63,694 nucleotides of DNA, from positions 1 to 63,694 of the forward strand of contig JBAZJW010000005.1 of assembly GCA_041651055.1 (NCBI GenBank), given 5' to 3'. The notes below the pieces were generated by a model, which made no database searches, was not told the origin of the DNA, and saw only the letters and a list, made by a program, of their open reading frames with translations. Both the position numbers and the translations under genes were made by a program. This stretch comes from Minisyncoccota bacterium (lineage in GTDB: Bacteria; Patescibacteriota; Minisyncoccia; Phycocordibacterales; UBA5272). Numbering within the stretch: the first letter of the stretch is position 1; each line of letters opens with the position of its first letter. Below are positions 1 through 63,694 of this stretch, piece after piece.

Positions 1-8
1 ACCAGTTT

Positions 9-134
9 CCAGATGACGAACCTGCTCAGGCTTGCAAGGAAGAAGTACATGGAAACTGGTGAGGCGATAGTCACGTATGATGACGTTGTCATGGACGCCA
101 TTGAAGAACTGTGGAAGAAAGAAAACAAGTTCTT
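9..134. repeat. Left copy of 126-bp terminal direct repeat (= 63569..63694)
   Basis: Identical base for base by eye. It lies inside one continuous reading frame. nt 1-8 (accagttt) do not match 63561..63568 (tgcaggaa). Confidence 0.9.
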
Positions 135-360
135 CAACGACGACATCAGCACAGTGAGTGTGAACACCAGTGAGGAAAAGAACAGCAATCACGAGATGCT
201 GTTCCGAAGGCGCTGGAATAATCCCAAAGGGTTCAACAGCCCGTACTCGTACTTCGACGGGAAGCTAGTGCCGATAATGGTGGACGACAAAGGAAACATT
301 GTTTACCAGTACAAGCCATCACCTTACGAGCACAGGTGGCAGCAAGAGGGATTGCTATGA
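10..360 (+). CDS. C-terminal segment of the same radical SAM enzyme (10..134 duplicates 63570..63694); full protein about 457 aa
   Basis: The frame is open from the window start. MTNLLRLARKK at 13 is the internal Met seen at 63573. The stop is at 358..360. Confidence 0.75.
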   Translation, partial: QMTNLLRLARKKYMETGEAIVTYDDVVMDAIEELWKKENKFFNDDISTVSVNTSEEKNSNHEMLFRRRWNNPKGFNSPYSYFDGKLVPIMVDDKGNIVYQYKPSPYEHRWQQEGLL

Positions 361-887
361 ACAACATAATCATAGCAATCGGACAGTCAGGCAGTGGCAA
401 GACTACTTGGGTGAAGCAGAACTTTGTGGACGCTCACACCATTGAGAACTTAAAAGAAGGTTTAGTAAAGTATTGCAAGACCGACAGTGACTGCCTCTTG
501 TTAGGGCACTACAACGTGGGAATACGCACTGAGGGCACGGACACTCTAAGCTACAACGCAATTGACGAGGTGCTGGAGTTCATGTTCAATGAGGACAAGT
601 GCAATTACAGCACTGTTGTAGCCGAGGGCGACCGCATTAACAATGCCAAGTTCTTCCAGCGCATAGCACAGCAGTCAATGAATATTCACGTTGAATTGCA
701 TTATTTCAAGTGCGACCTTGCTGAATCAATGGAGCGCCTCAAGAAAGCAGGCTCGACCATAACAGAAACTTTCGTGAAGACGACAATGACCAAGAGTGCA
801 AACAATGCCAAGCTGGCACGTCAGTTAGGATTCAATGTGACCATTCACGACACTAACAGCAAACAACGTGGATTGTGGGGCATGTAA
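357..887 (+). CDS. P-loop kinase (candidate DNA/nucleotide kinase, 5-hmdU-DNA-kinase-like by context)
   Basis: ATGA overlap with the upstream stop. Walker A IAIGQSGSGKTTW is present. The C-terminus is QRGLWGM (PIP-like). Confidence 0.6.
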   Translation: MNNIIIAIGQSGSGKTTWVKQNFVDAHTIENLKEGLVKYCKTDSDCLLLGHYNVGIRTEGTDTLSYNAIDEVLEFMFNEDKCNYSTVVAEGDRINNAKFFQRIAQQSMNIHVELHYFKCDLAESMERLKKAGSTITETFVKTTMTKSANNAKLARQLGFNVTIHDTNSKQRGLWGM

Positions 888-888
888 A

Positions 889-1530
889 ATGTGCGGAATA
901 ATAGGTGCTCACATAAAAGAATTTAACGGCAACACCATAAAATTGTTGATTAACTTGTTTAATGAGAGCAAGATAAGAGGGTTGCACAGCTTTGGAATTG
1001 CGTACTACAATCACGAAGGACACATTTGTGTGGAAAAAAGTCACACACTGGACGCACTTACACTGGTTTCAAGACTTGCTGCGTTGAGCAACGGAAAGTT
1101 CATATTCCATTGTCGATACTCAACGAGTGGCGATTGGACTAATCACAACAACAATCAGCCCATATACCTTCTAGGCATAGGGGCAATTGCCGTTAATGGT
1201 GTCATATGCATGGACGACAAGGAGACAATGGAGAAAAAATACAATGTCGTCTTAGAGACTGCGAATGACGCTGAGATATTGTTGAAAAAACTTGAACAGA
1301 TGGAACTCATGTCGTTCATCAAAAATGAGTCATCAGCGAGCGTTGCAGCAACACTCCTGTCTGGGAATGATGTTTACGCTTTCAGGAATAACAAGCGTCC
1401 ACTATACATATACAACGACAACAAAGCCGAGAACAGAATTGCTGTTTCAACACTTGACATAATACTAAGAGCAGGCGGAAATAAAGATTGTGTCTCAATA
1501 TTAAAACCCTATAATATGTGCACACTATGA
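889..1530 (+). CDS. Stand-alone class II (Ntn) glutamine amidotransferase domain protein
   Basis: N-terminus is MCGIIG (Cys nucleophile after Met removal). Other motifs are RGLHSFG, HCRYSTSG...NQP, VNGVI and ANDAEILL. Confidence 0.75.
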   Translation: MCGIIGAHIKEFNGNTIKLLINLFNESKIRGLHSFGIAYYNHEGHICVEKSHTLDALTLVSRLAALSNGKFIFHCRYSTSGDWTNHNNNQPIYLLGIGAIAVNGVICMDDKETMEKKYNVVLETANDAEILLKKLEQMELMSFIKNESSASVAATLLSGNDVYAFRNNKRPLYIYNDNKAENRIAVSTLDIILRAGGNKDCVSILKPYNMCTL

Positions 1531-2582
1531 TACAAGCTTACAACAAAAAACGCTGGGAAAACTTTAAGCAATATTACAAGCTCATGCGCTACTCATGGGA
1601 TTGTGACCCAGCGTACCCTGCACTTAGGTACATCTGCGACAGGTATGAGTTGAACATGGAACAGCGTTACTGGATAGCATTCCTTTACGGTTGCACCTAT
1701 TGTGTGCCCACAACGTTTTACATTTACAACGAGTTTCCTGACTTTGAGAACGTCAGCATTGACAGGATGCAGAAGTGGTGGAAGGAAAACAAGAAGCGTG
1801 TCTTCTTCCAGTCAGACAGGGCGAAGATGAAAAACTTTGACAAGTTCATTCCTTGCGTGCAAAGTTATATGGAACTTATAAAACCTTGTGACAACAGCCA
1901 ACAACAACTCTTCTTTTCTCTCGAACAAGACTTGGAAAAATTATATGACATAACATACGAGAAAGCAGCAAAAATTTATTACTTCGGAAGATTCAGCCTG
2001 TTCAATTACTTAGAAGCACTCAACGAATTGACAGACCTGAAGATGAGACCTAGTATGATAAAACTTATTGATGCTGAGAGTTCACGCAACGGGCTTTGTT
2101 ACGCCTGCGGTGAGGACGACATGGTCACAATTCATCACGAGCAATCCGTTAAGCCGATTGACTACAAGTACTTAGCACTTGCAATGTGTGACTTGCTCAA
2201 AGAACTGCAGCAAGAAAACCCTGAGCTTAACGTGAACATATGGAACGTTGAGACAGTGCTGTGCGCTTACAAGAAGTTGTACTGGAGCACAAGGTACTTC
2301 GGTTATTACATTGACAGGATGCAGGAAGAGATAACACTTGCTGAGGAGTTCATTCCTAACGGGGTGGATTGGTCAGTGCTGTGGGACTTTAGACGTGAGT
2401 TCCTGCATCATTCCATGCTTGGAGAACTTAACAATTGGCGAGGAGTACGCCATGACAAGATGACAATATTTAAGAATACACAAAAATTTGTCAGTGTATT
2501 TGAGACAGTGCCAGATTTTGGTAACTTCAAAAAAAGTGTAACATTTGAAAAAATTGGTGACGTCTATGAACACGACCTTTAG
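1527..2582 (+). CDS. 351-aa helical protein; candidate aGPT-Pplase / amino-acid:DNA-transferase-like base-modifying enzyme (context only)
   Basis: ATGA overlap with the amidotransferase stop. It sits between kinase/GATase and GNAT. I can quote no diagnostic motif, so the call rests on gene neighbourhood. Confidence 0.35.
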   Translation: MIQAYNKKRWENFKQYYKLMRYSWDCDPAYPALRYICDRYELNMEQRYWIAFLYGCTYCVPTTFYIYNEFPDFENVSIDRMQKWWKENKKRVFFQSDRAKMKNFDKFIPCVQSYMELIKPCDNSQQQLFFSLEQDLEKLYDITYEKAAKIYYFGRFSLFNYLEALNELTDLKMRPSMIKLIDAESSRNGLCYACGEDDMVTIHHEQSVKPIDYKYLALAMCDLLKELQQENPELNVNIWNVETVLCAYKKLYWSTRYFGYYIDRMQEEITLAEEFIPNGVDWSVLWDFRREFLHHSMLGELNNWRGVRHDKMTIFKNTQKFVSVFETVPDFGNFKKSVTFEKIGDVYEHDL

Positions 2583-3105
2583 ACCTATACACGCAACAGA
2601 AAAAAGTGTAATAGAAACAATCTGCCAAGAAAGTGGAAACCCTGACATCAAGCAGTTTCCTAATTACTGGACACGATTCAAGAACTGGGAAAGCAATCCA
2701 CCATGCATCCTCATTGATGACGACACAAAGCGCATCATAGGATTCGCTGCATTCACAATGCAAAAGAAAGGCACTTATTGTAACTTCTACGCATTCTCAG
2801 TGCTTCCTGAATTTAGACGCATGGGGTACGGCGAACGAATTTGGAGATGCACATTATTGTTGGCGAAGAGCATGGGAAAGACCAGAATAAAGGCAGGAGC
2901 AAACATCAACTATTCAGGGTACGCATTCTTCACCAACAAGCTCGGATGGAAACCAATAGCAAAGAAGGGGAACGAGTACAGGTTTGACGCAAACATTACT
3001 GACGTGGAATGCATTGAAGATTTTAAGCGCATTGTCAAGAACCAAGACATTCCGCCTGATGATGAACTTAGTAAATATAAAAATATGGAGGAGTGCTTCC
3101 TATGA
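2566..3105 (+). CDS. GNAT family N-acetyltransferase
   Basis: GFAAFTMQ...FYAFSVLPEFRRMGYGERIW is a GNAT motif A-like R-x-x-G-x-G. ATG 2566 is in frame with the track ORF that starts at TTG 2545. Confidence 0.7.
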   Translation: MNTTFRPIHATEKSVIETICQESGNPDIKQFPNYWTRFKNWESNPPCILIDDDTKRIIGFAAFTMQKKGTYCNFYAFSVLPEFRRMGYGERIWRCTLLLAKSMGKTRIKAGANINYSGYAFFTNKLGWKPIAKKGNEYRFDANITDVECIEDFKRIVKNQDIPPDDELSKYKNMEECFL

Positions 3106-3290
3106 ACCAAGCACAATTCATGCAGAAGTACAGGAGCCTCACGCCTAATCAGAGAACCAGAACAGTGGTGACCATTGAACTTGAACACAACACCAACATA
3201 TTTGAAACGCCTTACAACTGGAATCAAATGTTCAATGAGGTCATACGAAAGACACAAATAGGCAAACAGCTTTTGGAGAAGCTACAATGA
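3102..3290 (+). CDS. Hypothetical protein (62 aa)
   Basis: ATGA overlap with the GNAT stop. The ORF is in the track (alternative start 3093). Confidence 0.5.
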   Translation: MNQAQFMQKYRSLTPNQRTRTVVTIELEHNTNIFETPYNWNQMFNEVIRKTQIGKQLLEKLQ

Positions 3291-3463
3291 CGAATTACAA
3301 AGAATATAGTGATGCAAAAGAAGCAATATCTCATTGTATCTCTAATAAGGAACAGGAGATAGCAAAAATAGAAATCGAAATTATAGAATTAAAACATACT
3401 AGACGAATGCTTGATGAAGAATTTAAAAAGAAACTTAATGAAAAACCAAATTTTATTGGATGA
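3287..3463 (+). CDS. Hypothetical coiled-coil protein (58 aa)
   Basis: Hand-translated MTNYKEYSDAKEAISHCISNKEQEIAKIEIEIIELK.... ATGA overlap with the upstream stop. It is below the track size cutoff. Confidence 0.45.
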   Translation: MTNYKEYSDAKEAISHCISNKEQEIAKIEIEIIELKHTRRMLDEEFKKKLNEKPNFIG

Positions 3464-3467
3464 TAAA

Positions 3468-5267
3468 ATGATTAACGAAGAAAACGCACTGATACTGGAC
3501 ATTGAAACCAAGACTATGTCCAGCAAGCCCAGTGGTGAACTGGACATTCACAGAGTCACTGGAATGTACAGTTATCCTCACAACAAGTTCATGCTCACAA
3601 TAGCCGTGCCTAACGTCCAGGCTGAGGTGGACGGGCACAAGGTCATAGTGGGGCACAACATTGAAGAGTACGACAGGCCAGTTCTTGAACGAGCAGGTAT
3701 TAGCTTTGATTACAAAATCATCGTTGACACGTTGCGCATAGCAAAGAACAGACTAAAACCTTTGATGCGTATAGACACCGAAAGTCATAGCCTTCAAGCA
3801 CTGGCTGAAATTCTCAATCTGAAAACTTTGAAGGGAGAAATTGATTACAAGATATTCCAGAAGCAGCCGAGTGAATGGACGGAGCAGGAAAAGGCAGAGA
3901 TTGTTAAGTACACCAAGGGTGACATTGAGGTTACCAAGGAATTGTTCGAGCTTTTTTACAACAAGTTCGTTGTATTCAGACAGTTCGTCAGTGAGAAGAA
4001 TCAGAAAAACTGGAGCTGGCTGACGTGCAGCAGTGGAAGTTTGAGCTACAAGATACTGTGCAACTTCGCAGGACTAGAAGAAAAGTATGCCAACAAAGAA
4101 AACCCTAGAGAAAAAGTTGGTGGGTTCGTCCTTGAACCAACAGGCGAAGAATACTTTGACGTTTGGTACTTAGACTTCGCTTCACTGTACCCTCAGATTT
4201 ACATGATGTTCAACCTGTTCGGCAACCCCACGCTTAGACCTGACTGCACTGACTGGTTCACTGGCAACAGCGTGTTTGAGATTAAAGGCAAATACGCCAA
4301 GGACAAGCCTCACATTCTAAGCTTGAAGTATGAGTACATGTTCAAGGAGCGCAAGAAGGTCAAGAAGTCCGACCCACCACTAGCGTATGCGTACAAGATT
4401 ATCCTGAATGGTGGCTACGGAGTTACACGTAGTCCAGTGTTTGAGAGCATTTTTTACGAGCACACAGGTGCTGATTGCTGCCGTATAGGGCAGAAGATGA
4501 ATCAGCTGATAGGACAATTCTTTGACGAAGCAGGATTTGACAGCGTTGCTGGAGACACAGACAGCAGGTTCTTGAAGTACAGGGGTTCAATGCCTATTCC
4601 CGAGCAGAAAAAGCTTCTTGAAGAAACGACCAAAAAGCTTATTGACTTTGTGAACGCAAACGTTCCTTTCCCTTCGTCAACGTTCGAGCTGGAAAACCAG
4701 ACGGGAAATGAGCCAGTGAAGTACATCAAGTTCGTCAAAGACAGAATCAAAAATAAGTTTTTGAAAAAGAATTACTTGTACGTTTACAAGGATGACAAGA
4801 CAGGAGCTAACAAGGTTGAGATTAAAGGAATGCCGATAATAAAGCATTCAGCAACAAAGGTTGGCAAGCGTGTGCTGGAAGAATACATCAAGCCCAAAAT
4901 TATTGCGAAAGGCATATGCGATTTTTCCAAGCAGGAAATCATGAAGAAAGCTGCAGAGATACTGAGTTTAGACATTAGTTTGGCTAGTGTCATGTTTAAG
5001 GTGAACGCTGCTAATACTTACAAGTCACAGACGTGCATTCAATACGCCATAAGCCAGAAGTTCTTTGGCGGAGAATCAGGAGTCATCCACCTGGTCAAGA
5101 ACAAGCGTGGCGGAGAAGTCAAGACTGGTGACGGCTATTATTGCTCAATGGATTATGCACGCACAAAACTTTGCTCCAGCGACATCATACTAGAGAAGCT
5201 GGAAAATGAGATTGAACCTTTCGTGACGCACAGAATTAATAATCAAAAAAGCTTATGGAATATCTAA
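3468..5267 (+). CDS. polB: Family B DNA polymerase with 3'-5' exonuclease domain
   Basis: ExoI LILDIET, ExoII HNIEEYD, ExoIII YTKGD. Pol motif A DFASLYPQ, motif B KIILNGGYG, motif C AGDTDS. The C-terminus is QKSLWNI. The start could also be 3411. Confidence 0.9.
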   Translation: MINEENALILDIETKTMSSKPSGELDIHRVTGMYSYPHNKFMLTIAVPNVQAEVDGHKVIVGHNIEEYDRPVLERAGISFDYKIIVDTLRIAKNRLKPLMRIDTESHSLQALAEILNLKTLKGEIDYKIFQKQPSEWTEQEKAEIVKYTKGDIEVTKELFELFYNKFVVFRQFVSEKNQKNWSWLTCSSGSLSYKILCNFAGLEEKYANKENPREKVGGFVLEPTGEEYFDVWYLDFASLYPQIYMMFNLFGNPTLRPDCTDWFTGNSVFEIKGKYAKDKPHILSLKYEYMFKERKKVKKSDPPLAYAYKIILNGGYGVTRSPVFESIFYEHTGADCCRIGQKMNQLIGQFFDEAGFDSVAGDTDSRFLKYRGSMPIPEQKKLLEETTKKLIDFVNANVPFPSSTFELENQTGNEPVKYIKFVKDRIKNKFLKKNYLYVYKDDKTGANKVEIKGMPIIKHSATKVGKRVLEEYIKPKIIAKGICDFSKQEIMKKAAEILSLDISLASVMFKVNAANTYKSQTCIQYAISQKFFGGESGVIHLVKNKRGGEVKTGDGYYCSMDYARTKLCSSDIILEKLENEIEPFVTHRINNQKSLWNI

Positions 5268-5280
5268 AAAGGTGACTACA

Positions 5281-6012
5281 ATGAAACTGAGCAAGTCAAA
5301 AGTGTTGATGTTTAAAGGATGCCCCCACAGGTACAAGGTGACAATAATTGACGGGTGGAAGCCTAACAAGGCTGCTGCTCAGTTGCAGAAAGGCATTGAC
5401 ATTCACGAGCACATAGAGAACGTCACCAAGGACGTGAAGAATGTTACAGAACTCAAGCAGAAGATTCAGGAGCGCACCATAAAGCGAGACCACGCCATTG
5501 ACATAATAAACTTTTTCGATTGGCAAAGCAAGAGGAAGCTGCCAGTGTTTGTCGAAGAATATTTTTTTGATGAGGAATACAACCTGTCAGGAAAGATTGA
5601 CAGGGTCGACATGGACAAGAATGGCGAGCTAGTGCTTATTGATTACAAAACTGGAAAGGGCAAGTGGCTTCCCAACGGACAGCCTGCTTGGGATTATTAC
5701 AGGTTCGAGCTTGCTGTCTACACGTACTTGTTCGAGAAGTGCACGAATCAGACCATTAGCAAGTGGGGAATTTATTTCACCACACAGAATGAGTACATGG
5801 AAGAACCCGTTGTCCGTGCTGAAATAAAAAAAGCCTTGGACACTGTTGTTGAAGTCAGGACACAGATACAAGAATGTATTGACAAAGATTCCTGGGTAAA
5901 GTGTCCCACGTACTTGTGCAAGTGGTGCGAGCTTTACTTGAATAAGAAGTGTGACGGCGGAGAAAGAAAGTTTAATGACGACTTTGACGACTCTGGAATG
6001 CTGGTGATTTAG
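5281..6012 (+). CDS. Cas4/RecB-like PD-(D/E)XK exonuclease with Fe-S cysteines
   Basis: N-terminal Cys in FKGCPHRY. Nuclease motifs GKIDRVD and LIDYKTGK. C-terminal CPTYLCKWC...KKC. GGTGA lies 5 nt before ATG 5281. Confidence 0.75.
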   Translation: MKLSKSKVLMFKGCPHRYKVTIIDGWKPNKAAAQLQKGIDIHEHIENVTKDVKNVTELKQKIQERTIKRDHAIDIINFFDWQSKRKLPVFVEEYFFDEEYNLSGKIDRVDMDKNGELVLIDYKTGKGKWLPNGQPAWDYYRFELAVYTYLFEKCTNQTISKWGIYFTTQNEYMEEPVVRAEIKKALDTVVEVRTQIQECIDKDSWVKCPTYLCKWCELYLNKKCDGGERKFNDDFDDSGMLVI

Positions 6013-6014
6013 AA

Positions 6015-6464
6015 ATGGTCAACGCAATAAAAAAAGGGAAGAGCTTTGAGCGTGAAGTGGCCAATTACTTGACCGCAAAAACTGGAGTCACTTGGCACAG
6101 AGTACCGCAAAGTGGAGCTTTCGCCACTGTGAATAACAGCAACGACAGCAGGTTCGATGGTGACGTGTTCACCGAGGACGAGCAGTTCAAGGACTTAGTA
6201 GTTGAGTGCAAGAGCAACAAGAATGATGTTGACCTGAACGTGCTGTTTAATCCTAAGAGCATGTTTTGGAGTTGGGTCGAGCAGACCGAGTTTGAAAGCA
6301 AGGACAAGAGGTGGTTACTATTCTTCAAAATAACACACAAGGGTTTCTTTCTCGTATCAAAAGGTACGGAAATCTTCGAACTGCTGGATTTACACACAAG
6401 CAGATTGTCAATAAAGAATGTATGGAACGGAGCGGAAACATTACAGATAATAAAAATAAGCTAA
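6015..6464 (+). CDS. hjc: Hjc-like Holliday junction resolvase (PD-(D/E)XK)
   Basis: KGKSFEREVANYL...SG...DGDVF...VVECKS matches the archaeal Hjc motif order. Confidence 0.65.
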   Translation: MVNAIKKGKSFEREVANYLTAKTGVTWHRVPQSGAFATVNNSNDSRFDGDVFTEDEQFKDLVVECKSNKNDVDLNVLFNPKSMFWSWVEQTEFESKDKRWLLFFKITHKGFFLVSKGTEIFELLDLHTSRLSIKNVWNGAETLQIIKIS

Positions 6465-6631
6465 TGCACAATGGACATACCAGAGTCCGACGTGGGCATT
6501 TAGTTGTAATAGGCTTCAATGAGAAGAAGTATTATATTATAGTGGACGAGGACAAGAGATTCCAAGGCTTTTATTCTGGCGATATTGACGAGGTTGAACT
6601 TCCTACTGGGTGGTCGTTTAAATACTGGTAG
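6464..6631 (+). CDS. Hypothetical protein (55 aa)
   Basis: ATG 6464 overlaps the hjc stop. It is in frame with track ORF 6311..6631. Confidence 0.4.
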   Translation: MHNGHTRVRRGHLVVIGFNEKKYYIIVDEDKRFQGFYSGDIDEVELPTGWSFKYW

Positions 6632-6689
6632 ATTAGCCTTATTTATATACTTTATAAGCATATATAAAGGGTATATAAATAAAAAAGAG

Positions 6690-6753
6690 AAAGATATATA
6701 TACTAGCTTGACTATTATAATAGTAGAAACAACGCTTGGAGGCGCAAAAAATG
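6690..6753 (+). promoter_or_regulatory. Early promoter plus conserved leader, copy 1
   Basis: The order is AAAGATATATATA, then CTATTATAAT, then GCTTGGAGGCGCAAAAAATG. It is near-identical to the copies at 9087 and 12601. Confidence 0.7.
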
Positions 6754-7593
6754 ACAAACGAAACAATAAGCACAACAGTTGAAGGCAAAGAAGTTATCTA
6801 CGACGTCAGGAACAAGTCCTGGACTTACGACGGCGTTGCAGAAGCCATAGTCGTCAAGCTAACACCTAGCTTGGCCTCAACAGTGAACAAGGCTCTCGAG
6901 AAGAACGTAGCCGAATATCAGGCCAGGATACTGGAAGAAGCAGCCACTAAGAAAGCAGCAGAGCTTGCCAAGATGCAGGAGCAGCTAGACACGTTCAAGC
7001 GCAGGGTAACACAGGCTTTTACTTATGTTGGATACACGCTCAAATTCGCCGACCTGACCAATGTCTGGGCTAGGGTGAACGAAGTCAGCGTCAGTAAGGA
7101 TAACATAAGTGCAGAAGTCAGGTACGACAGCAGCGTTTACCACAGTGGAAGCTTCGGCTCTTCACTGACTAATAAGCCGTGGATAGTCAGTTTTTCCTAC
7201 AAGAACATAAGATATACTACTCTGGAGAAGGCATTGGAAGCAGCCAAGACAAGGATTGACGAGAAGATAGCAGAGAACACTGCCAAGGTAGAAGCTAAGA
7301 AGAAAGAAGAAGACAGGGACGTTGAGACACAGGAGAAGCTTGACCAGTACGGAATAAAGCTAGTCACTGAAGTTGAGTACGGCAGGAACAGAAGCTACAA
7401 TTGCAAGCGAGCCGTCATAACAGTAGCCGAGGACAACGACCAGAAGTACGGCGTAGCCCTTAAAGGCAGCTTCGGAATGACAGACCTTGAAGTCGAACAC
7501 GTCAAGATAAGGGGAAGATTCAGCGCAGAGCAGTTTCAGAAGCTCGCGGAGTTCGTCAAAACACTCGACGTGACTCCAGTGTACGATTACTAA
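6751..7593 (+). CDS. Hypothetical protein (280 aa)
   Basis: ATG lies behind the conserved GGAGG leader. The track ORF starts at an upstream TTG. Confidence 0.7.
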   Translation: MTNETISTTVEGKEVIYDVRNKSWTYDGVAEAIVVKLTPSLASTVNKALEKNVAEYQARILEEAATKKAAELAKMQEQLDTFKRRVTQAFTYVGYTLKFADLTNVWARVNEVSVSKDNISAEVRYDSSVYHSGSFGSSLTNKPWIVSFSYKNIRYTTLEKALEAAKTRIDEKIAENTAKVEAKKKEEDRDVETQEKLDQYGIKLVTEVEYGRNRSYNCKRAVITVAEDNDQKYGVALKGSFGMTDLEVEHVKIRGRFSAEQFQKLAEFVKTLDVTPVYDY

Positions 7594-7609
7594 TTGGAGG
7601 CGATGAAGA

Positions 7610-7927
7610 ATGACAGAAAAAATAACAGTATTTGGAAAAGAAATTCGCAAGGGGCACTGCTCTTGCTTGCCAGCAAGGATAGTGGTCAAGAGATTCGACC
7701 ACTACATAATGTGCGATATAAGTAGTTTCTTCTCAACTGAGATGAAACCGAGCTACGACGGGCAGGGCAAGACCAAGGACATGGGCACGCACCTGACAGA
7801 AGACGAAATCATTAAATTCTTAGAAGAAAGCACAAGCTTTGAAACGTCAGAAACTGACCATGAGAAGCTGCTCATAATCAACACGCCAGAGTTCAAGATT
7901 GTTGTGATAGTGGAGGAAAGAAAATGA
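7610..7927 (+). CDS. Hypothetical protein (105 aa)
   Basis: It is preceded by TTGGAGGCGATGAAGAATG, a leader-like sequence without a TATA box. Confidence 0.6.
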   Translation: MTEKITVFGKEIRKGHCSCLPARIVVKRFDHYIMCDISSFFSTEMKPSYDGQGKTKDMGTHLTEDEIIKFLEESTSFETSETDHEKLLIINTPEFKIVVIVEERK

Positions 7928-8073
7928 CATACGCAAGAGACATAAAACCCGAGTACCTAACAGACACTTTTTTTGGCAAGGGCTTTGAAGCCAAGCTCAA
8001 GAAAGCAGAGAAGAATGAGAAAGACCTTGAAGTTGGAATATTTTTTAACGTCAGGGACATGAAAGAGGTGTAA
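7924..8073 (+). CDS. Hypothetical protein (49 aa)
   Basis: Hand-translated MTYARDIKPEYLTDTFFGKGFEAK.... ATGA overlap with the upstream stop. Confidence 0.4.
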   Translation: MTYARDIKPEYLTDTFFGKGFEAKLKKAEKNEKDLEVGIFFNVRDMKEV

Positions 8074-8075
8074 CA

Positions 8076-8210
8076 ATGACAACACAAGTTGGCGAGACTG
8101 CTTACAATCAAGACAGGCAGGTCATCGAACAGAAGACTCAGGAAGCCGTCCTGAGTCTCACTAAATCTTTATGTTCATCAAAGAATAACAAACGTTTTGG
8201 AGGAAACTAA
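8076..8210 (+). CDS. Hypothetical protein (44 aa)
   Basis: Hand-translated MTTQVGETAYNQDRQVIEQK.... It fills the gap before 8212. Confidence 0.35.
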   Translation: MTTQVGETAYNQDRQVIEQKTQEAVLSLTKSLCSSKNNKRFGGN

Positions 8211-8211
8211 A

Positions 8212-9066
8212 ATGACACAAAGAACAGTAAACAAGTTTACCAGCTTGGCCTACTTGAAAAACATTGGGCTGGAACTGGACATGGCGAAGGAACGACCTTT
8301 GTACTTGAGCGACAGCAAGAAGCTGGACAGCCACAAGGCAATACAGAATGAGGACACCAAAGAAATATGCTGTGTGACCAACACAAACTACACCCTGGTT
8401 CAGCATCGAGAGATGATTAACCAGGTGGTCAACACTTTGAGTGCACTGAACTTGGAGTGTTACGGCAGCGTGGTCAACATGGGAAGCAAGGTCTACGTTA
8501 ACGTCTTGTTCCCGAAGATGAAAGTGAACGACGACGCCAAAGGAATACACTTGGGTGTAAGGTTCACGAATAGCTTCGACTTGACTACAGGCGTGAATTT
8601 TAGCATGTACGGCATGAGGATAGCCTGCGACAATCAGATGTTGCTGAAGAACCTGCTGTTCGCCGAGAGGCGCAAGCACGTTGGAGAGATTGACCTGAAC
8701 GAGATGACAAGGACTTTCCTGGAAGGCGCTGTCACACAGGTCAAAGAGTTTGAGATACTCGTCAATGACTGCATCAAAGACAGCGTTGAATGGAAGTTGC
8801 TCATGCAGTTCTTGGAACAGAACGTTCTGGGCAAGAAGCACCATAACGAGATTGTGGCAAGAATCAACGATACTCTAAAGGCAGAAGGCAGGCGCAAGCC
8901 GACAAGGTGGGATTTGTACAATGCATTCACGCATTACTTGTCGCATGACACTTTGCTCAAGGACGGCATCATTGACTACATGGAAAAGAAAGCAGCCATG
9001 GTACTTGCTGAGCCACTCGAGAACTTTGTTGACCAGACCATTGAGCTTAAAGTTGAAGCTCAATAA
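8212..9066 (+). CDS. DUF932-like protein (phage/plasmid-associated family)
   Basis: YTLVQHREM...GSKVYV...LGVRFTNSFDLTTGVNFSMYGMRIACDNQM resembles the DUF932 core (nShDGs...R.vC.N) as I recall it. Confidence 0.5.
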   Translation: MTQRTVNKFTSLAYLKNIGLELDMAKERPLYLSDSKKLDSHKAIQNEDTKEICCVTNTNYTLVQHREMINQVVNTLSALNLECYGSVVNMGSKVYVNVLFPKMKVNDDAKGIHLGVRFTNSFDLTTGVNFSMYGMRIACDNQMLLKNLLFAERRKHVGEIDLNEMTRTFLEGAVTQVKEFEILVNDCIKDSVEWKLLMQFLEQNVLGKKHHNEIVARINDTLKAEGRRKPTRWDLYNAFTHYLSHDTLLKDGIIDYMEKKAAMVLAEPLENFVDQTIELKVEAQ

Positions 9067-9086
9067 TTTTTTTTATTTTTTATAGT

Positions 9087-9150
9087 AGAAAGATTTAAAT
9101 ACTTGCTTTACATTCCAATATTATAATAACGCTTGGAGGCGCAAACAATG
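9087..9150 (+). promoter_or_regulatory. Early promoter plus conserved leader, copy 2
   Basis: AGAAAGATTTAAATA, then ATATTATAAT, then GCTTGGAGGCGCAAACAATG. A T8 terminator-like run lies just upstream (9067..9082). Confidence 0.7.
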
Positions 9151-9486
9151 AATGAAACAACAAAGTTTGTCTTGACAGGAACACCAAATATAGGGTTTAA
9201 GCCTGAACAAGAAACCATTGAAGCAGAAGTTTCTGTATTCAAAGGAACTAATGAAGGGCTGTGCATAAAGTTCAAGATTGGCAACAGGGAAGTCGTAAGC
9301 ATAGCACCATTTTTCGACGGCGGTAACGTGCTCATCAGCAAAGGACTCAGTGTTGACTTTGATAGCCATGAGGCTTTTGGCCACAATCACCTGTCGCCGT
9401 ATGTGTATGAAGAGCTTACACAACTGCGTACTGACAAGGAAGCTATTGAACGCATTGGAGAAATGCTCAGGGGTGAAAGAAAATGA
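9148..9486 (+). CDS. Hypothetical protein (112 aa)
   Basis: ATG lies behind the conserved leader. Confidence 0.7.
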   Translation: MNETTKFVLTGTPNIGFKPEQETIEAEVSVFKGTNEGLCIKFKIGNREVVSIAPFFDGGNVLISKGLSVDFDSHEAFGHNHLSPYVYEELTQLRTDKEAIERIGEMLRGERK

Positions 9487-9698
9487 AACTAATACAACTC
9501 AAATATTTAATCAAAGATGCTAGAGAATCTGCAACTTTTGAGCGAGCCCATTTTTATGTTTTTGATAGGAATGGTGACAAGAAAAACACAGAACTCAAAG
9601 AAAGAACTAAGCTATATCGTGACGCCTGGATAATAAGCAGACTCGACAGAGCACTTGAGATGATAGAGAAAGAACAGAACAAGAGGAAGCTGAAATGA
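9483..9698 (+). CDS. Hypothetical protein (71 aa)
   Basis: ATGA overlap with the upstream stop. Track ORF. Confidence 0.55.
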   Translation: MKLIQLKYLIKDARESATFERAHFYVFDRNGDKKNTELKERTKLYRDAWIISRLDRALEMIEKEQNKRKLK

Positions 9699-9880
9699 AA
9701 CTTAAAACAATTTCGGTCGAGCACAAGGCTGCCAAGAACTACCGCAGCTACGGAGTAACCCTCACTGCAGAACTTGGAACATTCGAGGACGAGAATGCCT
9801 GCGTGAAAGAACTCCAGGCACGAGCAAGGAAGTATGTGGCAGAGCAGCAGAACATTGACGGGGGAATCGGCAGTGTTTAA
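9695..9880 (+). CDS. Hypothetical protein (61 aa), possibly the N-terminal part of a fused 9695..10208 product
   Basis: ATGA overlap with the upstream stop. It ends 16 nt after a G5 run (9860..9864), where the next frame is already open. Confidence 0.5.
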   Translation: MKLKTISVEHKAAKNYRSYGVTLTAELGTFEDENACVKELQARARKYVAEQQNIDGGIGSV

Positions 9881-10208
9881 TTTTCCCAATACCACGTCAC
9901 TGTTAGCTAGGCGTAACGAACTGTTCAAGATAGCAGACGACTCCAGCCAGACGCCTGAGCGCAGAGAAGCAGCACGCAAAGAAGCAGACAAGCTAACAGA
10001 ACAGGCAATGACGCAGGCACGGGAACAGGCCATGAAAGAACCTGTCGAGCCACTTACACAAAAACCCACTGAACCCAAATCTGTTCGTGGAAGCAAAATA
10101 ACTCACATTCAATGCGCCAAGTGCGGTGCTATGAAACCGATTTACGTTGACCGCTTGAACAAAAATCCAAGCAAGTACGTGAACTGGAAATGCTCAAAAT
10201 GCAGGTGA
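9834..10208 (+). CDS. Hypothetical protein with C-terminal zinc ribbon (start uncertain)
   Basis: CAKCG...CSKC at the C-terminus. It overlaps the previous ORF by 47 nt. Confidence 0.5.
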   Translation: MWQSSRTLTGESAVFNFPNTTSLLARRNELFKIADDSSQTPERREAARKEADKLTEQAMTQAREQAMKEPVEPLTQKPTEPKSVRGSKITHIQCAKCGAMKPIYVDRLNKNPSKYVNWKCSKCR

Positions 10209-10213
10209 AGACA

Positions 10214-10351
10214 ATGCTGAAACAGATGATACTCGTAGGTAATGAAATAGAAATACTTGAGAGAGCATTAACCTTTATGGAATCCGAGAAAGAATTTACA
10301 GAGGACGAAATGAGACTGTTTCGAAGAGCACACTACATTAATAAAGGGTGA
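10214..10351 (+). CDS. Hypothetical protein (45 aa)
   Basis: Hand-translated MLKQMILVGNEIEILERALTFMESEKEF.... Confidence 0.35.
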   Translation: MLKQMILVGNEIEILERALTFMESEKEFTEDEMRLFRRAHYINKG

Positions 10352-10356
10352 AACAA

Positions 10357-10521
10357 ATGGCAGAAGTTGAGAAAGCAATAGTTGAAGTGAACTTCACTCT
10401 GTTGAAGAGTGTGTTCGCAAACAAAGGCGTATGCATTTGCTCGTTAACACAACAGTGTCCTTGTAAGGATTTTGTGTTCAACAAGAAGTGCAAGTGTCAA
10501 ACGTTCAAGGTGCAACAATGA
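10357..10521 (+). CDS. Small Cys-rich protein (54 aa; CIC-x5-CPC-x9-CKC)
   Basis: Hand-translated MAEVEKAIVEVNFTLLKSVFANKGVCICSLTQQCPCKDFVFNKKCKCQTFKVQQ. Confidence 0.4.
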   Translation: MAEVEKAIVEVNFTLLKSVFANKGVCICSLTQQCPCKDFVFNKKCKCQTFKVQQ

Positions 10522-10673
10522 CCAAGATGACACTCCCATGGGCTAACAAGTTCAGGGAACTTGTAAAAAATTCGTCTAGTTCACCAGAAATAATTATGAA
10601 GTTCACCAAATATTGTGACGAACAAGAAAGAAAACTAATGGAGGCGTGGAAGAATGGCAAAAATAAAGTTTAG
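10518..10673 (+). CDS. Hypothetical protein (51 aa)
   Basis: ATGA overlap with the upstream stop. It is in frame with track ORF 10488..10673. Confidence 0.4.
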   Translation: MTKMTLPWANKFRELVKNSSSSPEIIMKFTKYCDEQERKLMEAWKNGKNKV

Positions 10674-11538
10674 GGAAGACTTGCGCTTGAGCAAGCACAA
10701 CAAAGAGCAGCTTCTTGTAATCAACAAGATTATCGAGGAGTATGCAGCAGAAGGCTACAAGCTGACACTCAGGCAGCTTTATTACCAGCTTGTAAGTCGT
10801 GACATCATAGCAAACCAAGTGCGTGAGTACGCAAAACTTAGCAACCTGTTAGTAAAGGGCAGGATGGCAGGCGTTGTAGATTGGGACGCAATTGAAGACC
10901 GTGTTCGAAGACCTTTCCTGCCGTACTGGTGTGAAGACGTGCCTGACGCAATCAATGACATTACGAACTCGTACAGGCTTGACCGACAGAAAGACCAAGA
11001 CACATACATTGAAGTTTGGGTTGAGAAGGACGCCTTGTCTGGTGTGCTTAGACGCATAACAAGTGAGTTCCACGTCAACCTAATGGTCAACAGGGGATAC
11101 AGTTCGTGCACAGCAATGTATGACGCTGCCAAAAGGATGAAGAACGCAATGTGTAATGACAAAGAATGTCACATACTGTACTTAGGCGACCACGACCCGT
11201 CAGGGCTTGACATGGTCAGGGACATCAGGGACAGACTCGCTGAGTTCGGCGTTGACGTCACTGTCAAAGCAATAGGACTAACGACAGAGCAGGTCAAGAA
11301 GTACAACCCACCGCCTAATCCAGCGAAGATAACAGACCCACGTGCTGGAGCATATATAAGAGAACACGGCAGAGTTTCGTGGGAAGTGGACGCCCTGAAT
11401 CCGAAAACGCTTCACGCTCTTGTCAGGTCAAACGTAACAGCACTGATTGACATGGACAAGTTCAACAAAATCGTTGAGCAAGAAGAAGAAGACAAGAAGA
11501 AACTGACAAGGATAGCCGTAGAATATGAGGAGGATTGA
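10654..11538 (+). CDS. Topoisomerase VI subunit A / Spo11-like protein without a B subunit ('Mini-A'-like)
   Basis: LTLRQLYYQLV gives a candidate catalytic Tyr in a winged helix. Toprim Glu in VWVEKDAL and the acidic cluster in YLGDHDPSGLDM. Confidence 0.5.
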   Translation: MAKIKFREDLRLSKHNKEQLLVINKIIEEYAAEGYKLTLRQLYYQLVSRDIIANQVREYAKLSNLLVKGRMAGVVDWDAIEDRVRRPFLPYWCEDVPDAINDITNSYRLDRQKDQDTYIEVWVEKDALSGVLRRITSEFHVNLMVNRGYSSCTAMYDAAKRMKNAMCNDKECHILYLGDHDPSGLDMVRDIRDRLAEFGVDVTVKAIGLTTEQVKKYNPPPNPAKITDPRAGAYIREHGRVSWEVDALNPKTLHALVRSNVTALIDMDKFNKIVEQEEEDKKKLTRIAVEYEED

Positions 11539-11542
11539 GAAA

Positions 11543-11746
11543 ATGACCGAAAAAGAATGTCCAGATTGTCAAGGAAGCGGATACGAAGAGTGCCCAACTT
11601 GTGGAGCAGAAGACATGCTCACTTGTGAAGCATGCGATGGCACTGGAGTGATTGAAGTTGAAGACAAGTGCCCAGACTGCGGAGCAGACACTGAAGAAGA
11701 AGTTGAATCCAGACGTGACGCAATGCCAGATGAAGGTGATGAATAA
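11543..11746 (+). CDS. DnaJ-type zinc-finger protein (CxxCxGxG repeats) with acidic tail
   Basis: Motifs CPDCQGSG, CPTCG, CEACDGTG and CPDCG. Confidence 0.6.
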   Translation: MTEKECPDCQGSGYEECPTCGAEDMLTCEACDGTGVIEVEDKCPDCGADTEEEVESRRDAMPDEGDE

Positions 11747-12174
11747 TGACGGATGAAACATTTGAACAAGCAATTCAAATGGGTGATGATTATTTACAAC
11801 ATTGTCCAAATGAAATTGAAAAACTAAGACAAGAACTGACCGACCTGAATGCTTCCATAAAAAACTTGGAAGATAGGCAGGTGCTGTCAAGGAATCTTTT
11901 AGCCAAGGGTGATGAGAGCTACGCCAATGAGAAGCTGGAACTCATCAACCAGATTGCACTGGAGAAGGACGGGGACAAGCCTAAGTTCAGCAACGAAGTG
12001 AAGCGCAATGCTAGATTCCAGGAGCTTATGGCCACTGGTCATCCGCTTCATACACTGAAAGCACAGCTTGAGGATGACAAGACAAAGCTAGAGTACAGCT
12101 ACAACGAACTGAGTTTTTTGAAGAGAAAGTTTCAGGTGCTGCTATTGATTAGAGGCACTGACGTTAATGTTTAG
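11746..12174 (+). CDS. Hypothetical coiled-coil protein (142 aa)
   Basis: Track ORF with ATGA-type junction. Confidence 0.6.
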   Translation: MTDETFEQAIQMGDDYLQHCPNEIEKLRQELTDLNASIKNLEDRQVLSRNLLAKGDESYANEKLELINQIALEKDGDKPKFSNEVKRNARFQELMATGHPLHTLKAQLEDDKTKLEYSYNELSFLKRKFQVLLLIRGTDVNV

Positions 12175-12316
12175 TTTCGTTTCAGGGCAGAAGGAGTGAA
12201 CCAGAAGAAATGTCCGACGACATCGTCACTGTTTGATAGCCTCTTCAGTGGTGTGCAGTCACGTTTTCTTTTGCGCCTCCAAATTCTGCCCTGTCATAAT
12301 CACTGAGGTAACTCAA

Positions 12317-12562
12317 ATGAAATGCAATCACGAAATAGCCCTTCACACTGGCAAGCAACTGGAGCAAGAATTGGCCGACGTTGACATAGCAGGAGACTTT
12401 AAGAAAACATTGACTGACCTGCTGACTTGTGGAAGGTGCAGTACTGTTGTAACCAACACGGGACAGTATGAGCGAGTGCCTAATGCCATGGCAGAAATAT
12501 ACGTGGAGAAGGGCATGTACAAGCGTTACAAGGTTTATAGGTTGAAGATTGAAGACTATTAG
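12317..12562 (+). CDS. Hypothetical protein (81 aa)
   Basis: ATG 12317 lies behind GAGGTA. The track ORF begins at an upstream alternative start that is unlikely to be used. Confidence 0.5.
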   Translation: MKCNHEIALHTGKQLEQELADVDIAGDFKKTLTDLLTCGRCSTVVTNTGQYERVPNAMAEIYVEKGMYKRYKVYRLKIEDY

Positions 12563-12600
12563 AGCCTCTATAAAGCTTGTTTCCGAGTGTGGAAAAGAGA

Positions 12601-12663
12601 AACATTTATATACTAGCTTGTCCTACTATTATAATATAAAAATGCTTGGAGGCGCAAAAAATG
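12601..12663 (+). promoter_or_regulatory. Early promoter plus conserved leader, copy 3
   Basis: AACATTTATATA, then CTATTATAAT, then GCTTGGAGGCGCAAAAAATG. Confidence 0.7.
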
Positions 12664-12855
12664 AATAAAATACAAATATCTGAAAACAAACGCTGGGAAA
12701 TGGCAGCCAGGGCAAACGACGATTTGGCAGATGCTCTAATAGAGAATAAGATGTCTAAGGACGACAAGGCAGCATTCGTTGACTGTTACAAAAAAGATAT
12801 ATGCAAGATGCTTTGGAACAAGGCTAGGTTGTGCCGAGAGAACGTGGTGAACTAA
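12661..12855 (+). CDS. Hypothetical protein (64 aa)
   Basis: ATG lies behind the conserved leader. Confidence 0.65.
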   Translation: MNKIQISENKRWEMAARANDDLADALIENKMSKDDKAAFVDCYKKDICKMLWNKARLCRENVVN

Positions 12856-12856
12856 A

Positions 12857-12982
12857 ATGAACTGCGAGCAATTCCTCAAGAAGCACAAGATGTTCTACAT
12901 GGAACTGTACGAACTAATCTTTGTTCTTACTCTGGCTGGATTTACCAGCCGAGAGATTCAGAAGTGGGCGGGGGTGTTCTAA
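12857..12982 (+). CDS. Hypothetical protein (41 aa)
   Basis: Hand-translated MNCEQFLKKHKMFYMELYELIFVLTLAGFTSREIQKWAGVF. Confidence 0.35.
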   Translation: MNCEQFLKKHKMFYMELYELIFVLTLAGFTSREIQKWAGVF

Positions 12983-12983
12983 T

Positions 12984-14189
12984 ATGACTGACTGGACTCC
13001 ATTAAGCCCGAGGTCTTGGCAAGCAGACGCCTATGCCAAGTGGGAAGCAGCACACTTTTCAGCAACCATTGAAGCAGGCACAGGCTCAGGCAAGACATAC
13101 TTGGGCTTGATGGTCAGGCACCAGTTTCCGACCAAGAAGCTTCTTGTTGTCGTGCCCACGATTCACTTAATGTACCAGTGGGACAAGGAGTTCAAGGGCG
13201 CATTCGAGGGCTTGTCAATAGGAATGGTTGGTGAAGGCTTCCACAATTTCGAGGAAGATATTACAATTGCCGTAGTGAACAGCATTCGTGAAGAAGACCT
13301 AAAAGTGTTTGAGATAGTCATTCTTGACGAGGCTCACAGGTACATGAGCATAGTCAACAGGCTTTTCTTGGAGCGCCACAAGTTTCCTATACTGATGGCT
13401 CTGACCGCAACCATGGAGCGTGAGGACGGACTTCACAAGTCATTCCTGGCCAACTACCCCTGCGTTTACAAGATTAGCCAGAAGGACTGCATTGACGCTG
13501 GATGGCTTTGCAAGTACTCAGTAGTTAATCTTCCGTGCCCACTTCTCCCAGCAGAGCAAGAAGCTTATGATTCCGCTCACGGGTTCGTTAGGGCTAACTG
13601 GCATAGGTATCAGACAATGGCTGGAGTCATGGCAGGCATGAGGCAAGGAGAAGGCACGGCATTCAATCTGATGAAAGCCATTTCTACTAGGAGAAGTGTA
13701 CTGCTTAACAGCGCAACCAAGATAGTCTACACTGCAAACCTAATAGTCAAGGAGCCGAACGTGAAGACAATTGTCTTCGGTGAGTACAAGAACGCTGCTG
13801 AGAAGCTTTACAAAATCCTGCAGAAGTACAACATTCCTTGCGCCATTTATCACAGTGGCATGGGAATGAAGAAGCGTCAGGACATGCTCGAGCAGTTCAA
13901 GGACGACAAGTTCAAGGTCATGATTAGCGTGAAGGCACTTGACGAGGGCTTGAACGTTCCAGCAGTGGAACGTGCTATCATCATGGGCGGTAGCAAAGTT
14001 GAGCGTCAGATGACGCAGCGTCTCGGCAGAGTCCTAAGAGGGCAAGAGAATAAGAAAGCCTTAGTCATCCAGCTTTACATTCCAGACACTAAGGATGAAG
14101 ACTGGACGAAGGCAAGAACCAAGCCATTCGAAGGAGCTGCCGAGAAGATAGTTTGGGCGAAGAGTTCAGTGCTTCCAGAAATGATTTAA
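12984..14189 (+). CDS. Superfamily 2 DEAH-box DNA helicase
   Basis: Walker A EAGTGSGKT, DEAH box ILDEAHR, motif III TATMER, motif VI QRLGRVLR. Confidence 0.85.
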   Translation: MTDWTPLSPRSWQADAYAKWEAAHFSATIEAGTGSGKTYLGLMVRHQFPTKKLLVVVPTIHLMYQWDKEFKGAFEGLSIGMVGEGFHNFEEDITIAVVNSIREEDLKVFEIVILDEAHRYMSIVNRLFLERHKFPILMALTATMEREDGLHKSFLANYPCVYKISQKDCIDAGWLCKYSVVNLPCPLLPAEQEAYDSAHGFVRANWHRYQTMAGVMAGMRQGEGTAFNLMKAISTRRSVLLNSATKIVYTANLIVKEPNVKTIVFGEYKNAAEKLYKILQKYNIPCAIYHSGMGMKKRQDMLEQFKDDKFKVMISVKALDEGLNVPAVERAIIMGGSKVERQMTQRLGRVLRGQENKKALVIQLYIPDTKDEDWTKARTKPFEGAAEKIVWAKSSVLPEMI

Positions 14190-14201
14190 AGAATTAAATA
14201 G

Positions 14202-14240
14202 CCTCTGTTAGCTTAACAGAGGATTATTTTTCTTTATTTC
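14202..14240 (+). terminator. Hairpin plus T-rich tract after the helicase gene
   Basis: CCTCTGTTA-gct-TAACAGAGG (9-bp stem) is followed by ATTATTTTTCTTTATTTC. Confidence 0.6.
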
Positions 14241-14241
14241 T

Positions 14242-14296
14242 GCTATATAGTTAGGTTTAAATATATGTTTACTATTATAATTATAGGTGAATACAA
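14242..14296 (+). promoter_or_regulatory. Promoter of the regulator/glycosylation operon, with CTATATAG palindrome
   Basis: The order is TGCTATATAG, TTAGG, TTTAAATA, ..., CTATTATAAT, ..., GGTGA. Confidence 0.6.
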
Positions 14297-14434
14297 ATGC
14301 CAAATGTGAATCTAGACAGGACAATTAATATTTCGGTCAGCGTACGCATTGACCAGTACAAGTGGCTCAAAGCTAACAAGTTCAACCGCTCAAAGCTTTT
14401 TCAGGAGTTCGTGGACAAGCAAATGAAAAAATGA
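14297..14434 (+). CDS. Ribbon-helix-helix (CopG/Arc-like) DNA-binding protein (45 aa)
   Basis: Hand-translated MPNVNLDRTINISVSVRIDQYKWLKANKFNRSKLFQEFVDKQMKK, which has a beta-strand then two-helix pattern. Confidence 0.5.
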   Translation: MPNVNLDRTINISVSVRIDQYKWLKANKFNRSKLFQEFVDKQMKK

Positions 14435-14649
14435 ATCAGGTAAAACTCAGGGCTATATCCAGCAGGCACGGCAACGAATCTTTCGGTGTAACTATCCCTA
14501 TTGAGATTGCCAGCAAATACGAAGGCACTTACTTTCACGTCACAGAACGTGACGGGTGTATTCTTTTAGTTTCAGGATGTCATGCAGAGGTGAAGAGGGA
14601 TGCAAGAGAAAATAAAATTGGGGTGGATGTCAGATTCGCCAATGTTTAA
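14431..14649 (+). CDS. AbrB/SpoVT-type (swapped-hairpin) DNA-binding protein
   Basis: The GVTIPIEIASKY pattern. ATGA overlap with the upstream stop. Confidence 0.5.
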   Translation: MNQVKLRAISSRHGNESFGVTIPIEIASKYEGTYFHVTERDGCILLVSGCHAEVKRDARENKIGVDVRFANV

Positions 14650-15811
14650 CACGGGCTTCTCGAGTATTAGCCGTGACCTAATCAACAGGCTTAACAAGAA
14701 GCCTCAGTATGATTGCAAGTATCTAGGGCATAATTACCAAGGTCAGGCACTGACACGGGGTACAAAGTTCATTGACGGAAGTGAACTTGACTTCGAGCTT
14801 CACGGCGGTGGAATGAAACCCTTTGCTCAGGACGTCATGAGTTGGTGGATTAAACAGCAGAAGCTTGACGTGTTCGGCGTCCTGTTAGATACGTTCATGC
14901 TTTACGGCAGTGACGGGTGGTTTCTTAGACAGGATACTAGCCCTGCAAAGACTATAATGTATTTTCCAAGTGACGGTGAAGCCTGTCTTCCAATCAACTG
15001 CGAGAACATTCTTAGGAAGGTTGACATGCCAGTGGCCATGAGCAAGTTCGCCAAGAAGCAGGCATGGGACGTTTACAAAATAAAGACGGAGTACATTCCT
15101 CATGCTGTTGACCAAAAGCTTTTCTTTCCATTCACAACGGAAGAAAGAATTGCGCTTAAAGCAAAGTGGGGCTTGAAGAACAAGTTTGTTGTTGGCACTG
15201 TGGCCAGGAATCAGCCACGGAAAATGCTGGACAGAACTTTCAAGGCATTCAAGATATTCGCTGAAGGAAAGGATGACGTGGTTTTGTTCTTGCATTCCGA
15301 CCCGAATGATATTTCTGCAGTATTTGATTCTTATCAGTTGATGATGCGGTACAACATTCAGAATAAGGTGTTGTTTTCAGGAGTAAAATATTTTAGAGGT
15401 CTTCCATACAAGGAAATGAACAGCGTATACAACATCATGGACGTTCACTTCTTGTCAACATCTGGTGAGGGCTTCGGAGTTCCAACCATTGAAGCTGCTG
15501 CTTGTGGAATCCCGTCAGTAGTGACAGACATTACCACCACGCAAGAACTCTTGGTTGAAGACGGGGAATGCGGACTTCCAGTGAAGTGCCTTGGCGGAGA
15601 ACTTGATACGCTAACTGGAAGCTGGAATGTTGAGCGAGGAGTAATGGACATTCTGGACGCAGCTAAACAATTGCAAAAACTTTATGATGACGCCAAGCTT
15701 AGAGCCAAGCTCGGCGAGAACGGAGTGAAGAAAGTCGAGAAGTTCTATGACTGGGAAAAAGTTGCGGATGACTGGGACAGGCTAATCAGGGAGAAGGTGA
15801 TGGAACTGTGA
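14600..15811 (+). CDS. GT-B glycosyltransferase, family 4-like
   Basis: STSGEGFGVPTIEAAACGIPSVV is an E-x7-E type motif. SD GAGGTGAAGAGGG precedes the ATG. Confidence 0.75.
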   Translation: MQEKIKLGWMSDSPMFNTGFSSISRDLINRLNKKPQYDCKYLGHNYQGQALTRGTKFIDGSELDFELHGGGMKPFAQDVMSWWIKQQKLDVFGVLLDTFMLYGSDGWFLRQDTSPAKTIMYFPSDGEACLPINCENILRKVDMPVAMSKFAKKQAWDVYKIKTEYIPHAVDQKLFFPFTTEERIALKAKWGLKNKFVVGTVARNQPRKMLDRTFKAFKIFAEGKDDVVLFLHSDPNDISAVFDSYQLMMRYNIQNKVLFSGVKYFRGLPYKEMNSVYNIMDVHFLSTSGEGFGVPTIEAAACGIPSVVTDITTTQELLVEDGECGLPVKCLGGELDTLTGSWNVERGVMDILDAAKQLQKLYDDAKLRAKLGENGVKKVEKFYDWEKVADDWDRLIREKVMEL

Positions 15812-16527
15812 TTATTGCAGCAATGATTTTTCAGAACTCCGAAGACTACATTGAAATGGCTTTGAAGTCAGTCATGACGTGGGCTGACAAGATAGTTCTG
15901 GTGAATGGTGGCTGCACTGACAAGACTCTGGACATTATAACACACCTTAGAGATGAAAGGTTTGTAATGATTTTTAATCCTTGGGATTCTAAGGACAAAG
16001 GCATGGACGGCAAGCAGCGGAATGTGTACTTGAAATATCTTCTGGAAAATCATATTGGTGACTGGTGCTTAGTCATTGACAGTGACGAAGTGGCGAGTGA
16101 TAGCTGCGTGTACCTTAAAAAGAATCTTGAAGAAGTGGAAGCGCAAGGAATCAATGTCATCAGTCCTAAAATGGAGCATTTCATGTACGACTTGAAGCAC
16201 GTTGACGCTTCAATGGACAAGCACTGGTGTCTTCACAGGCTGTTCAAAGTACAGCCAGGGCTTCACTATCCAGAAGTTGAGCACAACGTTTTAGAAGTGC
16301 CCAACATTAAGCATGCGCATACCGAAGGTATAACACTGTATCACTTAGGATATATTAGAGGATTGTTTAGTGTCATGAACAGGTACAACAAGAATCTAAG
16401 CAAGAGCAACATTCATACGCCAGAATTTTTAGACAGGTGGAAGAATCATCACATTCTAGGAACGTACCCTACAAGATTTTATAATGGTGAGTACCCTAGA
16501 GCAATGAAAGAATACTTTGGCATTTGA
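15808..16527 (+). CDS. GT-A glycosyltransferase, family 2-like
   Basis: IIAAMIFQNSEDYIEMALKSV...LVIDSDEV has a DxD-type motif. Confidence 0.6.
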   Translation: MIIAAMIFQNSEDYIEMALKSVMTWADKIVLVNGGCTDKTLDIITHLRDERFVMIFNPWDSKDKGMDGKQRNVYLKYLLENHIGDWCLVIDSDEVASDSCVYLKKNLEEVEAQGINVISPKMEHFMYDLKHVDASMDKHWCLHRLFKVQPGLHYPEVEHNVLEVPNIKHAHTEGITLYHLGYIRGLFSVMNRYNKNLSKSNIHTPEFLDRWKNHHILGTYPTRFYNGEYPRAMKEYFGI

Positions 16528-17081
16528 CGATGGACTACAAACAATCAGACTACAATGATGCGTACTGGGAAGGCAGGGACAAGATAGAGCCTAAACATTA
16601 CGTCATCTGTTCGGACATTTACAAGTCATTCATTCCGAAGACACTTCTTGACTTCGGCTGCGGAGCAGGACAATTGGTAAAAATTTTTAATGATATGGAA
16701 GTTAATGCGTTCGGTTATGAGCCTTCAAAAATTGCGAACACATACAAACGCTCTGGAAAAATTGATTCGCAGTACGCATTCTTAGATTATGATTTGATAA
16801 CTTGCATGGACGTGGCTGAGCATATTCCAGTTGTAGATGTTGATGAGTTCTTGTCAGAAATAAAAAAGGCTTCTGTCAGGGAAGAATTTGTTGTAGTGTT
16901 CAGCATTTGTTTCAGGGGCGACCCAAACTTCAAGCACGACAGCACTCATATCACCGAACGCACTCGAGAGTGGTGGGAATACAAGCTCAGAAGCAATGGC
17001 TACGATATACTAAAGACTCCAACTTTCTGGGCGTTTAATAATCAAATGATGGTCACAAGAATAAAGAAAGAGGTGGGATAA
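16524..17081 (+). CDS. Class I SAM-dependent methyltransferase
   Basis: Motif I LLDFGCGAGQL. Confidence 0.7.
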   Translation: MTMDYKQSDYNDAYWEGRDKIEPKHYVICSDIYKSFIPKTLLDFGCGAGQLVKIFNDMEVNAFGYEPSKIANTYKRSGKIDSQYAFLDYDLITCMDVAEHIPVVDVDEFLSEIKKASVREEFVVVFSICFRGDPNFKHDSTHITERTREWWEYKLRSNGYDILKTPTFWAFNNQMMVTRIKKEVG

Positions 17082-17082
17082 G

Positions 17083-17943
17083 TTGACGCAAAGGATTAGT
17101 ATACATATTGCAACGAAGGACAGGCATTCAGAGATTGCCTGCTTGTTAGTGAGTCTTCGCAGTCAAACATTTCAGGACTGGGACTTAGTGATTGTTGACG
17201 AGAGTCAGACACCATTGAACACTCACGTGCCCACAATGCACTTGCTTAATAGGCTGCGCTTGGAAGGTCACAAGGTCAACTTGATGCGCAATACAATGCT
17301 GTTAGGCGTGTGCCATGCTAGGAATATCTGCATTGACAACGATACTTTCAAGAATAAGCTAACACTAAGAGTAGATGACGACGTCATTCTTGACACTGAC
17401 TACATAGAAAAACTTTACAATGTTCTTGCGTCAGATTATGACATTGCTTCTGGAGTGACTCCATTAGTATCGCAGCCAGAGTTCATTAGAGAACCCAAGC
17501 GTCTGAACGGAATTGTCAATAAGATTGAGTACGACAAGGAAGGAAACATTGTCAGGCTTGATGATGACTGCGGAATGTGCTACGACGGATATGTTAATCA
17601 ACCTGACGCAGATGGAGATTGTCTGCTACCTTTTGATATGGTTGTTTTGCCAGCAGACCACTTCCGTAGTTGCGCATTATACAAGACTGAAATCACTGAC
17701 AAGGGCATAAGATATGAGTCTAACTTGAGCCCAGTGGGTTTCAGGGAAGAAAGTTTTTTCAGCCTCAGAGCAAGATACTTGGGTTGCAATATTGGCGTTG
17801 ACCTGTCAGCAAAGGCTTGGCATTTCATGACTCCTTCTGGCGGTTGTCGTTATCCCAATTATCAAGAACTTGTGATGCAGGACAACGAGCTGTTTATGAA
17901 ATGGTCAAAGGCTATGTTCAAAGAAAAAGGTGAGCCGAAATGA
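17083..17943 (+). CDS. GT-A glycosyltransferase, family 2-like
   Basis: ISIHIATKDRHSEIACLLVSLRSQTFQDWDLVIVDES...RVDDD. It uses a TTG start. Confidence 0.65.
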   Translation: MTQRISIHIATKDRHSEIACLLVSLRSQTFQDWDLVIVDESQTPLNTHVPTMHLLNRLRLEGHKVNLMRNTMLLGVCHARNICIDNDTFKNKLTLRVDDDVILDTDYIEKLYNVLASDYDIASGVTPLVSQPEFIREPKRLNGIVNKIEYDKEGNIVRLDDDCGMCYDGYVNQPDADGDCLLPFDMVVLPADHFRSCALYKTEITDKGIRYESNLSPVGFREESFFSLRARYLGCNIGVDLSAKAWHFMTPSGGCRYPNYQELVMQDNELFMKWSKAMFKEKGEPK

Positions 17944-18356
17944 TTAGAGTCACAGTGAGTGGCGGTTTCGACCCATTGCATATTGGACACTTGAGGATGA
18001 TGCAAGAAGCCAAGACGCTCGGAGACTACTTGATTGTCATCGTAAACAATGACAACTGGCTGAATAAGAAAAAAGGTTACACGTTCATGCCAGAAAATGA
18101 ACGGGTTGAACTCATTGAAGGACTTGCCTGCGTTGACGAAGTAGTACTGTCCAAGCATAAGCCCAACCCTGACGACATGAGCGTATGTAATGAACTCCGT
18201 GACATCCAGCCAGACATTTTTGCGAATGGTGGTGACAGGTTTTCTGACAATACTCCAGAGAAGAATCTTTGTGACGAACTAGGTATTGATACAGTGTTCA
18301 ATGTTGGTGGCGGAAAAATAAGGAGCAGTAGCGAACTTGTCAACAAATGTAGGTGA
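17940..18356 (+). CDS. Cytidylyl/adenylyl-transferase of the HxGH family (TagD / RfaE domain II-like sugar or glycerol-phosphate activation)
   Basis: SGGFDPLHIGHLRMMQEAKTLGDYLIVIVNND...ERVELIEGLACVDEVV. Confidence 0.75.
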   Translation: MIRVTVSGGFDPLHIGHLRMMQEAKTLGDYLIVIVNNDNWLNKKKGYTFMPENERVELIEGLACVDEVVLSKHKPNPDDMSVCNELRDIQPDIFANGGDRFSDNTPEKNLCDELGIDTVFNVGGGKIRSSSELVNKCR

Positions 18357-18362
18357 TGAACA

Positions 18363-19457
18363 ATGAAGCTTAATGTTATGGGAAACGTTTTCAGTCAGAC
18401 AGGATTCTCGGTTCATACAAGATTCTTAGCCGAAGCACTGCAGGACTCGGGCTATGACGTTGCCATTGAAAGCCCGAAGCACCCGAACTGGGAAATGCTT
18501 TGCCCTGATAAAATGTTTAAGATGTTGAACAAGAACTATCAGCGTGAGCCAACAATAATGATTACATCACCAGATTATTATAGGCTCAAGTGGGCTGACA
18601 ATCCTGAGAAGCTTATTGGATTCTGCATTTGGGAAGGAGACACTGTGCCTAAGTCTTGGACTAGAAACTTGGAATTGTGCGACCAGATTTGGGTTCCGAG
18701 CGAGCATGTAAAAAATGCTATTATGCATTCACTAAGTTCTGAAGAAGTTGAGGAGCTCGCGATTGTGGAAAAAATGTTTGTTGTTCCTCATGGCGTAGAC
18801 CTCAAACAATTCTACCCGAAGAAAGTGGAACGGGATGACCGATTTACTTTCGTAGCTGTTAAGGGTTGGGCTGAAGGGCTTAACGACAGGGGTGGACTCC
18901 AGTACCTAATTAGAGCCTTTGTGGACGAGTTTCAAGAGGGTGAGGCTGTTAAGCTTATGGTCAAAGTGAACGCTGTATACGGCGGTTCAGAAGAGCTTGT
19001 AGGCTCTTGGCTTAAACAAGCTGGTATAGAGAAGCTTCCGAGTAACGTAGAGCTAGTATTTAAAGACATTCCGTACTCTGAGCTAATAGATACCTATAAC
19101 AAAGGGGACGTCTTTGTATGCTCCACTAGGGGTGAAGCTTTTAATCTCGTAGGATTAGAGGCTATGGCTTGTGGGCTTCCAACGCTGCAAACAGGCTTTG
19201 GCGGTCAACTGGATTATATGACTCCAGGCAATTCTTGGTACATTGATTGTAAGCTCGAAGAGGTCACTCATAACAAGCTTCTTGAGGGAATCAAGTGGGC
19301 TACACCTGACCATGAAGACCTAAGAGTCAAGCTTAGATACTGCTTCGAACATCAAGATGAAGTAAAACAAAAGGGAATTCAAGCTTTGAAAGATGTTCAA
19401 GAATGGTCATGGAATAATTCTGCAGTGAAAGCAAAGCAGGCTCTTGATAAATTATGA
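18363..19457 (+). CDS. GT-B glycosyltransferase, family 4-like
   Basis: STRGEAFNLVGLEAMACGLPTL. Confidence 0.7.
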   Translation: MKLNVMGNVFSQTGFSVHTRFLAEALQDSGYDVAIESPKHPNWEMLCPDKMFKMLNKNYQREPTIMITSPDYYRLKWADNPEKLIGFCIWEGDTVPKSWTRNLELCDQIWVPSEHVKNAIMHSLSSEEVEELAIVEKMFVVPHGVDLKQFYPKKVERDDRFTFVAVKGWAEGLNDRGGLQYLIRAFVDEFQEGEAVKLMVKVNAVYGGSEELVGSWLKQAGIEKLPSNVELVFKDIPYSELIDTYNKGDVFVCSTRGEAFNLVGLEAMACGLPTLQTGFGGQLDYMTPGNSWYIDCKLEEVTHNKLLEGIKWATPDHEDLRVKLRYCFEHQDEVKQKGIQALKDVQEWSWNNSAVKAKQALDKL

Positions 19458-19529
19458 GTCTCAGAGAATGGACTTTGGGGGTGGTTTTAAGAAAGTTGCC
19501 ACTCCCTGAGACAAAAATATAAAAAAAAA
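19458..19529. terminator. Bidirectional terminator at the convergence point of the two gene arms
   Basis: Imperfect long hairpin with outer stem GTCTCAG / CTGAGAC and inner stem GGGGTGG / CCACTCC. It is followed by an A9 run, which is T9 on the minus strand. Confidence 0.55.
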
Positions 19530-19739
19530 TTATTTGCCCTGAAAGAACTTCAAGGCTGCATTCAACAATGCACTTGCCAATGGTATGACTATGTAGGCAT
19601 ATGTTCCCCAATCAATCTGTGGCAAAAGGTCTAGAAGAAACACTGCAGCAGTACCGCCGCAGGCAATTCCCAAGCCCTTCAAAATCTTCTTGCCGTCTTC
19701 CTTGTTTAACTTATACTTCGGACTTTCTTTACTTACCAT
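19530..19739 (-). CDS. Holin-like small membrane protein (69 aa, two hydrophobic segments)
   Basis: GLGIACGGTAAVFLLDLL and YAYIVIPLASALLNAAL. It is the last gene of the late arm, next to the peptidase. Confidence 0.45.
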   Translation of the reverse strand: MVSKESPKYKLNKEDGKKILKGLGIACGGTAAVFLLDLLPQIDWGTYAYIVIPLASALLNAALKFFQGK

Positions 19740-19745
19740 TTTTGT

Positions 19746-20375
19746 TCACCTCACAAGTGTGGCATGTTGTGCCCAACTATGTTCCTGATTGAACGTCCAC
19801 CACAAGTCATAATATTTCTTTAGTTCGCTATGCGGGACATTCTTTAAATAGTTTTCTATACTTTCTACTGGGTAATAACACCAGTCCAAGCAGTACCAAC
19901 GGAAATCGTCTTTCAAATAAATGACGTAAGCGTGCCCAACTCTCTTATTGGTTCTTGGCTCTAGCACATAACCGCAGGCAACTTTCCTGCGCCAAGCAGG
20001 AATATCAGCAGCGTCCATTAGTGTCATGAGCATTAAAGCTCCGTCTTCACAGTCACCAGTGCCCAACGCAAAGGTTTCTGCAGGTGACTGCCAGCGTTCA
20101 GGTTTGTTCCATTTAAGCATATCACTCTTGTACGATACACGCTTCATAACAGCTCTGAGACATGTCAGTGCTGCTTCATCATGGCTTTTAGCCTCACCAC
20201 TTATAGTATTGCCAAGTTCTTGTATTTCCATACAAGTGTCAGTGAGTGTTGTACGTATGTCAACAAGTTCTCCGCCAGTAATTGTCATGTATTTTATATT
20301 AGACTTTGGCCACTTATTATTCCAATAATTTTCAAATACTGAAGGAAACGCTTTTATTAACGGCGAAAAATTCAT
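19746..20375 (-). CDS. Transglutaminase-like cysteine peptidase (candidate lysin; Pei-like fold class)
   Basis: GTGDCEDGALMLMTLMDAADIPAWRRKVACGYV...GHAYVIY...WYCLD gives a Cys-His-Asp core in the transglutaminase order. Confidence 0.6.
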   Translation of the reverse strand: MNFSPLIKAFPSVFENYWNNKWPKSNIKYMTITGGELVDIRTTLTDTCMEIQELGNTISGEAKSHDEAALTCLRAVMKRVSYKSDMLKWNKPERWQSPAETFALGTGDCEDGALMLMTLMDAADIPAWRRKVACGYVLEPRTNKRVGHAYVIYLKDDFRWYCLDWCYYPVESIENYLKNVPHSELKKYYDLWWTFNQEHSWAQHATLVR

Positions 20376-20386
20376 TATGATTCACC

Positions 20387-21913
20387 TCATTTATAACCTA
20401 GCCATGCACTCCATATTTTTGGTGTGGGATTGTCAGTATCACTCTGCAAGTTAAATCTTATTTTTATAGCTATTCCTTCCACTGTCGGAACTGTTAACGT
20501 ATTTAATCCAATACCTTGCCATGTGCTACCATTGTCAACGCTGAACTCAAACGTGCAAGAGTTATAATCTTGCCCATGTATCCTAAGTTCCACACCAGTT
20601 ATTACTGCATCACTATATTTTGTTATACTTGTTGCACTGCCAGATGATTGTCCAGTATCTAACATGAGTGTACTATTCAATTCTTGTGTATTAGTGTGCG
20701 TAAATTGTGACGAACTTTCTTCGAAGGTGTAACATATTGCATCTGTGATGGCATTAGGATTGTTGGAGGCTTGTATGTTGCCTGTTATCTTATCATCTCT
20801 TAATGAAATAATATCCCATAATTCAGTGCCATTACGTTCATAAGAAAGTGTAGTTACCCAATTGGCAGCACTAATATTGTGAGTGAACTCTTGCACTATA
20901 TGAAGTCCTGAAATGTCACACCTCGGGCATTCACAGTAAATGCTTTGTCCTGGACGAAGTGTTGGAAGTCCATGAAGTACTGTAAGTGTTCCTTTGGTAT
21001 CTGTTACGTTGGAACTTCCAAGCTTTAGACTAACATCAGTCTCAATTGCTTCCTGTGAATGAAGATTGTTATCATTGACTAATAGGTCTTTCTGCCAAAA
21101 ACTAGCTATATCTGTGCTATCTTTTTTACTTTTAGCATAATAAAAATTTCCAGCACTTTCAACCTTGTCGCCAGTCATTATGATATTATTACGACGTTCT
21201 AGAAGGTCTTCACCATAATTATTCACTGCCGCAAGGTTCTGTCCTATGACTACACTCTCAGCAGTATTTATTTCTTGAGTGAACGTATGTATATCGTAAT
21301 CAAAATCTAAGTAGCCATAGTACCCTGCTTTGTTCAATGCATCACTGAATATTTTTGCAGGTTTTGCCCAAGTGTAATCTCTATAAATTAATGTGGTCAT
21401 TCCAGTGCTCATGTTAGTAGTTGTAAGAATACTAGAGAACCAGTTAGTGACCATAGAAGATAATAACACATATACTGTCTGGCTCGTAACACTCTCAACA
21501 ATTAGCCTGTCTTGAACTTCTGGAGCTTCCCTGCCTTCAAGTACCATAAAATATCCGTTGTTAGCATCAAAGCTTTTGAAAGGTGCATCGATTTTTCCTC
21601 TGAATATTTGATTAGTTGCATCTGTAAAATCTGCATAAATGTCAATTCTTTCTCCGCCCGTAATGATAGAGTTCCACTTACCTTCTGTGTTATCAATGTC
21701 AACAGTGAAAGTTCCAAAGCCTCGATTAAGAGTTTTTCTTGTTACAGAAATATTAAGCACATGAGGACTTGTAGAGCTTGCGAGGTCGACTTGAGTTCCG
21801 CTATGAAGCGTAACTAATACTTTTAATTTGGGCGTATAAGTAGAACGTGGAGTAATTACAATAACTTCATCATCATGAAAACTTCCAGAATTAGGTCGTG
21901 ATAGTGTTGCCAT
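20387..21913 (-). CDS. Tail/baseplate structural protein (508 aa)
   Basis: Called from its position at the distal end of the tail module. No motif was quoted. Confidence 0.4.
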   Translation of the reverse strand: MATLSRPNSGSFHDDEVIVITPRSTYTPKLKVLVTLHSGTQVDLASSTSPHVLNISVTRKTLNRGFGTFTVDIDNTEGKWNSIITGGERIDIYADFTDATNQIFRGKIDAPFKSFDANNGYFMVLEGREAPEVQDRLIVESVTSQTVYVLLSSMVTNWFSSILTTTNMSTGMTTLIYRDYTWAKPAKIFSDALNKAGYYGYLDFDYDIHTFTQEINTAESVVIGQNLAAVNNYGEDLLERRNNIIMTGDKVESAGNFYYAKSKKDSTDIASFWQKDLLVNDNNLHSQEAIETDVSLKLGSSNVTDTKGTLTVLHGLPTLRPGQSIYCECPRCDISGLHIVQEFTHNISAANWVTTLSYERNGTELWDIISLRDDKITGNIQASNNPNAITDAICYTFEESSSQFTHTNTQELNSTLMLDTGQSSGSATSITKYSDAVITGVELRIHGQDYNSCTFEFSVDNGSTWQGIGLNTLTVPTVEGIAIKIRFNLQSDTDNPTPKIWSAWLGYK

Positions 21914-24900
21914 TAGTCAATCACCACACATCCACCATATCCATCACCTGAATCTGAGCAATAGCTAGTCCACCAATTCCACCAAGCATAATAAGGTCGT
22001 CCTGACACGTTATAAAAATCTGCAAGTATATACACTGGATATTCTGAAGAATTGGTGACATTCTGCATAAATGCCTGTCTGCTATAATTAAGTACCACTG
22101 TTGATGATGCAAGTTTTGTTGTCTGATTCATTATATACATTGTTGTAGAATTCGTCATGTTGGTGGTATTTATGTAACCATCTGTTGCATTGGTTTGTAA
22201 ATACAAATCAATATTATGGTCAAATGCTGAGCTTGAAACATTCTGAATACTTAAATTTTTAAATCTGCTCATAACTTGTCCGTGAGGACTTACATTTTTC
22301 TGGCTTGAACTCATAGGGTTAAATAACATGTAAGTAATTCCTGTAGGAACAAATTCTACACTGAACGGGGAATAATAAATCATCATGGTTTGTGATTCAG
22401 AATATTCATCATTATGCCCAGTGATAGTAATATTACCAGTGCCTCTATATTTAACTCGTAAATCTGAAAATTGTATAGTGGTATTAGAATTATTCACAGC
22501 AATAGATTTATTACAATCTTCTGTAGAACAGTTAGAAAGATTAAAACTTGAATAGTTTAAACTAACATCTGCTAGTGTCCCAGTTGCAGTTAAATTCCAA
22601 AAAGTGAGATAGCCTTTACTAGTTGATAAAATATCAAATATTATTGGAACATCACATGTTGTGGTTGTATTACAAGTTGATGATTGTAAATAATTATTGA
22701 AAATATCACTATCTAAGGTAACAACAGTGGGCGTTGTTGAATTGTTTAAATCTCCACTGACATTGAATTGGTATGATATATTAGTTCCTACTTTCACGCC
22801 CAAATCAGAAACAGAATCGCTTGATACCTGCAAATCAACATAGTACATTCCCACTGGAAGCTCTGTCTGCGTGTTGGTCATATTTATCTTGTAACGTAAG
22901 TATTTTCCTGGATTACTAAATGTTAAGAAACTTTCATCTGTAGCCTCTTGCCAGTTAGTACCATTATCAGCTGAAACATATAATCTTACATCAGAACCTG
23001 CAGGTTGTAACTCACTAAAGTCTGGATAAACATTTACTATATCCTCATCACTTGATAATATAATATCTGAAAATGCTTCTGCACTTGTCTGATTATCTAA
23101 CCAATGATTATCTGTCTGTGAATAATTAATTCCTGCTCCACTATAATTTATCTGATAGAAGTAAACATAACCAACACCAGTTCCTCCACCGAAACCACAA
23201 TCAGCTCCATAACCATCCGCATATCCAAATGAATATCCTTTAATGTTTGTACCACTTCCTGGATTTGCAACAGTTTTTAGAAATACTCCATCTTTGTAAA
23301 CATATAATTGTGTAATGTCACTAGCATTATATCTAAAACTTAATACTCCTGAAGATGTAGAACTTGAACTACCATAACAAGATAGTGATATTACCTCAGT
23401 GTTAGGAAGTGTGCCTGCTGCATTGGTGACCAAATTTATGGATGCTATACCTATACCACTTCCAAAATTTCCCCAACACCCGTTTGATTCATACCCGTAT
23501 GCACTACAACTCATATTGTAATAAATGTCTACTCGTGTTTTTGTATTAAAATCCAAGCCTTTAGAATTTAAATGCGCATACTGCTGTGCTGTGTCAATAT
23601 AGGAACCATCTGAGTATGCTGTTGCACTTGATAACGTATATATAGTCTCATTAGAATCCCACTCGGCAATACCTTCACCGCCTTCATTATAATTCCATCT
23701 TCCACTTACGTCAGAAGTCATATCATCAAACACAAACGTTGGAAGTGATGTTGAATAATATGAGCCGTTGTTAGTGTCATCAAAATAACTATCATTGTAC
23801 CAAAGTTCTAAATAGTCTAATTCTATTGGATTTGATGCAGTTGCATTAACCCAAAACGTAATGTTATCTTGCATACTAGCAGCACTGCTTAAACGTATAT
23901 ATGTTGTATAGGTACTAGTAGCTGTAAAATCAACGTCTGTTAATGTTGTTGTATTATCATACCACCTGTTTTCAACAAGTGTATTATTATTTAAGTATCC
24001 TCTAAAAGTTACTTGTGTATTATTGTCGTTATCACTGTCCAGTGTTGTATCAAGTGTTGTGTCATAAGCATATATATCAACTGTTACACCAGTAAGTTCA
24101 CTCCAGTTTTTTGTATTGAATTCAAATGTACCATTATCTGTAATATTTATTTCTGATACTCCAGTACTAAACTCCGTTGTTTCAACGTATGGAATTGTAA
24201 AATTGTAATATAAGGGCAACGTTCCGCAAGTGTAATTTATTCCATAATCTTTAAGACTAATGTCTATACAAAATGTTGATGCATAACCATCTGATGATAA
24301 ATTTATGATTGGAGTTGTGAACATCTCCCATTTCTTTGTTGTATTATAATCTTCAATTTTAAAAACTAATGTAAAAAGTCCCAATATTCTTTCAGCACTA
24401 TAATTAATATTTCCAGAGGTATCAGTACAATTAATGTACCAATAATATGTGCCAGTAGTCAATAATAATGTAAACGTAGCATTACCCGATGAAGTATTTG
24501 TAGTGTTACTATTATTATTTATGTACAATGTACAGTTTCCAAAACTGTATGCGTCACTAGCTGTATAATTGAATACCACTTCATAACTTGTATTCGCATA
24601 TGCGGTTTCATTGGCAGGACTGTTTATTACTAACGACGGAGGATTATTATCAATAATTATCGTCATGTTTTGACTATTAGCTGAATCAGTGCCATCACTA
24701 CAATTTATCCAGAATGCCCATTGCCCATCGTCAATAGTAGAGTTAGCAACTAATGTAGAATATACAGACACATCTACACTATCATTAAATCCGTAATTAG
24801 TTCCGTTAACAAAAATTGAGCAGTTTAGAATGTCACTGTCAATATCGTCAGCTTCAAAATCAACAGACAGTGTATTATTTGTTGTTGCTGTATTATTAGT

Positions 24901-27900
24901 CATATTTACAATTGTAACATTTGGAACACTATTACTTACTGTAATCTGTTCAGAATAATTATATGGTGACGAAAACAGTTCATCAATTGCCTGAACGGAA
25001 ACATTTATTTTGTCAGTTTTAGAAAAATATGAATTATCTAAACTAGAATTAAGTATTGTTCCTGCAACTGTATTATTAAACGATTCACTAAAAATATATG
25101 TATCGTTGATGTACCAAAAAAATGTTATATTGCCAAGTCTTGAATAATAATTATAGTATGACGTATTAGCACCCAAGTATGAATTTGTATATACTGTTGT
25201 CAAATTAAATTCTGGAGCTGACACCAATATAGGATTAGTTGGATAAACAGTTACAACTGACGAATTGAGCCAAGAACTATTTGCTGTAATATTACTGGCC
25301 AAACATGAGAATGTCCAATTAGTGTCTACTGCTTGACTTGAAATAGTATTTATTGCGTACTCTACACTTTCTTGGAATGGTAATTTACTTGTATAATTAA
25401 CTTCTGCAAATGTTACTCTGGTAGAACCTGAACCATCTGAGCCTCCATCGTCAGCTTGTTGTTCTGTCTGGATATAAATATCTCCTGATAATGTATCAGC
25501 ACATAATAATTCATCTGTATTATTATAGACATAAACTGTATCTGCTGTTGTGTTTATGACAATAAGTAAATCAATATAATCCACAAGATACTGTACAGAA
25601 CAACCTGGAGTGCCACTACATAATGCAATACCACCCATGGCGCAAATATTATCAGTACCATTACTTATCTGTGTATACGCATAGGAATTAGAATTTAATA
25701 CTGCGGCTGCAAGAACTGTCATATTTTTTATTGTAACGTTTATTGCGTCAGGAGCATTAGATAATGTAGTAAAACTTATAAGTTGTTTAACACCACCAAG
25801 AATAGTTGATGCACCATCACCACCAGGATTAACAACAGAAGAATTTAAAACATTCAATCCTTCTGACAATGTTGATGTGCCAACAGGAGCGTCACCCCAT
25901 AATGTTGTATTGACAACCGAATCATCAAAATTATCGTAAGTATAATTTCCTATTGACGTGTAATTAATACTTCCAGAACTATTTAATCCGTCATCATTAA
26001 ACCATTCATAATAGAACCAATCTATAATGTCACCGTCAACATCTGTCGCATTACAATATCCTGTTAATGAACTATTGGTATATGCTGGGTCAGGAAGTAT
26101 TCTTGACGTATTTACAACAGCTAAGGAATTCAGTATTCGTATTGCAGAACTATTAATAGCAGTCCCATTGTGTGTTCCATTCTGTGGTGTTATCTGTATT
26201 ATTACCATACTGTCTTTTCTCACATTGGTAAGAGTTGTTATGTTGGTTGAATTTGCAAGTCCCGAACTGTTGTATACATCATTGATAAACCATGTAAAAT
26301 ATGAATCTGTTTCTGCGTCCTCGTCAACATCAGTTATTGTATAGTTAGGAATCAATACTGTATCATAATACGCTGTTGTTGGAGTAATATTTACATTGGT
26401 GACAACTGGTAATGTATCAGTCATCTGAATACAGTATTCTTCGGATTCATTTGAGTGTCCAAAATTTGAATCGTTTGCCCAAAACTTCCAGCATACTTCA
26501 GGCTTATGGGTGATATTTAATATTGATGTAACACTCACATTGATAGAAGCTGCAGTATTATTGATTACTGAAGAACTATTTGTCATTATGCCAGATATAT
26601 TTGACGCAAAAATATAATAACTAATATTTCCAATCGTATCTGTTATGGTGATATTTGTTATTAAGCTACTATTATATTTGAATGTATCATTAGATGTATT
26701 TTTTGCATTTTCAAAATATGGAGCATTAGTATCTTTTGTTATAGAATAATTTAAACTTGTACCTGTAATACCATCATTAATACACGCAACCCAGAAATAA
26801 TAATAACCATCTGATAACGTAGTGTTACTAGATATATTTGTTGGTGTATTATTCAATACAGAATCGTTTGTATTATATATAGTTCCATTAATTAACAACG
26901 AACAATTCAACGTTGCATAAATATTATCTGTTGCATTTATATAAGCCCACTGTATATTCTCATTTGCAATAGTGTCATTTTCTGGTGAAATAATAGTTAC
27001 TTCAGGTATAGAACCCAATGTGATATTTAATAATCCGCTAGTTGAACTTTCTGTCTCGACATTAAGTGTTCCATCAATACAAGCTATGAATAATTTATCT
27101 GATGATGACACCAACGCATCACCTGCAGCTAATGTGCACACATGACTATTTGTTCCTGTTGTTGAACAATTTCTACTGGTGCCCATCGTTGTCCAGTTTT
27201 GGTCTTCTTTATTTATTCTGCAATAAGCATTTTGTATTGTATTAAATGTTACTGTTGGAGTAGTGTCAATAGTCAATATTGATGTTGCCTCATTACCATT
27301 TCTCCAAGCAGTACTATTTTGTCCACTACTTGCGCTTGTTAAATTATATGTTGAATTATCTATTGTTGGAAATAAATAATCAAAAGGATATGCAAATCCC
27401 GCACCACTATTATACATATTTGATATTTCTGTTGCATTTAATGTTCTATTCCATTGTGCGAACTCGTCTATCGTTCCCTGAAACCAGTCATTATTTCTTA
27501 TGCTCCAAATGGCTAAGTAGTTTAATGTAGGCCATGCTCTTATAATATTTGCATCAGTAAGAGTGCTTTGTAATACTCCATTCAAATATAATTTACATGT
27601 GCCAGCAGTTCCATCAATTATCACCAAAATATGATTCCAAGAATTATTACTCAATACGCTACCATAAGTAAAAAGACCACCGCCTGTATTTAAATTTACA
27701 GTTAAATTTTCAGTTGCAGTTCCTCTTGTCATTATAGCCCAGTCACCCGCAGCCCAAGCACCATTAGAAGATGAAGCCACTATTGCATTATATCCAGCAG
27801 TTGTCCAGCCACCTATGCCATGTTTGTTTACCCATACGCTAACAGTCGTATTCGTGGTTTGAGCATTTGCTGAGTGGTTAAACCTCTGGTCTATTGCTGT

Positions 27901-28095
27901 GAAATTATAAGCCTGATTAAAGAATCCTGTAACGTTGCTTGGTGTTCCGAGCTTCGTGTATGTTTTTCCTACGTCGGCAGTTAGAACTCCATTGGTAGCT
28001 GAGTAGTATTGTATTAGTCCATCTGTTAATGCTCCCATAACTGAACTCGACAACATAAAAACAACAATGAACCAAAATAAAATTTTAAATTTCAT
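21913..28095 (-). CDS. Giant (2060 aa) secreted LamG/concanavalin-like domain protein, extremely rich in N-x-S/T sequons (adhesin/fibre-like)
   Basis: N-terminal signal-like MKFKILFWFIVVFMLSSSVMGAL. LamG pattern ...TVSVWVNKHG...WNHILVIIDG...CKLYLNGV...FQGTIDEFAQWNRTLNATEISNMYN. Sequons occur throughout. Confidence 0.8.
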   Translation of the reverse strand: MKFKILFWFIVVFMLSSSVMGALTDGLIQYYSATNGVLTADVGKTYTKLGTPSNVTGFFNQAYNFTAIDQRFNHSANAQTTNTTVSVWVNKHGIGGWTTAGYNAIVASSSNGAWAAGDWAIMTRGTATENLTVNLNTGGGLFTYGSVLSNNSWNHILVIIDGTAGTCKLYLNGVLQSTLTDANIIRAWPTLNYLAIWSIRNNDWFQGTIDEFAQWNRTLNATEISNMYNSGAGFAYPFDYLFPTIDNSTYNLTSASSGQNSTAWRNGNEATSILTIDTTPTVTFNTIQNAYCRINKEDQNWTTMGTSRNCSTTGTNSHVCTLAAGDALVSSSDKLFIACIDGTLNVETESSTSGLLNITLGSIPEVTIISPENDTIANENIQWAYINATDNIYATLNCSLLINGTIYNTNDSVLNNTPTNISSNTTLSDGYYYFWVACINDGITGTSLNYSITKDTNAPYFENAKNTSNDTFKYNSSLITNITITDTIGNISYYIFASNISGIMTNSSSVINNTAASINVSVTSILNITHKPEVCWKFWANDSNFGHSNESEEYCIQMTDTLPVVTNVNITPTTAYYDTVLIPNYTITDVDEDAETDSYFTWFINDVYNSSGLANSTNITTLTNVRKDSMVIIQITPQNGTHNGTAINSSAIRILNSLAVVNTSRILPDPAYTNSSLTGYCNATDVDGDIIDWFYYEWFNDDGLNSSGSINYTSIGNYTYDNFDDSVVNTTLWGDAPVGTSTLSEGLNVLNSSVVNPGGDGASTILGGVKQLISFTTLSNAPDAINVTIKNMTVLAAAVLNSNSYAYTQISNGTDNICAMGGIALCSGTPGCSVQYLVDYIDLLIVINTTADTVYVYNNTDELLCADTLSGDIYIQTEQQADDGGSDGSGSTRVTFAEVNYTSKLPFQESVEYAINTISSQAVDTNWTFSCLASNITANSSWLNSSVVTVYPTNPILVSAPEFNLTTVYTNSYLGANTSYYNYYSRLGNITFFWYINDTYIFSESFNNTVAGTILNSSLDNSYFSKTDKINVSVQAIDELFSSPYNYSEQITVSNSVPNVTIVNMTNNTATTNNTLSVDFEADDIDSDILNCSIFVNGTNYGFNDSVDVSVYSTLVANSTIDDGQWAFWINCSDGTDSANSQNMTIIIDNNPPSLVINSPANETAYANTSYEVVFNYTASDAYSFGNCTLYINNNSNTTNTSSGNATFTLLLTTGTYYWYINCTDTSGNINYSAERILGLFTLVFKIEDYNTTKKWEMFTTPIINLSSDGYASTFCIDISLKDYGINYTCGTLPLYYNFTIPYVETTEFSTGVSEINITDNGTFEFNTKNWSELTGVTVDIYAYDTTLDTTLDSDNDNNTQVTFRGYLNNNTLVENRWYDNTTTLTDVDFTATSTYTTYIRLSSAASMQDNITFWVNATASNPIELDYLELWYNDSYFDDTNNGSYYSTSLPTFVFDDMTSDVSGRWNYNEGGEGIAEWDSNETIYTLSSATAYSDGSYIDTAQQYAHLNSKGLDFNTKTRVDIYYNMSCSAYGYESNGCWGNFGSGIGIASINLVTNAAGTLPNTEVISLSCYGSSSSTSSGVLSFRYNASDITQLYVYKDGVFLKTVANPGSGTNIKGYSFGYADGYGADCGFGGGTGVGYVYFYQINYSGAGINYSQTDNHWLDNQTSAEAFSDIILSSDEDIVNVYPDFSELQPAGSDVRLYVSADNGTNWQEATDESFLTFSNPGKYLRYKINMTNTQTELPVGMYYVDLQVSSDSVSDLGVKVGTNISYQFNVSGDLNNSTTPTVVTLDSDIFNNYLQSSTCNTTTTCDVPIIFDILSTSKGYLTFWNLTATGTLADVSLNYSSFNLSNCSTEDCNKSIAVNNSNTTIQFSDLRVKYRGTGNITITGHNDEYSESQTMMIYYSPFSVEFVPTGITYMLFNPMSSSQKNVSPHGQVMSRFKNLSIQNVSSSAFDHNIDLYLQTNATDGYINTTNMTNSTTMYIMNQTTKLASSTVVLNYSRQAFMQNVTNSSEYPVYILADFYNVSGRPYYAWWNWWTSYCSDSGDGYGGCVVID

Positions 28096-29111
28096 TGTTG
28101 TACCTCTAATTTATGAACAGGTAAAATATAACTTTTATTTATCCATTCTATTATCCCATTTTTACAAATTATTTGTTCGTCAAATATTTTACAGCACGTT
28201 TCACCACCACTAGAAGAACATGCACCATCACAATTACCATCAATACATGAATCACAAATAACCCCATCATGATTTTCAGAACACATATATCCCTGTTTTT
28301 TAAAGTCAACTGTTTTATTATTAACAGTTAATATTTCTGAACAATTTTGCTTTATTGATGATATTATTTTTATTTCATCACCAAGATATATAAGTTCATC
28401 TTCAATAATACTACCATTGTCAGTAGATTTATTTACTATTATGTGTTCATATTGTGGTATAGTTTCATTATAATATGTTGTCACACCGATGCAATTCTTT
28501 ATTATTTTTTTCTGTGGATTATTCATTTCTATGTTAAAAATTTCATCGTTAATAATAGGCTTGTACTTTATTGTAAGCTTATCCTCTCCAACTAACTGAC
28601 GTACTTTTGCATAATAAGCTCCATTTTGCCATATTATTCTTATATTATGACCAAAATTTTCAGGACTAATAGCATCTCTTGTTGCTTCAGTGAATCCTTC
28701 AAGATTAGAATATTCTACCTGCAATATTTTTCCTTTGCAGTTCAAGCATCTTATAATGCTGCTAAGGGAGACAAAGTCAACCTTGTCCAGCATAGGATTG
28801 AAAACATAAGTTTGCTGTACAGTAATATTTGAAGCGTAAGTAACATTTCTTATAAGATGAAATTCAGTTTCTGAAATATTCTCATAGCCATGGCTTCTTG
28901 ACTTTGCTGTCATGAGCTTTGAACCATTGTAAAGTTTGACAGTTTCTGTTGCTCCGAGTTCCCACGAAGAATCTTCCCAAACGTAAAGCTTTGTGTTCGT
29001 GTCACTAACAACTATCTTAGCACCTTCAGGAAGCATAATGTATATTGAGACACTAAGTATAGTTAAGATTAAAAATCCTATTGTTATTTTTGTTGTATTT
29101 CCCATGGTCAA
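28092..29111 (-). CDS. Membrane-anchored/secreted Cys-rich protein (339 aa)
   Basis: N-terminal hydrophobic ITIGFLILTILSVSIYIML. C-terminal CSENHDGVICDSCIDGNCDGACSSSGGETCC. Confidence 0.6.
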   Translation of the reverse strand: MTMGNTTKITIGFLILTILSVSIYIMLPEGAKIVVSDTNTKLYVWEDSSWELGATETVKLYNGSKLMTAKSRSHGYENISETEFHLIRNVTYASNITVQQTYVFNPMLDKVDFVSLSSIIRCLNCKGKILQVEYSNLEGFTEATRDAISPENFGHNIRIIWQNGAYYAKVRQLVGEDKLTIKYKPIINDEIFNIEMNNPQKKIIKNCIGVTTYYNETIPQYEHIIVNKSTDNGSIIEDELIYLGDEIKIISSIKQNCSEILTVNNKTVDFKKQGYMCSENHDGVICDSCIDGNCDGACSSSGGETCCKIFDEQIICKNGIIEWINKSYILPVHKLEVQQ

Positions 29112-29479
29112 TCATATTGGTCTTGGATAATCGTCATATTGTAGCGAAGATTAGTTACTGTTGCAGCAGTTTTTGAATCATCAAAAAATGTTAAGTCTTC
29201 AACAATATAATTGCCATTACGTTCTGAATTACCGTCAGTATAAGCATGTTTAAGACCATCTCGTAATGCTCGTAAATCAGTGCGTGCTGAATCAATAGTT
29301 GTTGCGCTGCCAATTATTATTCCACTGATAACAAATCTAAAGTCCCAAGCGTCAGCAAACACCTCGTTCATCACAAGTCTTTTTCCAAGTAATTGTTTTC
29401 GAGTAGCAGGCACTGATGTTTCTAAAATATTTTCAGCATAGATAGTTACGCCGCCGAATGTTATTGTTGTATATGCCAT
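29108..29479 (-). CDS. Small tail protein following the tape measure (123 aa)
   Basis: Called from position. ATGA-type overlaps on both sides. Confidence 0.45.
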   Translation of the reverse strand: MAYTTITFGGVTIYAENILETSVPATRKQLLGKRLVMNEVFADAWDFRFVISGIIIGSATTIDSARTDLRALRDGLKHAYTDGNSERNGNYIVEDLTFFDDSKTAATVTNLRYNMTIIQDQYD

Positions 29480-31188
29480 TATGCTACACCTGTCACTCTC
29501 TTAGATTTTGATGAATTGTCAGTGGTGTAATAATTGTTAGTGACATTTCCACTATGAAGTGCAGGGTTGTAACCACTTCTTTTTGCAGATTCTGTTTGTG
29601 TCATATAAGTCTGTGTGCCTATATCCCAAACAACATTGCTTTGACTAGGGTCTCCTGTACTACTTCCTGAGCCACCTTTGTATGAAACGCCACCACTGCT
29701 TCCTCTTGAACTCTTACTACCACCTGAGCCACCTGACATTGCAACTTGAGCCTTGACCATTGCCTCAACGACCTTTCTTGTTTGGCTGTCTAATTGTTCT
29801 AAGCAGTTGCTGTAGCTTTCTTGCGCAGTGGTTGCTTTTATGACTGCCTTGACGTCAGCGTCCTTAGATATTATTCCTTCTTGGTAAAGCACTGTCATTG
29901 ACTTGACAGTTTCTCCCATGAGATACTCATTGTCCATAAGGTTAATCTTGGCTTCCTCGCTTTTCTTTATTGTGCGAGTGTCCGAGTCTATGGCTTCGGT
30001 GTGCTGCGTTGTCACGTCAGTACCTGTACCTCCACCGACACTTCCGCCACCAATGGTTGCTGCTCCGTTGAGTCCAGGAATGGCATTGCCCGTTACTGCT
30101 CCACCTGCTGCTTTTTCTGCCTGAATCTGTCCGTACTCTGCAGCCGTCATGAGTTTTCCACCAAAAGAACTTCCGCCTACACGCATTGCGTCCTCAGCGG
30201 AATATCCTGCATTAATGTAATCATTTATGTTAGCCCTTTTTGCTGCACTCATCTTGATGTCAGCAAAACTATCCGCAGTGAAAACATCTTTGGCAAGTCC
30301 TATAACATTACCAAGTTTTGCTCCAAGGTCACCGACCTTGTCAATCACCCATCCTATTCCTGTGAGCATTCCTGATAATACTTTGCCAGCAGCCTGCCCC
30401 AATGCTATCCAATCATCTTTGTGTTCTATCAATACATCAGCCAACTCAGTTAGAGTGGGAATTAATTCATTGCCTACCTGCACTTTAAGGTCTGAGAATT
30501 GTTTGTTAACCTTGGCAAGTTTTACAGAAAGACTTTCCTCAAATACAAGTCCGTTGTCTTCAATTGTTTTCTTCATGCCTTCAAGAGTAGCTTGCAAGAA
30601 TGCTTCTTTCTTTTGAGTTTCAGTAAGTGCTGCTGCCACTGTGCCGTGAACATTTGCATAATTTTGGTATGCTGCTTCTGCGTCCACTATTATTCCCAAG
30701 TTATCTAGTATAAGTTTGCTTTGTCTACCAACACCTAACGTTATGTCCCCAACTGCTTCCGTTACTGACCTTCCAGTGAGCTGTCCAAGAATCGCTGCTC
30801 GCTCAAAAAATTCAGGAAGCTTGTTCTGTTCAATTCCTAACGCAAGTGCCTTGTTAGCACTGGACATAAGTTCAAAATCTGTGACTGTCTCATGAGTTGC
30901 GTTGTTTAAAGAAACTAACAAGTCGTCACTGTTCTGTGCCATCTTCTTGAACTGTGCTGTCATTACTTCTGCATTAGCAGCAGCCTTAACGCTGGAAACT
31001 CCGAAGGTAAAAAGTCCTGCAGCTGCTGCTGTCAGTGCAATTCCTCCAACCCTTGCAGCCATGCCAAGCTTGGTCATGCCAGTTTCTGCCCTGTTAAAAG
31101 TGTCCGAGAATTGGTCGTACGCCTTGATGACTATTCCAACAGTGGCTCCGCCTACAATACCACTCATTAACGAATCACCAAGTCCCAT
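29479..31188 (-). CDS. Tail tape measure protein
   Basis: 569 aa, helical and Ala/Gly-rich with hydrophobic segments and Gly/Ser tracts. It follows the frameshifted chaperone. Confidence 0.75.
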   Translation of the reverse strand: MGLGDSLMSGIVGGATVGIVIKAYDQFSDTFNRAETGMTKLGMAARVGGIALTAAAAGLFTFGVSSVKAAANAEVMTAQFKKMAQNSDDLLVSLNNATHETVTDFELMSSANKALALGIEQNKLPEFFERAAILGQLTGRSVTEAVGDITLGVGRQSKLILDNLGIIVDAEAAYQNYANVHGTVAAALTETQKKEAFLQATLEGMKKTIEDNGLVFEESLSVKLAKVNKQFSDLKVQVGNELIPTLTELADVLIEHKDDWIALGQAAGKVLSGMLTGIGWVIDKVGDLGAKLGNVIGLAKDVFTADSFADIKMSAAKRANINDYINAGYSAEDAMRVGGSSFGGKLMTAAEYGQIQAEKAAGGAVTGNAIPGLNGAATIGGGSVGGGTGTDVTTQHTEAIDSDTRTIKKSEEAKINLMDNEYLMGETVKSMTVLYQEGIISKDADVKAVIKATTAQESYSNCLEQLDSQTRKVVEAMVKAQVAMSGGSGGSKSSRGSSGGVSYKGGSGSSTGDPSQSNVVWDIGTQTYMTQTESAKRSGYNPALHSGNVTNNYYTTDNSSKSKRVTGVA

Positions 31189-31193
31189 TTTGT

Positions 31194-31364
31194 TTATCTC
31201 CTTGCACTTTCGTAAGCTGCTGCTTTTTCTTCTTCACGCTTAATAAAAGCGTCAATTAAATAATTTATTTCTCGGTACGTGAGCTTTCCTATGTTGAAGA
31301 AGTTGTACCCGTGCTCGTGGAGGAACAGGATTGTTTGTTGTTCTCCATTAGTGGTTTTTTTTTT
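31194..31364 (-). CDS. -1 frame extension of the tail chaperone (GT-like product)
   Basis: Hand translation after a -1 slip in TTAAAAAAAAAACC gives TTNGEQQTILFLHEHGYNFFNIGKLTYREINYLIDAFIKREEEKAAAYESARR*. It stops 5 nt before the tape measure ATG. Confidence 0.6.
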   Translation of the reverse strand, partial: KKKTTNGEQQTILFLHEHGYNFFNIGKLTYREINYLIDAFIKREEEKAAAYESARR

Positions 31365-31801
31365 AACAACCATTCTTCAGCTTCTGTGAGCTTTACTTTG
31401 TCCTGCTCCACAGAAGGCTTTTGCTCAACGTCTAAGGAAACTGCTGTGAGCGCAGTTGATATTGCACTCATTGTTCCAGGCTTCATTGCTGCGTAGTCTT
31501 TCTCAAAGGAAATTTTTGGTTCCACAAGGTGTTCATCCAGTATTATCTTGTCTTGTTCTTTTGCTGGAAGTCCTATGAGTTCGAGCCACTTGCCACGAGG
31601 CGCAGGTATCATCTTCACATAAGGAGCAGATGACACCAAGACTTTTTCTTTAATCTTCTTGCCTTCGGGATATTCTTCCGTTGGAGGCAATGTTTTGTCC
31701 ACATAAGCAAAACGTTCCAGCATGAGCAACGGAACGTCCACTGGCAGTAACTGTTCTTTGTCATTCCTTTGAAACAGTGCAGTTTCTTTTGTTAAATACA
31801 T
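31289..31801 (-). CDS. Tail assembly chaperone (G-like, zero-frame product)
   Basis: It lies between the tube and tape measure genes. It contains the A10 slippery run at 31355..31364. Confidence 0.65.
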   Translation of the reverse strand: MYLTKETALFQRNDKEQLLPVDVPLLMLERFAYVDKTLPPTEEYPEGKKIKEKVLVSSAPYVKMIPAPRGKWLELIGLPAKEQDKIILDEHLVEPKISFEKDYAAMKPGTMSAISTALTAVSLDVEQKPSVEQDKVKLTEAEEWLLKKKPLMENNKQSCSSTSTGTTSST

Positions 31802-31820
31802 TTAATCCACCCCCAAATAT

Positions 31821-32804
31821 TTACCACGGATTGTACTTGACCACAGTGTCCGAAGCAACTGCTGAGCAGACCTTTGGCTTTATTGTTATGGTCTGTTCTT
31901 GTCCACCGCTGAATGTTGAAGGGTCGTCCATGGTTGGAATGTTGCATCCACTGAACGTCATGTTCAAGTACCTTGTTGCTGTTGGAGCAATTCGGAAGAA
32001 CATATTGAAGTCACTTCCGCCCTTGTAGTACTGGTCGTACAATGTCTTCGCCCAAGTGGTGTTAGCGTCAACCTTGAGTTCTACACTGTACTCACGATTC
32101 GTGGGGTACGGCAATGTCACATACGGGCTTCCGTTAATCCATGGTTCAGCCACAATTCCATTTGATATTTTTATTGTTGCTGAGTTTATCTCATTCATCA
32201 CTGTACCACTAGGCAGGCTGAACTGTGCATGCTGAGAAAGGTACGGCAGAGTTGTCGAAGCAGTCACTGTGGTTGCAGCTCCTGAGCCGTAGCCAACGTA
32301 CTGTGCCTTTGTCGCAATGTCTAACTTGACAGCGTCTCCTCTTGGAAGTGACATGGTGAACTCGTCAATCATGTTTCCATATGCTGTCTTGACATGATTA
32401 AGTCCTGTGTCACTGAATCTCTTAGCGTCTTCCAGTGTGAAGCTGTTGAAAGGAGCAGTTGTTCCTGACGTGAACGCATTGCTGCTGTTGTTGTTAGTCT
32501 CACTCATTACGTGAGTACTTGCTGTTCCAGAAGTATCAACGCAGCTTCCTAGAGCAAACGCAAGCATTCTCCAGTCTTGAGGATAACAACTGAATGCTGC
32601 ACTCGCTCGAGTGAGCGTTGGCACGTGCTGTGCAACGTTCCTTGATGCACCTTGCGTGTACCTGACATGCATTACTCCAGTTTCTTCTTTGATGTTCATA
32701 TTCTGAACCATTCCTAACCACTGCCCAGTTCCGCTCGCAGCAGCGTATGTTCCTGACTCAAAAATCATCGCAGATTGTGTTTGGTCTCCAACCATTCTTG
32801 CCAT
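31821..32804 (-). CDS. Major tail (tube) protein
   Basis: 327 aa, immediately upstream of chaperone/TMP, in the canonical siphovirus order. Confidence 0.55.
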   Translation of the reverse strand: MARMVGDQTQSAMIFESGTYAAASGTGQWLGMVQNMNIKEETGVMHVRYTQGASRNVAQHVPTLTRASAAFSCYPQDWRMLAFALGSCVDTSGTASTHVMSETNNNSSNAFTSGTTAPFNSFTLEDAKRFSDTGLNHVKTAYGNMIDEFTMSLPRGDAVKLDIATKAQYVGYGSGAATTVTASTTLPYLSQHAQFSLPSGTVMNEINSATIKISNGIVAEPWINGSPYVTLPYPTNREYSVELKVDANTTWAKTLYDQYYKGGSDFNMFFRIAPTATRYLNMTFSGCNIPTMDDPSTFSGGQEQTITIKPKVCSAVASDTVVKYNPW

Positions 32805-32819
32805 TTTCCTACACCTCGT

Positions 32820-33278
32820 TTATGCATTACTTGTGACAAACTTGTGAGTCACAGTAAATATTCCACTATGTATTCCATGTTCTCCTTCCTCATCGACAGG
32901 CACAAATGACGATACAGCAAAATCGTAAAGATTTCCTGGAATGCTTCCGCCTGAGCCTGTTTGTTTAGTCCGAAGATAATTAAATACTGAATCAGAAAGT
33001 ACGTCACGCTGCTCGACAGACTGTGACCATATTCTAATTTCGGTCGTGATTATTGTCCACATGTCAGTAGTGTTCTGCCCTGCGCTGTTAGCTTTGAATC
33101 CTATGTTGCGGACTGTGATGACAGGGTACAAAACATTCCTGTTAGGGTACGATGTCATTATGAATTTTAGGTTTCCAGTTCTTTTGGAAGATATGGGGTC
33201 TGTTACTCCGCTGTTCAGAAGAAGGTCACGTATGAGCAATACAGTGTCGTGAATTATTGTACTATTTCCCACAGCCAT
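32820..33278 (-). CDS. Tail terminator/completion-like protein
   Basis: Called from position. It is the first gene behind late promoter copy 1. Confidence 0.4.
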   Translation of the reverse strand: MAVGNSTIIHDTVLLIRDLLLNSGVTDPISSKRTGNLKFIMTSYPNRNVLYPVITVRNIGFKANSAGQNTTDMWTIITTEIRIWSQSVEQRDVLSDSVFNYLRTKQTGSGGSIPGNLYDFAVSSFVPVDEEGEHGIHSGIFTVTHKFVTSNA

Positions 33279-33333
33279 GGTTTACCCTTCGTCTGCAGCC
33301 ACAGACAACCTATCTCTATCTTACCTATACAAG

Positions 33334-33361
33334 CATTTAAACTTTAAGTTGTGCTATATAG
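33334..33361 (-). promoter_or_regulatory. Late promoter, copy 1
   Basis: The minus strand reads CTATATAGCACAACTTAAAGTTTAAATG. Confidence 0.7.
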
Positions 33362-33781
33362 TTAAGTCCTATAATCTTGAGCCTCTAAGCCCGTTGTAGA
33401 GGCTTTGAATTTTTGGTTAAGCCTATCCGCTATTATCTCATTAATCCTGTCCCTATTGCGCTCTAAACTGTTCCAGAAGTGCCTTCTAGGGCTTAGTCTG
33501 GACGTGCCATACTCTAAGAAGGGAGCGTATTCTACGTTGGTATGAACGTGACCTACACCCAGGTTCACGGTAGATTGAACGCTCTGCATGAAGCGTCCTG
33601 TATCAACGCTCCTTGTTTCAGACTTGGCACCTGAAATGCTCTTGACAATTTCTCCTTGCAGAAACATGGTTGCCTGAGACACGCCCTCATTAAGCTCCTT
33701 CTCAACACGCTTCAGTTCTTTATTCAAGAAAGAAATGGCTGCTGCCACACCCACAGTTTCAATGCCAACGTTACCTGCCAT
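33362..33781 (-). CDS. HK97 gp10-like head-tail connector protein
   Basis: VEYAPFLEYGTSRLSPRRHFW resembles the gp10-family signature. Confidence 0.55.
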   Translation of the reverse strand: MAGNVGIETVGVAAAISFLNKELKRVEKELNEGVSQATMFLQGEIVKSISGAKSETRSVDTGRFMQSVQSTVNLGVGHVHTNVEYAPFLEYGTSRLSPRRHFWNSLERNRDRINEIIADRLNQKFKASTTGLEAQDYRT

Positions 33782-34218
33782 CAGAACTCTCCGGGGAAGC
33801 TTCCAGTGTTCAACTTCCTGACGTAGACCTTCTTGTAAATGTCAGTGCCTTGAACGTTCTGAATTATTGCCCCGTCAGGAAGTGCTGCAAATATTTCTGT
33901 AATGGAAGTTCCACTTATGGAAATCTTGACGTGAGCACCACTGAAGTTAATTGACGGATTAAAGAACATCTTACGGTCATCAATCTGAATCTGTCCTTGC
34001 TCTAAGAGCTTGAAATCCTGACCACCAGTCCTGCCCATGCCAACAGGGAAGTCCATGGCGTAAGCATACTGAGTTGAGCCAGAAGCCGTTAAATAATTCT
34101 GGTCGTAAGCAGTGCCTGAGTAAGTTGGAGCATAATGCTTAACCTGCATTAACCTTCCATACAGCGCAACATTTCCAGAAAAATCTAAGGCAAATTGCTG
34201 ACCTATATTAAGCACCAT
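33781..34218 (-). CDS. Head closure/head-tail adaptor-like protein
   Basis: Called from position in the connector block. Confidence 0.4.
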   Translation of the reverse strand: MVLNIGQQFALDFSGNVALYGRLMQVKHYAPTYSGTAYDQNYLTASGSTQYAYAMDFPVGMGRTGGQDFKLLEQGQIQIDDRKMFFNPSINFSGAHVKISISGTSITEIFAALPDGAIIQNVQGTDIYKKVYVRKLNTGSFPGEF

Positions 34219-34229
34219 GGTCTAACAAC

Positions 34230-34400
34230 TCACTTGTGCTTGCGCTCAAGCTTTTCTTCTTTACTGTCAGCCTTGTCGAACTTGCTCTTTTCTGAAACAA
34301 GTTCATAATTGCCAGTGGCCAAAAGCCTGTCCACTTGCTCATCAGGAACGCTGATAACTTCAACATGCTGATGTGGACTGTTTCTTAGTAATTCTTTCAT
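34230..34400 (-). CDS. Hypothetical protein (56 aa)
   Basis: Hand-translated MKELLRNSPHQHVEVISVPDEQVDRLLATGNYELVSEKSKFDKADSKEEKLERKHK. Confidence 0.4.
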   Translation of the reverse strand: MKELLRNSPHQHVEVISVPDEQVDRLLATGNYELVSEKSKFDKADSKEEKLERKHK

Positions 34401-34410
34401 TAGCAACACC

Positions 34411-34791
34411 TCACAATGATTGACGATAATTTATGTTTGTTCCGAGGTCTTTAAGTTCCTCGTTGGCCTGCACTAAGTAATCATCCGCTGCAGACTTGGC
34501 ACTTGACGTCTTGCCTTTATTCAACGTAAATTCTCCTATGGTAACGGAAGCTGCGTCCGTGCCTTCAAGTTCCATACTCGATAGCACATTGGCACAAGTG
34601 AAATGCAGTATTGGTGGAATGTACTTCTCGTCCACGCTGGACAAACTAAGCGTGGCTCCAGTGTACCTTTGAACCCTGAGCCTAGCCATGTCAATAGTGT
34701 TCGTCATGTTAGTTCCACTTATGCGCTCAGGAACGTCAGGAATCTCAATATGAACCTGCGCTATGAACGAACCAGTATTCCAATTTGCCAT
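34411..34791 (-). CDS. Head-tail connector (gp6-like) protein
   Basis: Called from position. 126 aa. Confidence 0.4.
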   Translation of the reverse strand: MANWNTGSFIAQVHIEIPDVPERISGTNMTNTIDMARLRVQRYTGATLSLSSVDEKYIPPILHFTCANVLSSMELEGTDAASVTIGEFTLNKGKTSSAKSAADDYLVQANEELKDLGTNINYRQSL

Positions 34792-35015
34792 TATCCCTTA
34801 CCCCCGAACATTGCAAACATCTTAGCACCAACCCAAACAATGAACGCTCCAAAAGTTCCAGCACAAACAGTTGCGAACCCTATGATTCCAGTGGCCTTCT
34901 GCCTGAACTCAGTGTTGAGCTTCTCTTGGCACTTGAGTTCTCTAAGGTCTTCGTGCATGATGTCTAGCTTCACACTTATTGTATCAAGAGTTATTCTTGT
35001 CATTTGGGAACACAC
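34791..35015 (-). CDS. Small protein with C-terminal transmembrane segment
   Basis: GIIGFATVCAGTFGAFIVWVGAKMFAMFGG. Confidence 0.5.
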   Translation of the reverse strand: MCSQMTRITLDTISVKLDIMHEDLRELKCQEKLNTEFRQKATGIIGFATVCAGTFGAFIVWVGAKMFAMFGGKG

Positions 35016-35314
35016 TCTTCTGCATTACAAATCCACTGCTGCACGTTGTTGCTTTCTGAGGTAAGCATAACGTCATCAATAACTAAAGCCCAGCCATTCC
35101 TGCAAAGTTTATTTCCAACTTTGGCATTTATGCACTTTCCGTTATCAAGACCATAATATTGCTGAAGACTTGTACACTGCATCACTGTCTTACTGCTGCT
35201 GCAATAATAGACATTATCATCAGTAAGCTTTATTCCACCAAGAACTATCAGTCCTGCTAGCAGAGCCGAAAGCAAACCAATGCCAATCGTTTTTTTCTCA
35301 ACCATCATAAACAC
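35000..35314 (-). CDS. Small N-terminally anchored Cys-containing protein
   Basis: IGIGLLSALLAGLIVLGGI, then 7 Cys. Confidence 0.5.
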   Translation of the reverse strand: MFMMVEKKTIGIGLLSALLAGLIVLGGIKLTDDNVYYCSSSKTVMQCTSLQQYYGLDNGKCINAKVGNKLCRNGWALVIDDVMLTSESNNVQQWICNAEECVPK

Positions 35315-35315
35315 C

Positions 35316-35909
35316 TCAGTCTAATGAACTTGTTTTCCAAACTTCTAGTATTATGCTCGGGACAGCAGGACTGTAACCAGTGGCTGCTGTGTAAGGCATG
35401 GTAGTTCCAGCATCGTCCGTTGCAATCATCACGTTGACCCAATCATCTGTTCCCAAGTCTAAAGTAAGCGCAACCGCCAAAGGAACCTCAAGAGTGGCAC
35501 TTGAAAGGCACATCTTCGTGTTCGAATTAGGAACATCCGTGTTGTTAATTCTGAACCAAAGCTCTGCGCACTTGTTCACGGTGTCCGTCGTGAATATTGC
35601 GCTCACTGCAAAAGTATAGTGTCCTGCAACGTCAATGGTGATATTCTTTCCATTTTCTAAACTCAGCTGATATCCGCTGAAATTGCTGAAGTTAGAATAG
35701 TACGCTGTTGATGCACTGCCCAAAGTCTGGGTTGTCAAGTCATAAAAAGTGGCATGAGGGTTGTATCTTGTGAAGTTACCATCAATCTGAACGTTACCTA
35801 TCACTTCAAGGTTTCCGTCAATGACCATATCATCTCCAGATTGCGTGATAGAAGCATACGCTACTGCACACAACAAAGCTAAAGCAAAACAAGCGATTAC
35901 CCACTTCAT
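35316..35909 (-). CDS. Signal-peptide protein (197 aa)
   Basis: MKWVIACFALALLCAVAYASI. N-x-S/T sequons are present. Confidence 0.6.
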   Translation of the reverse strand: MKWVIACFALALLCAVAYASITQSGDDMVIDGNLEVIGNVQIDGNFTRYNPHATFYDLTTQTLGSASTAYYSNFSNFSGYQLSLENGKNITIDVAGHYTFAVSAIFTTDTVNKCAELWFRINNTDVPNSNTKMCLSSATLEVPLAVALTLDLGTDDWVNVMIATDDAGTTMPYTAATGYSPAVPSIILEVWKTSSLD

Positions 35910-36628
35910 TCAACCGTCACGCTCCCGCCTTTGATTATGAAATTGGTTCCATATATTTCAAACTTGCTGATATTATAGAGGTCAGCAGTTAGAGTGACTG
36001 AGCCAGAACCATTTACCAAAACTGAGTTTCCTAAGACATCTATATTAGTGTTCAGAGTGCAAATGTCTCCTGCTTTGATGTTCCACGCACCACTTGAGTA
36101 AGTGCAAGAACTTGCTCCTGTTGTGTTGTCATACCAATACATACTTTCCTCATACAAAGGAATACTGCCAACATCGGCAGATAACATTCTCCAGTGAGTT
36201 CCGTTCCAGCAGCGCCACTCAGTAGTATCTCCTCCAGTGTAATCACTGTAAGCATAAACCATGATAGGGTCTGCCCAGCAGTCTCCCAGACTTAAATTTT
36301 CAACGCCAGCAGTGTCCTTAATATTCCATACACTATTACTTGTGGCATTTACAGGAACAGAATAATTAATGTACAAATAAGTTTCTTGTCCACTGGCTGC
36401 ACTGCCTGAACTTGACCAGTTACCATCGAAAACATAAGAGCAATTATGCTCTCCAGCGTCATTCCAAGTTCCACTGCAAGTATAAACTCCAGTGTATTCA
36501 AGCCCGCAACTACCATCTCCAGCCGTTGAAGCATTTGCCGTTTCCTGATAGCACCAAGAGCCTGCAAAGCTAATAGCTGACGCTAGTATTAAAAAAAGAA
36601 ACCAATAAAAAATTTTTAAGTATTGCAT
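35906..36628 (-). CDS. Signal-peptide protein (240 aa)
   Basis: MQYLKIFYWFLFLILASAISFAGS. Sequons and Cys/Trp-rich. Confidence 0.6.
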   Translation of the reverse strand: MQYLKIFYWFLFLILASAISFAGSWCYQETANASTAGDGSCGLEYTGVYTCSGTWNDAGEHNCSYVFDGNWSSSGSAASGQETYLYINYSVPVNATSNSVWNIKDTAGVENLSLGDCWADPIMVYAYSDYTGGDTTEWRCWNGTHWRMLSADVGSIPLYEESMYWYDNTTGASSCTYSSGAWNIKAGDICTLNTNIDVLGNSVLVNGSGSVTLTADLYNISKFEIYGTNFIIKGGSVTVE

Positions 36629-37722
36629 ACGTTCATCACTCCTGTTCCATCAGGGCTTCTCAAAATGAGACATGTGGTGTTTGTAGTAATGCTCGCATTA
36701 TTGGCGAACCATATTACTTGGTTAGAACCTGTCATGTTTAGCTGTCCACCCAAATCCTGATTTGTTGCGTTCAAGTAAGTGATTCCAGTAACATTCTTGC
36801 TGTTCATAACTATATTGCCAGTCATAGTTCCGCCAGCAAGAGCAAGATAGCTAGATTTGTCCGCACTCCAGTTTCCGTGGTTAGCAACTTGCTCAGCAAG
36901 AGTATAAAGTCCATCAGTACACGTTATACTGTCATTCACTGTAGTCACTGCGCTGTTTGCTGGACAAGCTGCTGGATAAGTGTGCAAGTCTGACCATATT
37001 AGTGCGCCACTAAGATTCGTTGCACTGATGAACGCCGCACTTGTTATATTGAAGCCTGTAGCGTCAAGATTCTTCTCAAGATTCGTAGCGTACAAGTTTG
37101 TTGTATACAGATTGAGCCAATACAATGATGACGTGCCAAGACCAAAAGTACTGTTTATTCCTGGGTTTACACTTCCGTTCACACTCATGGTTGTGACATT
37201 AGCAACTATCTCAGTTCCTAACACTGTAAGATTTTTTCTTACTATAAGATTAGACGTTATATCCATGCTGCCAGTAAGGTCTAGGTCACCAGTATCTCTG
37301 TTGAGTCGCATGGCCACTGTGCCTGCAGTATTTGTCCATCTGAAATCTGTCTGATTGTCAGTGTCTTTTATCTCAAACCACCTTGACGCTGATGTAGTAT
37401 TTCCTGTGCTGTCATTGGTCACTAAGTACCATTTGTAAAAACCTACGCTTAATCCTGTAACTGTAACATTCCTCCACGTTGCATTAGTGACTGTAGCTGA
37501 CGTGTTGTATACTGGAGTATTATTATTTACAGCACTTAAAAATAGCCACGTTGTCATTCCACCGCCAGTTGCTCCTACTGAAAGTGTTGGTGTCCAGTTG
37601 AATAACATACTTGTGCTAGTTTGTTCTGCAAGATTGGCAGGTGCGGTAAGTGTATAAGAGACACTTGCAAATGCTATCGGCATGCAAAGCAGAAGCATGA
37701 TTGCTATTATTGAAAGTTTCAT
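36616..37722 (-). CDS. Signal-peptide protein (368 aa)
   Basis: MKLSIIAIMLLLCMPIAFASV. Many N-x-S/T sequons. Confidence 0.6.
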   Translation of the reverse strand: MKLSIIAIMLLLCMPIAFASVSYTLTAPANLAEQTSTSMLFNWTPTLSVGATGGGMTTWLFLSAVNNNTPVYNTSATVTNATWRNVTVTGLSVGFYKWYLVTNDSTGNTTSASRWFEIKDTDNQTDFRWTNTAGTVAMRLNRDTGDLDLTGSMDITSNLIVRKNLTVLGTEIVANVTTMSVNGSVNPGINSTFGLGTSSLYWLNLYTTNLYATNLEKNLDATGFNITSAAFISATNLSGALIWSDLHTYPAACPANSAVTTVNDSITCTDGLYTLAEQVANHGNWSADKSSYLALAGGTMTGNIVMNSKNVTGITYLNATNQDLGGQLNMTGSNQVIWFANNASITTNTTCLILRSPDGTGVMNVCNT

Positions 37723-37865
37723 AGTTTCACCTGCCTTCCCTTATGATAAAAGTCCCCATTGTCCTTGACTTCAAAGACAGTGAAGCCTCTAAAATCTTTT
37801 ATTATGAAAGAACCATCCTGAACTAATGATTCACTTGTTGCTCTTGCCTGTTGGATATTGCTCAT
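37719..37865 (-). CDS. Hypothetical protein (48 aa)
   Basis: Hand-translated MSNIQQARATSESLVQDGSFIIKDFRGFTVFEVKDNGDFYHKGRQVKL. ATGA overlap with the next gene. Confidence 0.4.
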   Translation of the reverse strand: MSNIQQARATSESLVQDGSFIIKDFRGFTVFEVKDNGDFYHKGRQVKL

Positions 37866-37871
37866 GGCTAA

Positions 37872-38201
37872 TCACCACGCCCAAACCCTAACAACCTGCG
37901 AGTCCGTATTGCTCCTGAGCCAGCAGCCACTCCTGTTCACTCCGTCAAAAGTGAGTGAATCGTTAGGGAAAATGTCTGCGTGGAAAGAAGTTCCACTATT
38001 GAAGCTTAATTGTCCTACGCTGGTTCCTGAACTTGCAAGTGCAAACCTTTGGCATTCTGTGTTTCCGTGAGTGCCGAAGCCAGTGTTAGTACCTGAGAAG
38101 TCAACCCAGTTCCAAGCTGTACCTGAGTTAAGTGGGCAGCCTGAATAAAACATTCGGTCAGAGCCGAAGTACTGATATTTCTTATCTTGCAATCCTTGCA
38201 T
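37872..38201 (-). CDS. Hypothetical structural-module protein (109 aa)
   Basis: Track ORF. Preferred over the overlapping 38015..38248. Confidence 0.45.
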   Translation of the reverse strand: MQGLQDKKYQYFGSDRMFYSGCPLNSGTAWNWVDFSGTNTGFGTHGNTECQRFALASSGTSVGQLSFNSGTSFHADIFPNDSLTFDGVNRSGCWLRSNTDSQVVRVWAW

Positions 38202-38269
38202 TGTCTAAACACCTCGTTTGATTTGTTAGCGGTGAACCCGAGTGCCACTCGCTCGAAAGTATTAAAAAA

Positions 38270-38716
38270 TTATGGTCTGTATCTAATTACTATTTGAGGA
38301 TTTGCCAGTGCTGTTGCCGAAGCTGCCTTGGTGGCAGTCAGTGTGAGCACGTCACCTTTTGCTAACACGGCATACTGTAAGTAATTGGTTCCGCTGCCGT
38401 TATCGCAAAGACTGTCTAAGCCAGCTGCAGTGAGTGCTCTTCCGCCATTGCCAGTATTGTCACTGTCTGTATTGAATGCTGTGCTTAGCAAGTTATTGCT
38501 CTGTGTTGTGTTTGCTACTTGGATAGTCCAATGGTTGTCTGCATGAGCTGCAATTGCTGTAGTGACTGATAGTCCCATGTCAATTATTTCGCAAGCGCAA
38601 GGTGCAACAAAGACCACCATTGAGTTGGTAGCGTCAACGCTTGTTGAATCTCCTTCTTCCTCATGAAAATTAACTATGTGATACTGGTCATTTCCACCAA
38701 GTCCGCCTCTTGTCAT
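38270..38716 (-). CDS. Hypothetical structural-module protein (148 aa)
   Basis: Track ORF. Confidence 0.5.
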   Translation of the reverse strand: MTRGGLGGNDQYHIVNFHEEEGDSTSVDATNSMVVFVAPCACEIIDMGLSVTTAIAAHADNHWTIQVANTTQSNNLLSTAFNTDSDNTGNGGRALTAAGLDSLCDNGSGTNYLQYAVLAKGDVLTLTATKAASATALANPQIVIRYRP

Positions 38717-38717
38717 T

Positions 38718-38972
38718 TTAGCACCTGCTCTTCATTGCCTTACACTTAGGACACTTGTAGACTGTCTCAAAAGCGTCCTTCTTGAAGACTTCCATAGTTG
38801 TCTTGCACCTGTTGCATACTTGTTCTGCCTTTGGAATGGCAAATACTTTTTCCTCAACAGGCTCTGCAACCTTCGCCACGACTGGCTCTGCTGTCTGTGT
38901 CTTGACTGGTTCGTCAATATCACAAATTGTCTCAACTTCCTCTTCAACTTTTCTTTTAGGTATTTTAAGCAT
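38718..38972 (-). CDS. Zinc-ribbon protein (84 aa)
   Basis: CNRC...CPKC. Confidence 0.5.
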   Translation of the reverse strand: MLKIPKRKVEEEVETICDIDEPVKTQTAEPVVAKVAEPVEEKVFAIPKAEQVCNRCKTTMEVFKKDAFETVYKCPKCKAMKSRC

Positions 38973-39023
38973 GATTGTTCACCTCGTTAATAATGAAAAA
39001 ATAAAAAATTAAAAAAAAAATGT

Positions 39024-40064
39024 TTAAGCTGCTCTGTAAATGTAGCCTGTGTCTCCTTCAGTGTCTGCTTCACCAAAGTTTCCAGACAAGAACATTGTTG
39101 CTGGAACCTTAGCGCCTGTGCCTGCTGCCTTGAAAGTCAGAAGACCTGCGCCCTGAGTTGCGCAACCAAACATACAACCTGCGAGAGTTCCTGTGCATCC
39201 AGTAAAGTCTGCATAGATTGCATTGGTTCCTGAGCCGACGGCTGGCTTTATGTCAAAGTCGCAATTTCTTACGATGAGACCTAATATTCCAGAGCCACCG
39301 CCTTTCAAGAACAAGTGGCAATCAACCGAAGCTCCACCCATGAAAGTGCAGTCTTCTATAATGACGTCCTGTGGCTGTGTAGTGCTAGTTCCTTTAAGGA
39401 CTACACCACCAACGTTCTTGTAGAATGTGCATCCAGATATGAGTATCTGCCATGCGTTTCCTGCGCTGCCCCACTGGATTGCTCCGCCCGTGGCTGCGTT
39501 TGTTGCCGTTGTGCCCACGCAGTTCTTGAAGTGACAGTTTACAATTGTGGTTCCGAATGCTGCCTTCGCTGCATAATCATCGTCGAAGAGTATTCCACCA
39601 CCAGTTCCACCATTGCCGTTGATTCCCAAGTTTGCTATCAGGCAACCAGGTGCTCTAATGGCAATTATTGGGCTTGTGGTTGTTGTTCCAACTTTCAACT
39701 GTGGAAGTCCACCCTGAGTTCTTCCCCTGCTGACTCCGATGAGTGCAAGGTTAGAAGTTGCGTAAGGAATTATTATGTTCTCTGAGTAACTCACTGGGTC
39801 GCCAGTGTAGTCAGTGTGTGTCTGTGCTGCAACGTAGACCACGTCACCTGCGCTTGCCGCAGTGACTCCTTCCTGTATTGTGATGAACGCTTCATCCCAA
39901 GTTGTGCCGTCACCAGAAGCTCCAGTTGCCTTGCTCGCATCAACGTACCAAACATTTCCTGCACCGCTGACCATTACTGGATTAGCTACATTGCCAGTTA
40001 CCTGCCCGCTAACGTCAAGGTCTTTGACCTTAAAGTTGCTCCTTCTTAATCCGCATTTTGTCAT
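39024..40064 (-). CDS. Right-handed parallel beta-helix (pectin-lyase-fold-like) protein
   Basis: GTTWDEAFITIQEGVTAASAGDVVYV is followed by repeated G-x-x-hydrophobic-x-N-C/N turns (NCHFKNC, ISGCTFYKN, IEDCTFMGG, VRNCDF). Confidence 0.6.
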   Translation of the reverse strand: MTKCGLRRSNFKVKDLDVSGQVTGNVANPVMVSGAGNVWYVDASKATGASGDGTTWDEAFITIQEGVTAASAGDVVYVAAQTHTDYTGDPVSYSENIIIPYATSNLALIGVSRGRTQGGLPQLKVGTTTTSPIIAIRAPGCLIANLGINGNGGTGGGILFDDDYAAKAAFGTTIVNCHFKNCVGTTATNAATGGAIQWGSAGNAWQILISGCTFYKNVGGVVLKGTSTTQPQDVIIEDCTFMGGASVDCHLFLKGGGSGILGLIVRNCDFDIKPAVGSGTNAIYADFTGCTGTLAGCMFGCATQGAGLLTFKAAGTGAKVPATMFLSGNFGEADTEGDTGYIYRAA

Positions 40065-40119
40065 TATGATTCACCTACTCGTTCGTTTTTATTACTTATT
40101 GAACACAGCCTCTTGGACT

Positions 40120-40180
40120 GCAATTCGGTGTTTTTCTTGAAAATGAAAAACAAAAAAATAAAAAAATTAAGGTAACAACT
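40120..40180 (-). terminator. Oligo-T terminator after the capsid gene
   Basis: The minus strand reads TTAATTTTTTTATTTTTTTGTTTTTCATTTTC directly after the MCP stop. Confidence 0.6.
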
Positions 40181-41044
40181 TTACGAGGTTGTTATTGTAC
40201 AGACTGCGTAATCCCTGATTAGCTTGACTGCAATTCTCTGTGAAAGGACTGCTCCTTCCATGTCGAATGTTTCAAGGCTGAACTTCTTCAGGGTTACTGG
40301 TCGCTTCTCGGCTATGGCGTAGGCGTGTGCCCTGTCAAACACGAAAGCGTACTTGCTGTAAGTGGTTGAAGGAGCTGCGTTTGTGCTAAACCTGTACAGC
40401 CTCAAGCCGTAAATGGTTCCGAGGAAGCCGTTTCTGTTGACTTCGTCACTGCCGTGCTTGTCTGCGTCCATGAAGGTGTCAATCTGCCTTATGTCCGAAG
40501 CAACTTCGTTGCCCAGGTACATTGTGGTGGCTTCATAGTCGTTGTCTTCAAGGTACTGGATTGCCCTGGATATGTTAGCAATGGTTATTGCTGCACCGCC
40601 AGTGACAGAGTCCGAAGCGCCGTAGAGTGCAGTAAGGATGAGCTTTGTCTCATTCTCTGCGAATCTCTTGCCGAGTGTCCTGACACTTCTGTCAAGCATG
40701 TTCCACTTGGCGTCTTCCAGCATTTCCTCAGTTATCCTGACGGCAACGCCGTACTTCTCAGGCTTGATGTTTGTGGTTGACCACGTGGGTTTGTCCAGCC
40801 AGAACTCTGCGCCTTCCGCAATAGGTCTAACCTTGCCTGTGTTCACGTCGTCAAGGTCAACATCTATGCTTGAGCCTGGAATCTGTGCTGCGCCGAAATA
40901 CCATCCAGCTTCACTCCTTGGAAGGAGCTTCTTGTCCACTTCGTCGATGAGGACGTCGTAGATTTTCCTGGGTATCAGAAGCTGTCCTTCTGTGGCATCG
41001 CCCTGGTCGATGTACTCTTTTAGATATTTGTAGTCAGTTGCCAT
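40181..41044 (-). CDS. HK97-fold major capsid protein
   Basis: Size, position after protease/scaffold, and ...GKVRPIAEGAEFWLDKPTWSTTNIKPEKYGVAVRITEEMLEDAKWNMLDRS... (E-loop/P-domain-like pattern). ATG 41044 lies behind GGGTGA. Confidence 0.8.
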   Translation of the reverse strand: MATDYKYLKEYIDQGDATEGQLLIPRKIYDVLIDEVDKKLLPRSEAGWYFGAAQIPGSSIDVDLDDVNTGKVRPIAEGAEFWLDKPTWSTTNIKPEKYGVAVRITEEMLEDAKWNMLDRSVRTLGKRFAENETKLILTALYGASDSVTGGAAITIANISRAIQYLEDNDYEATTMYLGNEVASDIRQIDTFMDADKHGSDEVNRNGFLGTIYGLRLYRFSTNAAPSTTYSKYAFVFDRAHAYAIAEKRPVTLKKFSLETFDMEGAVLSQRIAVKLIRDYAVCTITTS

Positions 41045-41049
41045 TTTGT

Positions 41050-41487
41050 TCACCCGTGGAAGTCTACAACACAGAAACCGCCTGACGCTGCTCCCGTTAT
41101 TGCACGACCTATTGACCTGCCGCCGTCCTGCGTTATTGTAACGCTGCCGACCGCTGCCACTGCGTGAGTTCCCAGTGTGCCAACCTTGGCACTAACCAGT
41201 ACGTCACCACAAGCTGGAACGACGAATGCTCCCCTTGTTGCTACGCCAACCAATGCACCGCTTGCAACGTTCTTGAGTGCCATTCCTAAGAACTGGTCAC
41301 CAGAAGCTGCCAGCGCAACTGTAACTTCAGTTCCTGCAAGGCTTGTCGTTCCTGAATCAACAATGTTGTCTGCGCCTGAAGAAAATACTAGCTGTCCGCC
41401 AGATATTACTTCCATTGCGTAGCACGATATGATTCTCGGCACTGTTCCGTCAAGAACAGGCACTGCTCCGTTTGGATTCGCTGTCAT
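41050..41487 (-). CDS. DUF2190-like head decoration/cement protein candidate
   Basis: 145 aa, Gly/Ala/Val-rich, between protease and MCP. Family assignment is from memory only. Confidence 0.35.
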   Translation of the reverse strand: MTANPNGAVPVLDGTVPRIISCYAMEVISGGQLVFSSGADNIVDSGTTSLAGTEVTVALAASGDQFLGMALKNVASGALVGVATRGAFVVPACGDVLVSAKVGTLGTHAVAAVGSVTITQDGGRSIGRAITGAASGGFCVVDFHG

Positions 41488-41492
41488 TTTGT

Positions 41493-42470
41493 TTACCTCT
41501 TTATGGGGAAGCTTCCGTCAGCGTTGGGCACCATGAACAGTGACAGCTTTCCAGACTTTGAAGTCTCGACAGCGTAATTGTCATGAGCCATAACCTTCTC
41601 GGTCGTTGTCCCGTTGTCTACTTTTCCCTTTGTTGCTCCCAACATTTTTTCCATCTCCTGAACCTTGCTCTTCAGAGCAGTGTTCTCGTTCTCCGTTGCA
41701 ACCTTTTCGGCTACAATCTTGTCCATTGCCAGCTTTTCCGCTGCAACCTTGTCAGCTTCTGCTTTTTCAGCAGCTGCCTTCTCAGTAGCAACTTTTTCAG
41801 CTGCAATCTTTTCCGCTGCGACCTTTTCCGCTGCAAGCTTTTCAGCTGCAACTTTGTCTGCAGCCAGCTTTTCAGTGGCAAGTTTTTCGGCAGCAAGTTT
41901 GTTTTCTTCTTCCATTCTTGCTACACCTCTCTCGGTATTTTCGTCTATTATCTTCTCACCGATTAACTGGAACTTCTCTATTATATCCGTAATCTCTGCT
42001 TCGGTGAGAGTTGATTGTAATTGTTTGAGGTCTAAGCTTTCCACAACATCACTGGTCTTGCCCTCGTCAGTTTGGATATTAGCTGACGCAACTCCAGGAG
42101 TTGGCGTTGTGCTTAGTTCCAAGTAGTGTATTCCTTTTGCATGCAGGAACTCGTCGTCTTCATTTTCTCGGACTAGCTGCTTGACCATTGCACCAACGCT
42201 GACTTTCAAGCGCCTGTCCCTTATTTTTTGGACAACGCCAGTGCCGTCTTCCTCAACCCAGCCTTCGTAGTGTTGCTGCCCGTTCTTAAAAGTCTGATAC
42301 TCAACCTTGCCTATGCTGTTGTCCGTGGTGGCTTCGTGGTCTTTTATTATTGTCACGCCAGCAAGAGTCTGGCTGCCTTGTTCGAGTTCTTCAGCAGTAT
42401 ACATTATCTTATTCCTGCTCATGCCTGCTTCGATAGCAAGCCCTTTGACCTTGAACTTTGTGCCGTTCAT
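41493..42470 (-). CDS. Prohead protease (HK97/S78-like) fused to a repeat-built scaffold domain
   Basis: N-terminal ...IIKDHEATTDNSIGKV...KVSVGAM gives His and Ser motifs. Fourteen K-h-A-A-E pentads follow. Confidence 0.65.
   Translation of the reverse strand: MNGTKFKVKGLAIEAGMSRNKIMYTAEELEQGSQTLAGVTIIKDHEATTDNSIGKVEYQTFKNGQQHYEGWVEEDGTGVVQKIRDRRLKVSVGAMVKQLVRENEDDEFLHAKGIHYLELSTTPTPGVASANIQTDEGKTSDVVESLDLKQLQSTLTEAEITDIIEKFQLIGEKIIDENTERGVARMEEENKLAAEKLATEKLAADKVAAEKLAAEKVAAEKIAAEKVATEKAAAEKAEADKVAAEKLAMDKIVAEKVATENENTALKSKVQEMEKMLGATKGKVDNGTTTEKVMAHDNYAVETSKSGKLSLFMVPNADGSFPIKR
41691..41900 (-). repeat. 14 tandem 15-bp units encoding (K-[LVIA]-[AV]-[AT]-[ED]) pentads
   Basis: aa 191-260 read KLAAE KLATE KLAAD KVAAE KLAAE KVAAE KIAAE KVATE KAAAE KAEAD KVAAE KLAMD KIVAE KVATE. 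Confidence 0.9.
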
Positions 42471-42694
42471 TCTAAGACCTCTGCGTAACCACTAAAGTTG
42501 ACTCTGACATTCTCAGCCACAACAACATTCTTGGTTTCTCCAGAAGTTGGTGCTGTGCCAAACTTTTTCTTGTAGGCGTCAACTGCAACTGCGTACATAT
42601 CACTTTCCGTGTATGATTTGCCAGTTCTCGGATTCTTTTGTCCAGAAAGAGTCTTCTTTATTGAAGATAGCATGTCGTCAAAAGCTTTTGGCAT
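42467..42694 (-). CDS. Hypothetical protein (75 aa)
   Basis: First gene behind late promoter copy 2. Confidence 0.55.
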   Translation of the reverse strand: MPKAFDDMLSSIKKTLSGQKNPRTGKSYTESDMYAVAVDAYKKKFGTAPTSGETKNVVVAENVRVNFSGYAEVLE

Positions 42695-42733
42695 TAAATG
42701 TCACCTCGGATTTAGGTTCTTAGGTCAGATTAG

Positions 42734-42761
42734 CATATAAACTTTAAGTTGTGCTATATAG
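42734..42761 (-). promoter_or_regulatory. Late promoter, copy 2
   Basis: The minus strand reads CTATATAGCACAACTTAAAGTTTATATG. Confidence 0.7.
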
Positions 42762-42766
42762 TTTTT

Positions 42767-43126
42767 TCAGCGTGTTATGAGTTCTATGTGCTGACGTTGC
42801 CTGCTAGTAGAAGCATTGTTTCCCCTAACAGTAACTGGGTCAACGTCTTCTCCTTCAATTCCGCCTCTGGAAGTTTGAAGCCTATTCTCTATGCCCTGAT
42901 AGTTTGGAAGTGACTGTTTGCCACTACCTGAATAATCATCCCAGTCTCCAACGACGTGAATGTCTTCTTGGTCTAAAACATCGTTGCCACTATTGCAATC
43001 ATGTTCAACATCGTCATTATCTGGAGAAACAACTACACGCATGTTGCAGCGTGGACAAATGAACACAGACCTTCGTCCGTGAATTGTGTCGTCACTCATT
43101 TTCTTCCTTTCTTCTTTCCACCGCAA
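42767..43126 (-). CDS. Hypothetical zinc-finger-like protein (119 aa)
   Basis: FICPRCN...HDCNSGN. Confidence 0.5.
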   Translation of the reverse strand: MRWKEERKKMSDDTIHGRRSVFICPRCNMRVVVSPDNDDVEHDCNSGNDVLDQEDIHVVGDWDDYSGSGKQSLPNYQGIENRLQTSRGGIEGEDVDPVTVRGNNASTSRQRQHIELITR

Positions 43127-43136
43127 GGCATTCCAA

Positions 43137-43319
43137 TCAACTCCATATCTTGGCGTTTATCTCTTCGTGCTTCTTCATTGCACAGTCACCGCACACCCAC
43201 TTACCAGCCACTAAGCACAACGCAGTTTCTTTAGGCTGAGCACAGTTAGGTGCTTGGCAGTCAGGACGCTTGCGCATCCCAAATGCTGGCTTGACTTCTT
43301 CCACAAAATCGTCAGTCAT
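43137..43319 (-). CDS. Small Cys-rich protein (60 aa)
   Basis: CQAPNC...CGDC. Confidence 0.45.
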   Translation of the reverse strand: MTDDFVEEVKPAFGMRKRPDCQAPNCAQPKETALCLVAGKWVCGDCAMKKHEEINAKIWS

Positions 43320-43537
43320 CTTTTCTTCCCCCCATGCTGTTTTATTTCGTCAGTAATGGCAGTTCTTAACATTTCTTCAAGCTTTGAATCACTTATTGAT
43401 ACTTGCAAAAAATCGTCACTGCTGTAACGCTCAGGGTGTATGGTGTGTTCTAAAATCTTTGGCCTGTACAACAGATTGTTTTCGTCAATGTAAAACAGTT
43501 CTCCATGATAATAAACTTCTGTAGTTATTCGTGCCAT
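43316..43537 (-). CDS. Hypothetical protein (73 aa)
   Basis: Track ORF with overlapping junctions. Confidence 0.5.
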   Translation of the reverse strand: MARITTEVYYHGELFYIDENNLLYRPKILEHTIHPERYSSDDFLQVSISDSKLEEMLRTAITDEIKQHGGKKR

Positions 43538-43538
43538 T

Positions 43539-45620
43539 TTATTCTATCACTGGAATCCATGCGCATCTACAAGCAACGTGTGCTGGAAGCATGTTACGTG
43601 CTTCACTAAGAGGCAATACTTTGTTACTGAGTCCTAAACAAGTGGGGCAAGTCCTGTCCGAAATGGCTGCAATCCATTGCACCTTCTCGACGTTTCGGTC
43701 TTTGTACGTCATTAATGCTCCTTCTGCTGCTGCCCTGACTGTCTCCGTTCTTGCAATGGTGTAAGGTCTCACGCTTGCACTGGCGACAATCTTTGCCCTG
43801 CCGTCATCGTACCTTTCCACTTCGCCGTCCTTAACAGCAAGAAGGTCTCCAGGTCTTACCTCATTCTTTATGCTAGTGGCAATCTTGTTGATTGATTCTC
43901 CGTTGTCGAAGCCACGCCTTATTATTTTTCGCAGCTTCTCAACCTGAGTGTCTGATAACTTGCCGATTTCTTCTTCGAACTGGTCTTTCGCTGCTAAGAA
44001 AGGAAACGTGTCCTTGTCGACAAAGCTTAAAATGTTATTCTTGAACTCGTTGTAGTCAAAGCCCACCCATTCCTTGATTGAATAATCTAGTGACAGGTCT
44101 TCAAACAGCTTGTCTGGTGATACGTCTTTGCACGTGCAATGCTCAATCATTTGCGAACCAACTTCTTTGGCCTTGGGCTTTTCTGCAGGCTCTCCTTGTT
44201 TGCGCACTGGGAATCTTGCACCTGGACTGTTAGCACTTCCTGGAACTGCAGGCAGTGCCTGAGCGTCCTTACGTGCCTTTTCTTGTTCAATGCTTTCTTC
44301 ACGCTCACCAAGTTCTAACAACTCGTACAGCCTGTCTTCCAGTTTGAATCGTAAGTCGTCACTTATGGTGAACACTTTAAGCATTTCAGTAATCCTTATT
44401 ACTTCCTCATTGACGTCTTTCTTACTAGGCTTGCCCCAGACAAAGTCAATGTTGGCTCCAGTATTTATTGGTGCAGTGACTCTTGCAAAAATGTCTTCCT
44501 CAACAATTTTTTCAATGTCAATCTGGAATGAGTGAGCACGCTTTTCGAATGCTTCTTTCTGCTCAGCTGCCAGTCCTTCAGGAATGCTTCCGTAACCCAG
44601 CAAGACTTCAGGGGTTTGTGACGTAACACTAATCATTTCAAGGTCGTGCTCTAGCACGGCAGTGAACTTGTCACCAACATTGCCGAAGTCTATTACTTTG
44701 AAGTCAACGTAAGGGTCGGTGCTCCATTCTTGTTTCTCATTCATGAACTCCATTGTCTTGCCGAATGCCTCAACGGATTCGGCAGTTGGAACAATGCCTT
44801 TTTCGGCGTCACCGAGCTTTGCCCAAAGTGGACTGTTAGCCTTGCGCTTGAGAATGGTATGCATGTCCTTGCGTGCCTTGATGAAATCGTTGATGATGTG
44901 AAGCATTGGATAAATTATTCCGTTGCCGTAAGCATCATCACCAATCTGGTTTATTGCTAAGTGAGCAATCTGGTGAGGCTCGAATGGTATTGGAGACTCA
45001 CCAAACAATGTAGGGTTGTACTGATAATACCTTTCAAGCTTTCCCTTGTCATTGCGGGCGACGAACATATTCCTACTGCAAAGAACTTTCATTTCCATCG
45101 GTGCACTTTTACTGGTCGCACCACCTAGTTCCATGAATGAGTTGCCTGTGAGCAATGCTTCTTTAATCCACTTCCTGAGAAGGCTCTCGAAATGATTGTC
45201 CTTGACAAACTCGTCAAGAACTTTCTGTACGTTAGCATCGTCTGCTTTTATTGTAAACCCATTACCGACAATGAAGTCCACGTACTTGTCAACAATTGCA
45301 GTGACCAGTCCGAACTTCTTGTACATCTTGAGAAGGACTTCAAAGTTGAACGGGTGGTCAATGGCATTCTTTAAAATGTCCCCTCTGAACTTTATTTTGT
45401 CGTCAAAGACTTTTCCCCTGAACTCCTCAAATATGGAGTTTATTCCATCACCATTGCATATTTTGCTTCCATGCGAGAATACAGAAATGGACGAGGCTGC
45501 TGCACTTGGTGCAGAGGTGTTTGTTGTAGGACGTGAGACCTCGGGTATTATAGTATTACTATGCTCAGTGATTGTAGGTGTCTTTAGATTTATGGTAAAT
45601 AGCGCACACACGTATAGCAC
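43539..45620 (-). CDS. Portal protein fused to a Mu-F/SPP1-gp7-like head morphogenesis domain
   Basis: The C-terminus ...ARTETVRAAAEG...DRTCPTCLGL...PAHVACRCAW is the MuF-family ending. The N-terminal ~450 aa sit in the portal position after terminase. The start is probably GTG 45611, behind GAGGTG. Confidence 0.7.
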   Translation of the reverse strand: MLYVCALFTINLKTPTITEHSNTIIPEVSRPTTNTSAPSAAASSISVFSHGSKICNGDGINSIFEEFRGKVFDDKIKFRGDILKNAIDHPFNFEVLLKMYKKFGLVTAIVDKYVDFIVGNGFTIKADDANVQKVLDEFVKDNHFESLLRKWIKEALLTGNSFMELGGATSKSAPMEMKVLCSRNMFVARNDKGKLERYYQYNPTLFGESPIPFEPHQIAHLAINQIGDDAYGNGIIYPMLHIINDFIKARKDMHTILKRKANSPLWAKLGDAEKGIVPTAESVEAFGKTMEFMNEKQEWSTDPYVDFKVIDFGNVGDKFTAVLEHDLEMISVTSQTPEVLLGYGSIPEGLAAEQKEAFEKRAHSFQIDIEKIVEEDIFARVTAPINTGANIDFVWGKPSKKDVNEEVIRITEMLKVFTISDDLRFKLEDRLYELLELGEREESIEQEKARKDAQALPAVPGSANSPGARFPVRKQGEPAEKPKAKEVGSQMIEHCTCKDVSPDKLFEDLSLDYSIKEWVGFDYNEFKNNILSFVDKDTFPFLAAKDQFEEEIGKLSDTQVEKLRKIIRRGFDNGESINKIATSIKNEVRPGDLLAVKDGEVERYDDGRAKIVASASVRPYTIARTETVRAAAEGALMTYKDRNVEKVQWIAAISDRTCPTCLGLSNKVLPLSEARNMLPAHVACRCAWIPVIE

Positions 45621-45650
45621 CTCGTCCTAAAGCTTAAAGATGATAATGGA

Positions 45651-45677
45651 TATAAACTTTAAGTTGTGCTATATAGC
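45651..45677 (-). promoter_or_regulatory. Late promoter, copy 3
   Basis: The minus strand reads CTATATAGCACAACTTAAAGTTTATAT. Confidence 0.7.
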
Positions 45678-45679
45678 AT

Positions 45680-46987
45680 TTACCTTAATGTAGGAGCGTA
45701 AGAAACATTCTGACTGCATCCCCAACAAGCAAGTGCCAGTGCGTCAGGATAATCATCAAACCCGTACTCACTGTGGTGCAACTTCAAATCCCCGTTTCCC
45801 ATAGTCTCATAGCGCAAGTCCCTCAATTGCTCAATAAGCTTCCTGTTGTTAGGATACTTGATTCTGTTGTTTTCCATGAGCACTTTTAGGTTGCTGTAAA
45901 TATCAATTTTTTCTTTTATTGTAAACTTACAGCCCACTAGCCTTCCAGGGATTGCCACGTTAAGCTCATCATACACTCCAGCGCCTAGTCCGTTCATGTC
46001 CACAAACACTTTTTGGAATACGAACTGAGAATCTAAGAACCTGACTCGACCGCTCAACTGCACTGTAGTGTTAGTCACCCACGATTCTATGTAAACCACT
46101 TTGACCTCGTTGTTAAAAATGTTGCGCTCAATGACAATGATGACTGATTCGTCCTCGCCCATGCGAGCGCAGTCAACCCCAAGATAATAAATATGCCTCG
46201 GGTGCTCACGCTTCTCAATAATCTTTATACTCTCGTCCACGCAGTTCTTGATAAGGTCATAACTGAAGTAGCTGTCTGCACTTTCTAAGAACTCAGCAAG
46301 CCATTCCTGCCTGAACTTGTCCTTGGGCGTCTTGCCCCTTGCCTCATCAATTTCTTTCTTGTCCAAGTACGGATTGTCGTAGCTCGTGAAGTGCCAGCTC
46401 TCGTAATCGTGATTGTGTTCCTTGTCAATTCCTAGAATGTAAAGTTCGTAAAACCAGTTCTTGCCAGTGGGTGTGCTGATGAACACCGCCCATCCTTTCT
46501 TGTCCGCAATGGTTGGCCTGAGTGCTTCCCACCAAACATCACTCTTAATCTTACTGGCTTCATCAATTATCAAGAAGTCCAGACCTTCACCAATAAGGGA
46601 TACTGGATTGTCCGCTGACTTGCCAAGCACCTTGCTCCCATTGTGGAGTTCAATCATCATGCTGCCTTTACTTAGACTGCTGCTCTTGACTAACCACGGG
46701 AAGTACTTGTTGAACCCCCAGTATATCTCCCTGAATACCTTCTCGGCCAGCTCGTAGCTCGGAGCCACAATCCAGCCCATCTGGTCAGGCTTGATGACCA
46801 TTGCCTTCATCGCTTCTCTGGAAGCCGATAGTGACTTGCCCCAGCGTCTTCCACAAGTCATAAGCCTGAAACGAGCAGTAGAATTATGGAACTGCTGCTG
46901 CCCAGCGTGAGGCACGTACTTGGACTCAGTGAAAAACTTTTCCTGATTAAAAACGTACTGTGTGCGCTCTATTGCTTCAACAGTCAT
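45680..46987 (-). CDS. terL: Terminase large subunit
   Basis: Walker A-like CGRRWGKS, Walker B LIIDEAS, and a C-terminal nuclease-length domain. It lies directly upstream of the portal. Confidence 0.8.
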   Translation of the reverse strand: MTVEAIERTQYVFNQEKFFTESKYVPHAGQQQFHNSTARFRLMTCGRRWGKSLSASREAMKAMVIKPDQMGWIVAPSYELAEKVFREIYWGFNKYFPWLVKSSSLSKGSMMIELHNGSKVLGKSADNPVSLIGEGLDFLIIDEASKIKSDVWWEALRPTIADKKGWAVFISTPTGKNWFYELYILGIDKEHNHDYESWHFTSYDNPYLDKKEIDEARGKTPKDKFRQEWLAEFLESADSYFSYDLIKNCVDESIKIIEKREHPRHIYYLGVDCARMGEDESVIIVIERNIFNNEVKVVYIESWVTNTTVQLSGRVRFLDSQFVFQKVFVDMNGLGAGVYDELNVAIPGRLVGCKFTIKEKIDIYSNLKVLMENNRIKYPNNRKLIEQLRDLRYETMGNGDLKLHHSEYGFDDYPDALALACWGCSQNVSYAPTLR

Positions 46988-47295
46988 AGTTCTTCATCCT
47001 TTTTTCTATCATCTTCTCTAAAGTCCCCACGTTGCATCTTAAAAGTCTCCATCTCGAGTATCAATTTAGTTTTCTTGAATTTTACAAACGCATGACCATT
47101 ACTATAACACCACCTAAGTGCATCTAATAGTATGAATACTTCAGCCATGTTCATGTCTGTCTTTATCTCTCCCACTGAAGTTAAATAAATGATATCTCCG
47201 TTAATAGCTTGTTTTACAACTTTTTGTTGAGACATGCATAGTAATGTAGAACGCAACAAATTCGTTACTAATAATATGTCAGTATCAGGTTTCAT
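46984..47295 (-). CDS. Hypothetical protein (103 aa; small-terminase position)
   Basis: Called from position only. Confidence 0.35.
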   Translation of the reverse strand: MKPDTDILLVTNLLRSTLLCMSQQKVVKQAINGDIIYLTSVGEIKTDMNMAEVFILLDALRWCYSNGHAFVKFKKTKLILEMETFKMQRGDFREDDRKKDEEL

Positions 47296-47498
47296 TTTTT
47301 GAGTCTACGTTTTATGAGCATCCTGAATGGATACCTGATAATCTCGACAATACCAACTACTATGGTCAGTATGAGTATAAACAATATTGCAGCGCATGCC
47401 CAAATAAGTGACTCTGCTATTATCAACGGCACAGCAATTATGACCAGTACCAAGATTGCTAAACACAATAGTATCAAAGTAATTATCATTTCATTCAC
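47292..47498 (-). CDS. Small integral membrane protein (68 aa)
   Basis: IITLILLCLAILVLVIIAVPLIIAESLIWACAAILFILILTIVVGIV. Confidence 0.55.
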   Translation of the reverse strand: MNEMIITLILLCLAILVLVIIAVPLIIAESLIWACAAILFILILTIVVGIVEIIRYPFRMLIKRRLKK

Positions 47499-47499
47499 C

Positions 47500-48159
47500 T
47501 CATTCTGCTACAATCCAAAAATCTGTTTCTCCATCTATCACTTCAATGACCTTCCAACCACTTTCTTTAAAGTACCAAATGGCTTCGTCTTTAGTCCAGA
47601 AGTGCAAAGAACAATTATTGTCACTGTTCGTGATGTATGCTTTCGCATAATTCTTAAATTCTCCCCTATCTTTCAATAAGTCTGGGAACTGAAACATTCC
47701 CCTGCCGCAAGGAGCTAAGTAGTGCCTCAAGTTTTTGAGGATATAATAAACCTTGTACTTGTTAACATGCTGGAGCACGATGTGACTGTACATTTTCGTA
47801 ATGCAGTTTAGTGCAAGTACTGACTCACCTATTCCAGTGCAGTGGATAATGCTGACGTTGTCAATGCCTTCCAGGTACTTCTTGCTCAGTGACACCATTG
47901 AGTTGCTCACGTCTAGTCCCATTACTTGCTTGCAGTCTTTAGAAATGTGTTTGGCTAGTCTTCCAATTCCTGCGCCGTAATCAAGAACAATGTCGTCCTT
48001 GTTTATTTTCAAAGTTTTCGTTATGAACTCTGCGTCCTTATTTGTGTTCTTGTTAAAATCATCTTCAGTGCGTGCTCCCCATACTATCTTACTCATGGCG
48101 TCTTGAGATTCGTTGATGTTCTTCCAGAATATTTCTTCAGGGTCGTAGTTGGTCATCAT
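47500..48159 (-). CDS. Class I SAM-dependent methyltransferase
   Basis: Motif I VLDYGAGIGRL. Confidence 0.7.
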   Translation of the reverse strand: MMTNYDPEEIFWKNINESQDAMSKIVWGARTEDDFNKNTNKDAEFITKTLKINKDDIVLDYGAGIGRLAKHISKDCKQVMGLDVSNSMVSLSKKYLEGIDNVSIIHCTGIGESVLALNCITKMYSHIVLQHVNKYKVYYILKNLRHYLAPCGRGMFQFPDLLKDRGEFKNYAKAYITNSDNNCSLHFWTKDEAIWYFKESGWKVIEVIDGETDFWIVAE

Positions 48160-48380
48160 TTCTTTTTACCCCCAGAAGTTTTTATTGGTATGAACGATAG
48201 TGTCACAGTGGTATTACTAAAAGGATGCGTTATGGACACTGTCCTGTTAGGCATTGGCGTAGTATACGGCATGGGCGTTGTTGTAGGACAGAATGGTACT
48301 GGCTTGTAATTCTTGCACCTAAATCTAAACTCACAGTACTCGCAGTTCTTTTTTTGTTCGAAGCATGGTGGAGTTATCAT
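48156..48380 (-). CDS. Small Cys/Pro/Thr-rich protein (74 aa)
   Basis: CFEQKKNCEYCEFRFRC. ATGA overlap with the methyltransferase. Confidence 0.45.
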   Translation of the reverse strand: MITPPCFEQKKNCEYCEFRFRCKNYKPVPFCPTTTPMPYTTPMPNRTVSITHPFSNTTVTLSFIPIKTSGGKKK

Positions 48381-48397
48381 TCTTTATTCACCTCTAA

Positions 48398-48480
48398 TAG
48401 CAGGGGGAAGATTCGAACTTCCGCACTCTTTCGAGTCCAGGTCATGAGCCTAGCGGGATTGACCACTACCCGACCCTGCT
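48398..48480 (-). tRNA. tRNA, anticodon CAU (Met/Ile2-type), with A1:U72 pair and an atypical 14-nt extra arm
   Basis: Hand-folded. Acceptor AGCAGGG/CCCTGCT. D stem GGG/CCC with loop ...AGTGGT.... Anticodon stem CTAGG/CCTGG with loop CTCATGA (anticodon at 48444..48446). Extra arm ACTC-GAAA-GAGT. T arm GGAAG-TTCGAAT-CTTCC. Discriminator A, no encoded CCA. Confidence 0.75.
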
Positions 48481-48498
48481 GAAAATATTAAAAAAATT

Positions 48499-49098
48499 TT
48501 AGTTGGTTGACGGGTTGAACGCAGGCGTCTGCATCTTTGTTCCAACAGCCATCTTTTTGTGTTCTTCACCAACAACCGAAAGATTCTCAGCTGAAGACGA
48601 AGCACTTATCTTCTTCTTACGCTCCTCAACGAACTTCTGTTCCTGAGCGAGTTCTGCTTCGTTCATGTCACTCTGGGCTATGCTGACAGTGCACCCGTGC
48701 TTGTACGGCTTGCAACTGTAGCTAGTATTCACGACTAGCTCGAACCACACGTCACCGCCTTCACGCCTGCGCATGTTCTTGCGCTCAACACCAACGACTT
48801 CGAAGTAGTCCTTGTGCCCGTACTTGGCAAGGTCGAATGATGCAACAAGGTCTAAGAAGGGCTTCTCGGTTTCTTTGAAGTCACGATTGTAGCGCAGCTT
48901 GAGTTCGTTGTACAGTGTCTGCTTCTTCATCTTGAACTCTTCCAGTGCGCACTTCCTGCAGAACGGCAGGTGCTTCTTCACGTACTCCTGAGCAAATGTG
49001 TTGCACTTGTCCATGAAAATGTCTTCCGCTGTTACTTGTCCTGGCTGATGTCCTTCTTCTTCCTGCTCCGCAGGAGTCATTGCTCGTTCAATCCTCAT
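48499..49098 (-). CDS. Hypothetical protein (199 aa)
   Basis: ATG lies behind GAGGTGG. Confidence 0.6.
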   Translation of the reverse strand: MRIERAMTPAEQEEEGHQPGQVTAEDIFMDKCNTFAQEYVKKHLPFCRKCALEEFKMKKQTLYNELKLRYNRDFKETEKPFLDLVASFDLAKYGHKDYFEVVGVERKNMRRREGGDVWFELVVNTSYSCKPYKHGCTVSIAQSDMNEAELAQEQKFVEERKKKISASSSAENLSVVGEEHKKMAVGTKMQTPAFNPSTN

Positions 49099-49492
49099 TT
49101 TCTTCCACCTCTGGTTTGTTTACTATTAGCCCCATGTCTTCTAGCTTGTCCACTATCTCGTAGTAGTTCTTCTCTTCTGGAACGGACACTGTTATCGTCT
49201 TGGGCAACTGAGTTGGTGGTGCGACCTTCACGCCGTCCTTGAGCTGTTTCTCGCAGACTTCTATGGTGAAGTTTATTTCTTTCATCTTGTTCTCTGCTGC
49301 CTTGAGCCTCTTGTTGTATTCTCTGCGCTGCACTTCAACATCTACAGCAATTCCTTCACTAAGCATTAGCTCTGCTTGGTGCTTGACGAACAACATCTCA
49401 TCAAGTTCTTGCTTAGTAGATATAAGCCTGGTCTTTATTATTTGCTGCTCCTCAGCATCCAAGGGGCGCATTTCAGGTTTTTCTTCACTCAT
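49088..49492 (-). CDS. Hypothetical coiled-coil protein
   Basis: ATG 49492 lies behind GGAGGA. The track start at 49510 has no SD. Confidence 0.55.
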   Translation of the reverse strand: MSEEKPEMRPLDAEEQQIIKTRLISTKQELDEMLFVKHQAELMLSEGIAVDVEVQRREYNKRLKAAENKMKEINFTIEVCEKQLKDGVKVAPPTQLPKTITVSVPEEKNYYEIVDKLEDMGLIVNKPEVEENED

Positions 49493-49823
49493 TCTTCTCA
49501 TCCTCCACATCTACTTCTTCACAGTTCTTGTCCAGGTCAGTCTTGACAGAAATCTTAACTTTGTAGTCTTCAAAACTGTCCATATCCTCAATGAGCACGT
49601 CTTCGTTGCCATTAAAGAAATGTTCTTCAAAGTCTCCAGTATCAAAAAATCCTTCTATATGTTGAACAAGTGCTTTATGCATATCTATTGCATACCCAGC
49701 CCTAAATACTCTAAGCTCAAACTTCTTTTCTGAAGTTTCAAAGTTTTCATCACTTTGTCCTTCTTCTGGGAAGACTTCATAATTGTCTTCACTCTCAACT
49801 ACAATCGTTATTATACTTTTCAT
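49485..49823 (-). CDS. Highly acidic protein (112 aa; 33 D/E vs 11 K/R by hand count)
   Basis: ATG 49823 lies behind GGAGGG. Confidence 0.6.
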   Translation of the reverse strand: MKSIITIVVESEDNYEVFPEEGQSDENFETSEKKFELRVFRAGYAIDMHKALVQHIEGFFDTGDFEEHFFNGNEDVLIEDMDSFEDYKVKISVKTDLDKNCEEVDVEDEKNE

Positions 49824-50787
49824 TTTTATTCCCTCCAAGTTTGTAATGTTGACAACAGTCCACTGTATTGCACGGGCTTCGCATGTTGTCGAAACTAGCA
49901 GCTTCTAACTGGCCAATAAGTGACCTTCTCGCCACGCAATCGTCCAGTTCGCTCAGTGACGTACTGTCAATATGACCTAATACTAGCTCATTCTTGCTGT
50001 CCAGGCAACAAGCGTACCATTTCCCATCTGGATTCAGGAACGCTTCTGTTTTCACACGATTTATTTGTGGACACTGCTTGCTCTCATTCTTGAGCTTATG
50101 TTCTAAGAACTTGTCACGCTCCGCCCACAAGCATGGAATGATTCCTTGCACAACGTCCTTGTCGTTTATCAAGAACTTGATGCAGTTAATGGTGAGTTGC
50201 GTATAGTCTTGTCCTTCAGTGTAAGAATGTGCAACCATTCCCATTTTCTGATTAAGTACTGTCGCTGCAACATTCTTGTACATTACTGGGTCAATGACGT
50301 TCACTTCAATGGTGACTTCTCGTGTCTTGTGAAGTGCTGTCCTGAGCATGAGGAAGCCAGTGAATTGTTCCCATGCTTTGTAGAAGTCCGCATTCTTTGC
50401 GAGCTTATACTGTTCTGGGATTATGCTGTCGATATTGCACACGACCTTGTCCACTAGCTTGTCGTTAAGAATGGTATTCCACTGTTCTGTCGTACTGGAC
50501 AAGAAGTTGGTGAATAGCACAACAGTAACGTCTGGCAGGTAGTAGCGCACTGCTTTAAGGAATGCTATTATTTCGGCGTGCAGGAAGGCGTCACCATTCT
50601 CGCCTATTATTACTTGGTCTATTTTCTTGTTGTGCCTCTGATTGTAAATTATTGCTTGCCTTAGAACAATTTGAAGCGTGTCTTTACTCATGAATGTTTC
50701 TTCATTACATGCTCCCCTGTCTTTAGGACAGAATATGCAGCTTGCACTGCACTTGCTCGTCAAGCTCAGGTTGAGGCTTCGTATCAT
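49795..50787 (-). CDS. Radical SAM enzyme with Cys-rich C-terminal (SPASM/twitch-like) extension
   Basis: CX3CX2C cluster LTSKCSASCIFCP. C-terminal CPQ...GKWYACC...CNTVDCC. Confidence 0.7.
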   Translation of the reverse strand: MIRSLNLSLTSKCSASCIFCPKDRGACNEETFMSKDTLQIVLRQAIIYNQRHNKKIDQVIIGENGDAFLHAEIIAFLKAVRYYLPDVTVVLFTNFLSSTTEQWNTILNDKLVDKVVCNIDSIIPEQYKLAKNADFYKAWEQFTGFLMLRTALHKTREVTIEVNVIDPVMYKNVAATVLNQKMGMVAHSYTEGQDYTQLTINCIKFLINDKDVVQGIIPCLWAERDKFLEHKLKNESKQCPQINRVKTEAFLNPDGKWYACCLDSKNELVLGHIDSTSLSELDDCVARRSLIGQLEAASFDNMRSPCNTVDCCQHYKLGGNKNEKYNNDCS

Positions 50788-51005
50788 AGTTTCAGCTCTG
50801 TCTGGTCTATGACTATTGGCTCGTTTTGTTCTATGCTGAGTATTTTCTCCAGTTCGCCTTCCAGTCCTACTAGCCTGGAGACCTTGTACAATCGCTGCAC
50901 GTCCACTAACTGATAGTGTTGCCCGTCATAAAGTGGTGTGTGCGTTTCCACGTTTATGAACTTGTTGTTGTACCCGTCATATTCTGCTCGTATTGTCATA
51001 GTCAC
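50784..51005 (-). CDS. Hypothetical protein (about 71-73 aa)
   Basis: Track start is GTG 51005. An ATG at 50999 is also possible. It overlaps the radical SAM start. Confidence 0.5.
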   Translation of the reverse strand: MTMTIRAEYDGYNNKFINVETHTPLYDGQHYQLVDVQRLYKVSRLVGLEGELEKILSIEQNEPIVIDQTELKL

Positions 51006-51160
51006 ACCTCTCCTGCTTCAAAAGAAATTCTCAATCTTCCACGCTTGCTTCCTTTCTCAATGGTTAGTGTTGAAGGGATTATTCTTTTTGTTGCTGCTTC
51101 AACTTGTGCAACAGCAGAACTGTATAGTCCTATACTTGCCAAATCATCTGAAAAACTCAT
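51002..51160 (-). CDS. Small ORF (52 aa) between methyltransferase and radical SAM genes
   Basis: Hand-translated MSFSDDLASIGLYSSAVAQVEAATKRIIPSTLTIEKGSKRGRLRISFEAGEV. ATGA overlap with the methyltransferase stop. Confidence 0.45.
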   Translation of the reverse strand: MSFSDDLASIGLYSSAVAQVEAATKRIIPSTLTIEKGSKRGRLRISFEAGEV

Positions 51161-51753
51161 TTGTTAATCACCCTCAACAATGTTATTAACGACGCAAGCC
51201 TGTCCTCGAATATTATATTCTTGACGTATGTTTGGTGAACAACTTCTAAGCCCAAATGGTACGCCCACTTTCGCATCTGCCACATTGTAGGCACGTTCAC
51301 GTGTTCCTTGTCGCAACTGAACAACTGGTACTCGCTGTATGCTGGAGTGGCAAGGAAGATGTACCCGTTCAGCTTGGCCACTCGTTTGAGTTCTCTGAGC
51401 ACGTCCATGGGTCGCTCGGTGTGTTCCAGGGCGTGAGAGCAGAACACAAAGTTTATGCTTTCTCCAGCGAACGGAAGGTCGTTCATGTCACCTTTCATTA
51501 CACTGTTGCAGTTTGGGTGAATGTCAATTCCCATCCAGTTAAATCCTTGCTTAATGAAGAATGGTCGTGTTGTGTCGTCCCTGCAGCCAACGTCCAGAAT
51601 GGTTGCCTCGTTGTTCTTGTCTTTGACAATTACTTTGCGGAAGTACCTGAGCACATCGAGCAAGTGACCTTCTGCCTTGCATATTTGAAGGTCTTGCTTT
51701 TCTTCCTCAGTGTACTCTGCTGGAAAAACAATAGTGTTTTCTTTGGTTATCAT
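51157..51753 (-). CDS. Class I SAM-dependent methyltransferase
   Basis: ILDVGCRDD...GIDI...FVFCSHALEH (Methyltransf_11-like). Confidence 0.65.
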   Translation of the reverse strand: MITKENTIVFPAEYTEEEKQDLQICKAEGHLLDVLRYFRKVIVKDKNNEATILDVGCRDDTTRPFFIKQGFNWMGIDIHPNCNSVMKGDMNDLPFAGESINFVFCSHALEHTERPMDVLRELKRVAKLNGYIFLATPAYSEYQLFSCDKEHVNVPTMWQMRKWAYHLGLEVVHQTYVKNIIFEDRLASLITLLRVINK

Positions 51754-51756
51754 TTT

Positions 51757-51945
51757 TTACCTCAAGAATATTCTCATTATCTTCGGACGTATATCGTTCC
51801 ACAACTTTGTCTTGTGTTGTCTTTCGTATTTTAACATGCAAAGTGAGTATAGTTTCAGGTCATAAAACACCGCAACATCTCTAAGGACAGAATCGTCAAG
51901 AGCAAACAACGTGTCCAATGGGTCAACTTCTGCATAGTCACTCAT
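51757..51945 (-). CDS. Hypothetical protein (62 aa)
   Basis: Track ORF. Confidence 0.5.
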   Translation of the reverse strand: MSDYAEVDPLDTLFALDDSVLRDVAVFYDLKLYSLCMLKYERQHKTKLWNDIRPKIMRIFLR

Positions 51946-52126
51946 TTTGTTTTACCTCTTTGGTCTTGAATACTGTGATGTCCGCCTTCTCTTCGGCTTG
52001 TTCCAGGCTGTCGTACAGGAACTTAATTTTGTTCCTGCTGCTCAGTGCGTCCCTGTCGTTCACTGTCAGGCTGGCACTCGGGAGCGTCTTGTCGCTGGGT
52101 TTTATTTGGATTCTTAGTTTCATCAT
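51938..52126 (-). CDS. Hypothetical protein (62 aa)
   Basis: ATG lies behind AAGGTGAT. It overlaps the 3' 104 nt of the upstream ORF. Confidence 0.45.
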   Translation of the reverse strand: MMKLRIQIKPSDKTLPSASLTVNDRDALSSRNKIKFLYDSLEQAEEKADITVFKTKEVKQNE

Positions 52127-52547
52127 TAATCACCTTGTCATAAAACTTTTCGAACTGGTCTTTCACTTGAATGTCCATGTTAATGTTCAAGTTCTTCTTC
52201 ACGCTGGGGTAGTATTCCTCTTTGATTTTCATGAGGCAGTCCATCATGTACTTGCAGTCTTGCGGGTCTTCCGCCCATTGCCTCATCACGTTGAAAATGT
52301 CCTGAAGCCTTTTCAAAAGAATATTCTCATCAAAGATTTCTATGCCGTACACTCTGCTCTTGGCTTGAAGTATTGGTACGGGACAGAGTTGGTCAGGATT
52401 GTACTTTGGAAGCTCTAGGCCAAGTGCACACTTATTAGAGGCTAACACTGGGCACGATGCGCACTTCGTTCGGCTACACTCCTGCATTAAGCTCTTGAGC
52501 GTTTCTAGTTGGACGTGGTCAAGAACGGAGAAGCCTTGCGAGAGCAT
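52023..52547 (-). CDS. Cys-cluster protein (first gene of the minus arm)
   Basis: ECSRTKCASCPVLASNKCALG...LCPVP. The C-terminal 30 aa are low complexity and overlap the next ORF. Confidence 0.5.
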   Translation of the reverse strand: MLSQGFSVLDHVQLETLKSLMQECSRTKCASCPVLASNKCALGLELPKYNPDQLCPVPILQAKSRVYGIEIFDENILLKRLQDIFNVMRQWAEDPQDCKYMMDCLMKIKEEYYPSVKKNLNINMDIQVKDQFEKFYDKVINDETKNPNKTQRQDAPECQPDSERQGRTEQQEQN

Positions 52548-52595
52548 CACATCGTTAATTATTAATCACCTCAAATATAAAAGAACAGAAATATA

Positions 52596-52620
52596 ACAAA
52601 TATATAAACTTTAGGATGTT
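52596..52620 (-). promoter_or_regulatory. Promoter of the minus arm (origin-proximal)
   Basis: The minus strand reads CCTAAAGTTTATATATTTG. This is the same AAAGTTTATAT core as the late promoters but without the CTATATAGCACAACTT upstream element. Confidence 0.55.
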
Positions 52621-52831
52621 TCAGCATGCGCCTGTTATACGGCTTCATCAAACTAATCAAGGTCTAATCAAGCTGCAAATCCTGATAAAAAAAGTTAGTA
52701 AAAAATAAGGTACCAATTTTTTACTCTGTTTTTATAAAAATTTTTATATTTTGATATATAATAAATCTATATTCTAAGAAATATATTTTCTAAAAATATC
52801 GTCTGAGTATACAGGTTCGCTTCGATTTTAC

Positions 52832-52864
52832 TAAAGGTTTTATGCTAAAAAGAGGGTAAGGAAC
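52832..52864. repeat. Origin inverted repeat, left arm
   Basis: TAAAGGTTTTATGCTAAAAAGAGGGTAAGGAAC. Confidence 0.8.
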
Positions 52865-52971
52865 AAAAGTAGTGTCCGTACTTCTATATAATTTTTTTAA
52901 AAGAATATAAAACAATATATATTTTTATATATGTATAAATTTTTTTATACAATACATGGTGTCAGTTCTCG

Positions 52972-53003
52972 CTCCTTACCCGTTTTTTGACCTAAAACCT
53001 TTA
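52972..53003. repeat. Origin inverted repeat, right arm
   Basis: The reverse complement reads TAAAGGTTTTAGGTCAAAAAACGGGTAAGGAG. It shares TAAAGGTTTTA, AAAAA and GGGTAAGGA blocks with the left arm. Confidence 0.8.
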
Positions 53004-53127
53004 ATTTTTTGTCCTCTTTAAATACTATCCCTAACGTAAAAACCAAAATTATAACAATTTCTTTTTACTTAAAACGCTTTTATATTCTACGAAATATATT
53101 TTACAAAACACTATTTCGGAGAATATA

Positions 53128-53162
53128 AAAATTTATAAATAAGCTTATATTTGGGTTTTTTC
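53128..53162 (+). promoter_or_regulatory. Promoter of the plus arm; probably a leaderless transcript
   Basis: AAAATTTATAAATA sits about 24 nt before ATG 53163, and there is no SD. Confidence 0.55.
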
Positions 53163-53408
53163 ATGGAAACAAAAGCAATCCTCATAAAAATTCCAGAAAG
53201 TGAGCACAGCTTCCTGCGTTCTAGAAACTACAACGTGAGTGCTCTGCTGCGCACTCTTGTCTCCAGCTTCGTGATTGAGCAGAATCAAAAAGAAATTATT
53301 GAAGCAGAAAAAAGAAGAAAAGAGGAATTGATGTATGCTACCTACACCAAGCCTGAACCCAAGCTTAATACCGAACCTGAACCTGAAAAACAATTGCCAA
53401 CTGACTGA
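53163..53408 (+). CDS. Ribbon-helix-helix-like DNA-binding protein (origin-proximal)
   Basis: METKAILIKIPESEHSFLRSRNYNVSALLRTLV fits a strand-helix-helix pattern. Confidence 0.45.
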   Translation: METKAILIKIPESEHSFLRSRNYNVSALLRTLVSSFVIEQNQKEIIEAEKRRKEELMYATYTKPEPKLNTEPEPEKQLPTD

Positions 53409-56124
53409 GCCTCGTCACTTGATAAGCGAAATCAGGAAGTTCTATGACTACTTTAGTCCGCACGAACTTTGGTGCATGCGGTACAAGCAAAAAGAAAACC
53501 CTCACATAATACAAGTTCATTCCTTCGAAGAATTTCTCAGGGCAATAGCTAAGTACAACAACAAGGAAGAAATGTGCTGCGTGTACGCTGGAGTGAACCC
53601 GTACAAAACTTGGCGCTTGAACGAGAACGTCACGCACTTGAAACAACTTTTCTTCGACATTGACTGCACCACTCAGGAAGAGTTCGACGAGATTCAGAAA
53701 CACGCTGAAGAGCTAGGAATGAGGTGGAGCAAGCACATCAACTCAGGGCGTGGCAAGTACCTTCTGTTCCCAGTTACGCCCACTGAGATAACGGACACTA
53801 ATCGTGACGACATTTACAACCTGACAGCGAGCCTAGTGGATTACTTTAATGAGAAGTTCAAGGCACTAGACGCAAGGTGCAAGGACGTCAGTCGCATCAG
53901 TCGTGTTTGGGGCACTGTGCATTACAAGAATGTCATTGAGCACAAAGGCAGCCCCTTGCAGTGTCAAATAATAGCGGAGCAAGAAGTTAGCCCTGAGCAG
54001 ATGTCCAAGAACTTAGAGGTCGCTCAGGGCATTGCAGCAGGGCGCAAGCACGAGTACAAGCTATTCAACGACAACACAGTTGGCGAGTGTTACGCTTGCG
54101 ACAGTGTGCTAGAAAACCCGCTTCCACCAACAGTTAACAACGGGGAGAGCAGCACGGGATTCAACGACAGGCTAGGAAAGAACCTTGCCATTTACGCTTG
54201 CAGACTGCACGGGCGCAACGGACTAGAAATGGTCAGGAAGTGCTACTCAAGCAGGGACAAGAATCCGAAGGAAGCTGACGGGTGGTTCAAAAAAGCAGAG
54301 GGCGACCCTGACTTTAAGCTGAACTGTTACGAAATAAAAAATTATCTTGAGGAAAATTATCCCACAGTGTTCAGCACTCAGTGCAAGCGTTGCATGAGAG
54401 AAAAAAGGAATAGAATAATTTACACTGACGAGCCTGACGCAATGCGTGAGCTGAAAGAAAAGTACAAGGGCAGGCTGAAGTTTTTTATTGCTGATAAGGA
54501 AATGTTTGACGGCATTGTAAGCCCGAGTGAGCAAGGTGACGCCAAGCAACTGTACATCATCGGAAACATTTATCAGCGCAACAACGGAAGGGCAAACCGC
54601 AACTTCCAGCGAGTGCTGAACATGGAAGACATTGAGAATAATAATTCTAATTTTGAAATGTTTTACTTCGGCGAGCCACTCCCTGGAAGGAACAGGGAAG
54701 TTGTGAGGTACGAGCGTGCAGGATTCTACCGTTACGAACTGAAAGAAGGTGACCGCAATTATATTTTGCTTAGTGAGAAGAAGATTCCGTACGGAGAGAA
54801 CATCATCAGGGGAATGATTACCGAAGTGAACGGCAAGTACACCATTGCAGAAGGCGTCAGCCTTAGAGGAACTCAGCAGGTAGTATTCGTGTTTGACCAC
54901 AAGCCCAAGCTGGCAGAGGTCAACAATGATGACGAACTGTTCAAGCTCGTGGACTTCACTGAGCAAGAACTAATCGACACCATTTACTCAAAGCTGGACG
55001 GTAACAGGCTGGTGACTTTTAGGCAGCCAGCATTCATCAATACTTTGGTACTCTCGTGGCTTTTCAGTGGCAAGAAGAATTATCCGCTGCACGTCAACAT
55101 AGTAGGCCAACCTCACTGCGGAAAAACAGAACTCTTAGAAAGGCTTAGTGAGTTGATGAACGAGGAGATTATGGACTGCGGTGGCAGCACTATTAAAAGT
55201 TTGATTCCTAGTTTTCACGGGATTGCTCCAGAAATTGGTGCACTGTTCAGGAGCAGGAGAGTGTGCATGCTTGATGAGCTCATCAACATGCTGGCCAGGA
55301 CTGGAAAGAAAAGTGAGGAAACCAGTGACATGTTCATAACGGCCAATAATATATTGGAGCATAAGAAGAATCACAAGTTCGGCTCAGGCAAGGGTAACAT
55401 CATGATGAGCATGCACAGCAAGGTCATCGCAGTTAACAATCCAGCAACGGGCAAGACCATAAAAGAAACGTTCAAGATAATGCCAGAGGCATTCATGGAC
55501 AGGTTCCTGCCCGTAAGGTTCAGTTCCAATTACAAGTTGTACGTGAGCAGTGGCAACTACGTTGAAGACAAAGCCAAAACCATAAAAAAGTTCACGTTCC
55601 TCAGCATAACGGACTATCTTAACAATTTCATGGTTGACATTGACAAGAAGCGTTACGACGAGTGCCTTAAAGAAATCAAGCCACTGGTTCCAGAGGAGAT
55701 TCAATTCTTTTTTTCCAGCAGGACGTCGTCCCACCACATGCAACTGATTCTTGACGGCATTATCAAGGTCAGGTGCCTGCTCGAAAAAGACAGTTCGTGG
55801 GTAGCAACTGAGCGTGATTACGCAAAGTTCACGAACTGGCTTCGAGACTGGGTGAGGTGGTGGTGGGACGACAAGCTCCCGCAAGGCAAGACCATTACCA
55901 GAGTGCTTAATGACGAGCAAAAAATCATTCTGGAACTCGTGGGCAATGGACTAGGAAGAATAAAACTTTTCAAGCTACTGGAAGAGCGCAACATTGAAGC
56001 CAAGTACAACCTAAAATTCCTTTACGACAATGGTGTGCTAAGCAATGACGAGAACAACATCTTCCCACTCATCAACACTAACGAGAGTGAAGTCAGCATT
56101 GAAGACATGGACGTGAGAATATGA
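53335..56124 (+). CDS. Archaeo-eukaryotic primase (PrimPol) domain fused to an SF3 (D5-like) helicase
   Basis: AEP motifs LFFDIDC, SGRGKYLLF and RVWGTVHYK. Walker A VGQPHCGKT and Walker B CMLDEL. The start is uncertain (ATG 53335 overlaps the upstream gene; TTG 53419 is possible). Confidence 0.8.
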   Translation: MLPTPSLNPSLIPNLNLKNNCQLTEPRHLISEIRKFYDYFSPHELWCMRYKQKENPHIIQVHSFEEFLRAIAKYNNKEEMCCVYAGVNPYKTWRLNENVTHLKQLFFDIDCTTQEEFDEIQKHAEELGMRWSKHINSGRGKYLLFPVTPTEITDTNRDDIYNLTASLVDYFNEKFKALDARCKDVSRISRVWGTVHYKNVIEHKGSPLQCQIIAEQEVSPEQMSKNLEVAQGIAAGRKHEYKLFNDNTVGECYACDSVLENPLPPTVNNGESSTGFNDRLGKNLAIYACRLHGRNGLEMVRKCYSSRDKNPKEADGWFKKAEGDPDFKLNCYEIKNYLEENYPTVFSTQCKRCMREKRNRIIYTDEPDAMRELKEKYKGRLKFFIADKEMFDGIVSPSEQGDAKQLYIIGNIYQRNNGRANRNFQRVLNMEDIENNNSNFEMFYFGEPLPGRNREVVRYERAGFYRYELKEGDRNYILLSEKKIPYGENIIRGMITEVNGKYTIAEGVSLRGTQQVVFVFDHKPKLAEVNNDDELFKLVDFTEQELIDTIYSKLDGNRLVTFRQPAFINTLVLSWLFSGKKNYPLHVNIVGQPHCGKTELLERLSELMNEEIMDCGGSTIKSLIPSFHGIAPEIGALFRSRRVCMLDELINMLARTGKKSEETSDMFITANNILEHKKNHKFGSGKGNIMMSMHSKVIAVNNPATGKTIKETFKIMPEAFMDRFLPVRFSSNYKLYVSSGNYVEDKAKTIKKFTFLSITDYLNNFMVDIDKKRYDECLKEIKPLVPEEIQFFFSSRTSSHHMQLILDGIIKVRCLLEKDSSWVATERDYAKFTNWLRDWVRWWWDDKLPQGKTITRVLNDEQKIILELVGNGLGRIKLFKLLEERNIEAKYNLKFLYDNGVLSNDENNIFPLINTNESEVSIEDMDVRI

Positions 56125-56228
56125 CACTCGACAAGTTCATGAAAGCACTTTTGTTATTAGTGCTTGGTGAAATGACTATTGAAACAGTGGCGTTCATAAC
56201 GTGCCCACTGTGGTGGTGGATACTATGA
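56121..56228 (+). CDS. Tiny hydrophobic protein (35 aa)
   Basis: Hand-translated MTLDKFMKALLLLVLGEMTIETVAFITCPLWWWIL. Confidence 0.35.
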   Translation: MTLDKFMKALLLLVLGEMTIETVAFITCPLWWWIL

Positions 56229-56371
56229 CAATGGATTATTCGTTAATAATATTTGCAATTCTGTGCATACTAGGCATTGTAGCAATAATTTTGATAACTC
56301 CATTTTTGGGATATGTTGTTCACAAGTATTGGGACTGGGCGGACGATTTTATTGATGAACACTTGAGGTGA
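56225..56371 (+). CDS. Small membrane protein (48 aa)
   Basis: Hand-translated MTMDYSLIIFAILCILGIVAIILITPFLGYVVHKYWDWADDFIDEHLR. Confidence 0.4.
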   Translation: MTMDYSLIIFAILCILGIVAIILITPFLGYVVHKYWDWADDFIDEHLR

Positions 56372-56376
56372 AAAGA

Positions 56377-56499
56377 ATGGGAAAACATAGAAAGTGGTAT
56401 TATCCAAGGCACTGTAACAAACCTATGATTGTTATAGATGATTTCGACAAAAGTAAAACTGTGACTATGAAATGTGAAGTGTGCGGTCACAAACTTTGA
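56377..56499 (+). CDS. Small zinc-ribbon-like protein (40 aa)
   Basis: Hand-translated MGKHRKWYYPRHCNKPMIVIDDFDKSKTVTMKCEVCGHKL. Confidence 0.35.
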   Translation: MGKHRKWYYPRHCNKPMIVIDDFDKSKTVTMKCEVCGHKL

Positions 56500-56639
56500 G
56501 GTCAAAAGATATAAACTATTGCAGAGATTGTGTGAACTTCGGAGTATGTGAATCTGATTATGTATGTAAAAAGGATTCACTTGCAGGAGAATGTGACTAC
56601 TTTGATAAGCGTGTTTTTTGTGGTGAAAAGAATCAATAA
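56496..56639 (+). CDS. Possible small Cys-rich protein (47 aa, TTG start)
   Basis: Open frame ...NYCRDCVNFGVCESDYVCKKDSLAGECDYFDKRVFCGEKNQ. There is no ATG and no clear SD. Confidence 0.25.
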   Translation: MRSKDINYCRDCVNFGVCESDYVCKKDSLAGECDYFDKRVFCGEKNQ

Positions 56640-56674
56640 CTTTGAGGTCAAATGTTATTATATGAGGTGAAAAA

Positions 56675-57088
56675 ATGATGAAGAACTTGAATGTTGAACT
56701 GCCTAAGAAGGCAGAAAAAAAGATTGATGGGCTAGTAATATATAATGAACGCCCGAAAAAAAGTGTATTGGAAAAACTTCTTTGGTGGATGAAGTTTATT
56801 GCAGCCGTGCTAGTGGTGTGCGCTGCAGTGATGGTGTACACTGCAGGCTACGCATCAGCGAGTGAGTATCATGCAGCGAGCAACGAGCCTGTAAGGTTTT
56901 GCTACCTGTTAGAAGAAGACGCTAACGGGTGGACTAGGTGGTGCACTCCTGACAACGCACTGTACAATGGCAAGGGCTACAAAGTGTTTGACCTTGAATG
57001 GCTTGAGACTCCTTGCATCAACAACATTGACTGCTGGGAAAACAAGAACCGCTGGGCACTATGGATAATCAATGCAATGGAGGACTAA
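56675..57088 (+). CDS. Membrane-anchored Cys/Trp-rich protein (137 aa)
   Basis: TM segment FIAAVLVVCAAVMVYTAGY. SD GAGGTGA. Confidence 0.6.
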   Translation: MMKNLNVELPKKAEKKIDGLVIYNERPKKSVLEKLLWWMKFIAAVLVVCAAVMVYTAGYASASEYHAASNEPVRFCYLLEEDANGWTRWCTPDNALYNGKGYKVFDLEWLETPCINNIDCWENKNRWALWIINAMED

Positions 57089-57089
57089 A

Positions 57090-57305
57090 ATGAACAAAGC
57101 ATACAAGGCAGAACTTGAAAGGCAGATTAAGAGCCGAACTGTTAGCATGTGGCTTTGGGCACTCGTGTTTATTGGTGGAGTGCTTTTGTCTGCTTCAATA
57201 ATTTTTGCAGTGATAGGCGTTCCGTTGATTATCGTTGCGCTTATTTTTGCGTACCGTGCTGAGAACAAGCGCAAGAGTCTGAGCTTAGAATTGTTGAAAG
57301 GGTGA
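57090..57305 (+). CDS. Small membrane protein (71 aa)
   Basis: MWLWALVFIGGVLLSASIIFAVIGVPLIIVALIFAY. SD GGAGGA. Confidence 0.55.
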   Translation: MNKAYKAELERQIKSRTVSMWLWALVFIGGVLLSASIIFAVIGVPLIIVALIFAYRAENKRKSLSLELLKG

Positions 57306-57330
57306 GGATATTATAATACTGCAGAAGCTA

Positions 57331-57404
57331 AATCTTTATATACTTGCTGTTGTTTAGCTTTTGTAGGTATCATCCAAAACTAACCGCAAACGAGGTGTAA
57401 CCAA
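57331..57404 (+). promoter_or_regulatory. Promoter upstream of 57405
   Basis: AATCTTTATATACTTGC resembles the early TATA context. SD GAGGTG lies before the ATG. Confidence 0.5.
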
Positions 57405-58211
57405 ATGGAAATACAAAACACATTGTCAGATGTTGATTCAGAAGTTGATTATATAATATCTCATTCTTCGCCTGTCCAGAGTTTTGACGGGGTTAATATA
57501 AGTAACAAGACCAGACTCAATGCTGAGTATGGCAAAACAGCAAACAATGGAGGAAATAAAATGACTGAACCAAACTATCCGCAAACAGCGGAACCAAAAA
57601 CAGAACTTAGCCTTGACGCAGACGACCTGAAGATAGCACAGGAAGTCAGTGAGGACGCCCCCAAGAAGAAGCGCACTGACGACAGCACCAGAGAACTGGG
57701 CATTGACGAAATGGGCGGACAGTGGATTAAGAACCCTGTCGTTGGAGAATCTACTGAGATGTTGACCATTGAGAAGGTCATGGAGAACAAGAAGATTGAT
57801 GCCAAGCGAGCAGACGGGCAGGCATTCAAGACCAACCTGAGCAGCGTGGACTACAAGATTGACATCTACACGGACAAAGGAATCTTCTGCCCTTCATGCT
57901 GGGAAGTCTGGGGCAAAGTAAAGGCTGCCATTAAGAAGAACAAGGACTTGACAGGCCAGGTCATCAAGGGCACGAAGTTCAGCGTGAAGCACGTCGTGAA
58001 CGGGCTGTACGCTGCCAAGCCAGCAGCAGAAGTCAGGAAGCTCTTAGAACTTCCGAACACTCCCGAAGGACTTGCAGCAGCGGAGAAGGCAGTGCAGGAA
58101 GCCAAGGACGCGCAGAAGAACAAAAAGTGCTACGAGGTCACTTTGTACGTGCAGAACCCTGCCAAGACGCAAGCAGCAGGCGCACCAGTATTTGACGAGT
58201 TCAAGTATTAA
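57405..58211 (+). CDS. Hypothetical protein (268 aa; alternative start 57561)
   Basis: Track ORF. It ends in ...PVFDEFKY. A second good SD, GGAGGAAATAAAATG, is at 57561. Confidence 0.6.
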   Translation: MEIQNTLSDVDSEVDYIISHSSPVQSFDGVNISNKTRLNAEYGKTANNGGNKMTEPNYPQTAEPKTELSLDADDLKIAQEVSEDAPKKKRTDDSTRELGIDEMGGQWIKNPVVGESTEMLTIEKVMENKKIDAKRADGQAFKTNLSSVDYKIDIYTDKGIFCPSCWEVWGKVKAAIKKNKDLTGQVIKGTKFSVKHVVNGLYAAKPAAEVRKLLELPNTPEGLAAAEKAVQEAKDAQKNKKCYEVTLYVQNPAKTQAAGAPVFDEFKY

Positions 58212-58217
58212 TTTTTT

Positions 58218-58319
58218 TTATTGAGTTGTATGTAAAAGGAATCCTTACATGGTAACGTGTAAGGGCGAAATGCTTGTCCGAGCCCTCGTTGAGAGTTCCT
58301 TCATAAGACAACTCAATAA
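58218..58319 (+). ncRNA. Structured intergenic element (about 100 nt) closed by a 12-bp stem
   Basis: TTATTGAGTTGT (58218..58229) pairs with ACAACTCAATAA (58308..58319). Internal hairpin ATGTAA...TTACAT and stem GGGC/GCCC. It sits just after a T8 run. Confidence 0.35.
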
Positions 58320-58355
58320 TTATTATCAAAAAATTAAAAACGGAGGAATAATAAA

Positions 58356-59192
58356 ATGGGAGCAAAAACTAAGACAACGAATCTTTTAGCATTCTTGAAG
58401 AAAGTGACTTTCAACAACGCCCTGAACGACATCCTTCTGGACTTTCGGGCTGATGGAGTTCACGTCAGGGCAATGAGTTCTAACATCTTGTTCAGTGAAG
58501 GACTGCTCAAGAAGAGTGCGTTCACTGAGTACGAGGCAATAGGCAGAGTTGGAATACCAAACTGCACCAAGCTCGTGAACCTGCTCAAGACCAAGAAAGG
58601 CGACATCCTTCTTAGCAAGACAGCTGATGGAAAACTGTGCTACGCTGTTGAGACGAGCGCAGCGCACATTCCACTTTGTGAGGACAAGTTCGTGAGCAGC
58701 AACGTTGAGGAGCAGCCACCATTCATTCCAAACCTTGACGCTGGGTTCAACCTGACCTCAACTGAGTTCAAGAAGATACTCACTGACTGGAACACCATTG
58801 GAAGCAGCAAGATTGAAGTCATCAGTGACGGAAAGAGCCTAACATTCAGCACTGAGGACGACACTGGTTACCAAGTTGCTGAATCCTTCCCAGTCAAGTA
58901 CACTACAGGCAAGACACTGCTAGGACTTTGCTTGAAGGACGTCATGAAAGTGGCTGAAGGAAACCTTAACGTGACTTTCAAGTTCACCACTAGCGACAAG
59001 GACAACCTGCCATTGAGAGTGAGGGAAGAACGTGAGCACTACACTGTCGACCTAATCATTGCGCCTTTAGACCCTGACAGTGAGACGCACAAGAAAGCGC
59101 AGGAAGAAGCAAAGAAGAGGCAAGACGCTCAGGATGCAGAAGAAAAAGCAGAAGCTGTTGCTGCAAGTGAGGTGGACTCTGATGGGCAGTGA
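58356..59192 (+). CDS. pcna: PCNA-like sliding clamp with acidic C-terminal tail
   Basis: About 250-aa two-domain-length core (...DILLDFRADGVHVRAMSSN...FSTEDDTGYQV...) plus an acidic tail. It is adjacent to the RFC homologue. Confidence 0.6.
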   Translation: MGAKTKTTNLLAFLKKVTFNNALNDILLDFRADGVHVRAMSSNILFSEGLLKKSAFTEYEAIGRVGIPNCTKLVNLLKTKKGDILLSKTADGKLCYAVETSAAHIPLCEDKFVSSNVEEQPPFIPNLDAGFNLTSTEFKKILTDWNTIGSSKIEVISDGKSLTFSTEDDTGYQVAESFPVKYTTGKTLLGLCLKDVMKVAEGNLNVTFKFTTSDKDNLPLRVREEREHYTVDLIIAPLDPDSETHKKAQEEAKKRQDAQDAEEKAEAVAASEVDSDGQ

Positions 59193-59263
59193 GGATTACG
59201 ATGAGGATGACGTTTACGATGAGGACAGCACAGGACACGATTTTGAGGACGAGGTGAACTGAC

Positions 59264-59392
59264 ATGCGTAAATACATCATAAAATTCACTGATGGACGGC
59301 TTAGTGACAAAGAAATAAAAGCCGAAAATATTGCGCATGCGAAAACAATGGCCAGAGTTAAGTATGGCTTTTGTGTAGTGAGAGCGAGGTGA
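59264..59392 (+). CDS. Hypothetical protein (42 aa)
   Basis: Hand-translated [42 protein letters not shown]. The leader CGAGGTGAACTGACATG is repeated before rfc. Confidence 0.4.
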
Positions 59393-59399
59393 ACTGACA

Positions 59400-60284
59400 A
59401 TGTGGATAGAAAAATACAGACCTCACAAGTTTGAGGACGTGCAAGGCTTAGACCCTGAACTTCCCAAGCTGGTAAATGATGACATGCCTCACCTCATGTT
59501 CGTGGGCAAGGCAGGCTCAGGCAAGACCACTACAGCACGAATCATTGTTGACGTGCTAGGCTGCGACTGCTTGCGCTTGAATGCTTCTGATGAGCGAGGA
59601 ATCGACGTAATCAGGGACAAGGTGAAAGACTACGCTAGGACTAGGAGCAGCAACGGAAAGTTCAAGATAGTCTTCCTGGACGAAGCGGACTTCCTGACCA
59701 AGGAAGCTCAGATGATTCTTAGAGGAGTCATTGAAGCGTACCACACAAACTGCAGGTTCATCCTGACGGGCAACTACATCACTAAGTTCGACGACGCTAT
59801 CAAGAGCCGTTGCAAGCAGTTCAGCTTCAACACACAAAGCAATGAGCAAGTGGCAGCGTATCTTGACAAAATATGCTGTAACGAAAACGTATGCGCTACA
59901 CGCGATGCACTCGAGAAACTCGCTGCCAAGTACAACCCTGACATCAGGACAATGCTGAATGAGCTAGAGACACTGGCCAAGAAAGGCACGAAAATAATGC
60001 CTTCAATGATTAGTGAGGAAGACGACAGGGTTGCCGAACTTGTGAAGCTGCTGCAGTCAGGGCAGATGAGCAAGGCAAAGAAGTGGATACTGGACAGCTC
60101 GTTCGACATTCACTACGTGCTGAACCTGCTCAACACTTACTCGTGGAATGCTGCTTGGGACACGCCTAAGAAGTTGAAGTTCTGGGAAGCCCTGGGCGAA
60201 ACGGAGTTCAGGATGGGACTGAGCGTTGACGAGGAAGTGCAGTTGTCGAGTGGTCTTGTTAGAATGTACAAGGCGCTGATGTAA
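59400..60284 (+). CDS. rfc: Replication factor C small-subunit homologue (clamp loader AAA+)
   Basis: [16 protein letters not shown], Walker [10 protein letters not shown], Walker [11 protein letters not shown], sensor SRC in AIKSRC. Confidence 0.85.
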
Positions 60285-60285
60285 A

Positions 60286-60696
60286 ATGATTTATTGTCCA
60301 CGTTGTGGCTATACAGAATCTACCAATTTAGGACTTGCGATGCCATGTCCAAATTGTATAAGTGCAAGATTAGAAAAACCAATATTACAGGTGAACCAAA
60401 TGGAAACAAAAAGCCGTTATGAAGTAGTATCAGACCTTGAAGCTAAGAAGCGAGAGCTAATCAAGGAGCGCAGTGGCCTGAAGGACACGCTGCTTGCCAA
60501 GCAGAAGAACCTGAAGAACATTGAGCGACAGAAGGCAGACACCATAGTCCTGATTGACAGGCAGATTGACGACCTCAAAGATGACATAGCAAACTTTGAG
60601 AAGACATTAACAGAGCGAGAAGCGACCATAAACGAGCTCATCAAGAGTGTTGATGACAGCCTTGGAAGATTCAGCAAGCTCACTGAATATAAGTGA
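60286..60696 (+). CDS. Zinc-ribbon plus coiled-coil protein (136 aa)
   Basis: CPRCG...CPNC, then heptad-rich sequence. Confidence 0.55.
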   Translation: MIYCPRCGYTESTNLGLAMPCPNCISARLEKPILQVNQMETKSRYEVVSDLEAKKRELIKERSGLKDTLLAKQKNLKNIERQKADTIVLIDRQIDDLKDDIANFEKTLTEREATINELIKSVDDSLGRFSKLTEYK

Positions 60697-60814
60697 TGCT
60701 CATAGAAAACAAAAAACCAAATTTGACTCCCACCTATGAGAACCCAATATGACCTAAAGATGGTTGTATGTAAACTAGAAAAAATAAAAGTGGGAGATTA
60801 ATTTTTTTTATTGT

Positions 60815-60900
60815 GGAGAGTTACCGAACTGGCGAACGGCTGGCAGCGACGCTTATCAAAACAGGAAGCCAGATGGCAGGTTCGATTCCTGCACTCTTCA
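60815..60900 (+). ncRNA. tRNA-like element with intact acceptor, D and T arms but a 23-nt 'anticodon' loop
   Basis: Acceptor GGAGAGT/ACTCTTC, T8 A9, D arm CCG-AACTGGCGAA-CGG, stem CTGGC/GCCAG enclosing AGCGACGCTTATCAAAACAGGAA, T arm GCAGG-TTCGATT-CCTGC, discriminator A. Confidence 0.5.
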
Positions 60901-60991
60901 TTATTGCTCACCCGTAAAAAACGCATAAGACGGCTAACCTTATGCAAGGTTGTGGCGGATTGTGGGCTTTTATAATTTAAGGAGAAAAAAG

Positions 60992-61258
60992 ATGGAAGTT
61001 GAAAAAAAATACTTGAGACCTAAACAAATGCAAGTTTTTAATAGTATGGAAAAAGGTAAGTGGTATAATGCATACAATTTGCATATTCCGAATGCTCACA
61101 AAATTCTTGTTGCACTTTACAATCAAAATATGGTGGACATGGAAGATGATAATTCTGGAGAAAAATTTTTCAGTAATAACATTCATCACAAATTTAAAAT
61201 AAAAGATGATGTCACAATTATAAACAATATTCCAAAAATTAAAAAACGAAAGATTTAA
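60992..61258 (+). CDS. Hypothetical AT-rich small protein (88 aa)
   Basis: ATG lies behind GGAG. The C-terminus is Lys-rich. Confidence 0.5.
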   Translation: MEVEKKYLRPKQMQVFNSMEKGKWYNAYNLHIPNAHKILVALYNQNMVDMEDDNSGEKFFSNNIHHKFKIKDDVTIINNIPKIKKRKI

Positions 61259-61308
61259 ATAGAAGCTTTACAATTACTATTATAATAAAAAAGTGAGGTG
61301 TAAAAAAG
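61250..61308 (+). promoter_or_regulatory. Early-type promoter (TATA plus CTATTATAAT)
   Basis: AAAGATTTAAATA...CTATTATAAT...GAGGTG.... Confidence 0.6.
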
Positions 61309-61614
61309 ATGACAACATTAATTTTGGAGGCGCAACGCAAAGAGATACTAAGCCGTGGCGGACTGCTTCAGTCAGTGTTTGGTGACATGTCACCAGAAGA
61401 AGCACTAACAAGGCTTCAACAACCGCAAGAGCCACGCCCGATAATTCTGAGAAGACGATTTTCTGACCCACTGTTTGCACGCAAGCTGCTCGTCATGAAA
61501 GACAACGTCAGGCACAAGTTTAGACTGCAGAGAAAAATAAAGGACGTTGACAAGGAATACAAAGCACTTCCATATTATGGAAGACAAATTGAAGTTATCG
61601 AGGTGCACAGATGA
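61309..61614 (+). CDS. Hypothetical protein (101 aa)
   Basis: Track ORF behind the promoter. Confidence 0.6.
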   Translation: MTTLILEAQRKEILSRGGLLQSVFGDMSPEEALTRLQQPQEPRPIILRRRFSDPLFARKLLVMKDNVRHKFRLQRKIKDVDKEYKALPYYGRQIEVIEVHR

Positions 61615-62084
61615 GCGGAAACATAATGGACGATTTGAGACAGACAGCTTCTGGCATTCCGCCAGACCCCAAGATGTTCTTCATCCTTAACAGGTGGTTC
61701 AGCAATGAGCCCACCAATGCAGAACTTTGTGAGCGCCTTGACAAGTTCAGCAGGGGCAGGGCTAATCCTGAACTGCTTTGCAACATGCTGGCAAGGGGAG
61801 TTAACAAGCAGAAAACATTCATTCCTTACATCAAGAAGGCCAAGGACGAGGACGAAGAGCTTGTCGAAGAACTTAGACGATACTACGGAATGAGCACTCA
61901 CGAGTTCGCAGTGCAGCGCAAGTACATGAGCATTCATGACAAGAAGCTTCTTGCTCAGGTCGCAACGGCACTGGGTTGGGACTCTAAGAAGTGCAAGGAC
62001 TTCGGCGTTGAGTACGTCAAGCCAGAAGTAAAGAAGCTACCCAAGACCAAAGAGCCACAGGGCAAGAGCCTATTTAACTTTTGA
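61611..62084 (+). CDS. Hypothetical protein with C-terminal PIP-like tail (157 aa)
   Basis: It ends in PQGKSLFNF, close to the PolB tail QKSLWNI. Confidence 0.6.
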   Translation: MSGNIMDDLRQTASGIPPDPKMFFILNRWFSNEPTNAELCERLDKFSRGRANPELLCNMLARGVNKQKTFIPYIKKAKDEDEELVEELRRYYGMSTHEFAVQRKYMSIHDKKLLAQVATALGWDSKKCKDFGVEYVKPEVKKLPKTKEPQGKSLFNF

Positions 62085-62091
62085 GGTCGCA

Positions 62092-62226
62092 ATGGTCAAG
62101 TGTGCTAGATGCAACAGGGAAATGAAGAACCCCGAGAGCATTGAGCGAGGCTTCGGAATTACTTGCTGGAAGAAAATGCACCCGAAGCCAGAACAGAAGT
62201 TACTATCAGATTTTAATGAGGTGTAA
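62092..62226 (+). CDS. Small zinc-ribbon protein (44 aa), DUF6011-like pattern
   Basis: Hand-translated MVKCARCNREMKNPESIERGFGITCWKKMHPKPEQKLLSDFNEV, which fits C-x2-C...G-x-G-x-x-C. Confidence 0.4.
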   Translation: MVKCARCNREMKNPESIERGFGITCWKKMHPKPEQKLLSDFNEV

Positions 62227-62229
62227 AAA

Positions 62230-62577
62230 ATGGGATTGTTTGACGACAAGACGATTGAGAAAATGCGTGAAGACAAGTTCAACAAAGCAATAGCGGAAGG
62301 CATGAGTTTGAGGGACGCTGAAATGGCATTCCACACCAGTGATGAGATACCACAGTCCGCAATCAAGGGCGTGAATCCGCAGCCGTTGAAGATTTTGTTC
62401 TACTTCAAAACAGCTCCAGAAGTGGAACTCGTGAAGAGGCACTTCAACGTTCTTGAGTACGTTGAACTCAACACTAGCGACACAGAGTTGTTGCTTAGAC
62501 TTTTACTTGCACTGGAGACGGGAATAATAAAGGAGGATGACTTGCCATGCTTGAAGAAATCAGAAAATCAGCTCTAA
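62230..62577 (+). CDS. Hypothetical protein (115 aa)
   Basis: Track ORF. It overlaps the radical SAM start by 31 nt. Confidence 0.55.
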   Translation: MGLFDDKTIEKMREDKFNKAIAEGMSLRDAEMAFHTSDEIPQSAIKGVNPQPLKILFYFKTAPEVELVKRHFNVLEYVELNTSDTELLLRLLLALETGIIKEDDLPCLKKSENQL

Positions 62578-63694
62578 GGTGGGCTGAGAACAACCAGGAC
62601 AAGACCTGCACGAAAGGTTGGTACAACAGTCCTAGAATTAGCAGTGAGTTCATGGACTGCTCAACCCCGTTCAGCTTTGACCTGTACAACTTCTGCTCAT
62701 TCGGTTGCTTGTACTGTTTCGCATACTACAGCAAGGCAAACAATCCGAGCGTGGCGCACAACAACAAAGCAATGGAACTGAAGAGCGTGAACGTGGACAA
62801 GATACTGGACATTTTCGAAGGCAAGTTCCCGAACAATATTTACTACAAGCACTTCATCAAGAACCGCAAGGTCATCCACATTGGCGGACTGGCGGACAAC
62901 TTCTGCAACTTCGAGCGCAAGAACAAGCGAGGACTGCGCATAATCGAGTACCTGCTCAAGACGGGCTACCCAACAATCATCAGCACCAAAGGTGACTTCC
63001 TCAGCATTCCCGAGTACGCTGAGATGTTCGAGAAGTACAAGGACACTGCCAAGATGGCAATTCAGTTCAGCATAATAACTAACAAGCCAGAACTTGCAGC
63101 GCAGATTGAAGTAGGAGCGCCTTCGCCTGTACGACGCATGGAGATTCTCAAGCAGATGCATGCTTGGGGTTACTGGACAATATTGCGCCTCAGACCTTTC
63201 CTCATAGGCGTGAGTGATAGAGACCTGGACGGGTTCCTGCAGTGCATGAACACTTACGACATTGACGCAATCAGCACTGAGTTCTACTGCTTAGATATGA
63301 GGGCGAAGGAAGAAGACAAGAAGCGTTACAAGTGGATGAGTGATGTTTGCGGATTCGACATCATTGACTATTACGAGAAGTTGTCGCCTGCTAGTAGAGG
63401 CACTTACCGCAGGCTAAACAGGAACGTAAAAGAAAAGTACGTGAAGAAAATGTACAAGTTCTGCGTTGAGAATGGAAAGCACTTTGCCATAAGCGACCCC
63501 GACTTTAAAGAACTCAACATGAGTGGCTCTTGCTGTGGTCTCCCTGATGACTGGAACTGGTGCAGGAACCAGATGACGAACCTGCTCAGGCTTGCAAGGA
63601 AGAAGTACATGGAAACTGGTGAGGCGATAGTCACGTATGATGACGTTGTCATGGACGCCATTGAAGAACTGTGGAAGAAAGAAAACAAGTTCTT
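62547..63694 (+). CDS. Radical SAM enzyme, SplB/spore-photoproduct-lyase-like (N-terminal 382 codons; runs off the window end and continues at 135..360)
   Basis: ATG 62547 lies behind AGGAGG. It carries a CX3CX2C cluster CSFGCLYC in ...FDLYNFCSFGCLYCFAYY.... The frame is open to the window end and in phase with 13..360 through the repeat (63573 = 13). It is absent from the ORF track because it has no stop inside the window. Confidence 0.75.
   Translation, partial: MLEEIRKSALRWAENNQDKTCTKGWYNSPRISSEFMDCSTPFSFDLYNFCSFGCLYCFAYYSKANNPSVAHNNKAMELKSVNVDKILDIFEGKFPNNIYYKHFIKNRKVIHIGGLADNFCNFERKNKRGLRIIEYLLKTGYPTIISTKGDFLSIPEYAEMFEKYKDTAKMAIQFSIITNKPELAAQIEVGAPSPVRRMEILKQMHAWGYWTILRLRPFLIGVSDRDLDGFLQCMNTYDIDAISTEFYCLDMRAKEEDKKRYKWMSDVCGFDIIDYYEKLSPASRGTYRRLNRNVKEKYVKKMYKFCVENGKHFAISDPDFKELNMSGSCCGLPDDWNWCRNQMTNLLRLARKKYMETGEAIVTYDDVVMDAIEELWKKENKF
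63569..63694. repeat. Right copy of 126-bp terminal direct repeat (= 9..134)
   Basis: Same as the left copy. The offset of 63,560 nt gives the genome period. Confidence 0.9.

Follow-up and report, generated by a model that had tools for sequence, protein, structure and literature searches.

The window, i.e. the whole stretch of 63,694 nt analysed here, represents the complete genome of a tailed virus (~63.6 kb). A direct repeat of 126 bp is present at its termini (positions 9..134 are identical to 63569..63694, an exact 126-nt match), and joining position 63694 to position 135 yields a single 457-aa radical SAM ORF (62547..63694 + 135..360). The closed ORF aligns end-to-end with a full-length homolog (P0122; 64% identity, 100% of the query). 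We consider the closure correct because residues invariant in the radical SAM family (W410, N411, Y422, D433, Y442, Y447, E448 and W451) fall within the part encoded by 135..360. The features concerned are as follows.

9..134: terminal direct repeat; the exact copy at 63569..63694 permits circular closure
62230..62577, + strand: conserved 115-aa protein, function unassigned; 31-nt overlap with the 5' end of the radical SAM gene
62547..63694, + strand: SPL-like (spore photoproduct lyase-like) radical SAM, N-terminal 382 codons; CX3CX2C at C50/C54/C57 (CSFGCLYC)
135..360, + strand: radical SAM, C-terminal 75 codons and stop; continues from 63694 after closure
357..887, + strand: P-loop kinase, predicted 5-hmdU DNA kinase; Walker A GQSGSGKT
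889..1530, + strand: stand-alone class II (Ntn) GATase, glutaminase domain only; MCGIIG start, HCRYSTSG
1527..2582, + strand: amino-acid:DNA transferase (AADT; = aGPT-Pplase2, PUGT-like), 351 aa, by Pfam PF18724
2566..3105, + strand: GNAT N-acetyltransferase, predicted aminomethyl-base acetylase; Pfam Acetyltransf_1
3093..3290 and 3287..3463: small ORFs between GNAT and polB
3411..5267: polB, downstream of the cassette
49795..50787, - strand: second radical SAM, with SPASM domain; Pfam SPASM, NCBIfam SPASM-type matches

Five close-packed + strand genes (radical SAM, kinase, class II GATase, AADT and GNAT) thus lie upstream of polB. The first-pass annotation had described this cluster, and both the cluster and the motifs CSFGCLYC, GQSGSGKT, MCGIIG and HCRYSTSG were found again in the genes to which it had attributed them; its location 'directly upstream of polB' needs correction, since two small ORFs intervene. 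The ATGA-type overlaps that it reported are present at two junctions, radical SAM/kinase (357-360) and GATase/AADT (1527-1530), but kinase and GATase are separated by a 1-nt gap and AADT and GNAT overlap by 17 nt. Its label of archaeal virus was not retained, an archaeal host not being established. The order radical SAM-kinase-GATase-AADT-GNAT-PolB is also found in two independent contigs (L001 and L003), and the GATase gene adjoins or overlaps an AADT gene of the window clade in 78 of 89 loci; for these two reasons, the cassette is more than a chance assembly.

A predicted cassette for thymine modification

The 351-aa protein, previously held to be unassignable, matched Pfam PF18724 well above the cut-off (E 9.9e-22, 78.2 bits versus 26.2) and phrog_3271 (E 1e-46). 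Its AlphaFold2 model (pLDDT 94.2) had, in a Foldseek search, one meaningful PDB match only, PaMx11 gp46 (8Z2N/8Z2M, PMC11472151; probability 1.0, TM 0.53/0.65), which is a 5-PmdU glycinyltransferase. By profile and by predicted fold, the protein is therefore an amino-acid:DNA transferase, and the suspected kinship with aGPT-Pplase proved right. Its residues D27, E242, T243 and C246 are invariant, form the motif E242-T243-x2-C246 and correspond, spacing included, to D25/E222/T223/C226, the metal-ligand and catalytic-cysteine motif of a characterised Pplase2 (PMC13458397). The AADTs linked to a GATase make up a uniform clade, with A247 and an aliphatic residue 258 at the positions of K248 and Y257, which serve the carboxylate in the YuA glycine enzyme (PMC13458397). 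The closest AADTs in cultured phages are the serine:DNA transferase gp247 of Salmonella phage ViI and its Ackermannviridae homologs (~30% identity over 88% of the protein, E 1e-20); ViI differs in that serine transfer is followed by a PLP decarboxylase, and in having a dUMP hydroxymethylase and no GATase partner.

For the kinase, the best Pfam family was Ploopntkinase3, at 26.0 bits for a cut-off of 27 (1 bit short), and the best PHROG was phrog_800 (E 2.6e-9), to which M6 gp54, a proven 5-hmdU DNA kinase (5-HMUDK), is also assigned (E 2e-39). It matched a local HMM of AADT-adjacent kinases (E 1e-31), a family that adjoins AADT in 53 loci, and no thymidylate-kinase or dNK family in the Pfam scan. 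These results support its reading as a predicted 5-hmdU DNA kinase rather than a dNMP/thymidylate kinase. The GATase gave NCBIfam matches to the N-terminal domains only of PurF (E 1e-9) and GlmS (E 1e-8); its PurF/GlmS-type glutaminase residues C2, R30, G31, R76, T79, N103, G104 and D127 were invariant in 81 homologs out of 81, and it is the predicted ammonia donor of the AADT. The GNAT scored 37.7 bits against Acetyltransf_1 (cut-off 20.7). It had no detectable relative among cultured phages, PaMx11 gp48 included, while homologous GNAT domains are fused to AADT in two proteins (P0014 and P0018). Both these fusions and the invariant glutaminase residues fit the earlier idea that ammonia delivery would give an aminomethyl base, subsequently acetylated.

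The AADT and kinase assignments support the thymidine hypermodification cluster of the first-pass annotation, and the virus, judging from its genes, carries a real cassette with which to decorate thymine bases in its DNA chemically. The claim of a new combination does not hold: kinase, GATase, AADT and often GNAT form a common cassette, whose normal neighbours are ParB and TET/JBP. The kinase/GATase/AADT part had already been noted, uncharacterised and without the GNAT (PMC13229309; PMC8989533); in the cassettes of the ParB-dependent phage thymine dioxygenases (5mYOX/TET-JBP clade C1; O'Toole et al. 2026, PMC13229309), the AADT is accompanied by a GATase and a P-loop kinase. We recovered 63 TET/JBP-type cassette loci; like the window, such cassettes have a downstream set of kinase, class II GATase and an AADT of the same clade, often also a GNAT. 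What is new is a complete genome with the cassette but without TET/JBP, ThyA and ThyX.

Radical SAM in place of TET/JBP

5-Hydroxymethyluracil usually arises through a dUMP hydroxymethylase resembling ThyA or through a dioxygenase of the TET/JBP type. The lack of a ThyA-like enzyme, already remarked upon, was confirmed and extended: ThyA, ThyX and TET/JBP were absent from the complete genome in a Pfam search of all ORFs of at least 190 aa and most shorter ones, and TET and ParB gave no match at E<=10 with local HMMs on the six-frame ORFs of the window, the absence of TET and ThyA being bounded by HMM sensitivity, with several ORFs hit-less (e.g. 6736..7593 and 57405..58211). Where the 5mYOX/TET-JBP C1 cassettes have TET/JBP and ParB, the window has the SPL-like radical SAM.

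This enzyme was 0.9 bit short of the Pfam Radical_SAM cut-off (28.6 versus 29.5 bits) and matched NCBIfam weakly (PA0069 and Rv2578c); its homologs carry the JGI label 'DNA repair photolyase'. The best six PDB matches of its AlphaFold2 model (pLDDT 93) were all spore photoproduct lyase, the nearest solved fold (4FHC and related; E 5e-7, TM 0.44/0.58). In both enzymes a Tyr precedes the third Cys of the CX3CX2C motif, and the substrate of the lyase is thymine in DNA, its chemistry proceeding via a thymine methyl radical. However, identity is only 14-15%, the window enzyme is ~120 residues longer at the C-terminus, C38, C306 and C329-C330 are conserved specifically in its family, and its gene neighbourhood is one of DNA modification rather than of spore repair. 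Its nearest characterised relative is the isomerase M6 gp53, a distant homolog (hhalign probability 94%, 17% identity): both match phrog_13321, but the window enzyme gave no match in the PHROG search to phrog_9252, the PHROG of gp53. To our knowledge, no radical SAM enzyme hydroxylates DNA.

Among 87 AADT-anchored loci, 10 had radical SAM only, 63 had TET only and none had both (Fisher p=5e-7); on non-redundant AADT clusters the pattern persisted, with p=3e-6, 9e-4 and 0.04 at 90%, 70% and 60% identity, respectively. The loci so counted are not phylogenetically independent. Moreover, the radical SAM occupies the TET position beside three independent partners of TET: kinase/AADT, the TET-associated glycosyltransferase (TAGT, PF20691; 26 of 73 radical SAM loci) and the TET-type ParB, retained beside the radical SAM in gut-associated relatives (24 of 29 loci). 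It is also found fused into single proteins, with TAGT, with kinase + TAGT, or with ParB_N, and many loci of the family have TAGT only or kinase only, without AADT. Contig labels, which are unreliable as host calls for viral contigs in MAGs, were those of gut, rumen or sediment anaerobes for at least 24 of 29 radical SAM contigs, and of oxic-habitat taxa for 12 of 13 TET contigs. Taken together, these patterns, drawn from a comparison with several hundred related viral loci, suggest that the radical SAM does, without oxygen, the first step done elsewhere by the O2-dependent TET/JBP; the earlier proposal of an entry role for it has thus gained comparative-genomic backing from TET exclusion, shared partners and fusions. 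Locus L134 also speaks for this role: alongside a window-type radical SAM, the M6 gp53 isomerase has its own distinct ortholog there, and the locus further contains an AADT, a kinase and a PLP enzyme resembling gp52, while ThyA and TET are absent. A few loci speak against it. In four AADT loci (L004, L010, L085 and L086), TET, radical SAM and ThyA were all missing from the surrounding 10 kb, with DUF2284 or SPASM radical SAM genes in their stead, and two radical SAM loci (L115 and L139) had an additional ThyA-like gene.

Proposed pathway and alternatives

Our preferred reading, to which we attach a probability of about 0.6, is that the genes form an operon of the 5-hmdU-kinase/AADT type for hypermodifying thymidine after replication, in which the SPL-like radical SAM replaces the usual source of 5-hmdU. 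The chemistry, every step of which we infer, would run as follows. The radical SAM, a putative O2-independent thymine C5-methyl hydroxylase on comparative-genomic grounds, would abstract hydrogen from the C5-methyl group of a DNA thymine to give, without O2, the hydroxymethyl of 5-hmdU, the oxygen coming presumably from water. The P-loop kinase, by homology to 5-HMUDK, would phosphorylate 5-hmdU to 5-PmdU. Cys246 of the AADT would then attack C6, with D27/E242/T243 holding a divalent metal, as expected by homology; phosphate would be eliminated and the exocyclic methylene captured by ammonia, probably glutamine-derived and supplied by the adjacent class II glutaminase, to give 5-aminomethyl-dU. 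Lastly, the GNAT would acetylate this primary amine to 5-acetylaminomethyl-dU; for the PaMx11 GNAT, the primary amine 5-NmdU is the sole accepted substrate (PMC8989533). If this is true, the modified DNA would withstand host nucleases.

The predicted end product, 5-AcNmdU, is also that of Pseudomonas phage PaMx11 (Lee et al. 2021, PMC8989533), which makes it with gp46 (AADT), gp47 (FAD lyase), gp48 (acetyltransferase) and gp49 (5-HMUDK). Kinase, AADT and GNAT are common to both, and the predicted fold of the window AADT matches gp46. In PaMx11, however, the amine is obtained from glycine by subsequent oxidative cleavage, whereas no FAD lyase or PLP enzyme able to unmask an amine was found in the window genome, where the amine would come straight from glutamine-derived ammonia; nor would its 5-hmdU come from a dUMP hydroxymethylase, and its GNAT is without detectable kinship to any from cultured phages. 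The 5-NedU pathway of Pseudomonas phage M6, which comprises gp51 (AADT), gp52 (PLP), gp53 (radical SAM isomerase), gp54 (5-HMUDK) and gp58 (dUMP hydroxymethylase), likewise clusters an SPL-like radical SAM with AADT and kinase, but the PLP enzyme and the ThyA homolog have no equivalent in the window.

That the entry step is as proposed while an amino acid or amine, not ammonia, is what the AADT attaches, so that the final base is not 5-AcNmdU, is a less likely alternative. For every AADT characterised to date the substrate is glycine, serine or a diamine (PMC8989533; PMC13458397), the closest cultured relatives being serine transferases, and the GATase could act elsewhere, e.g. in processing a glutamine-derived adduct or in nitrogen supply. 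It sits poorly with the replacement of the YuA carboxylate residues throughout the GATase-linked clade, the invariant residues binding free glutamine, the overlap of the GATase and AADT genes, and the absence of any lyase or decarboxylase that could expose an amine to the GNAT. We find it rather improbable that the radical SAM comes after the AADT in a tailoring step, as the glycinyl-thymine isomerase M6 gp53 does, with 5-hmdU made by an unrecognised viral or host enzyme. The detectable homology to gp53, itself SPL-like, the shared phrog_13321 and the M6 layout of radical SAM with AADT and kinase (PMC8989533) speak for it, but the enzyme falls outside the gp53 PHROG, no PLP decarboxylase accompanies it, and the loci with TAGT only or kinase only, having no AADT, would offer no amino-acid adduct to isomerise, the TAGT fusion pointing the same way. 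Both radical SAM types stand side by side in L134, and a tailoring role would leave a complete genome without a 5-hmdU source and TET exclusion unexplained.

A pathway on cytosine (5mC to 5hmC and onward) is very improbable: 5hmC is a known substrate of TAGT-type glycosyltransferases and a C5 DNA methyltransferase directly follows PolB in the relative L001, but the Pfam search found none in the window, SPL acts on thymine, and 5-hmdU is the substrate in all characterised kinase/AADT chemistry (PMC8989533). We give almost no credence to the absence of any DNA modification, i.e. to a dNMP kinase, an amidotransferase, an SPL-type repair enzyme and an unrelated GNAT adjacent by chance. The sub-threshold Pfam scores of kinase and radical SAM and the photolyase label would allow it; against it are the strong AADT assignment, the failure of the kinase to match thymidylate-kinase/dNK families, and synteny and fusions kept across several hundred loci, and spore-photoproduct repair would make no sense for gut phages.

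Two further genes may be connected with the radical SAM. The 115-aa protein, without Pfam or PHROG match, matches a local HMM of the small ORF directly upstream of radical SAMs (E 1.5e-16), an ORF found at 42/73 radical SAM loci versus 0/63 TET loci; the protein is a possible radical SAM accessory, or may be just part of a shared replication-module synteny. The second radical SAM, also a possible accessory with an uncertain tie to the cassette, matches an rSAM_SPASM cluster (E 5.5e-9) found in 18/73 radical SAM loci versus 0/63 TET loci.

A thymidine hypermodification cassette in a closed viral genome

The window is a complete viral genome. Its positions 9..134 are repeated exactly at 63569..63694, and closing the circle at this 126-bp terminal repeat gives a single 457-aa radical SAM ORF, which reads through the junction, can be aligned over its whole length with complete metagenomic homologs (64% identity and 100% coverage for the homolog P0122) and has family-invariant residues on either side of the junction. 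The circular closure proposed by the first-pass annotation was thus borne out, together with the five packed genes that it placed on the plus strand:

62547..63694 + 135..360, plus strand, radical SAM
357..887, plus strand, P-loop kinase (GQSGSGKT)
889..1530, plus strand, class II glutamine amidotransferase (GATase; MCGIIG...HCRYSTSG)
1527..2582, plus strand, amino-acid:DNA transferase (AADT), 351 aa
2566..3105, plus strand, GNAT

The ATGA-type overlaps that it reported exist at two junctions; the other two are a 1-nt gap and a 17-nt overlap. Likewise, the cassette does lie upstream of polB but does not adjoin it, two small ORFs being found between GNAT and polB. The radical SAM-kinase-GATase-AADT-GNAT-PolB genes follow the order of the window on two related contigs, L001 (65 kb) and L003 (55 kb); given this identical gene order, the arrangement is not due to chance. 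On L001, a C5 cytosine DNA methyltransferase gene (13753-14904), absent from the window, directly follows PolB. From the analysis below we concluded that the thymidine hypermodification cassette of the window is real and of a known kind. Thymidine hypermodification protects viral DNA against restriction enzymes and other nucleases, and its enzymes are sources for DNA-labelling chemistry.

The 351-aa protein, initially regarded as unassignable, is an AADT (aGPT-Pplase2), as identified by a Pfam match and by the fold of PaMx11 gp46. It matched PF18724 with an E-value of 1e-21 (78.2 bits for a cut-off of 26.2, over profile positions 5-227 of 232) and phrog_3271 with an E-value of 1e-46. When its AlphaFold2 model (pLDDT 94.2) was used in a fold search of the PDB, the only matches at probability 1.0 were 8Z2N and 8Z2M (TM 0.53 by query, 0.65 by target), the crystal structures of gp46, a 5-PmdU glycinyltransferase; all others had E-values above 2. 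As modelled, the protein has the all-helical, HhH-containing fold distinctive of the AADT family. Residues D27 and E242-T243-x2-C246 were invariant in all of the 30 close homologs; in a wider set of 106, C246 was invariant and D27, E242 and T243 nearly so. They correspond by motif spacing to D25, E222, T223 and C226 of the phage 15599 AADT, which mutagenesis identified as metal ligands and catalytic Cys (PMC13458397); the matching relied on this spacing and on an N-terminal alignment of the GD(C/L)DP motif to M6 gp51.

The profile of the AADT aligned weakly with M6 gp51 in hhalign (probability 15%, N-terminal half only), and its nearest relatives from cultured phages were ViI-type enzymes of about 30% identity. 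A large protein collection yielded 546 homologs, two of which (P0014 and P0018) are AADT-GNAT fusions; the closest relative was binned as a WOR-3 bacterium. Simpler searches were unproductive: PDB sequence searches with the AADT, its profile or the radical SAM profile returned noise only, and phmmer searches of the window with M6 gp51, gp53, gp54 and gp58 gave no match, so that relatedness to gp51, gp53 and gp54 was assessed by profile and PHROG comparisons instead. A single-sequence search of viral contigs for AADT relatives also gave no match, and 87 loci were recovered by an alignment-based scan of these contigs.

For the kinase, the best Pfam match was Ploopntkinase3 (26.0 bits for a cut-off of 27) and the best PHROG was phrog_800 (E = 2.6e-9), which also holds M6 gp54 (E = 2e-39), a biochemically proven 5-hmdU DNA kinase. 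No match to Thymidylate_kin or dNK was found in Pfam at E ≤ 1. The kinase proposed from sequence alone is a candidate member of the 5-hmdU DNA kinase family. Its gene is one gene away from that of the AADT in the window, and members of its family (E = 1e-31) are AADT-adjacent in 53 loci; in the protein P0404, a kinase of this family is fused to a radical SAM domain and to a TET-associated glycosyltransferase (TAGT, PF20691). Two PHROG labels would misdirect automatic annotation: phrog_800 is labelled 'terminase small subunit' though it contains gp54, and phrog_6059, the best match of the Tet_JBP proteins recovered in these loci, is labelled 'queuine tRNA-ribosyltransferase'.

The GATase (213 aa) is a bare glutaminase domain with no fused synthase, and matched the N-terminal domains of PurF and GlmS (NCBIfam). 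Invariant in 81 out of 81 homologs were C2 (after M1), R30-G31, R76/T79, N103-G104 and D127. Their PurF equivalents are presumably C1, R26, G27, N101, G102 and D127, in a numbering which nearly coincides with that of the window protein, and we take them to form the full PurF-type set for glutamine binding and hydrolysis. Amidotransferases were noted earlier in such clusters and were assigned no function (Lee et al. 2021, PMC8989533). No GATase-AADT pair was found in cultured phages; the best cultured-phage match to the GATase, from Pseudomonas phage BroderSalsa, lies in an unrelated amidoligase/RimK context and was discarded. The GNAT matched PF00583 (37.7 bits for a cut-off of 20.7), but it is not a detectable member of the family of PaMx11 gp48, a 5-NmdU N-acetyltransferase: tblastn against 50,697 phage records, gp48 included, gave no match at E ≤ 0.1. 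It may nevertheless function like gp48.

To see how often these genes travel together, the ORFs of the AADT loci were clustered, HMMs were built and the clusters were named by Pfam. Among 89 AADT-holding loci, the GATase was present in 78, a ParB_N protein in 64, a Tet_JBP dioxygenase in 63, the kinase in 53 (and a second kinase type in 23) and a GNAT in 30. On these counts, the usual module is ParB-TET/JBP-GATase-(GNAT)-AADT-kinase. A ParB-TET-GATase-kinase-AADT core was published as the 'ParB-dependent T-dioxygenase' neighbourhood (O'Toole et al. 2026, PMC13229309). The downstream genes are therefore not the new combination that they had been taken for: their combination is common in AADT loci, and what is in print so far is the kinase-GATase-AADT core, uncharacterised.

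The entry step and the radical SAM enzyme

To our knowledge, every route to 5-hydroxymethyluracil requires one of two enzymes: a folate-dependent ThyA homolog, active before replication, or a TET/JBP dioxygenase, which needs O2 and works after replication. In the known hypermodification pathways, a ThyA-like dUMP hydroxymethylase or TET/JBP supplies the 5-hmdU (PMC8989533). Pfam scans of all window ORFs of at least 190 aa, and of most smaller ones, revealed no Thymidylat_synt, Thy1, Tet_JBP, dUTPase or dCMP deaminase domain, and the six-frame ORFs gave no match to M6 gp58 or to HMMs of the TET and ParB proteins found with this AADT clade. The lack of a ThyA-like hydroxymethylase, already remarked upon from the sequence, held in these scans. 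The entry enzyme appears to be new, and most likely it is the spore photoproduct lyase (SPL)-like radical SAM enzyme, substituting for TET/JBP where O2 is absent.

The radical SAM enzyme has 366 homologs, and its large family forms 248 clusters at 50% identity (E ≤ 1e-30); the cluster-binding motif CX3CX2C (C50, C54 and C57) is conserved in 91-94 of 94 homologs. The window protein scored 28.6 bits against Pfam Radical_SAM (cut-off 29.5), its leading Foldseek matches were all radical SAM enzymes, in agreement with a partial TIM-barrel fold, and the six best PDB matches of its AlphaFold2 model (pLDDT 93) were all SPL. It belongs neither to SPL nor to the PA0069 and Rv2578c families, its scores being far below the NCBIfam cut-offs (44.5 bits against 360 for PA0069 and 38.5 against 430 for Rv2578c); the likeness is one of fold. 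The chemistry of SPL proceeds through a thymine C5-methyl radical in DNA, and the Tyr which precedes the third cluster Cys in SPL is kept in the window family, which differs from SPL by additional conserved cysteines (C38, C306, C329 and C330). These were not retained as proof of an auxiliary Fe-S cluster: M6 gp53 has a different Cys-rich tail of its own, and the extra cysteines consequently do not discriminate between the possible readings. Inteins (PF14890) interrupt the homologs P0124, P0129 and P0365, and those of loci L138, L143, L145 and L148, giving ORFs of 700-1090 aa with split matches.

One such reading is that the enzyme acts downstream, as the isomerase gp53 of phage M6 does. The two proteins shared 17% identity in hhalign, and they fall into separate PHROGs, phrog_13321 being the only one matched by the window enzyme and phrog_9252 that of gp53 (E = 0). 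The locus L134 offers a natural control. Its segment 9649-15565 encodes in a row a window-type radical SAM (E = 2e-145), a separate gp53 isomerase ortholog (E = 3e-83), a gp52-like PLP enzyme, an AADT and a kinase; since both radical SAM types are present, the window-type enzyme is not the isomerase. This is the complete M6 tailoring set minus the hydroxymethylase of M6, and the predicted product of L134 is a 5-NedU base like that of M6, formed with no hydroxymethylase.

The distribution of the radical SAM and TET genes speaks for a replacement of TET/JBP by the radical SAM. Among the AADT-anchored loci, 10 had the radical SAM only, 63 TET only, none both and 14 neither (Fisher p = 5e-7, kinship of the loci being ignored). 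With AADTs clustered at 90, 70 and 60% identity, there was still no case with both, and p was 3e-6, 9e-4 and 0.04, respectively. Of the 14 'neither' loci, the 13 with a recognisable AADT were inspected: in eight the contig breaks off at most about 2 kb from the cassette, a ThyA homolog is present in two, and the other three have none of the three enzymes. TET, the radical SAM and ThyA were all missing from L004, L010, L085 and L086.

When the search was centred on the radical SAM, 73 loci were obtained and TET was present in none of them. Kinase and AADT accompanied the radical SAM in 21 and TAGT in 26, mostly as the next gene; radical SAM-TAGT fusion polypeptides occur in both orders, and in other proteins the fusion partner of the radical SAM is ParB_N, an FkbM methyltransferase, or a Ploopntkinase3-like kinase together with TAGT. 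A TET-type ParB adjoins the radical SAM in 24 of 29 contigs binned with gut or rumen bacteria, in layouts that include ParB-AADT-kinase-GNAT-rSAM, ParB-TAGT-rSAM and ParB-ParB-kinase-rSAM. The radical SAM contigs are labelled Prevotella/Segatella, Bacteroidaceae, Lachnospiraceae, Clostridia, Methanobrevibacter, Spirochaetaceae and similar, and the TET contigs Methylococcus, Methylomonas, Saprospiraceae, Sediminibacterium, Flavobacteriaceae, Oscillatoria and similar, MAG labels of viral contigs reflecting the sample more than the host. Complete Segatella copri chromosomes are among the radical SAM-bearing contigs. The strain HDE04 of this cultured gut anaerobe (NZ_CP152346.1, ~1.934-1.948 Mb; locus L179, 3944-9054) has a prophage with the arrangement ParB-ParB-kinase-rSAM-(201 aa)-TerL, which recurs in two other S. 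copri genomes (L182 and L184). In related phages, the radical SAM cassettes are followed, after a few genes, by replicative polymerases with a fused uracil-DNA glycosylase domain (PolIII-alpha-UDG or PolA-UDG; L093 14426-17782, L094 15995-19369, L153 14692-18051 and L154 13130-15805).

Other genes recur in radical SAM loci. Two of them are in the window:

62230..62577, plus strand, 115-aa ORF overlapping the radical SAM start
49795..50787, minus strand, SPASM radical SAM (E = 5.5e-9 to a cluster found beside TAGT in 18 of 73 loci)

Of further Fe-S or B12 genes, SPASM radical SAM, DUF2284 and B12 radical SAM were found in 18, 12 and 5 of the 73 radical SAM loci, and in none of the 63 TET loci. 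The SPASM protein and DUF2284 might contribute to the entry step; for the former, sugar tailoring, electron transfer or an oxidation step could be the role. DUF2284, a predicted metal-binding protein, is encoded in L008, L095, L101-L103, L121, L124, L125, L127, L129, L132 and L151, in many radical SAM loci beside or overlapping the kinase gene, and also in L004, L009 and L085, loci without the SPL-like radical SAM. The 115-aa ORF matched nothing in Pfam or PHROG, and 42 of 73 loci have a homolog of it immediately before the radical SAM gene; its product may be a partner of the enzyme, or the ORF may belong to the shared synteny of the replication module. The neighbouring ORF, 61611..62084, shows a weak resemblance to the small subunit of a clamp loader. 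In two radical SAM loci there is, besides, a ThyA-like gene adjoining a dCMP deaminase gene; this ThyA-like gene may be an ordinary thymidylate synthase.

The most far-reaching reading, to which we give a probability only slightly better than even (about 0.55), is that the window radical SAM family is an O2-independent DNA 5-methylpyrimidine (thymine) hydroxylase. It would then be the equivalent of TET/JBP under anaerobic conditions and, among radical SAM enzymes, the first known that places a hydroxymethyl group on DNA, and it would feed kinase/AADT, glycosyltransferase and ParB-linked pathways in viruses of anaerobes, S. copri prophages included. There are precedents for a radical SAM enzyme replacing an O2-dependent one in anaerobes, namely AcsF/BchE and HemF/HemN, the oxygen in the case of BchE coming from water. 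No proposal of a radical SAM replacing TET/JBP was found in a literature search whose scope excluded Iyer et al. 2013 (NAR 41:7635), said to be the first description of the aGPT-Pplase and TAGT contexts. If the radical SAM is the entry enzyme, it would explain how viruses of anoxic guts, rumen and sediments build such bases, provide an O2-independent means of writing 5hmU and extend what radical SAM enzymes do on DNA by a new type of reaction. This can be tested directly, since related cassettes reside in prophages of cultured S. copri strains; the L179 prophage is a tractable experimental system.

A proposed route to 5-acetylaminomethyl-dU

In the pathway that we propose, the radical SAM would convert T in DNA to 5-hmdU, which the kinase, judging by its homologs, would phosphorylate to 5-PmdU. 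The AADT is predicted to transfer an amine nucleophile onto 5-PmdU in DNA: by homology, Cys246 and a metal would form an exocyclic methylene, which ammonia derived from the glutaminase could capture to give 5-aminomethyl-dU. The GNAT would then make 5-acetylaminomethyl-dU.

The AADT is the candidate ammonia-accepting partner of the GATase on the basis of gene overlap and of their co-occurrence in 78 of 89 loci. Several features lead us to favour the ammonia route: the catalytic residues of the glutaminase are intact and its gene nearly always overlaps that of the AADT; no amine-unmasking lyase or decarboxylase is present; GNAT-AADT fusions exist in some viruses; and the PaMx11 GNAT accepts a primary amine only (PMC8989533). 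In addition, A247 and an aliphatic residue at 258 occur in the GATase-linked AADTs at the places of K248 and Y257, the carboxylate-binding residues of the AADT of YuA, which uses glycine (PMC13458397). The GATase, long seen in such clusters, thereby gains a concrete and testable role as ammonia donor to the AADT, and the pair would, if the route is correct, constitute a two-enzyme shortcut to 5-aminomethyl-dU.

The virus, its host and other features of the window

The virus is tailed: its genes include those for an HK97-type capsid, a portal-MuF fusion, TerL and a tail tube. On its assignment to archaea in the first-pass annotation, the comparisons are divided. On one side, the best cultured-virus match of MCP and TerL was the haloarchaeal HGTV-1 (with a TerL score nearly equal for Thermus phages), and a contig binned as Heimdallarchaeaceae has a syntenic structural module whose MCP is 59% identical. 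On the other, the clamp loader is similar to that of T4 (gp44), phages encoding bacterial-type PolIII-alpha, DnaB and RecA share the clamp gene and its neighbours, and the nearest AADT is the WOR-3 one. The relatives have conflicting MAG labels (Heimdallarchaeaceae, Hodarchaeales and Thermoplasmatales versus WOR-3 and others), PolB had no phage match and a sigma-70/terminator scan was uninformative on the host domain. The tRNA-Met is atypical:

48398..48480, minus strand, tRNA-Met(CAT), 83 nt (first pair A1:U72; extra arm of 11 nt)

It is not the canonical initiator of either domain. An archaeal host is plausible from these sequence comparisons.

A few other features were noted. A plus strand cluster (14600..19457) of GT4, GT2, SAM methyltransferase, GT2, cytidylyltransferase and GT4 genes, with no TAGT among them, is probably a glycan pathway for the virion or host surface. 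The 2060-aa protein encoded on the minus strand at 21913..28095, which has an N-terminal signal-like segment, a Laminin_G_3 domain and extremely abundant N-x-S/T sequons, is probably a tail fibre or adhesin. Between divergent minus and plus strand modules, a 780-bp AT-rich non-coding gap (52551..53334), in which TTTATATA-like motifs recur and an inverted repeat of 31 nt is present (52832-52862 / 52973-53003), is a candidate origin or promoter region. Finally, a 294-aa protein (10654..11538, plus strand) matched phrog_6247, 'DNA topoisomerase', with an E-value of 9e-94 and no Pfam family.

Follow-up and report, generated by a model that had tools for sequence, protein, structure and literature searches.

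The window, by which we mean the whole stretch of DNA that was analysed (63,694 nucleotides), is circular, as positions 13..134 are repeated at its end as 63573..63694, and it therefore represents a single complete genome, that of a tailed virus of about 63.6 kb. The assembly places the contig in a bacterial bin, and the archaeal setting assumed in the initial annotation was no more than an assumption. That a circular viral contig was binned together with a genome is only weak evidence as to its host, the domain of which is unsettled. The features that concern us here are the following.

357..887, + strand: P-loop kinase of the 5-hydroxymethyluracil DNA kinase type (5-HMUDK, PF18751-like, Ploopntkinase3), 176 aa from its ATG, assigned by PF18751
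855..884, + strand: add-on of the kinase, NSKQRGLWGM (core QRGLWGM), delimited by the kinase alignment
864..884, + strand: QRGLWGM of the kinase C-terminus ...SKQRGLWGM, with the TAA stop of the open reading frame at 885..887
889..1530, + strand: stand-alone Ntn glutamine amidotransferase, tailless (Pfam GATase_6, E 1.4e-4; MCGIIG start)
1518..2582, + strand: amino acid:DNA transferase (ADDT/aGPT-Pplase-like), tailless (Pfam PF18724, E 9.7e-22)
3438..5267, + strand: family B DNA polymerase (PolB; Pfam PF00136; 224 relatives, the closest P0068)
5244..5264, + strand: QKSLWNI of the PolB C-terminus ...NNQKSLWNI (open reading frame)
58356..59192, + strand: PCNA-family sliding clamp with an acidic C-terminal extension (profile of 67 relatives against solved PCNAs)
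59400..60284, + strand: RFC small-subunit/gp44-like clamp-loader ATPase (Pfam AAA, DNA_pol3_delta2 and Rep_fac_C; phrog_168 'clamp loader', E 8e-61)
61611..62084, + strand: ORF157, probable gp62-like small clamp-loader subunit (phrog_225 'clamp loader', E 1.2e-4)
62058..62081, + strand: ORF157 C-terminus ...PQGKSLFNF, with GKSLFNF at 62061..62081 (open reading frame)
62547..63694, continuing across the circular junction into 135..360, + strand: radical SAM gene, which precedes the kinase (ORF listing)

The kinase, PolB and ORF157 have related C-termini with the common pattern [QG][KR][SG]-L-[WF]-x-[IMF], as had been noticed in the initial annotation, and all three were recovered at the positions listed above. 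Overlap of reading frames does not explain the kinase tail, since the downstream neighbour opens at the ATG at 889 (MCGIIG...), beyond the TAA of the kinase. When the terminal motif was written as [QG]xx[LIM][WFY]x[hydrophobic], it was met by these three proteins alone among 420 six-frame ORFs of at least 40 aa. This gives three carriers among the 87 ORFs of the window, against about 0.05 expected by chance. The same motif ends 6 of 3048 ORFs at unrelated loci; composition shuffles gave a mean of 0.05 matches per proteome and never three (0 of 2000), and the binomial probability of three tails is 7e-4.

The tails do not follow the canonical PIP box. The initial annotation had cited the pattern Q-x-x-[LIM]-x-x-aromatic, and the full box (Q-x-x-[LIM]-x-x-aromatic-aromatic) had to be rejected because the spacing is wrong. 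PolB (QKSL) and the kinase (QRGL) have the glutamine of position 1 and the aliphatic residue of position 4, while ORF157 has GKSL and thus lacks the glutamine. No aromatic pair was seen at PIP positions 7 and 8, as the proteins stop at position 7; instead an aromatic residue stands at position 5 and a hydrophobic one at position 7 (LWNI, LWGM and LFNF). What the tails do satisfy is the short QL[SD]LF/QLTLF-type core, Q-x-x-L-[F/W], as QKSLW, QRGLW and (G)KSLF (definition according to PMC3504372).

All three tails lie on flexible extensions outside the folded domains, as judged by alignment for the kinase and PolB and by a structural model for ORF157. The alignment of the kinase with its 65 relatives (closest P0004) has a conserved core that stops at T166 of 176, where nearly all the relatives end (...GEVIKTD). 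In PolB the tail follows the final conserved helix (ELEPF). A short aromatic tail behind this helix (QKNLWQI, QNIFDY, KSIFDY, KGWF, GGFF and others) is shared by relatives with as little as about 36% identity, and remoter ones finish at the helix with no tail. The last 25 or so residues of ORF157 form a disordered basic linker plus the tail in the AlphaFold2 model, which has no secondary structure beyond residue 130 and in which pLDDT falls to 58 and then to 49 over the last 17 residues. Close relatives of ORF157 end in GKNLFSF or GKSLFSF, and the closest one, P0340 (71% identity, 143 aa), stops short of the tail. The docking proposal was to be abandoned if the tails were not conserved and binding to a clamp was neither predicted nor measured; this condition is not fulfilled, as tails are kept in relatives and the prediction described below lends weak support.

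The kinase gene belongs to a cluster with the appearance of a DNA modification pathway. Its match to PF18751 (E 7.6e-6, 26.0 bits) is just under the cut-off of 27 and covers positions 4-155 of 187, and the precomputed database annotation of the same protein (P0001) is also PF18751. The ADDT gene lies two genes downstream of the kinase, a pairing that recurs in the related loci L107 and L111. In L109 and L111 the kinase is preceded by radical SAM homologues ending in ...RW[KQR][KQ]EG[IL]L, and in L107 this place is taken by a 470-aa radical SAM enzyme (PF04055) with a related C-terminus. Characterised 5-HMUDKs phosphorylate 5-hmdU within polymer DNA, which is the first committed and post-replicative step of thymidine hypermodification (PMC8989533). 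A search of the contig for a thymidylate-synthase-family hydroxymethylase (dUMP hydroxymethylase, PF00303) gave nothing at E <= 0.01, and the substrate of the kinase is therefore not established. It may be supplied by another route, for instance by the conserved radical SAM enzyme.

The clamp sequence alone gave merely a faint Rad1 match in Pfam. A profile of 67 relatives matched the entire length of solved PCNAs from archaea and eukaryotes with E values of 8e-23 to 1e-11, the matches to 6t7x, 1ge8, 1isq and 3a2f (E 8e-23 to 3e-21) spanning positions 16-231 of 232, and 249 relatives were found in the representative library. On the strength of these profile matches the gene is a true member of the PCNA family, and the initial annotation was right in crediting the virus with a PCNA of its own. 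The acidic C-terminal extension comprises about 38 residues. The gene of the RFC/gp44-like ATPase adjoins that of the PCNA.

ORF157, which had been left anonymous as a 157-aa ORF, remains a carrier of the tail and has probably lost its anonymity, as it appears to be a gp62-like small clamp-loader subunit. The evidence for this is suggestive rather than strong. Four of ten members of the ORF157 family match phrog_225, with a best E of 1.4e-7. The AlphaFold2 model (pLDDT 81) has T4 gp62 (3u5z_A) as its top Foldseek match, albeit a weak one (E 0.72), and VIA-align against 3u61_A gave Z 7.8 with an rmsd of 2.6 over 67 residues, a middling value for a helical protein. The ORF157 profile found nothing under E 0.29 among PDB sequences. 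In the relatives examined, members of the family are encoded downstream of the RFC/gp44-like gene, directly after it in several cases; in the window three small ORFs separate the two genes, and intervening ORFs occur also at some other loci. If ORF157 is indeed a loader subunit, as seems likely, two of the three tail carriers are canonical clamp clients.

Six further viruses with PCNA, loader, gp62-like and PolB genes were collected from metagenome and IMG/VR loci, which together with the window gives seven pairs of C-termini.

Window: PolB QKSLWNI, gp62-like protein GKSLFNF
L102: PolB GLDKWF, gp62-like protein GLDKWF
L107: PolB TKKWF, gp62-like protein KQTWW
L086: PolB IQGFFK, gp62-like protein RTRGFF
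L092: PolB TKKFF, gp62-like protein KTKSFF
L082: PolB GGLFSYA, gp62-like protein KDLFSF
L083: PolB GGLNDYL, gp62-like protein RGLDGFM

The tails differ between genomes and are alike within each of the seven. The sum of same-genome similarities is 145, against 49 +/- 15 for derangements with a maximum of 102, so that none of the 1854 derangements reaches the observed value. PolB and the gp62-like proteins are unrelated, and shared ancestry cannot yield such matching; a common docking partner with which both tails co-evolve can account for it, as far as comparison of the sequences allows. An aromatic PolB tail is present at 6 of 6 clamp-positive loci and at 5 of 26 clamp-negative ones (Fisher p 5e-4, uncorrected for ancestry). 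Two of the five tail calls at clamp-negative loci are artefacts of the regular expression, and some of the negative loci are short. The matching rule is not universal, since the polymerase tail is absent from the gp62-like proteins of many T4-like phages and from those of L109 and L111.

Four distinct kinases carry a tail: that of the window (QRGLWGM) and those of L107 (EKQGWF), L109 (ESSLLNF) and L111 (KQKSLF). An RFC-like gene lies no more than 10 kb from each of them, and a PCNA was detected in three of the four cases, whereas the neighbourhoods of the 17 distinct tailless kinases contain no gene for PCNA, a loader, a gp62-like protein or PolB. The association between kinase tail and viral clamp system has an exact p of about 2e-4, without phylogenetic correction and with some loci being short. 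L107 has the same synteny as the window (gp62-like, radical SAM, kinase, amidotransferase, ADDT and PolB), and the ending [KG]W[FW] is common to its kinase, PolB, gp62-like protein and one further ORF. For L111 and L109 the PolB tail was predicted before the sequence was inspected, and the prediction was borne out. The former ends in KQGKLF, close to the KQKSLF of its kinase, and the latter in QTTLF, of the same class as SSLLNF of the L109 kinase. A single origin of the tailed kinases had to be rejected, as they do not form one clade in the maximum-likelihood tree, which requires at least two gains or losses. When the tails of modification enzymes were compared with the PolB and gp62-like tails of their own genomes, the sum was 83.5, a value that none of the 265 derangements reached (61.3 +/- 8.6); in the same test with all permutations, 17 of 720 scored as high. 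Genome-specific matching of the modification-enzyme tails is significant but modest, and it is clear mainly for the window and L107.

Tails of this kind were also found on other enzymes that act on DNA. Two TGT/DpdA-like paralogues of L102 (TIGR00449, E 3e-10) end in QKGLFDF and QKGLFEF. When viral-contig loci were scanned with the clamp-loader alignment, the loader closest to that of the window (41%) was found in L139, where PCNA, loader and a gp62-like gene (GSLFSF) are followed by three DpdA-like genes and then by FolE and QueC, a composition that points to a 7-deazaguanine cassette. Two of the three DpdA-like proteins end in TNLFRSW and SNLFGWQNL. In L111 two N6/N4 DNA methyltransferases end in TMKSLF and SENLL, with tails about 11 residues past the Pfam domain, and in L083 an XPB-like helicase bears a tail. 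A tailed 477-aa protein of L086 was placed among GT-B glycosyltransferases by Atlas, which we regard as a lead only. Across 80 DpdA-centred loci, 36 of 48 PolB proteins end in the polymerase-type tail [FY]xx[LMIV]F.{0,4}$, as do 10 of 75 DpdA-like proteins and 10 of 1084 other ORFs; the odds ratio for DpdA-like proteins against other ORFs is 16.5 (p 8e-8).

Binding of the kinase tail to the clamp was also approached by complex prediction, with PCNA residues 1-245 and kinase residues 145-176, both supplied as alignments, and three controls. The pair scored 0.37 (runs 0.30 to 0.53), and the highest-scoring of the three controls reached 0.02. The mark used is passed by 58 of 80 solved complexes and by 2 of 110 mismatched pairs; scores that pass it at 0.60 or below were obtained for only 7 of the 80 solved complexes, and for both of the passing mismatches. 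Contact agreement between runs was at least 50% and partner pLDDT at least 42, and no interface was reported. The prediction favours the pair over the controls, and it offers weak support without an interface. Since many PCNA-peptide complexes have already been solved, the weak pass may reflect likeness to them and nothing more.

The tails exist, they are additions to otherwise complete proteins, they vary together within genomes, and they track the presence of a viral clamp system. We consider it likely, though well short of certain, that the three tails of the window are short clamp-binding peptides which dock their carriers to the virus's own PCNA, the binding itself being inferred and unmeasured. 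The suggestion of a shared clamp-docking peptide that includes the modification kinase is thereby supported by conservation, by co-variation, by the tracking of clamp genes and by the presence of similar tails on other modifying enzymes.

Three other explanations have to be weighed against this reading, and the easiest to set aside is that the shared endings are a coincidence of composition without function. The motif is short, and in its loosest form, as a short hydrophobic ending, it occurs in about 5% of ORFs. Against this stand the shuffles, which never produced three matches, the attachment of the tails to conserved cores, their retention or co-variation in relatives and their link to clamp genes, so that a chance origin is hardly credible. 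It is also conceivable that the tails address a clamp of the host, either a bacterial beta clamp with its QL[SD]LF consensus or a host PCNA, and in this way recruit host replication or repair machinery. The core Q-x-x-L-[F/W] equals the short motif of the beta-clamp/PolB1 type (PMC3504372), and the main contig of the bin encodes a bacterial DnaN, the only PCNA of the assembly being the viral one. As stated above, however, the binning says little about the host. Moreover, the PolB and kinase tails are found where a viral clamp or loader is present and are missing in relatives without one, and they diverge genome by genome with the viral replication module, a change that a conserved host clamp would not need. 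We therefore regard a host clamp as an unlikely target.

Co-variation implies a common partner without naming it, and the complex prediction is merely weak, so that the tails might also be addressed to some other shared partner, such as the loader ATPase, a single-strand-binding protein, a scaffold of the replication compartment, or a protease or proteasome for which the tail would be a degron. Such a partner seems to us distinctly improbable, although it cannot be dismissed. The polymerase and the odd subunit of the loader bind clamps in all studied systems, the remaining carriers are all DNA-acting, the hydrophobic-aromatic chemistry and the terminal position are those of known clamp ligands, and the presence of the tail correlates with clamp or loader genes.

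If the tails do dock to the viral PCNA, a scheme for the order of events can be proposed, in which the place of binding and the functional link with replication are likewise inferred. A loader of four gp44-like subunits and one gp62-like subunit would place the viral PCNA on DNA. The tails, as a short PIP variant of the form Q-x-x-L-[F/W]-x-hydrophobic on flexible and mostly basic linkers, would insert into the hydrophobic pocket of PCNA. PolB would take one such pocket, and clamps at or behind the fork would leave free pockets for the kinase, which could then slide along the nascent duplex and phosphorylate its target base in a one-dimensional and processive manner. Hypermodification would accordingly begin at the fork or just behind it, before host nucleases meet unmodified DNA, and the untailed transferase and the tailoring enzymes would act after the kinase. 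The basic residues ahead of the tails and the acidic tail of PCNA might add electrostatic attraction, although this is inference only.

It is tempting to extend the proposal beyond the window, and with considerable reservation we lean towards doing so. Clamp-tethered hypermodification may be a general and hitherto undescribed strategy of viruses that have their own clamp. The first enzymes to act on polymer DNA (5-hmdU DNA kinase, DpdA-like 7-deazaguanine transglycosylases, N6/N4 methyltransferases and possibly a GT-B glycosyltransferase) would gain the tail of the polymerase and co-evolve with the clamp, and modification would be processive and co-replicative, not diffusive and post-replicative. 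The slot between loader and PolB genes would then serve as an exchangeable site for a 'modification cassette'.

The nearest parallel is found in phage T4, where gp43, gp33 and gp55 carry at their C-termini clamp-binding motifs that can be exchanged for one another (PMC2988020, PMC7892883). As in T4, unrelated proteins, including non-replicative ones, end in the hydrophobic peptide of the polymerase on a variable linker; in T4 this peptide binds the trimeric clamp that the phage itself encodes. The two systems differ in that the additional clients in T4 are transcription factors on gp45, while here they are base-modification enzymes, the clamp is a recognisable PCNA and binding has not been shown. 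In archaea PIP motifs are found at extreme C-termini, with QLTLF in Sulfolobus PolB1, and the bacterial counterpart is QL[SD]LF (PMC3504372). The C-terminal PIP peptides of archaeal PolB, Fen1, RNase HII and the RFC large subunit resemble those of the window in their position at the very end of the protein and in the core Gln-x-x-Leu-aromatic, and in both cases the polymerase and the odd clamp-loader subunit are among the carriers. In contrast to the archaeal peptides, the tails of the window lack the aromatic pair at positions 7 and 8, one of them lacks the glutamine, and the loader subunit is gp62-like and not an RFC large subunit.

We know of no archaeal cellular counterpart to the kinase as a clamp client. 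The RFC large subunit of Pyrococcus has a PIP peptide, which is not used as evidence here. In eukaryotes maintenance DNA methylation is coupled to PCNA, and DNMT1 has a PIP box; one paper is said to concern a 6mA methyltransferase and PCNA. The eukaryotic system shares with our proposal that a DNA-modifying enzyme rides on the clamp and that nascent DNA is modified at the fork. It differs in being cellular, epigenetic and confined to methylation, whereas here the first enzyme of a viral hypermodification pathway with several steps, and in relatives DpdA-like enzymes and methyltransferases, are proposed to use the virus's own clamp.

With regard to the modification genes, the phages M6, ViI and PaMx11 likewise have a P-loop kinase beside ADDT/aGPT-Pplase, with accessory radical SAM and amidotransferase genes (PMC8989533, PMC5889632). 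The difference is that the characterised kinases have no clamp tail, and that no hydroxymethylase of the thymidylate-synthase type was found in the virus of the window. The terms replisome and processivity do not occur in PMC8989533, and our literature search found no paper that connects a sliding clamp with 5-HMUDK, DpdA or viral hypermodification.

Hypermodification of phage and archaeal-virus DNA defeats host nucleases, and it is an open question by what means the modifying enzymes reach newly made duplex in time. If the committing enzyme carries a clamp tail, this offers a concrete and testable mechanism, namely one-dimensional scanning on a loaded clamp, and clamp tethering could also account for partial or patterned modification. 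The tail would further predict which enzyme of an unknown cassette acts on polymer DNA, and the matching of a tail to that of the polymerase could serve as a cheap way of recognising enzymes that act on DNA when the genomes of uncultivated viruses are annotated. Provided that the inferred binding holds, the list of sliding-clamp clients would be extended to a nucleobase kinase and to DpdA-like transglycosylases.

In a survey from 2011, gp62 had no detectable homologues beyond the T4-like phages (PMC3201878); the data presented here indicate gp62-type loader subunits outside that group. PolB and PCNA of the window had no tblastn match in the GenBank phage collection.

A possible fourth tail, ...PVFDEFKY, was considered in the 268-aa protein encoded upstream of PCNA (57405..58211). 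For the fold of this protein the best Foldseek E was 0.13, Atlas gave leads only, and phmmer against the PDB was empty. The extension is peculiar to the window and missing in 15 homologues, and it was rejected as a tail, since AlphaFold2 builds it as a confident beta hairpin within the fold (pLDDT 83-90).

Interchangeable DNA-modification cassettes occupy the slot that separates PolB from the clamp-loader genes. Its positions in the window and in four related loci from metagenome and viral contigs are as follows:

62547..63694 + 135..3105, window, modification-cassette slot
5264-10029, L107, modification-cassette slot
4937-10522, L111, modification-cassette slot
7173-9990, L102, modification-cassette slot
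12628-17806, L139, modification-cassette slot

A thymidine hypermodification set (radical SAM enzyme, kinase of the 5-hydroxymethyluracil DNA kinase type and amino acid:DNA transferase) fills the slot in the window, L107, L109 and L111; a 7-deazaguanine set (DpdA-like paralogues, FolE and QueC) is found there in L102 and L139. In all four loci with the thymidine set the radical SAM enzyme is SPL-like and lies upstream of the kinase, and it may supply or alter the kinase substrate. No gene of the thymidylate synthase family (PF00303) was found anywhere on the viral contig. The radical SAM gene of L111 (6250-8052) contains an intein (Intein_splicing, E 7e-13).

ORF157, the probable small clamp-loader subunit of this virus, is a member of a gp62-like family:

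61611..62084, window, ORF157, gp62-like family member
7414-7881, L082, gp62-like family member
8971-9504, L086, gp62-like family member

About 50 further matches to the family come from clamp-loader loci, and a gp44/RFC-like gene precedes the gp62-like gene in many contigs of T4-like type as well as in the PCNA-encoding viruses considered here. According to a survey of 2011, no gp62 homologues were detectable outside T4-like phages (PMC3201878).

Immediately upstream of PCNA lies a further gene:

57405..58211, window, 268-aa protein

Its core of about 150 residues is conserved close to PolB in 18 other loci, and the window copy has in addition a disordered N-terminal extension of 75 residues and a C-terminal one of 20. 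Its fold gave no clear match, only faint OB/SSB-like leads.

The PCNA of the circular viral contig (C5) is the only one in the assembly, whose main contig (C1) encodes a beta clamp of the bacterial kind (DnaN), and the bin therefore does not secure the label “archaeal virus”.

In L086, a 477-aa protein (7407-8840), encoded between the gp62-like gene and the clamp loader, ends in KTRGFF, resembling the PolB end of the same genome; the Atlas groups it with GT-B glycosyltransferases, which makes it a candidate for a DNA glycosyltransferase tethered to the clamp. In the RFC-centred locus L168 another kinase homologue adjoins the RFC-like gene, and its aromatic end, ...KKFYNWSE, may represent another tail type. 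The PD-(D/E)XK (Cas4/Exo5-like) nuclease immediately after PolB in the window (5272..6012) ends in ...DDSGMLVI, which is hydrophobic, lacks an aromatic residue and could conceivably be a weak clamp ligand. As to PolB itself, the L092 gene (8121-11104) is divided between two ORFs (594 and 401 aa), and several relatives of about 1000 aa contain LAGLIDADG/intein domains.
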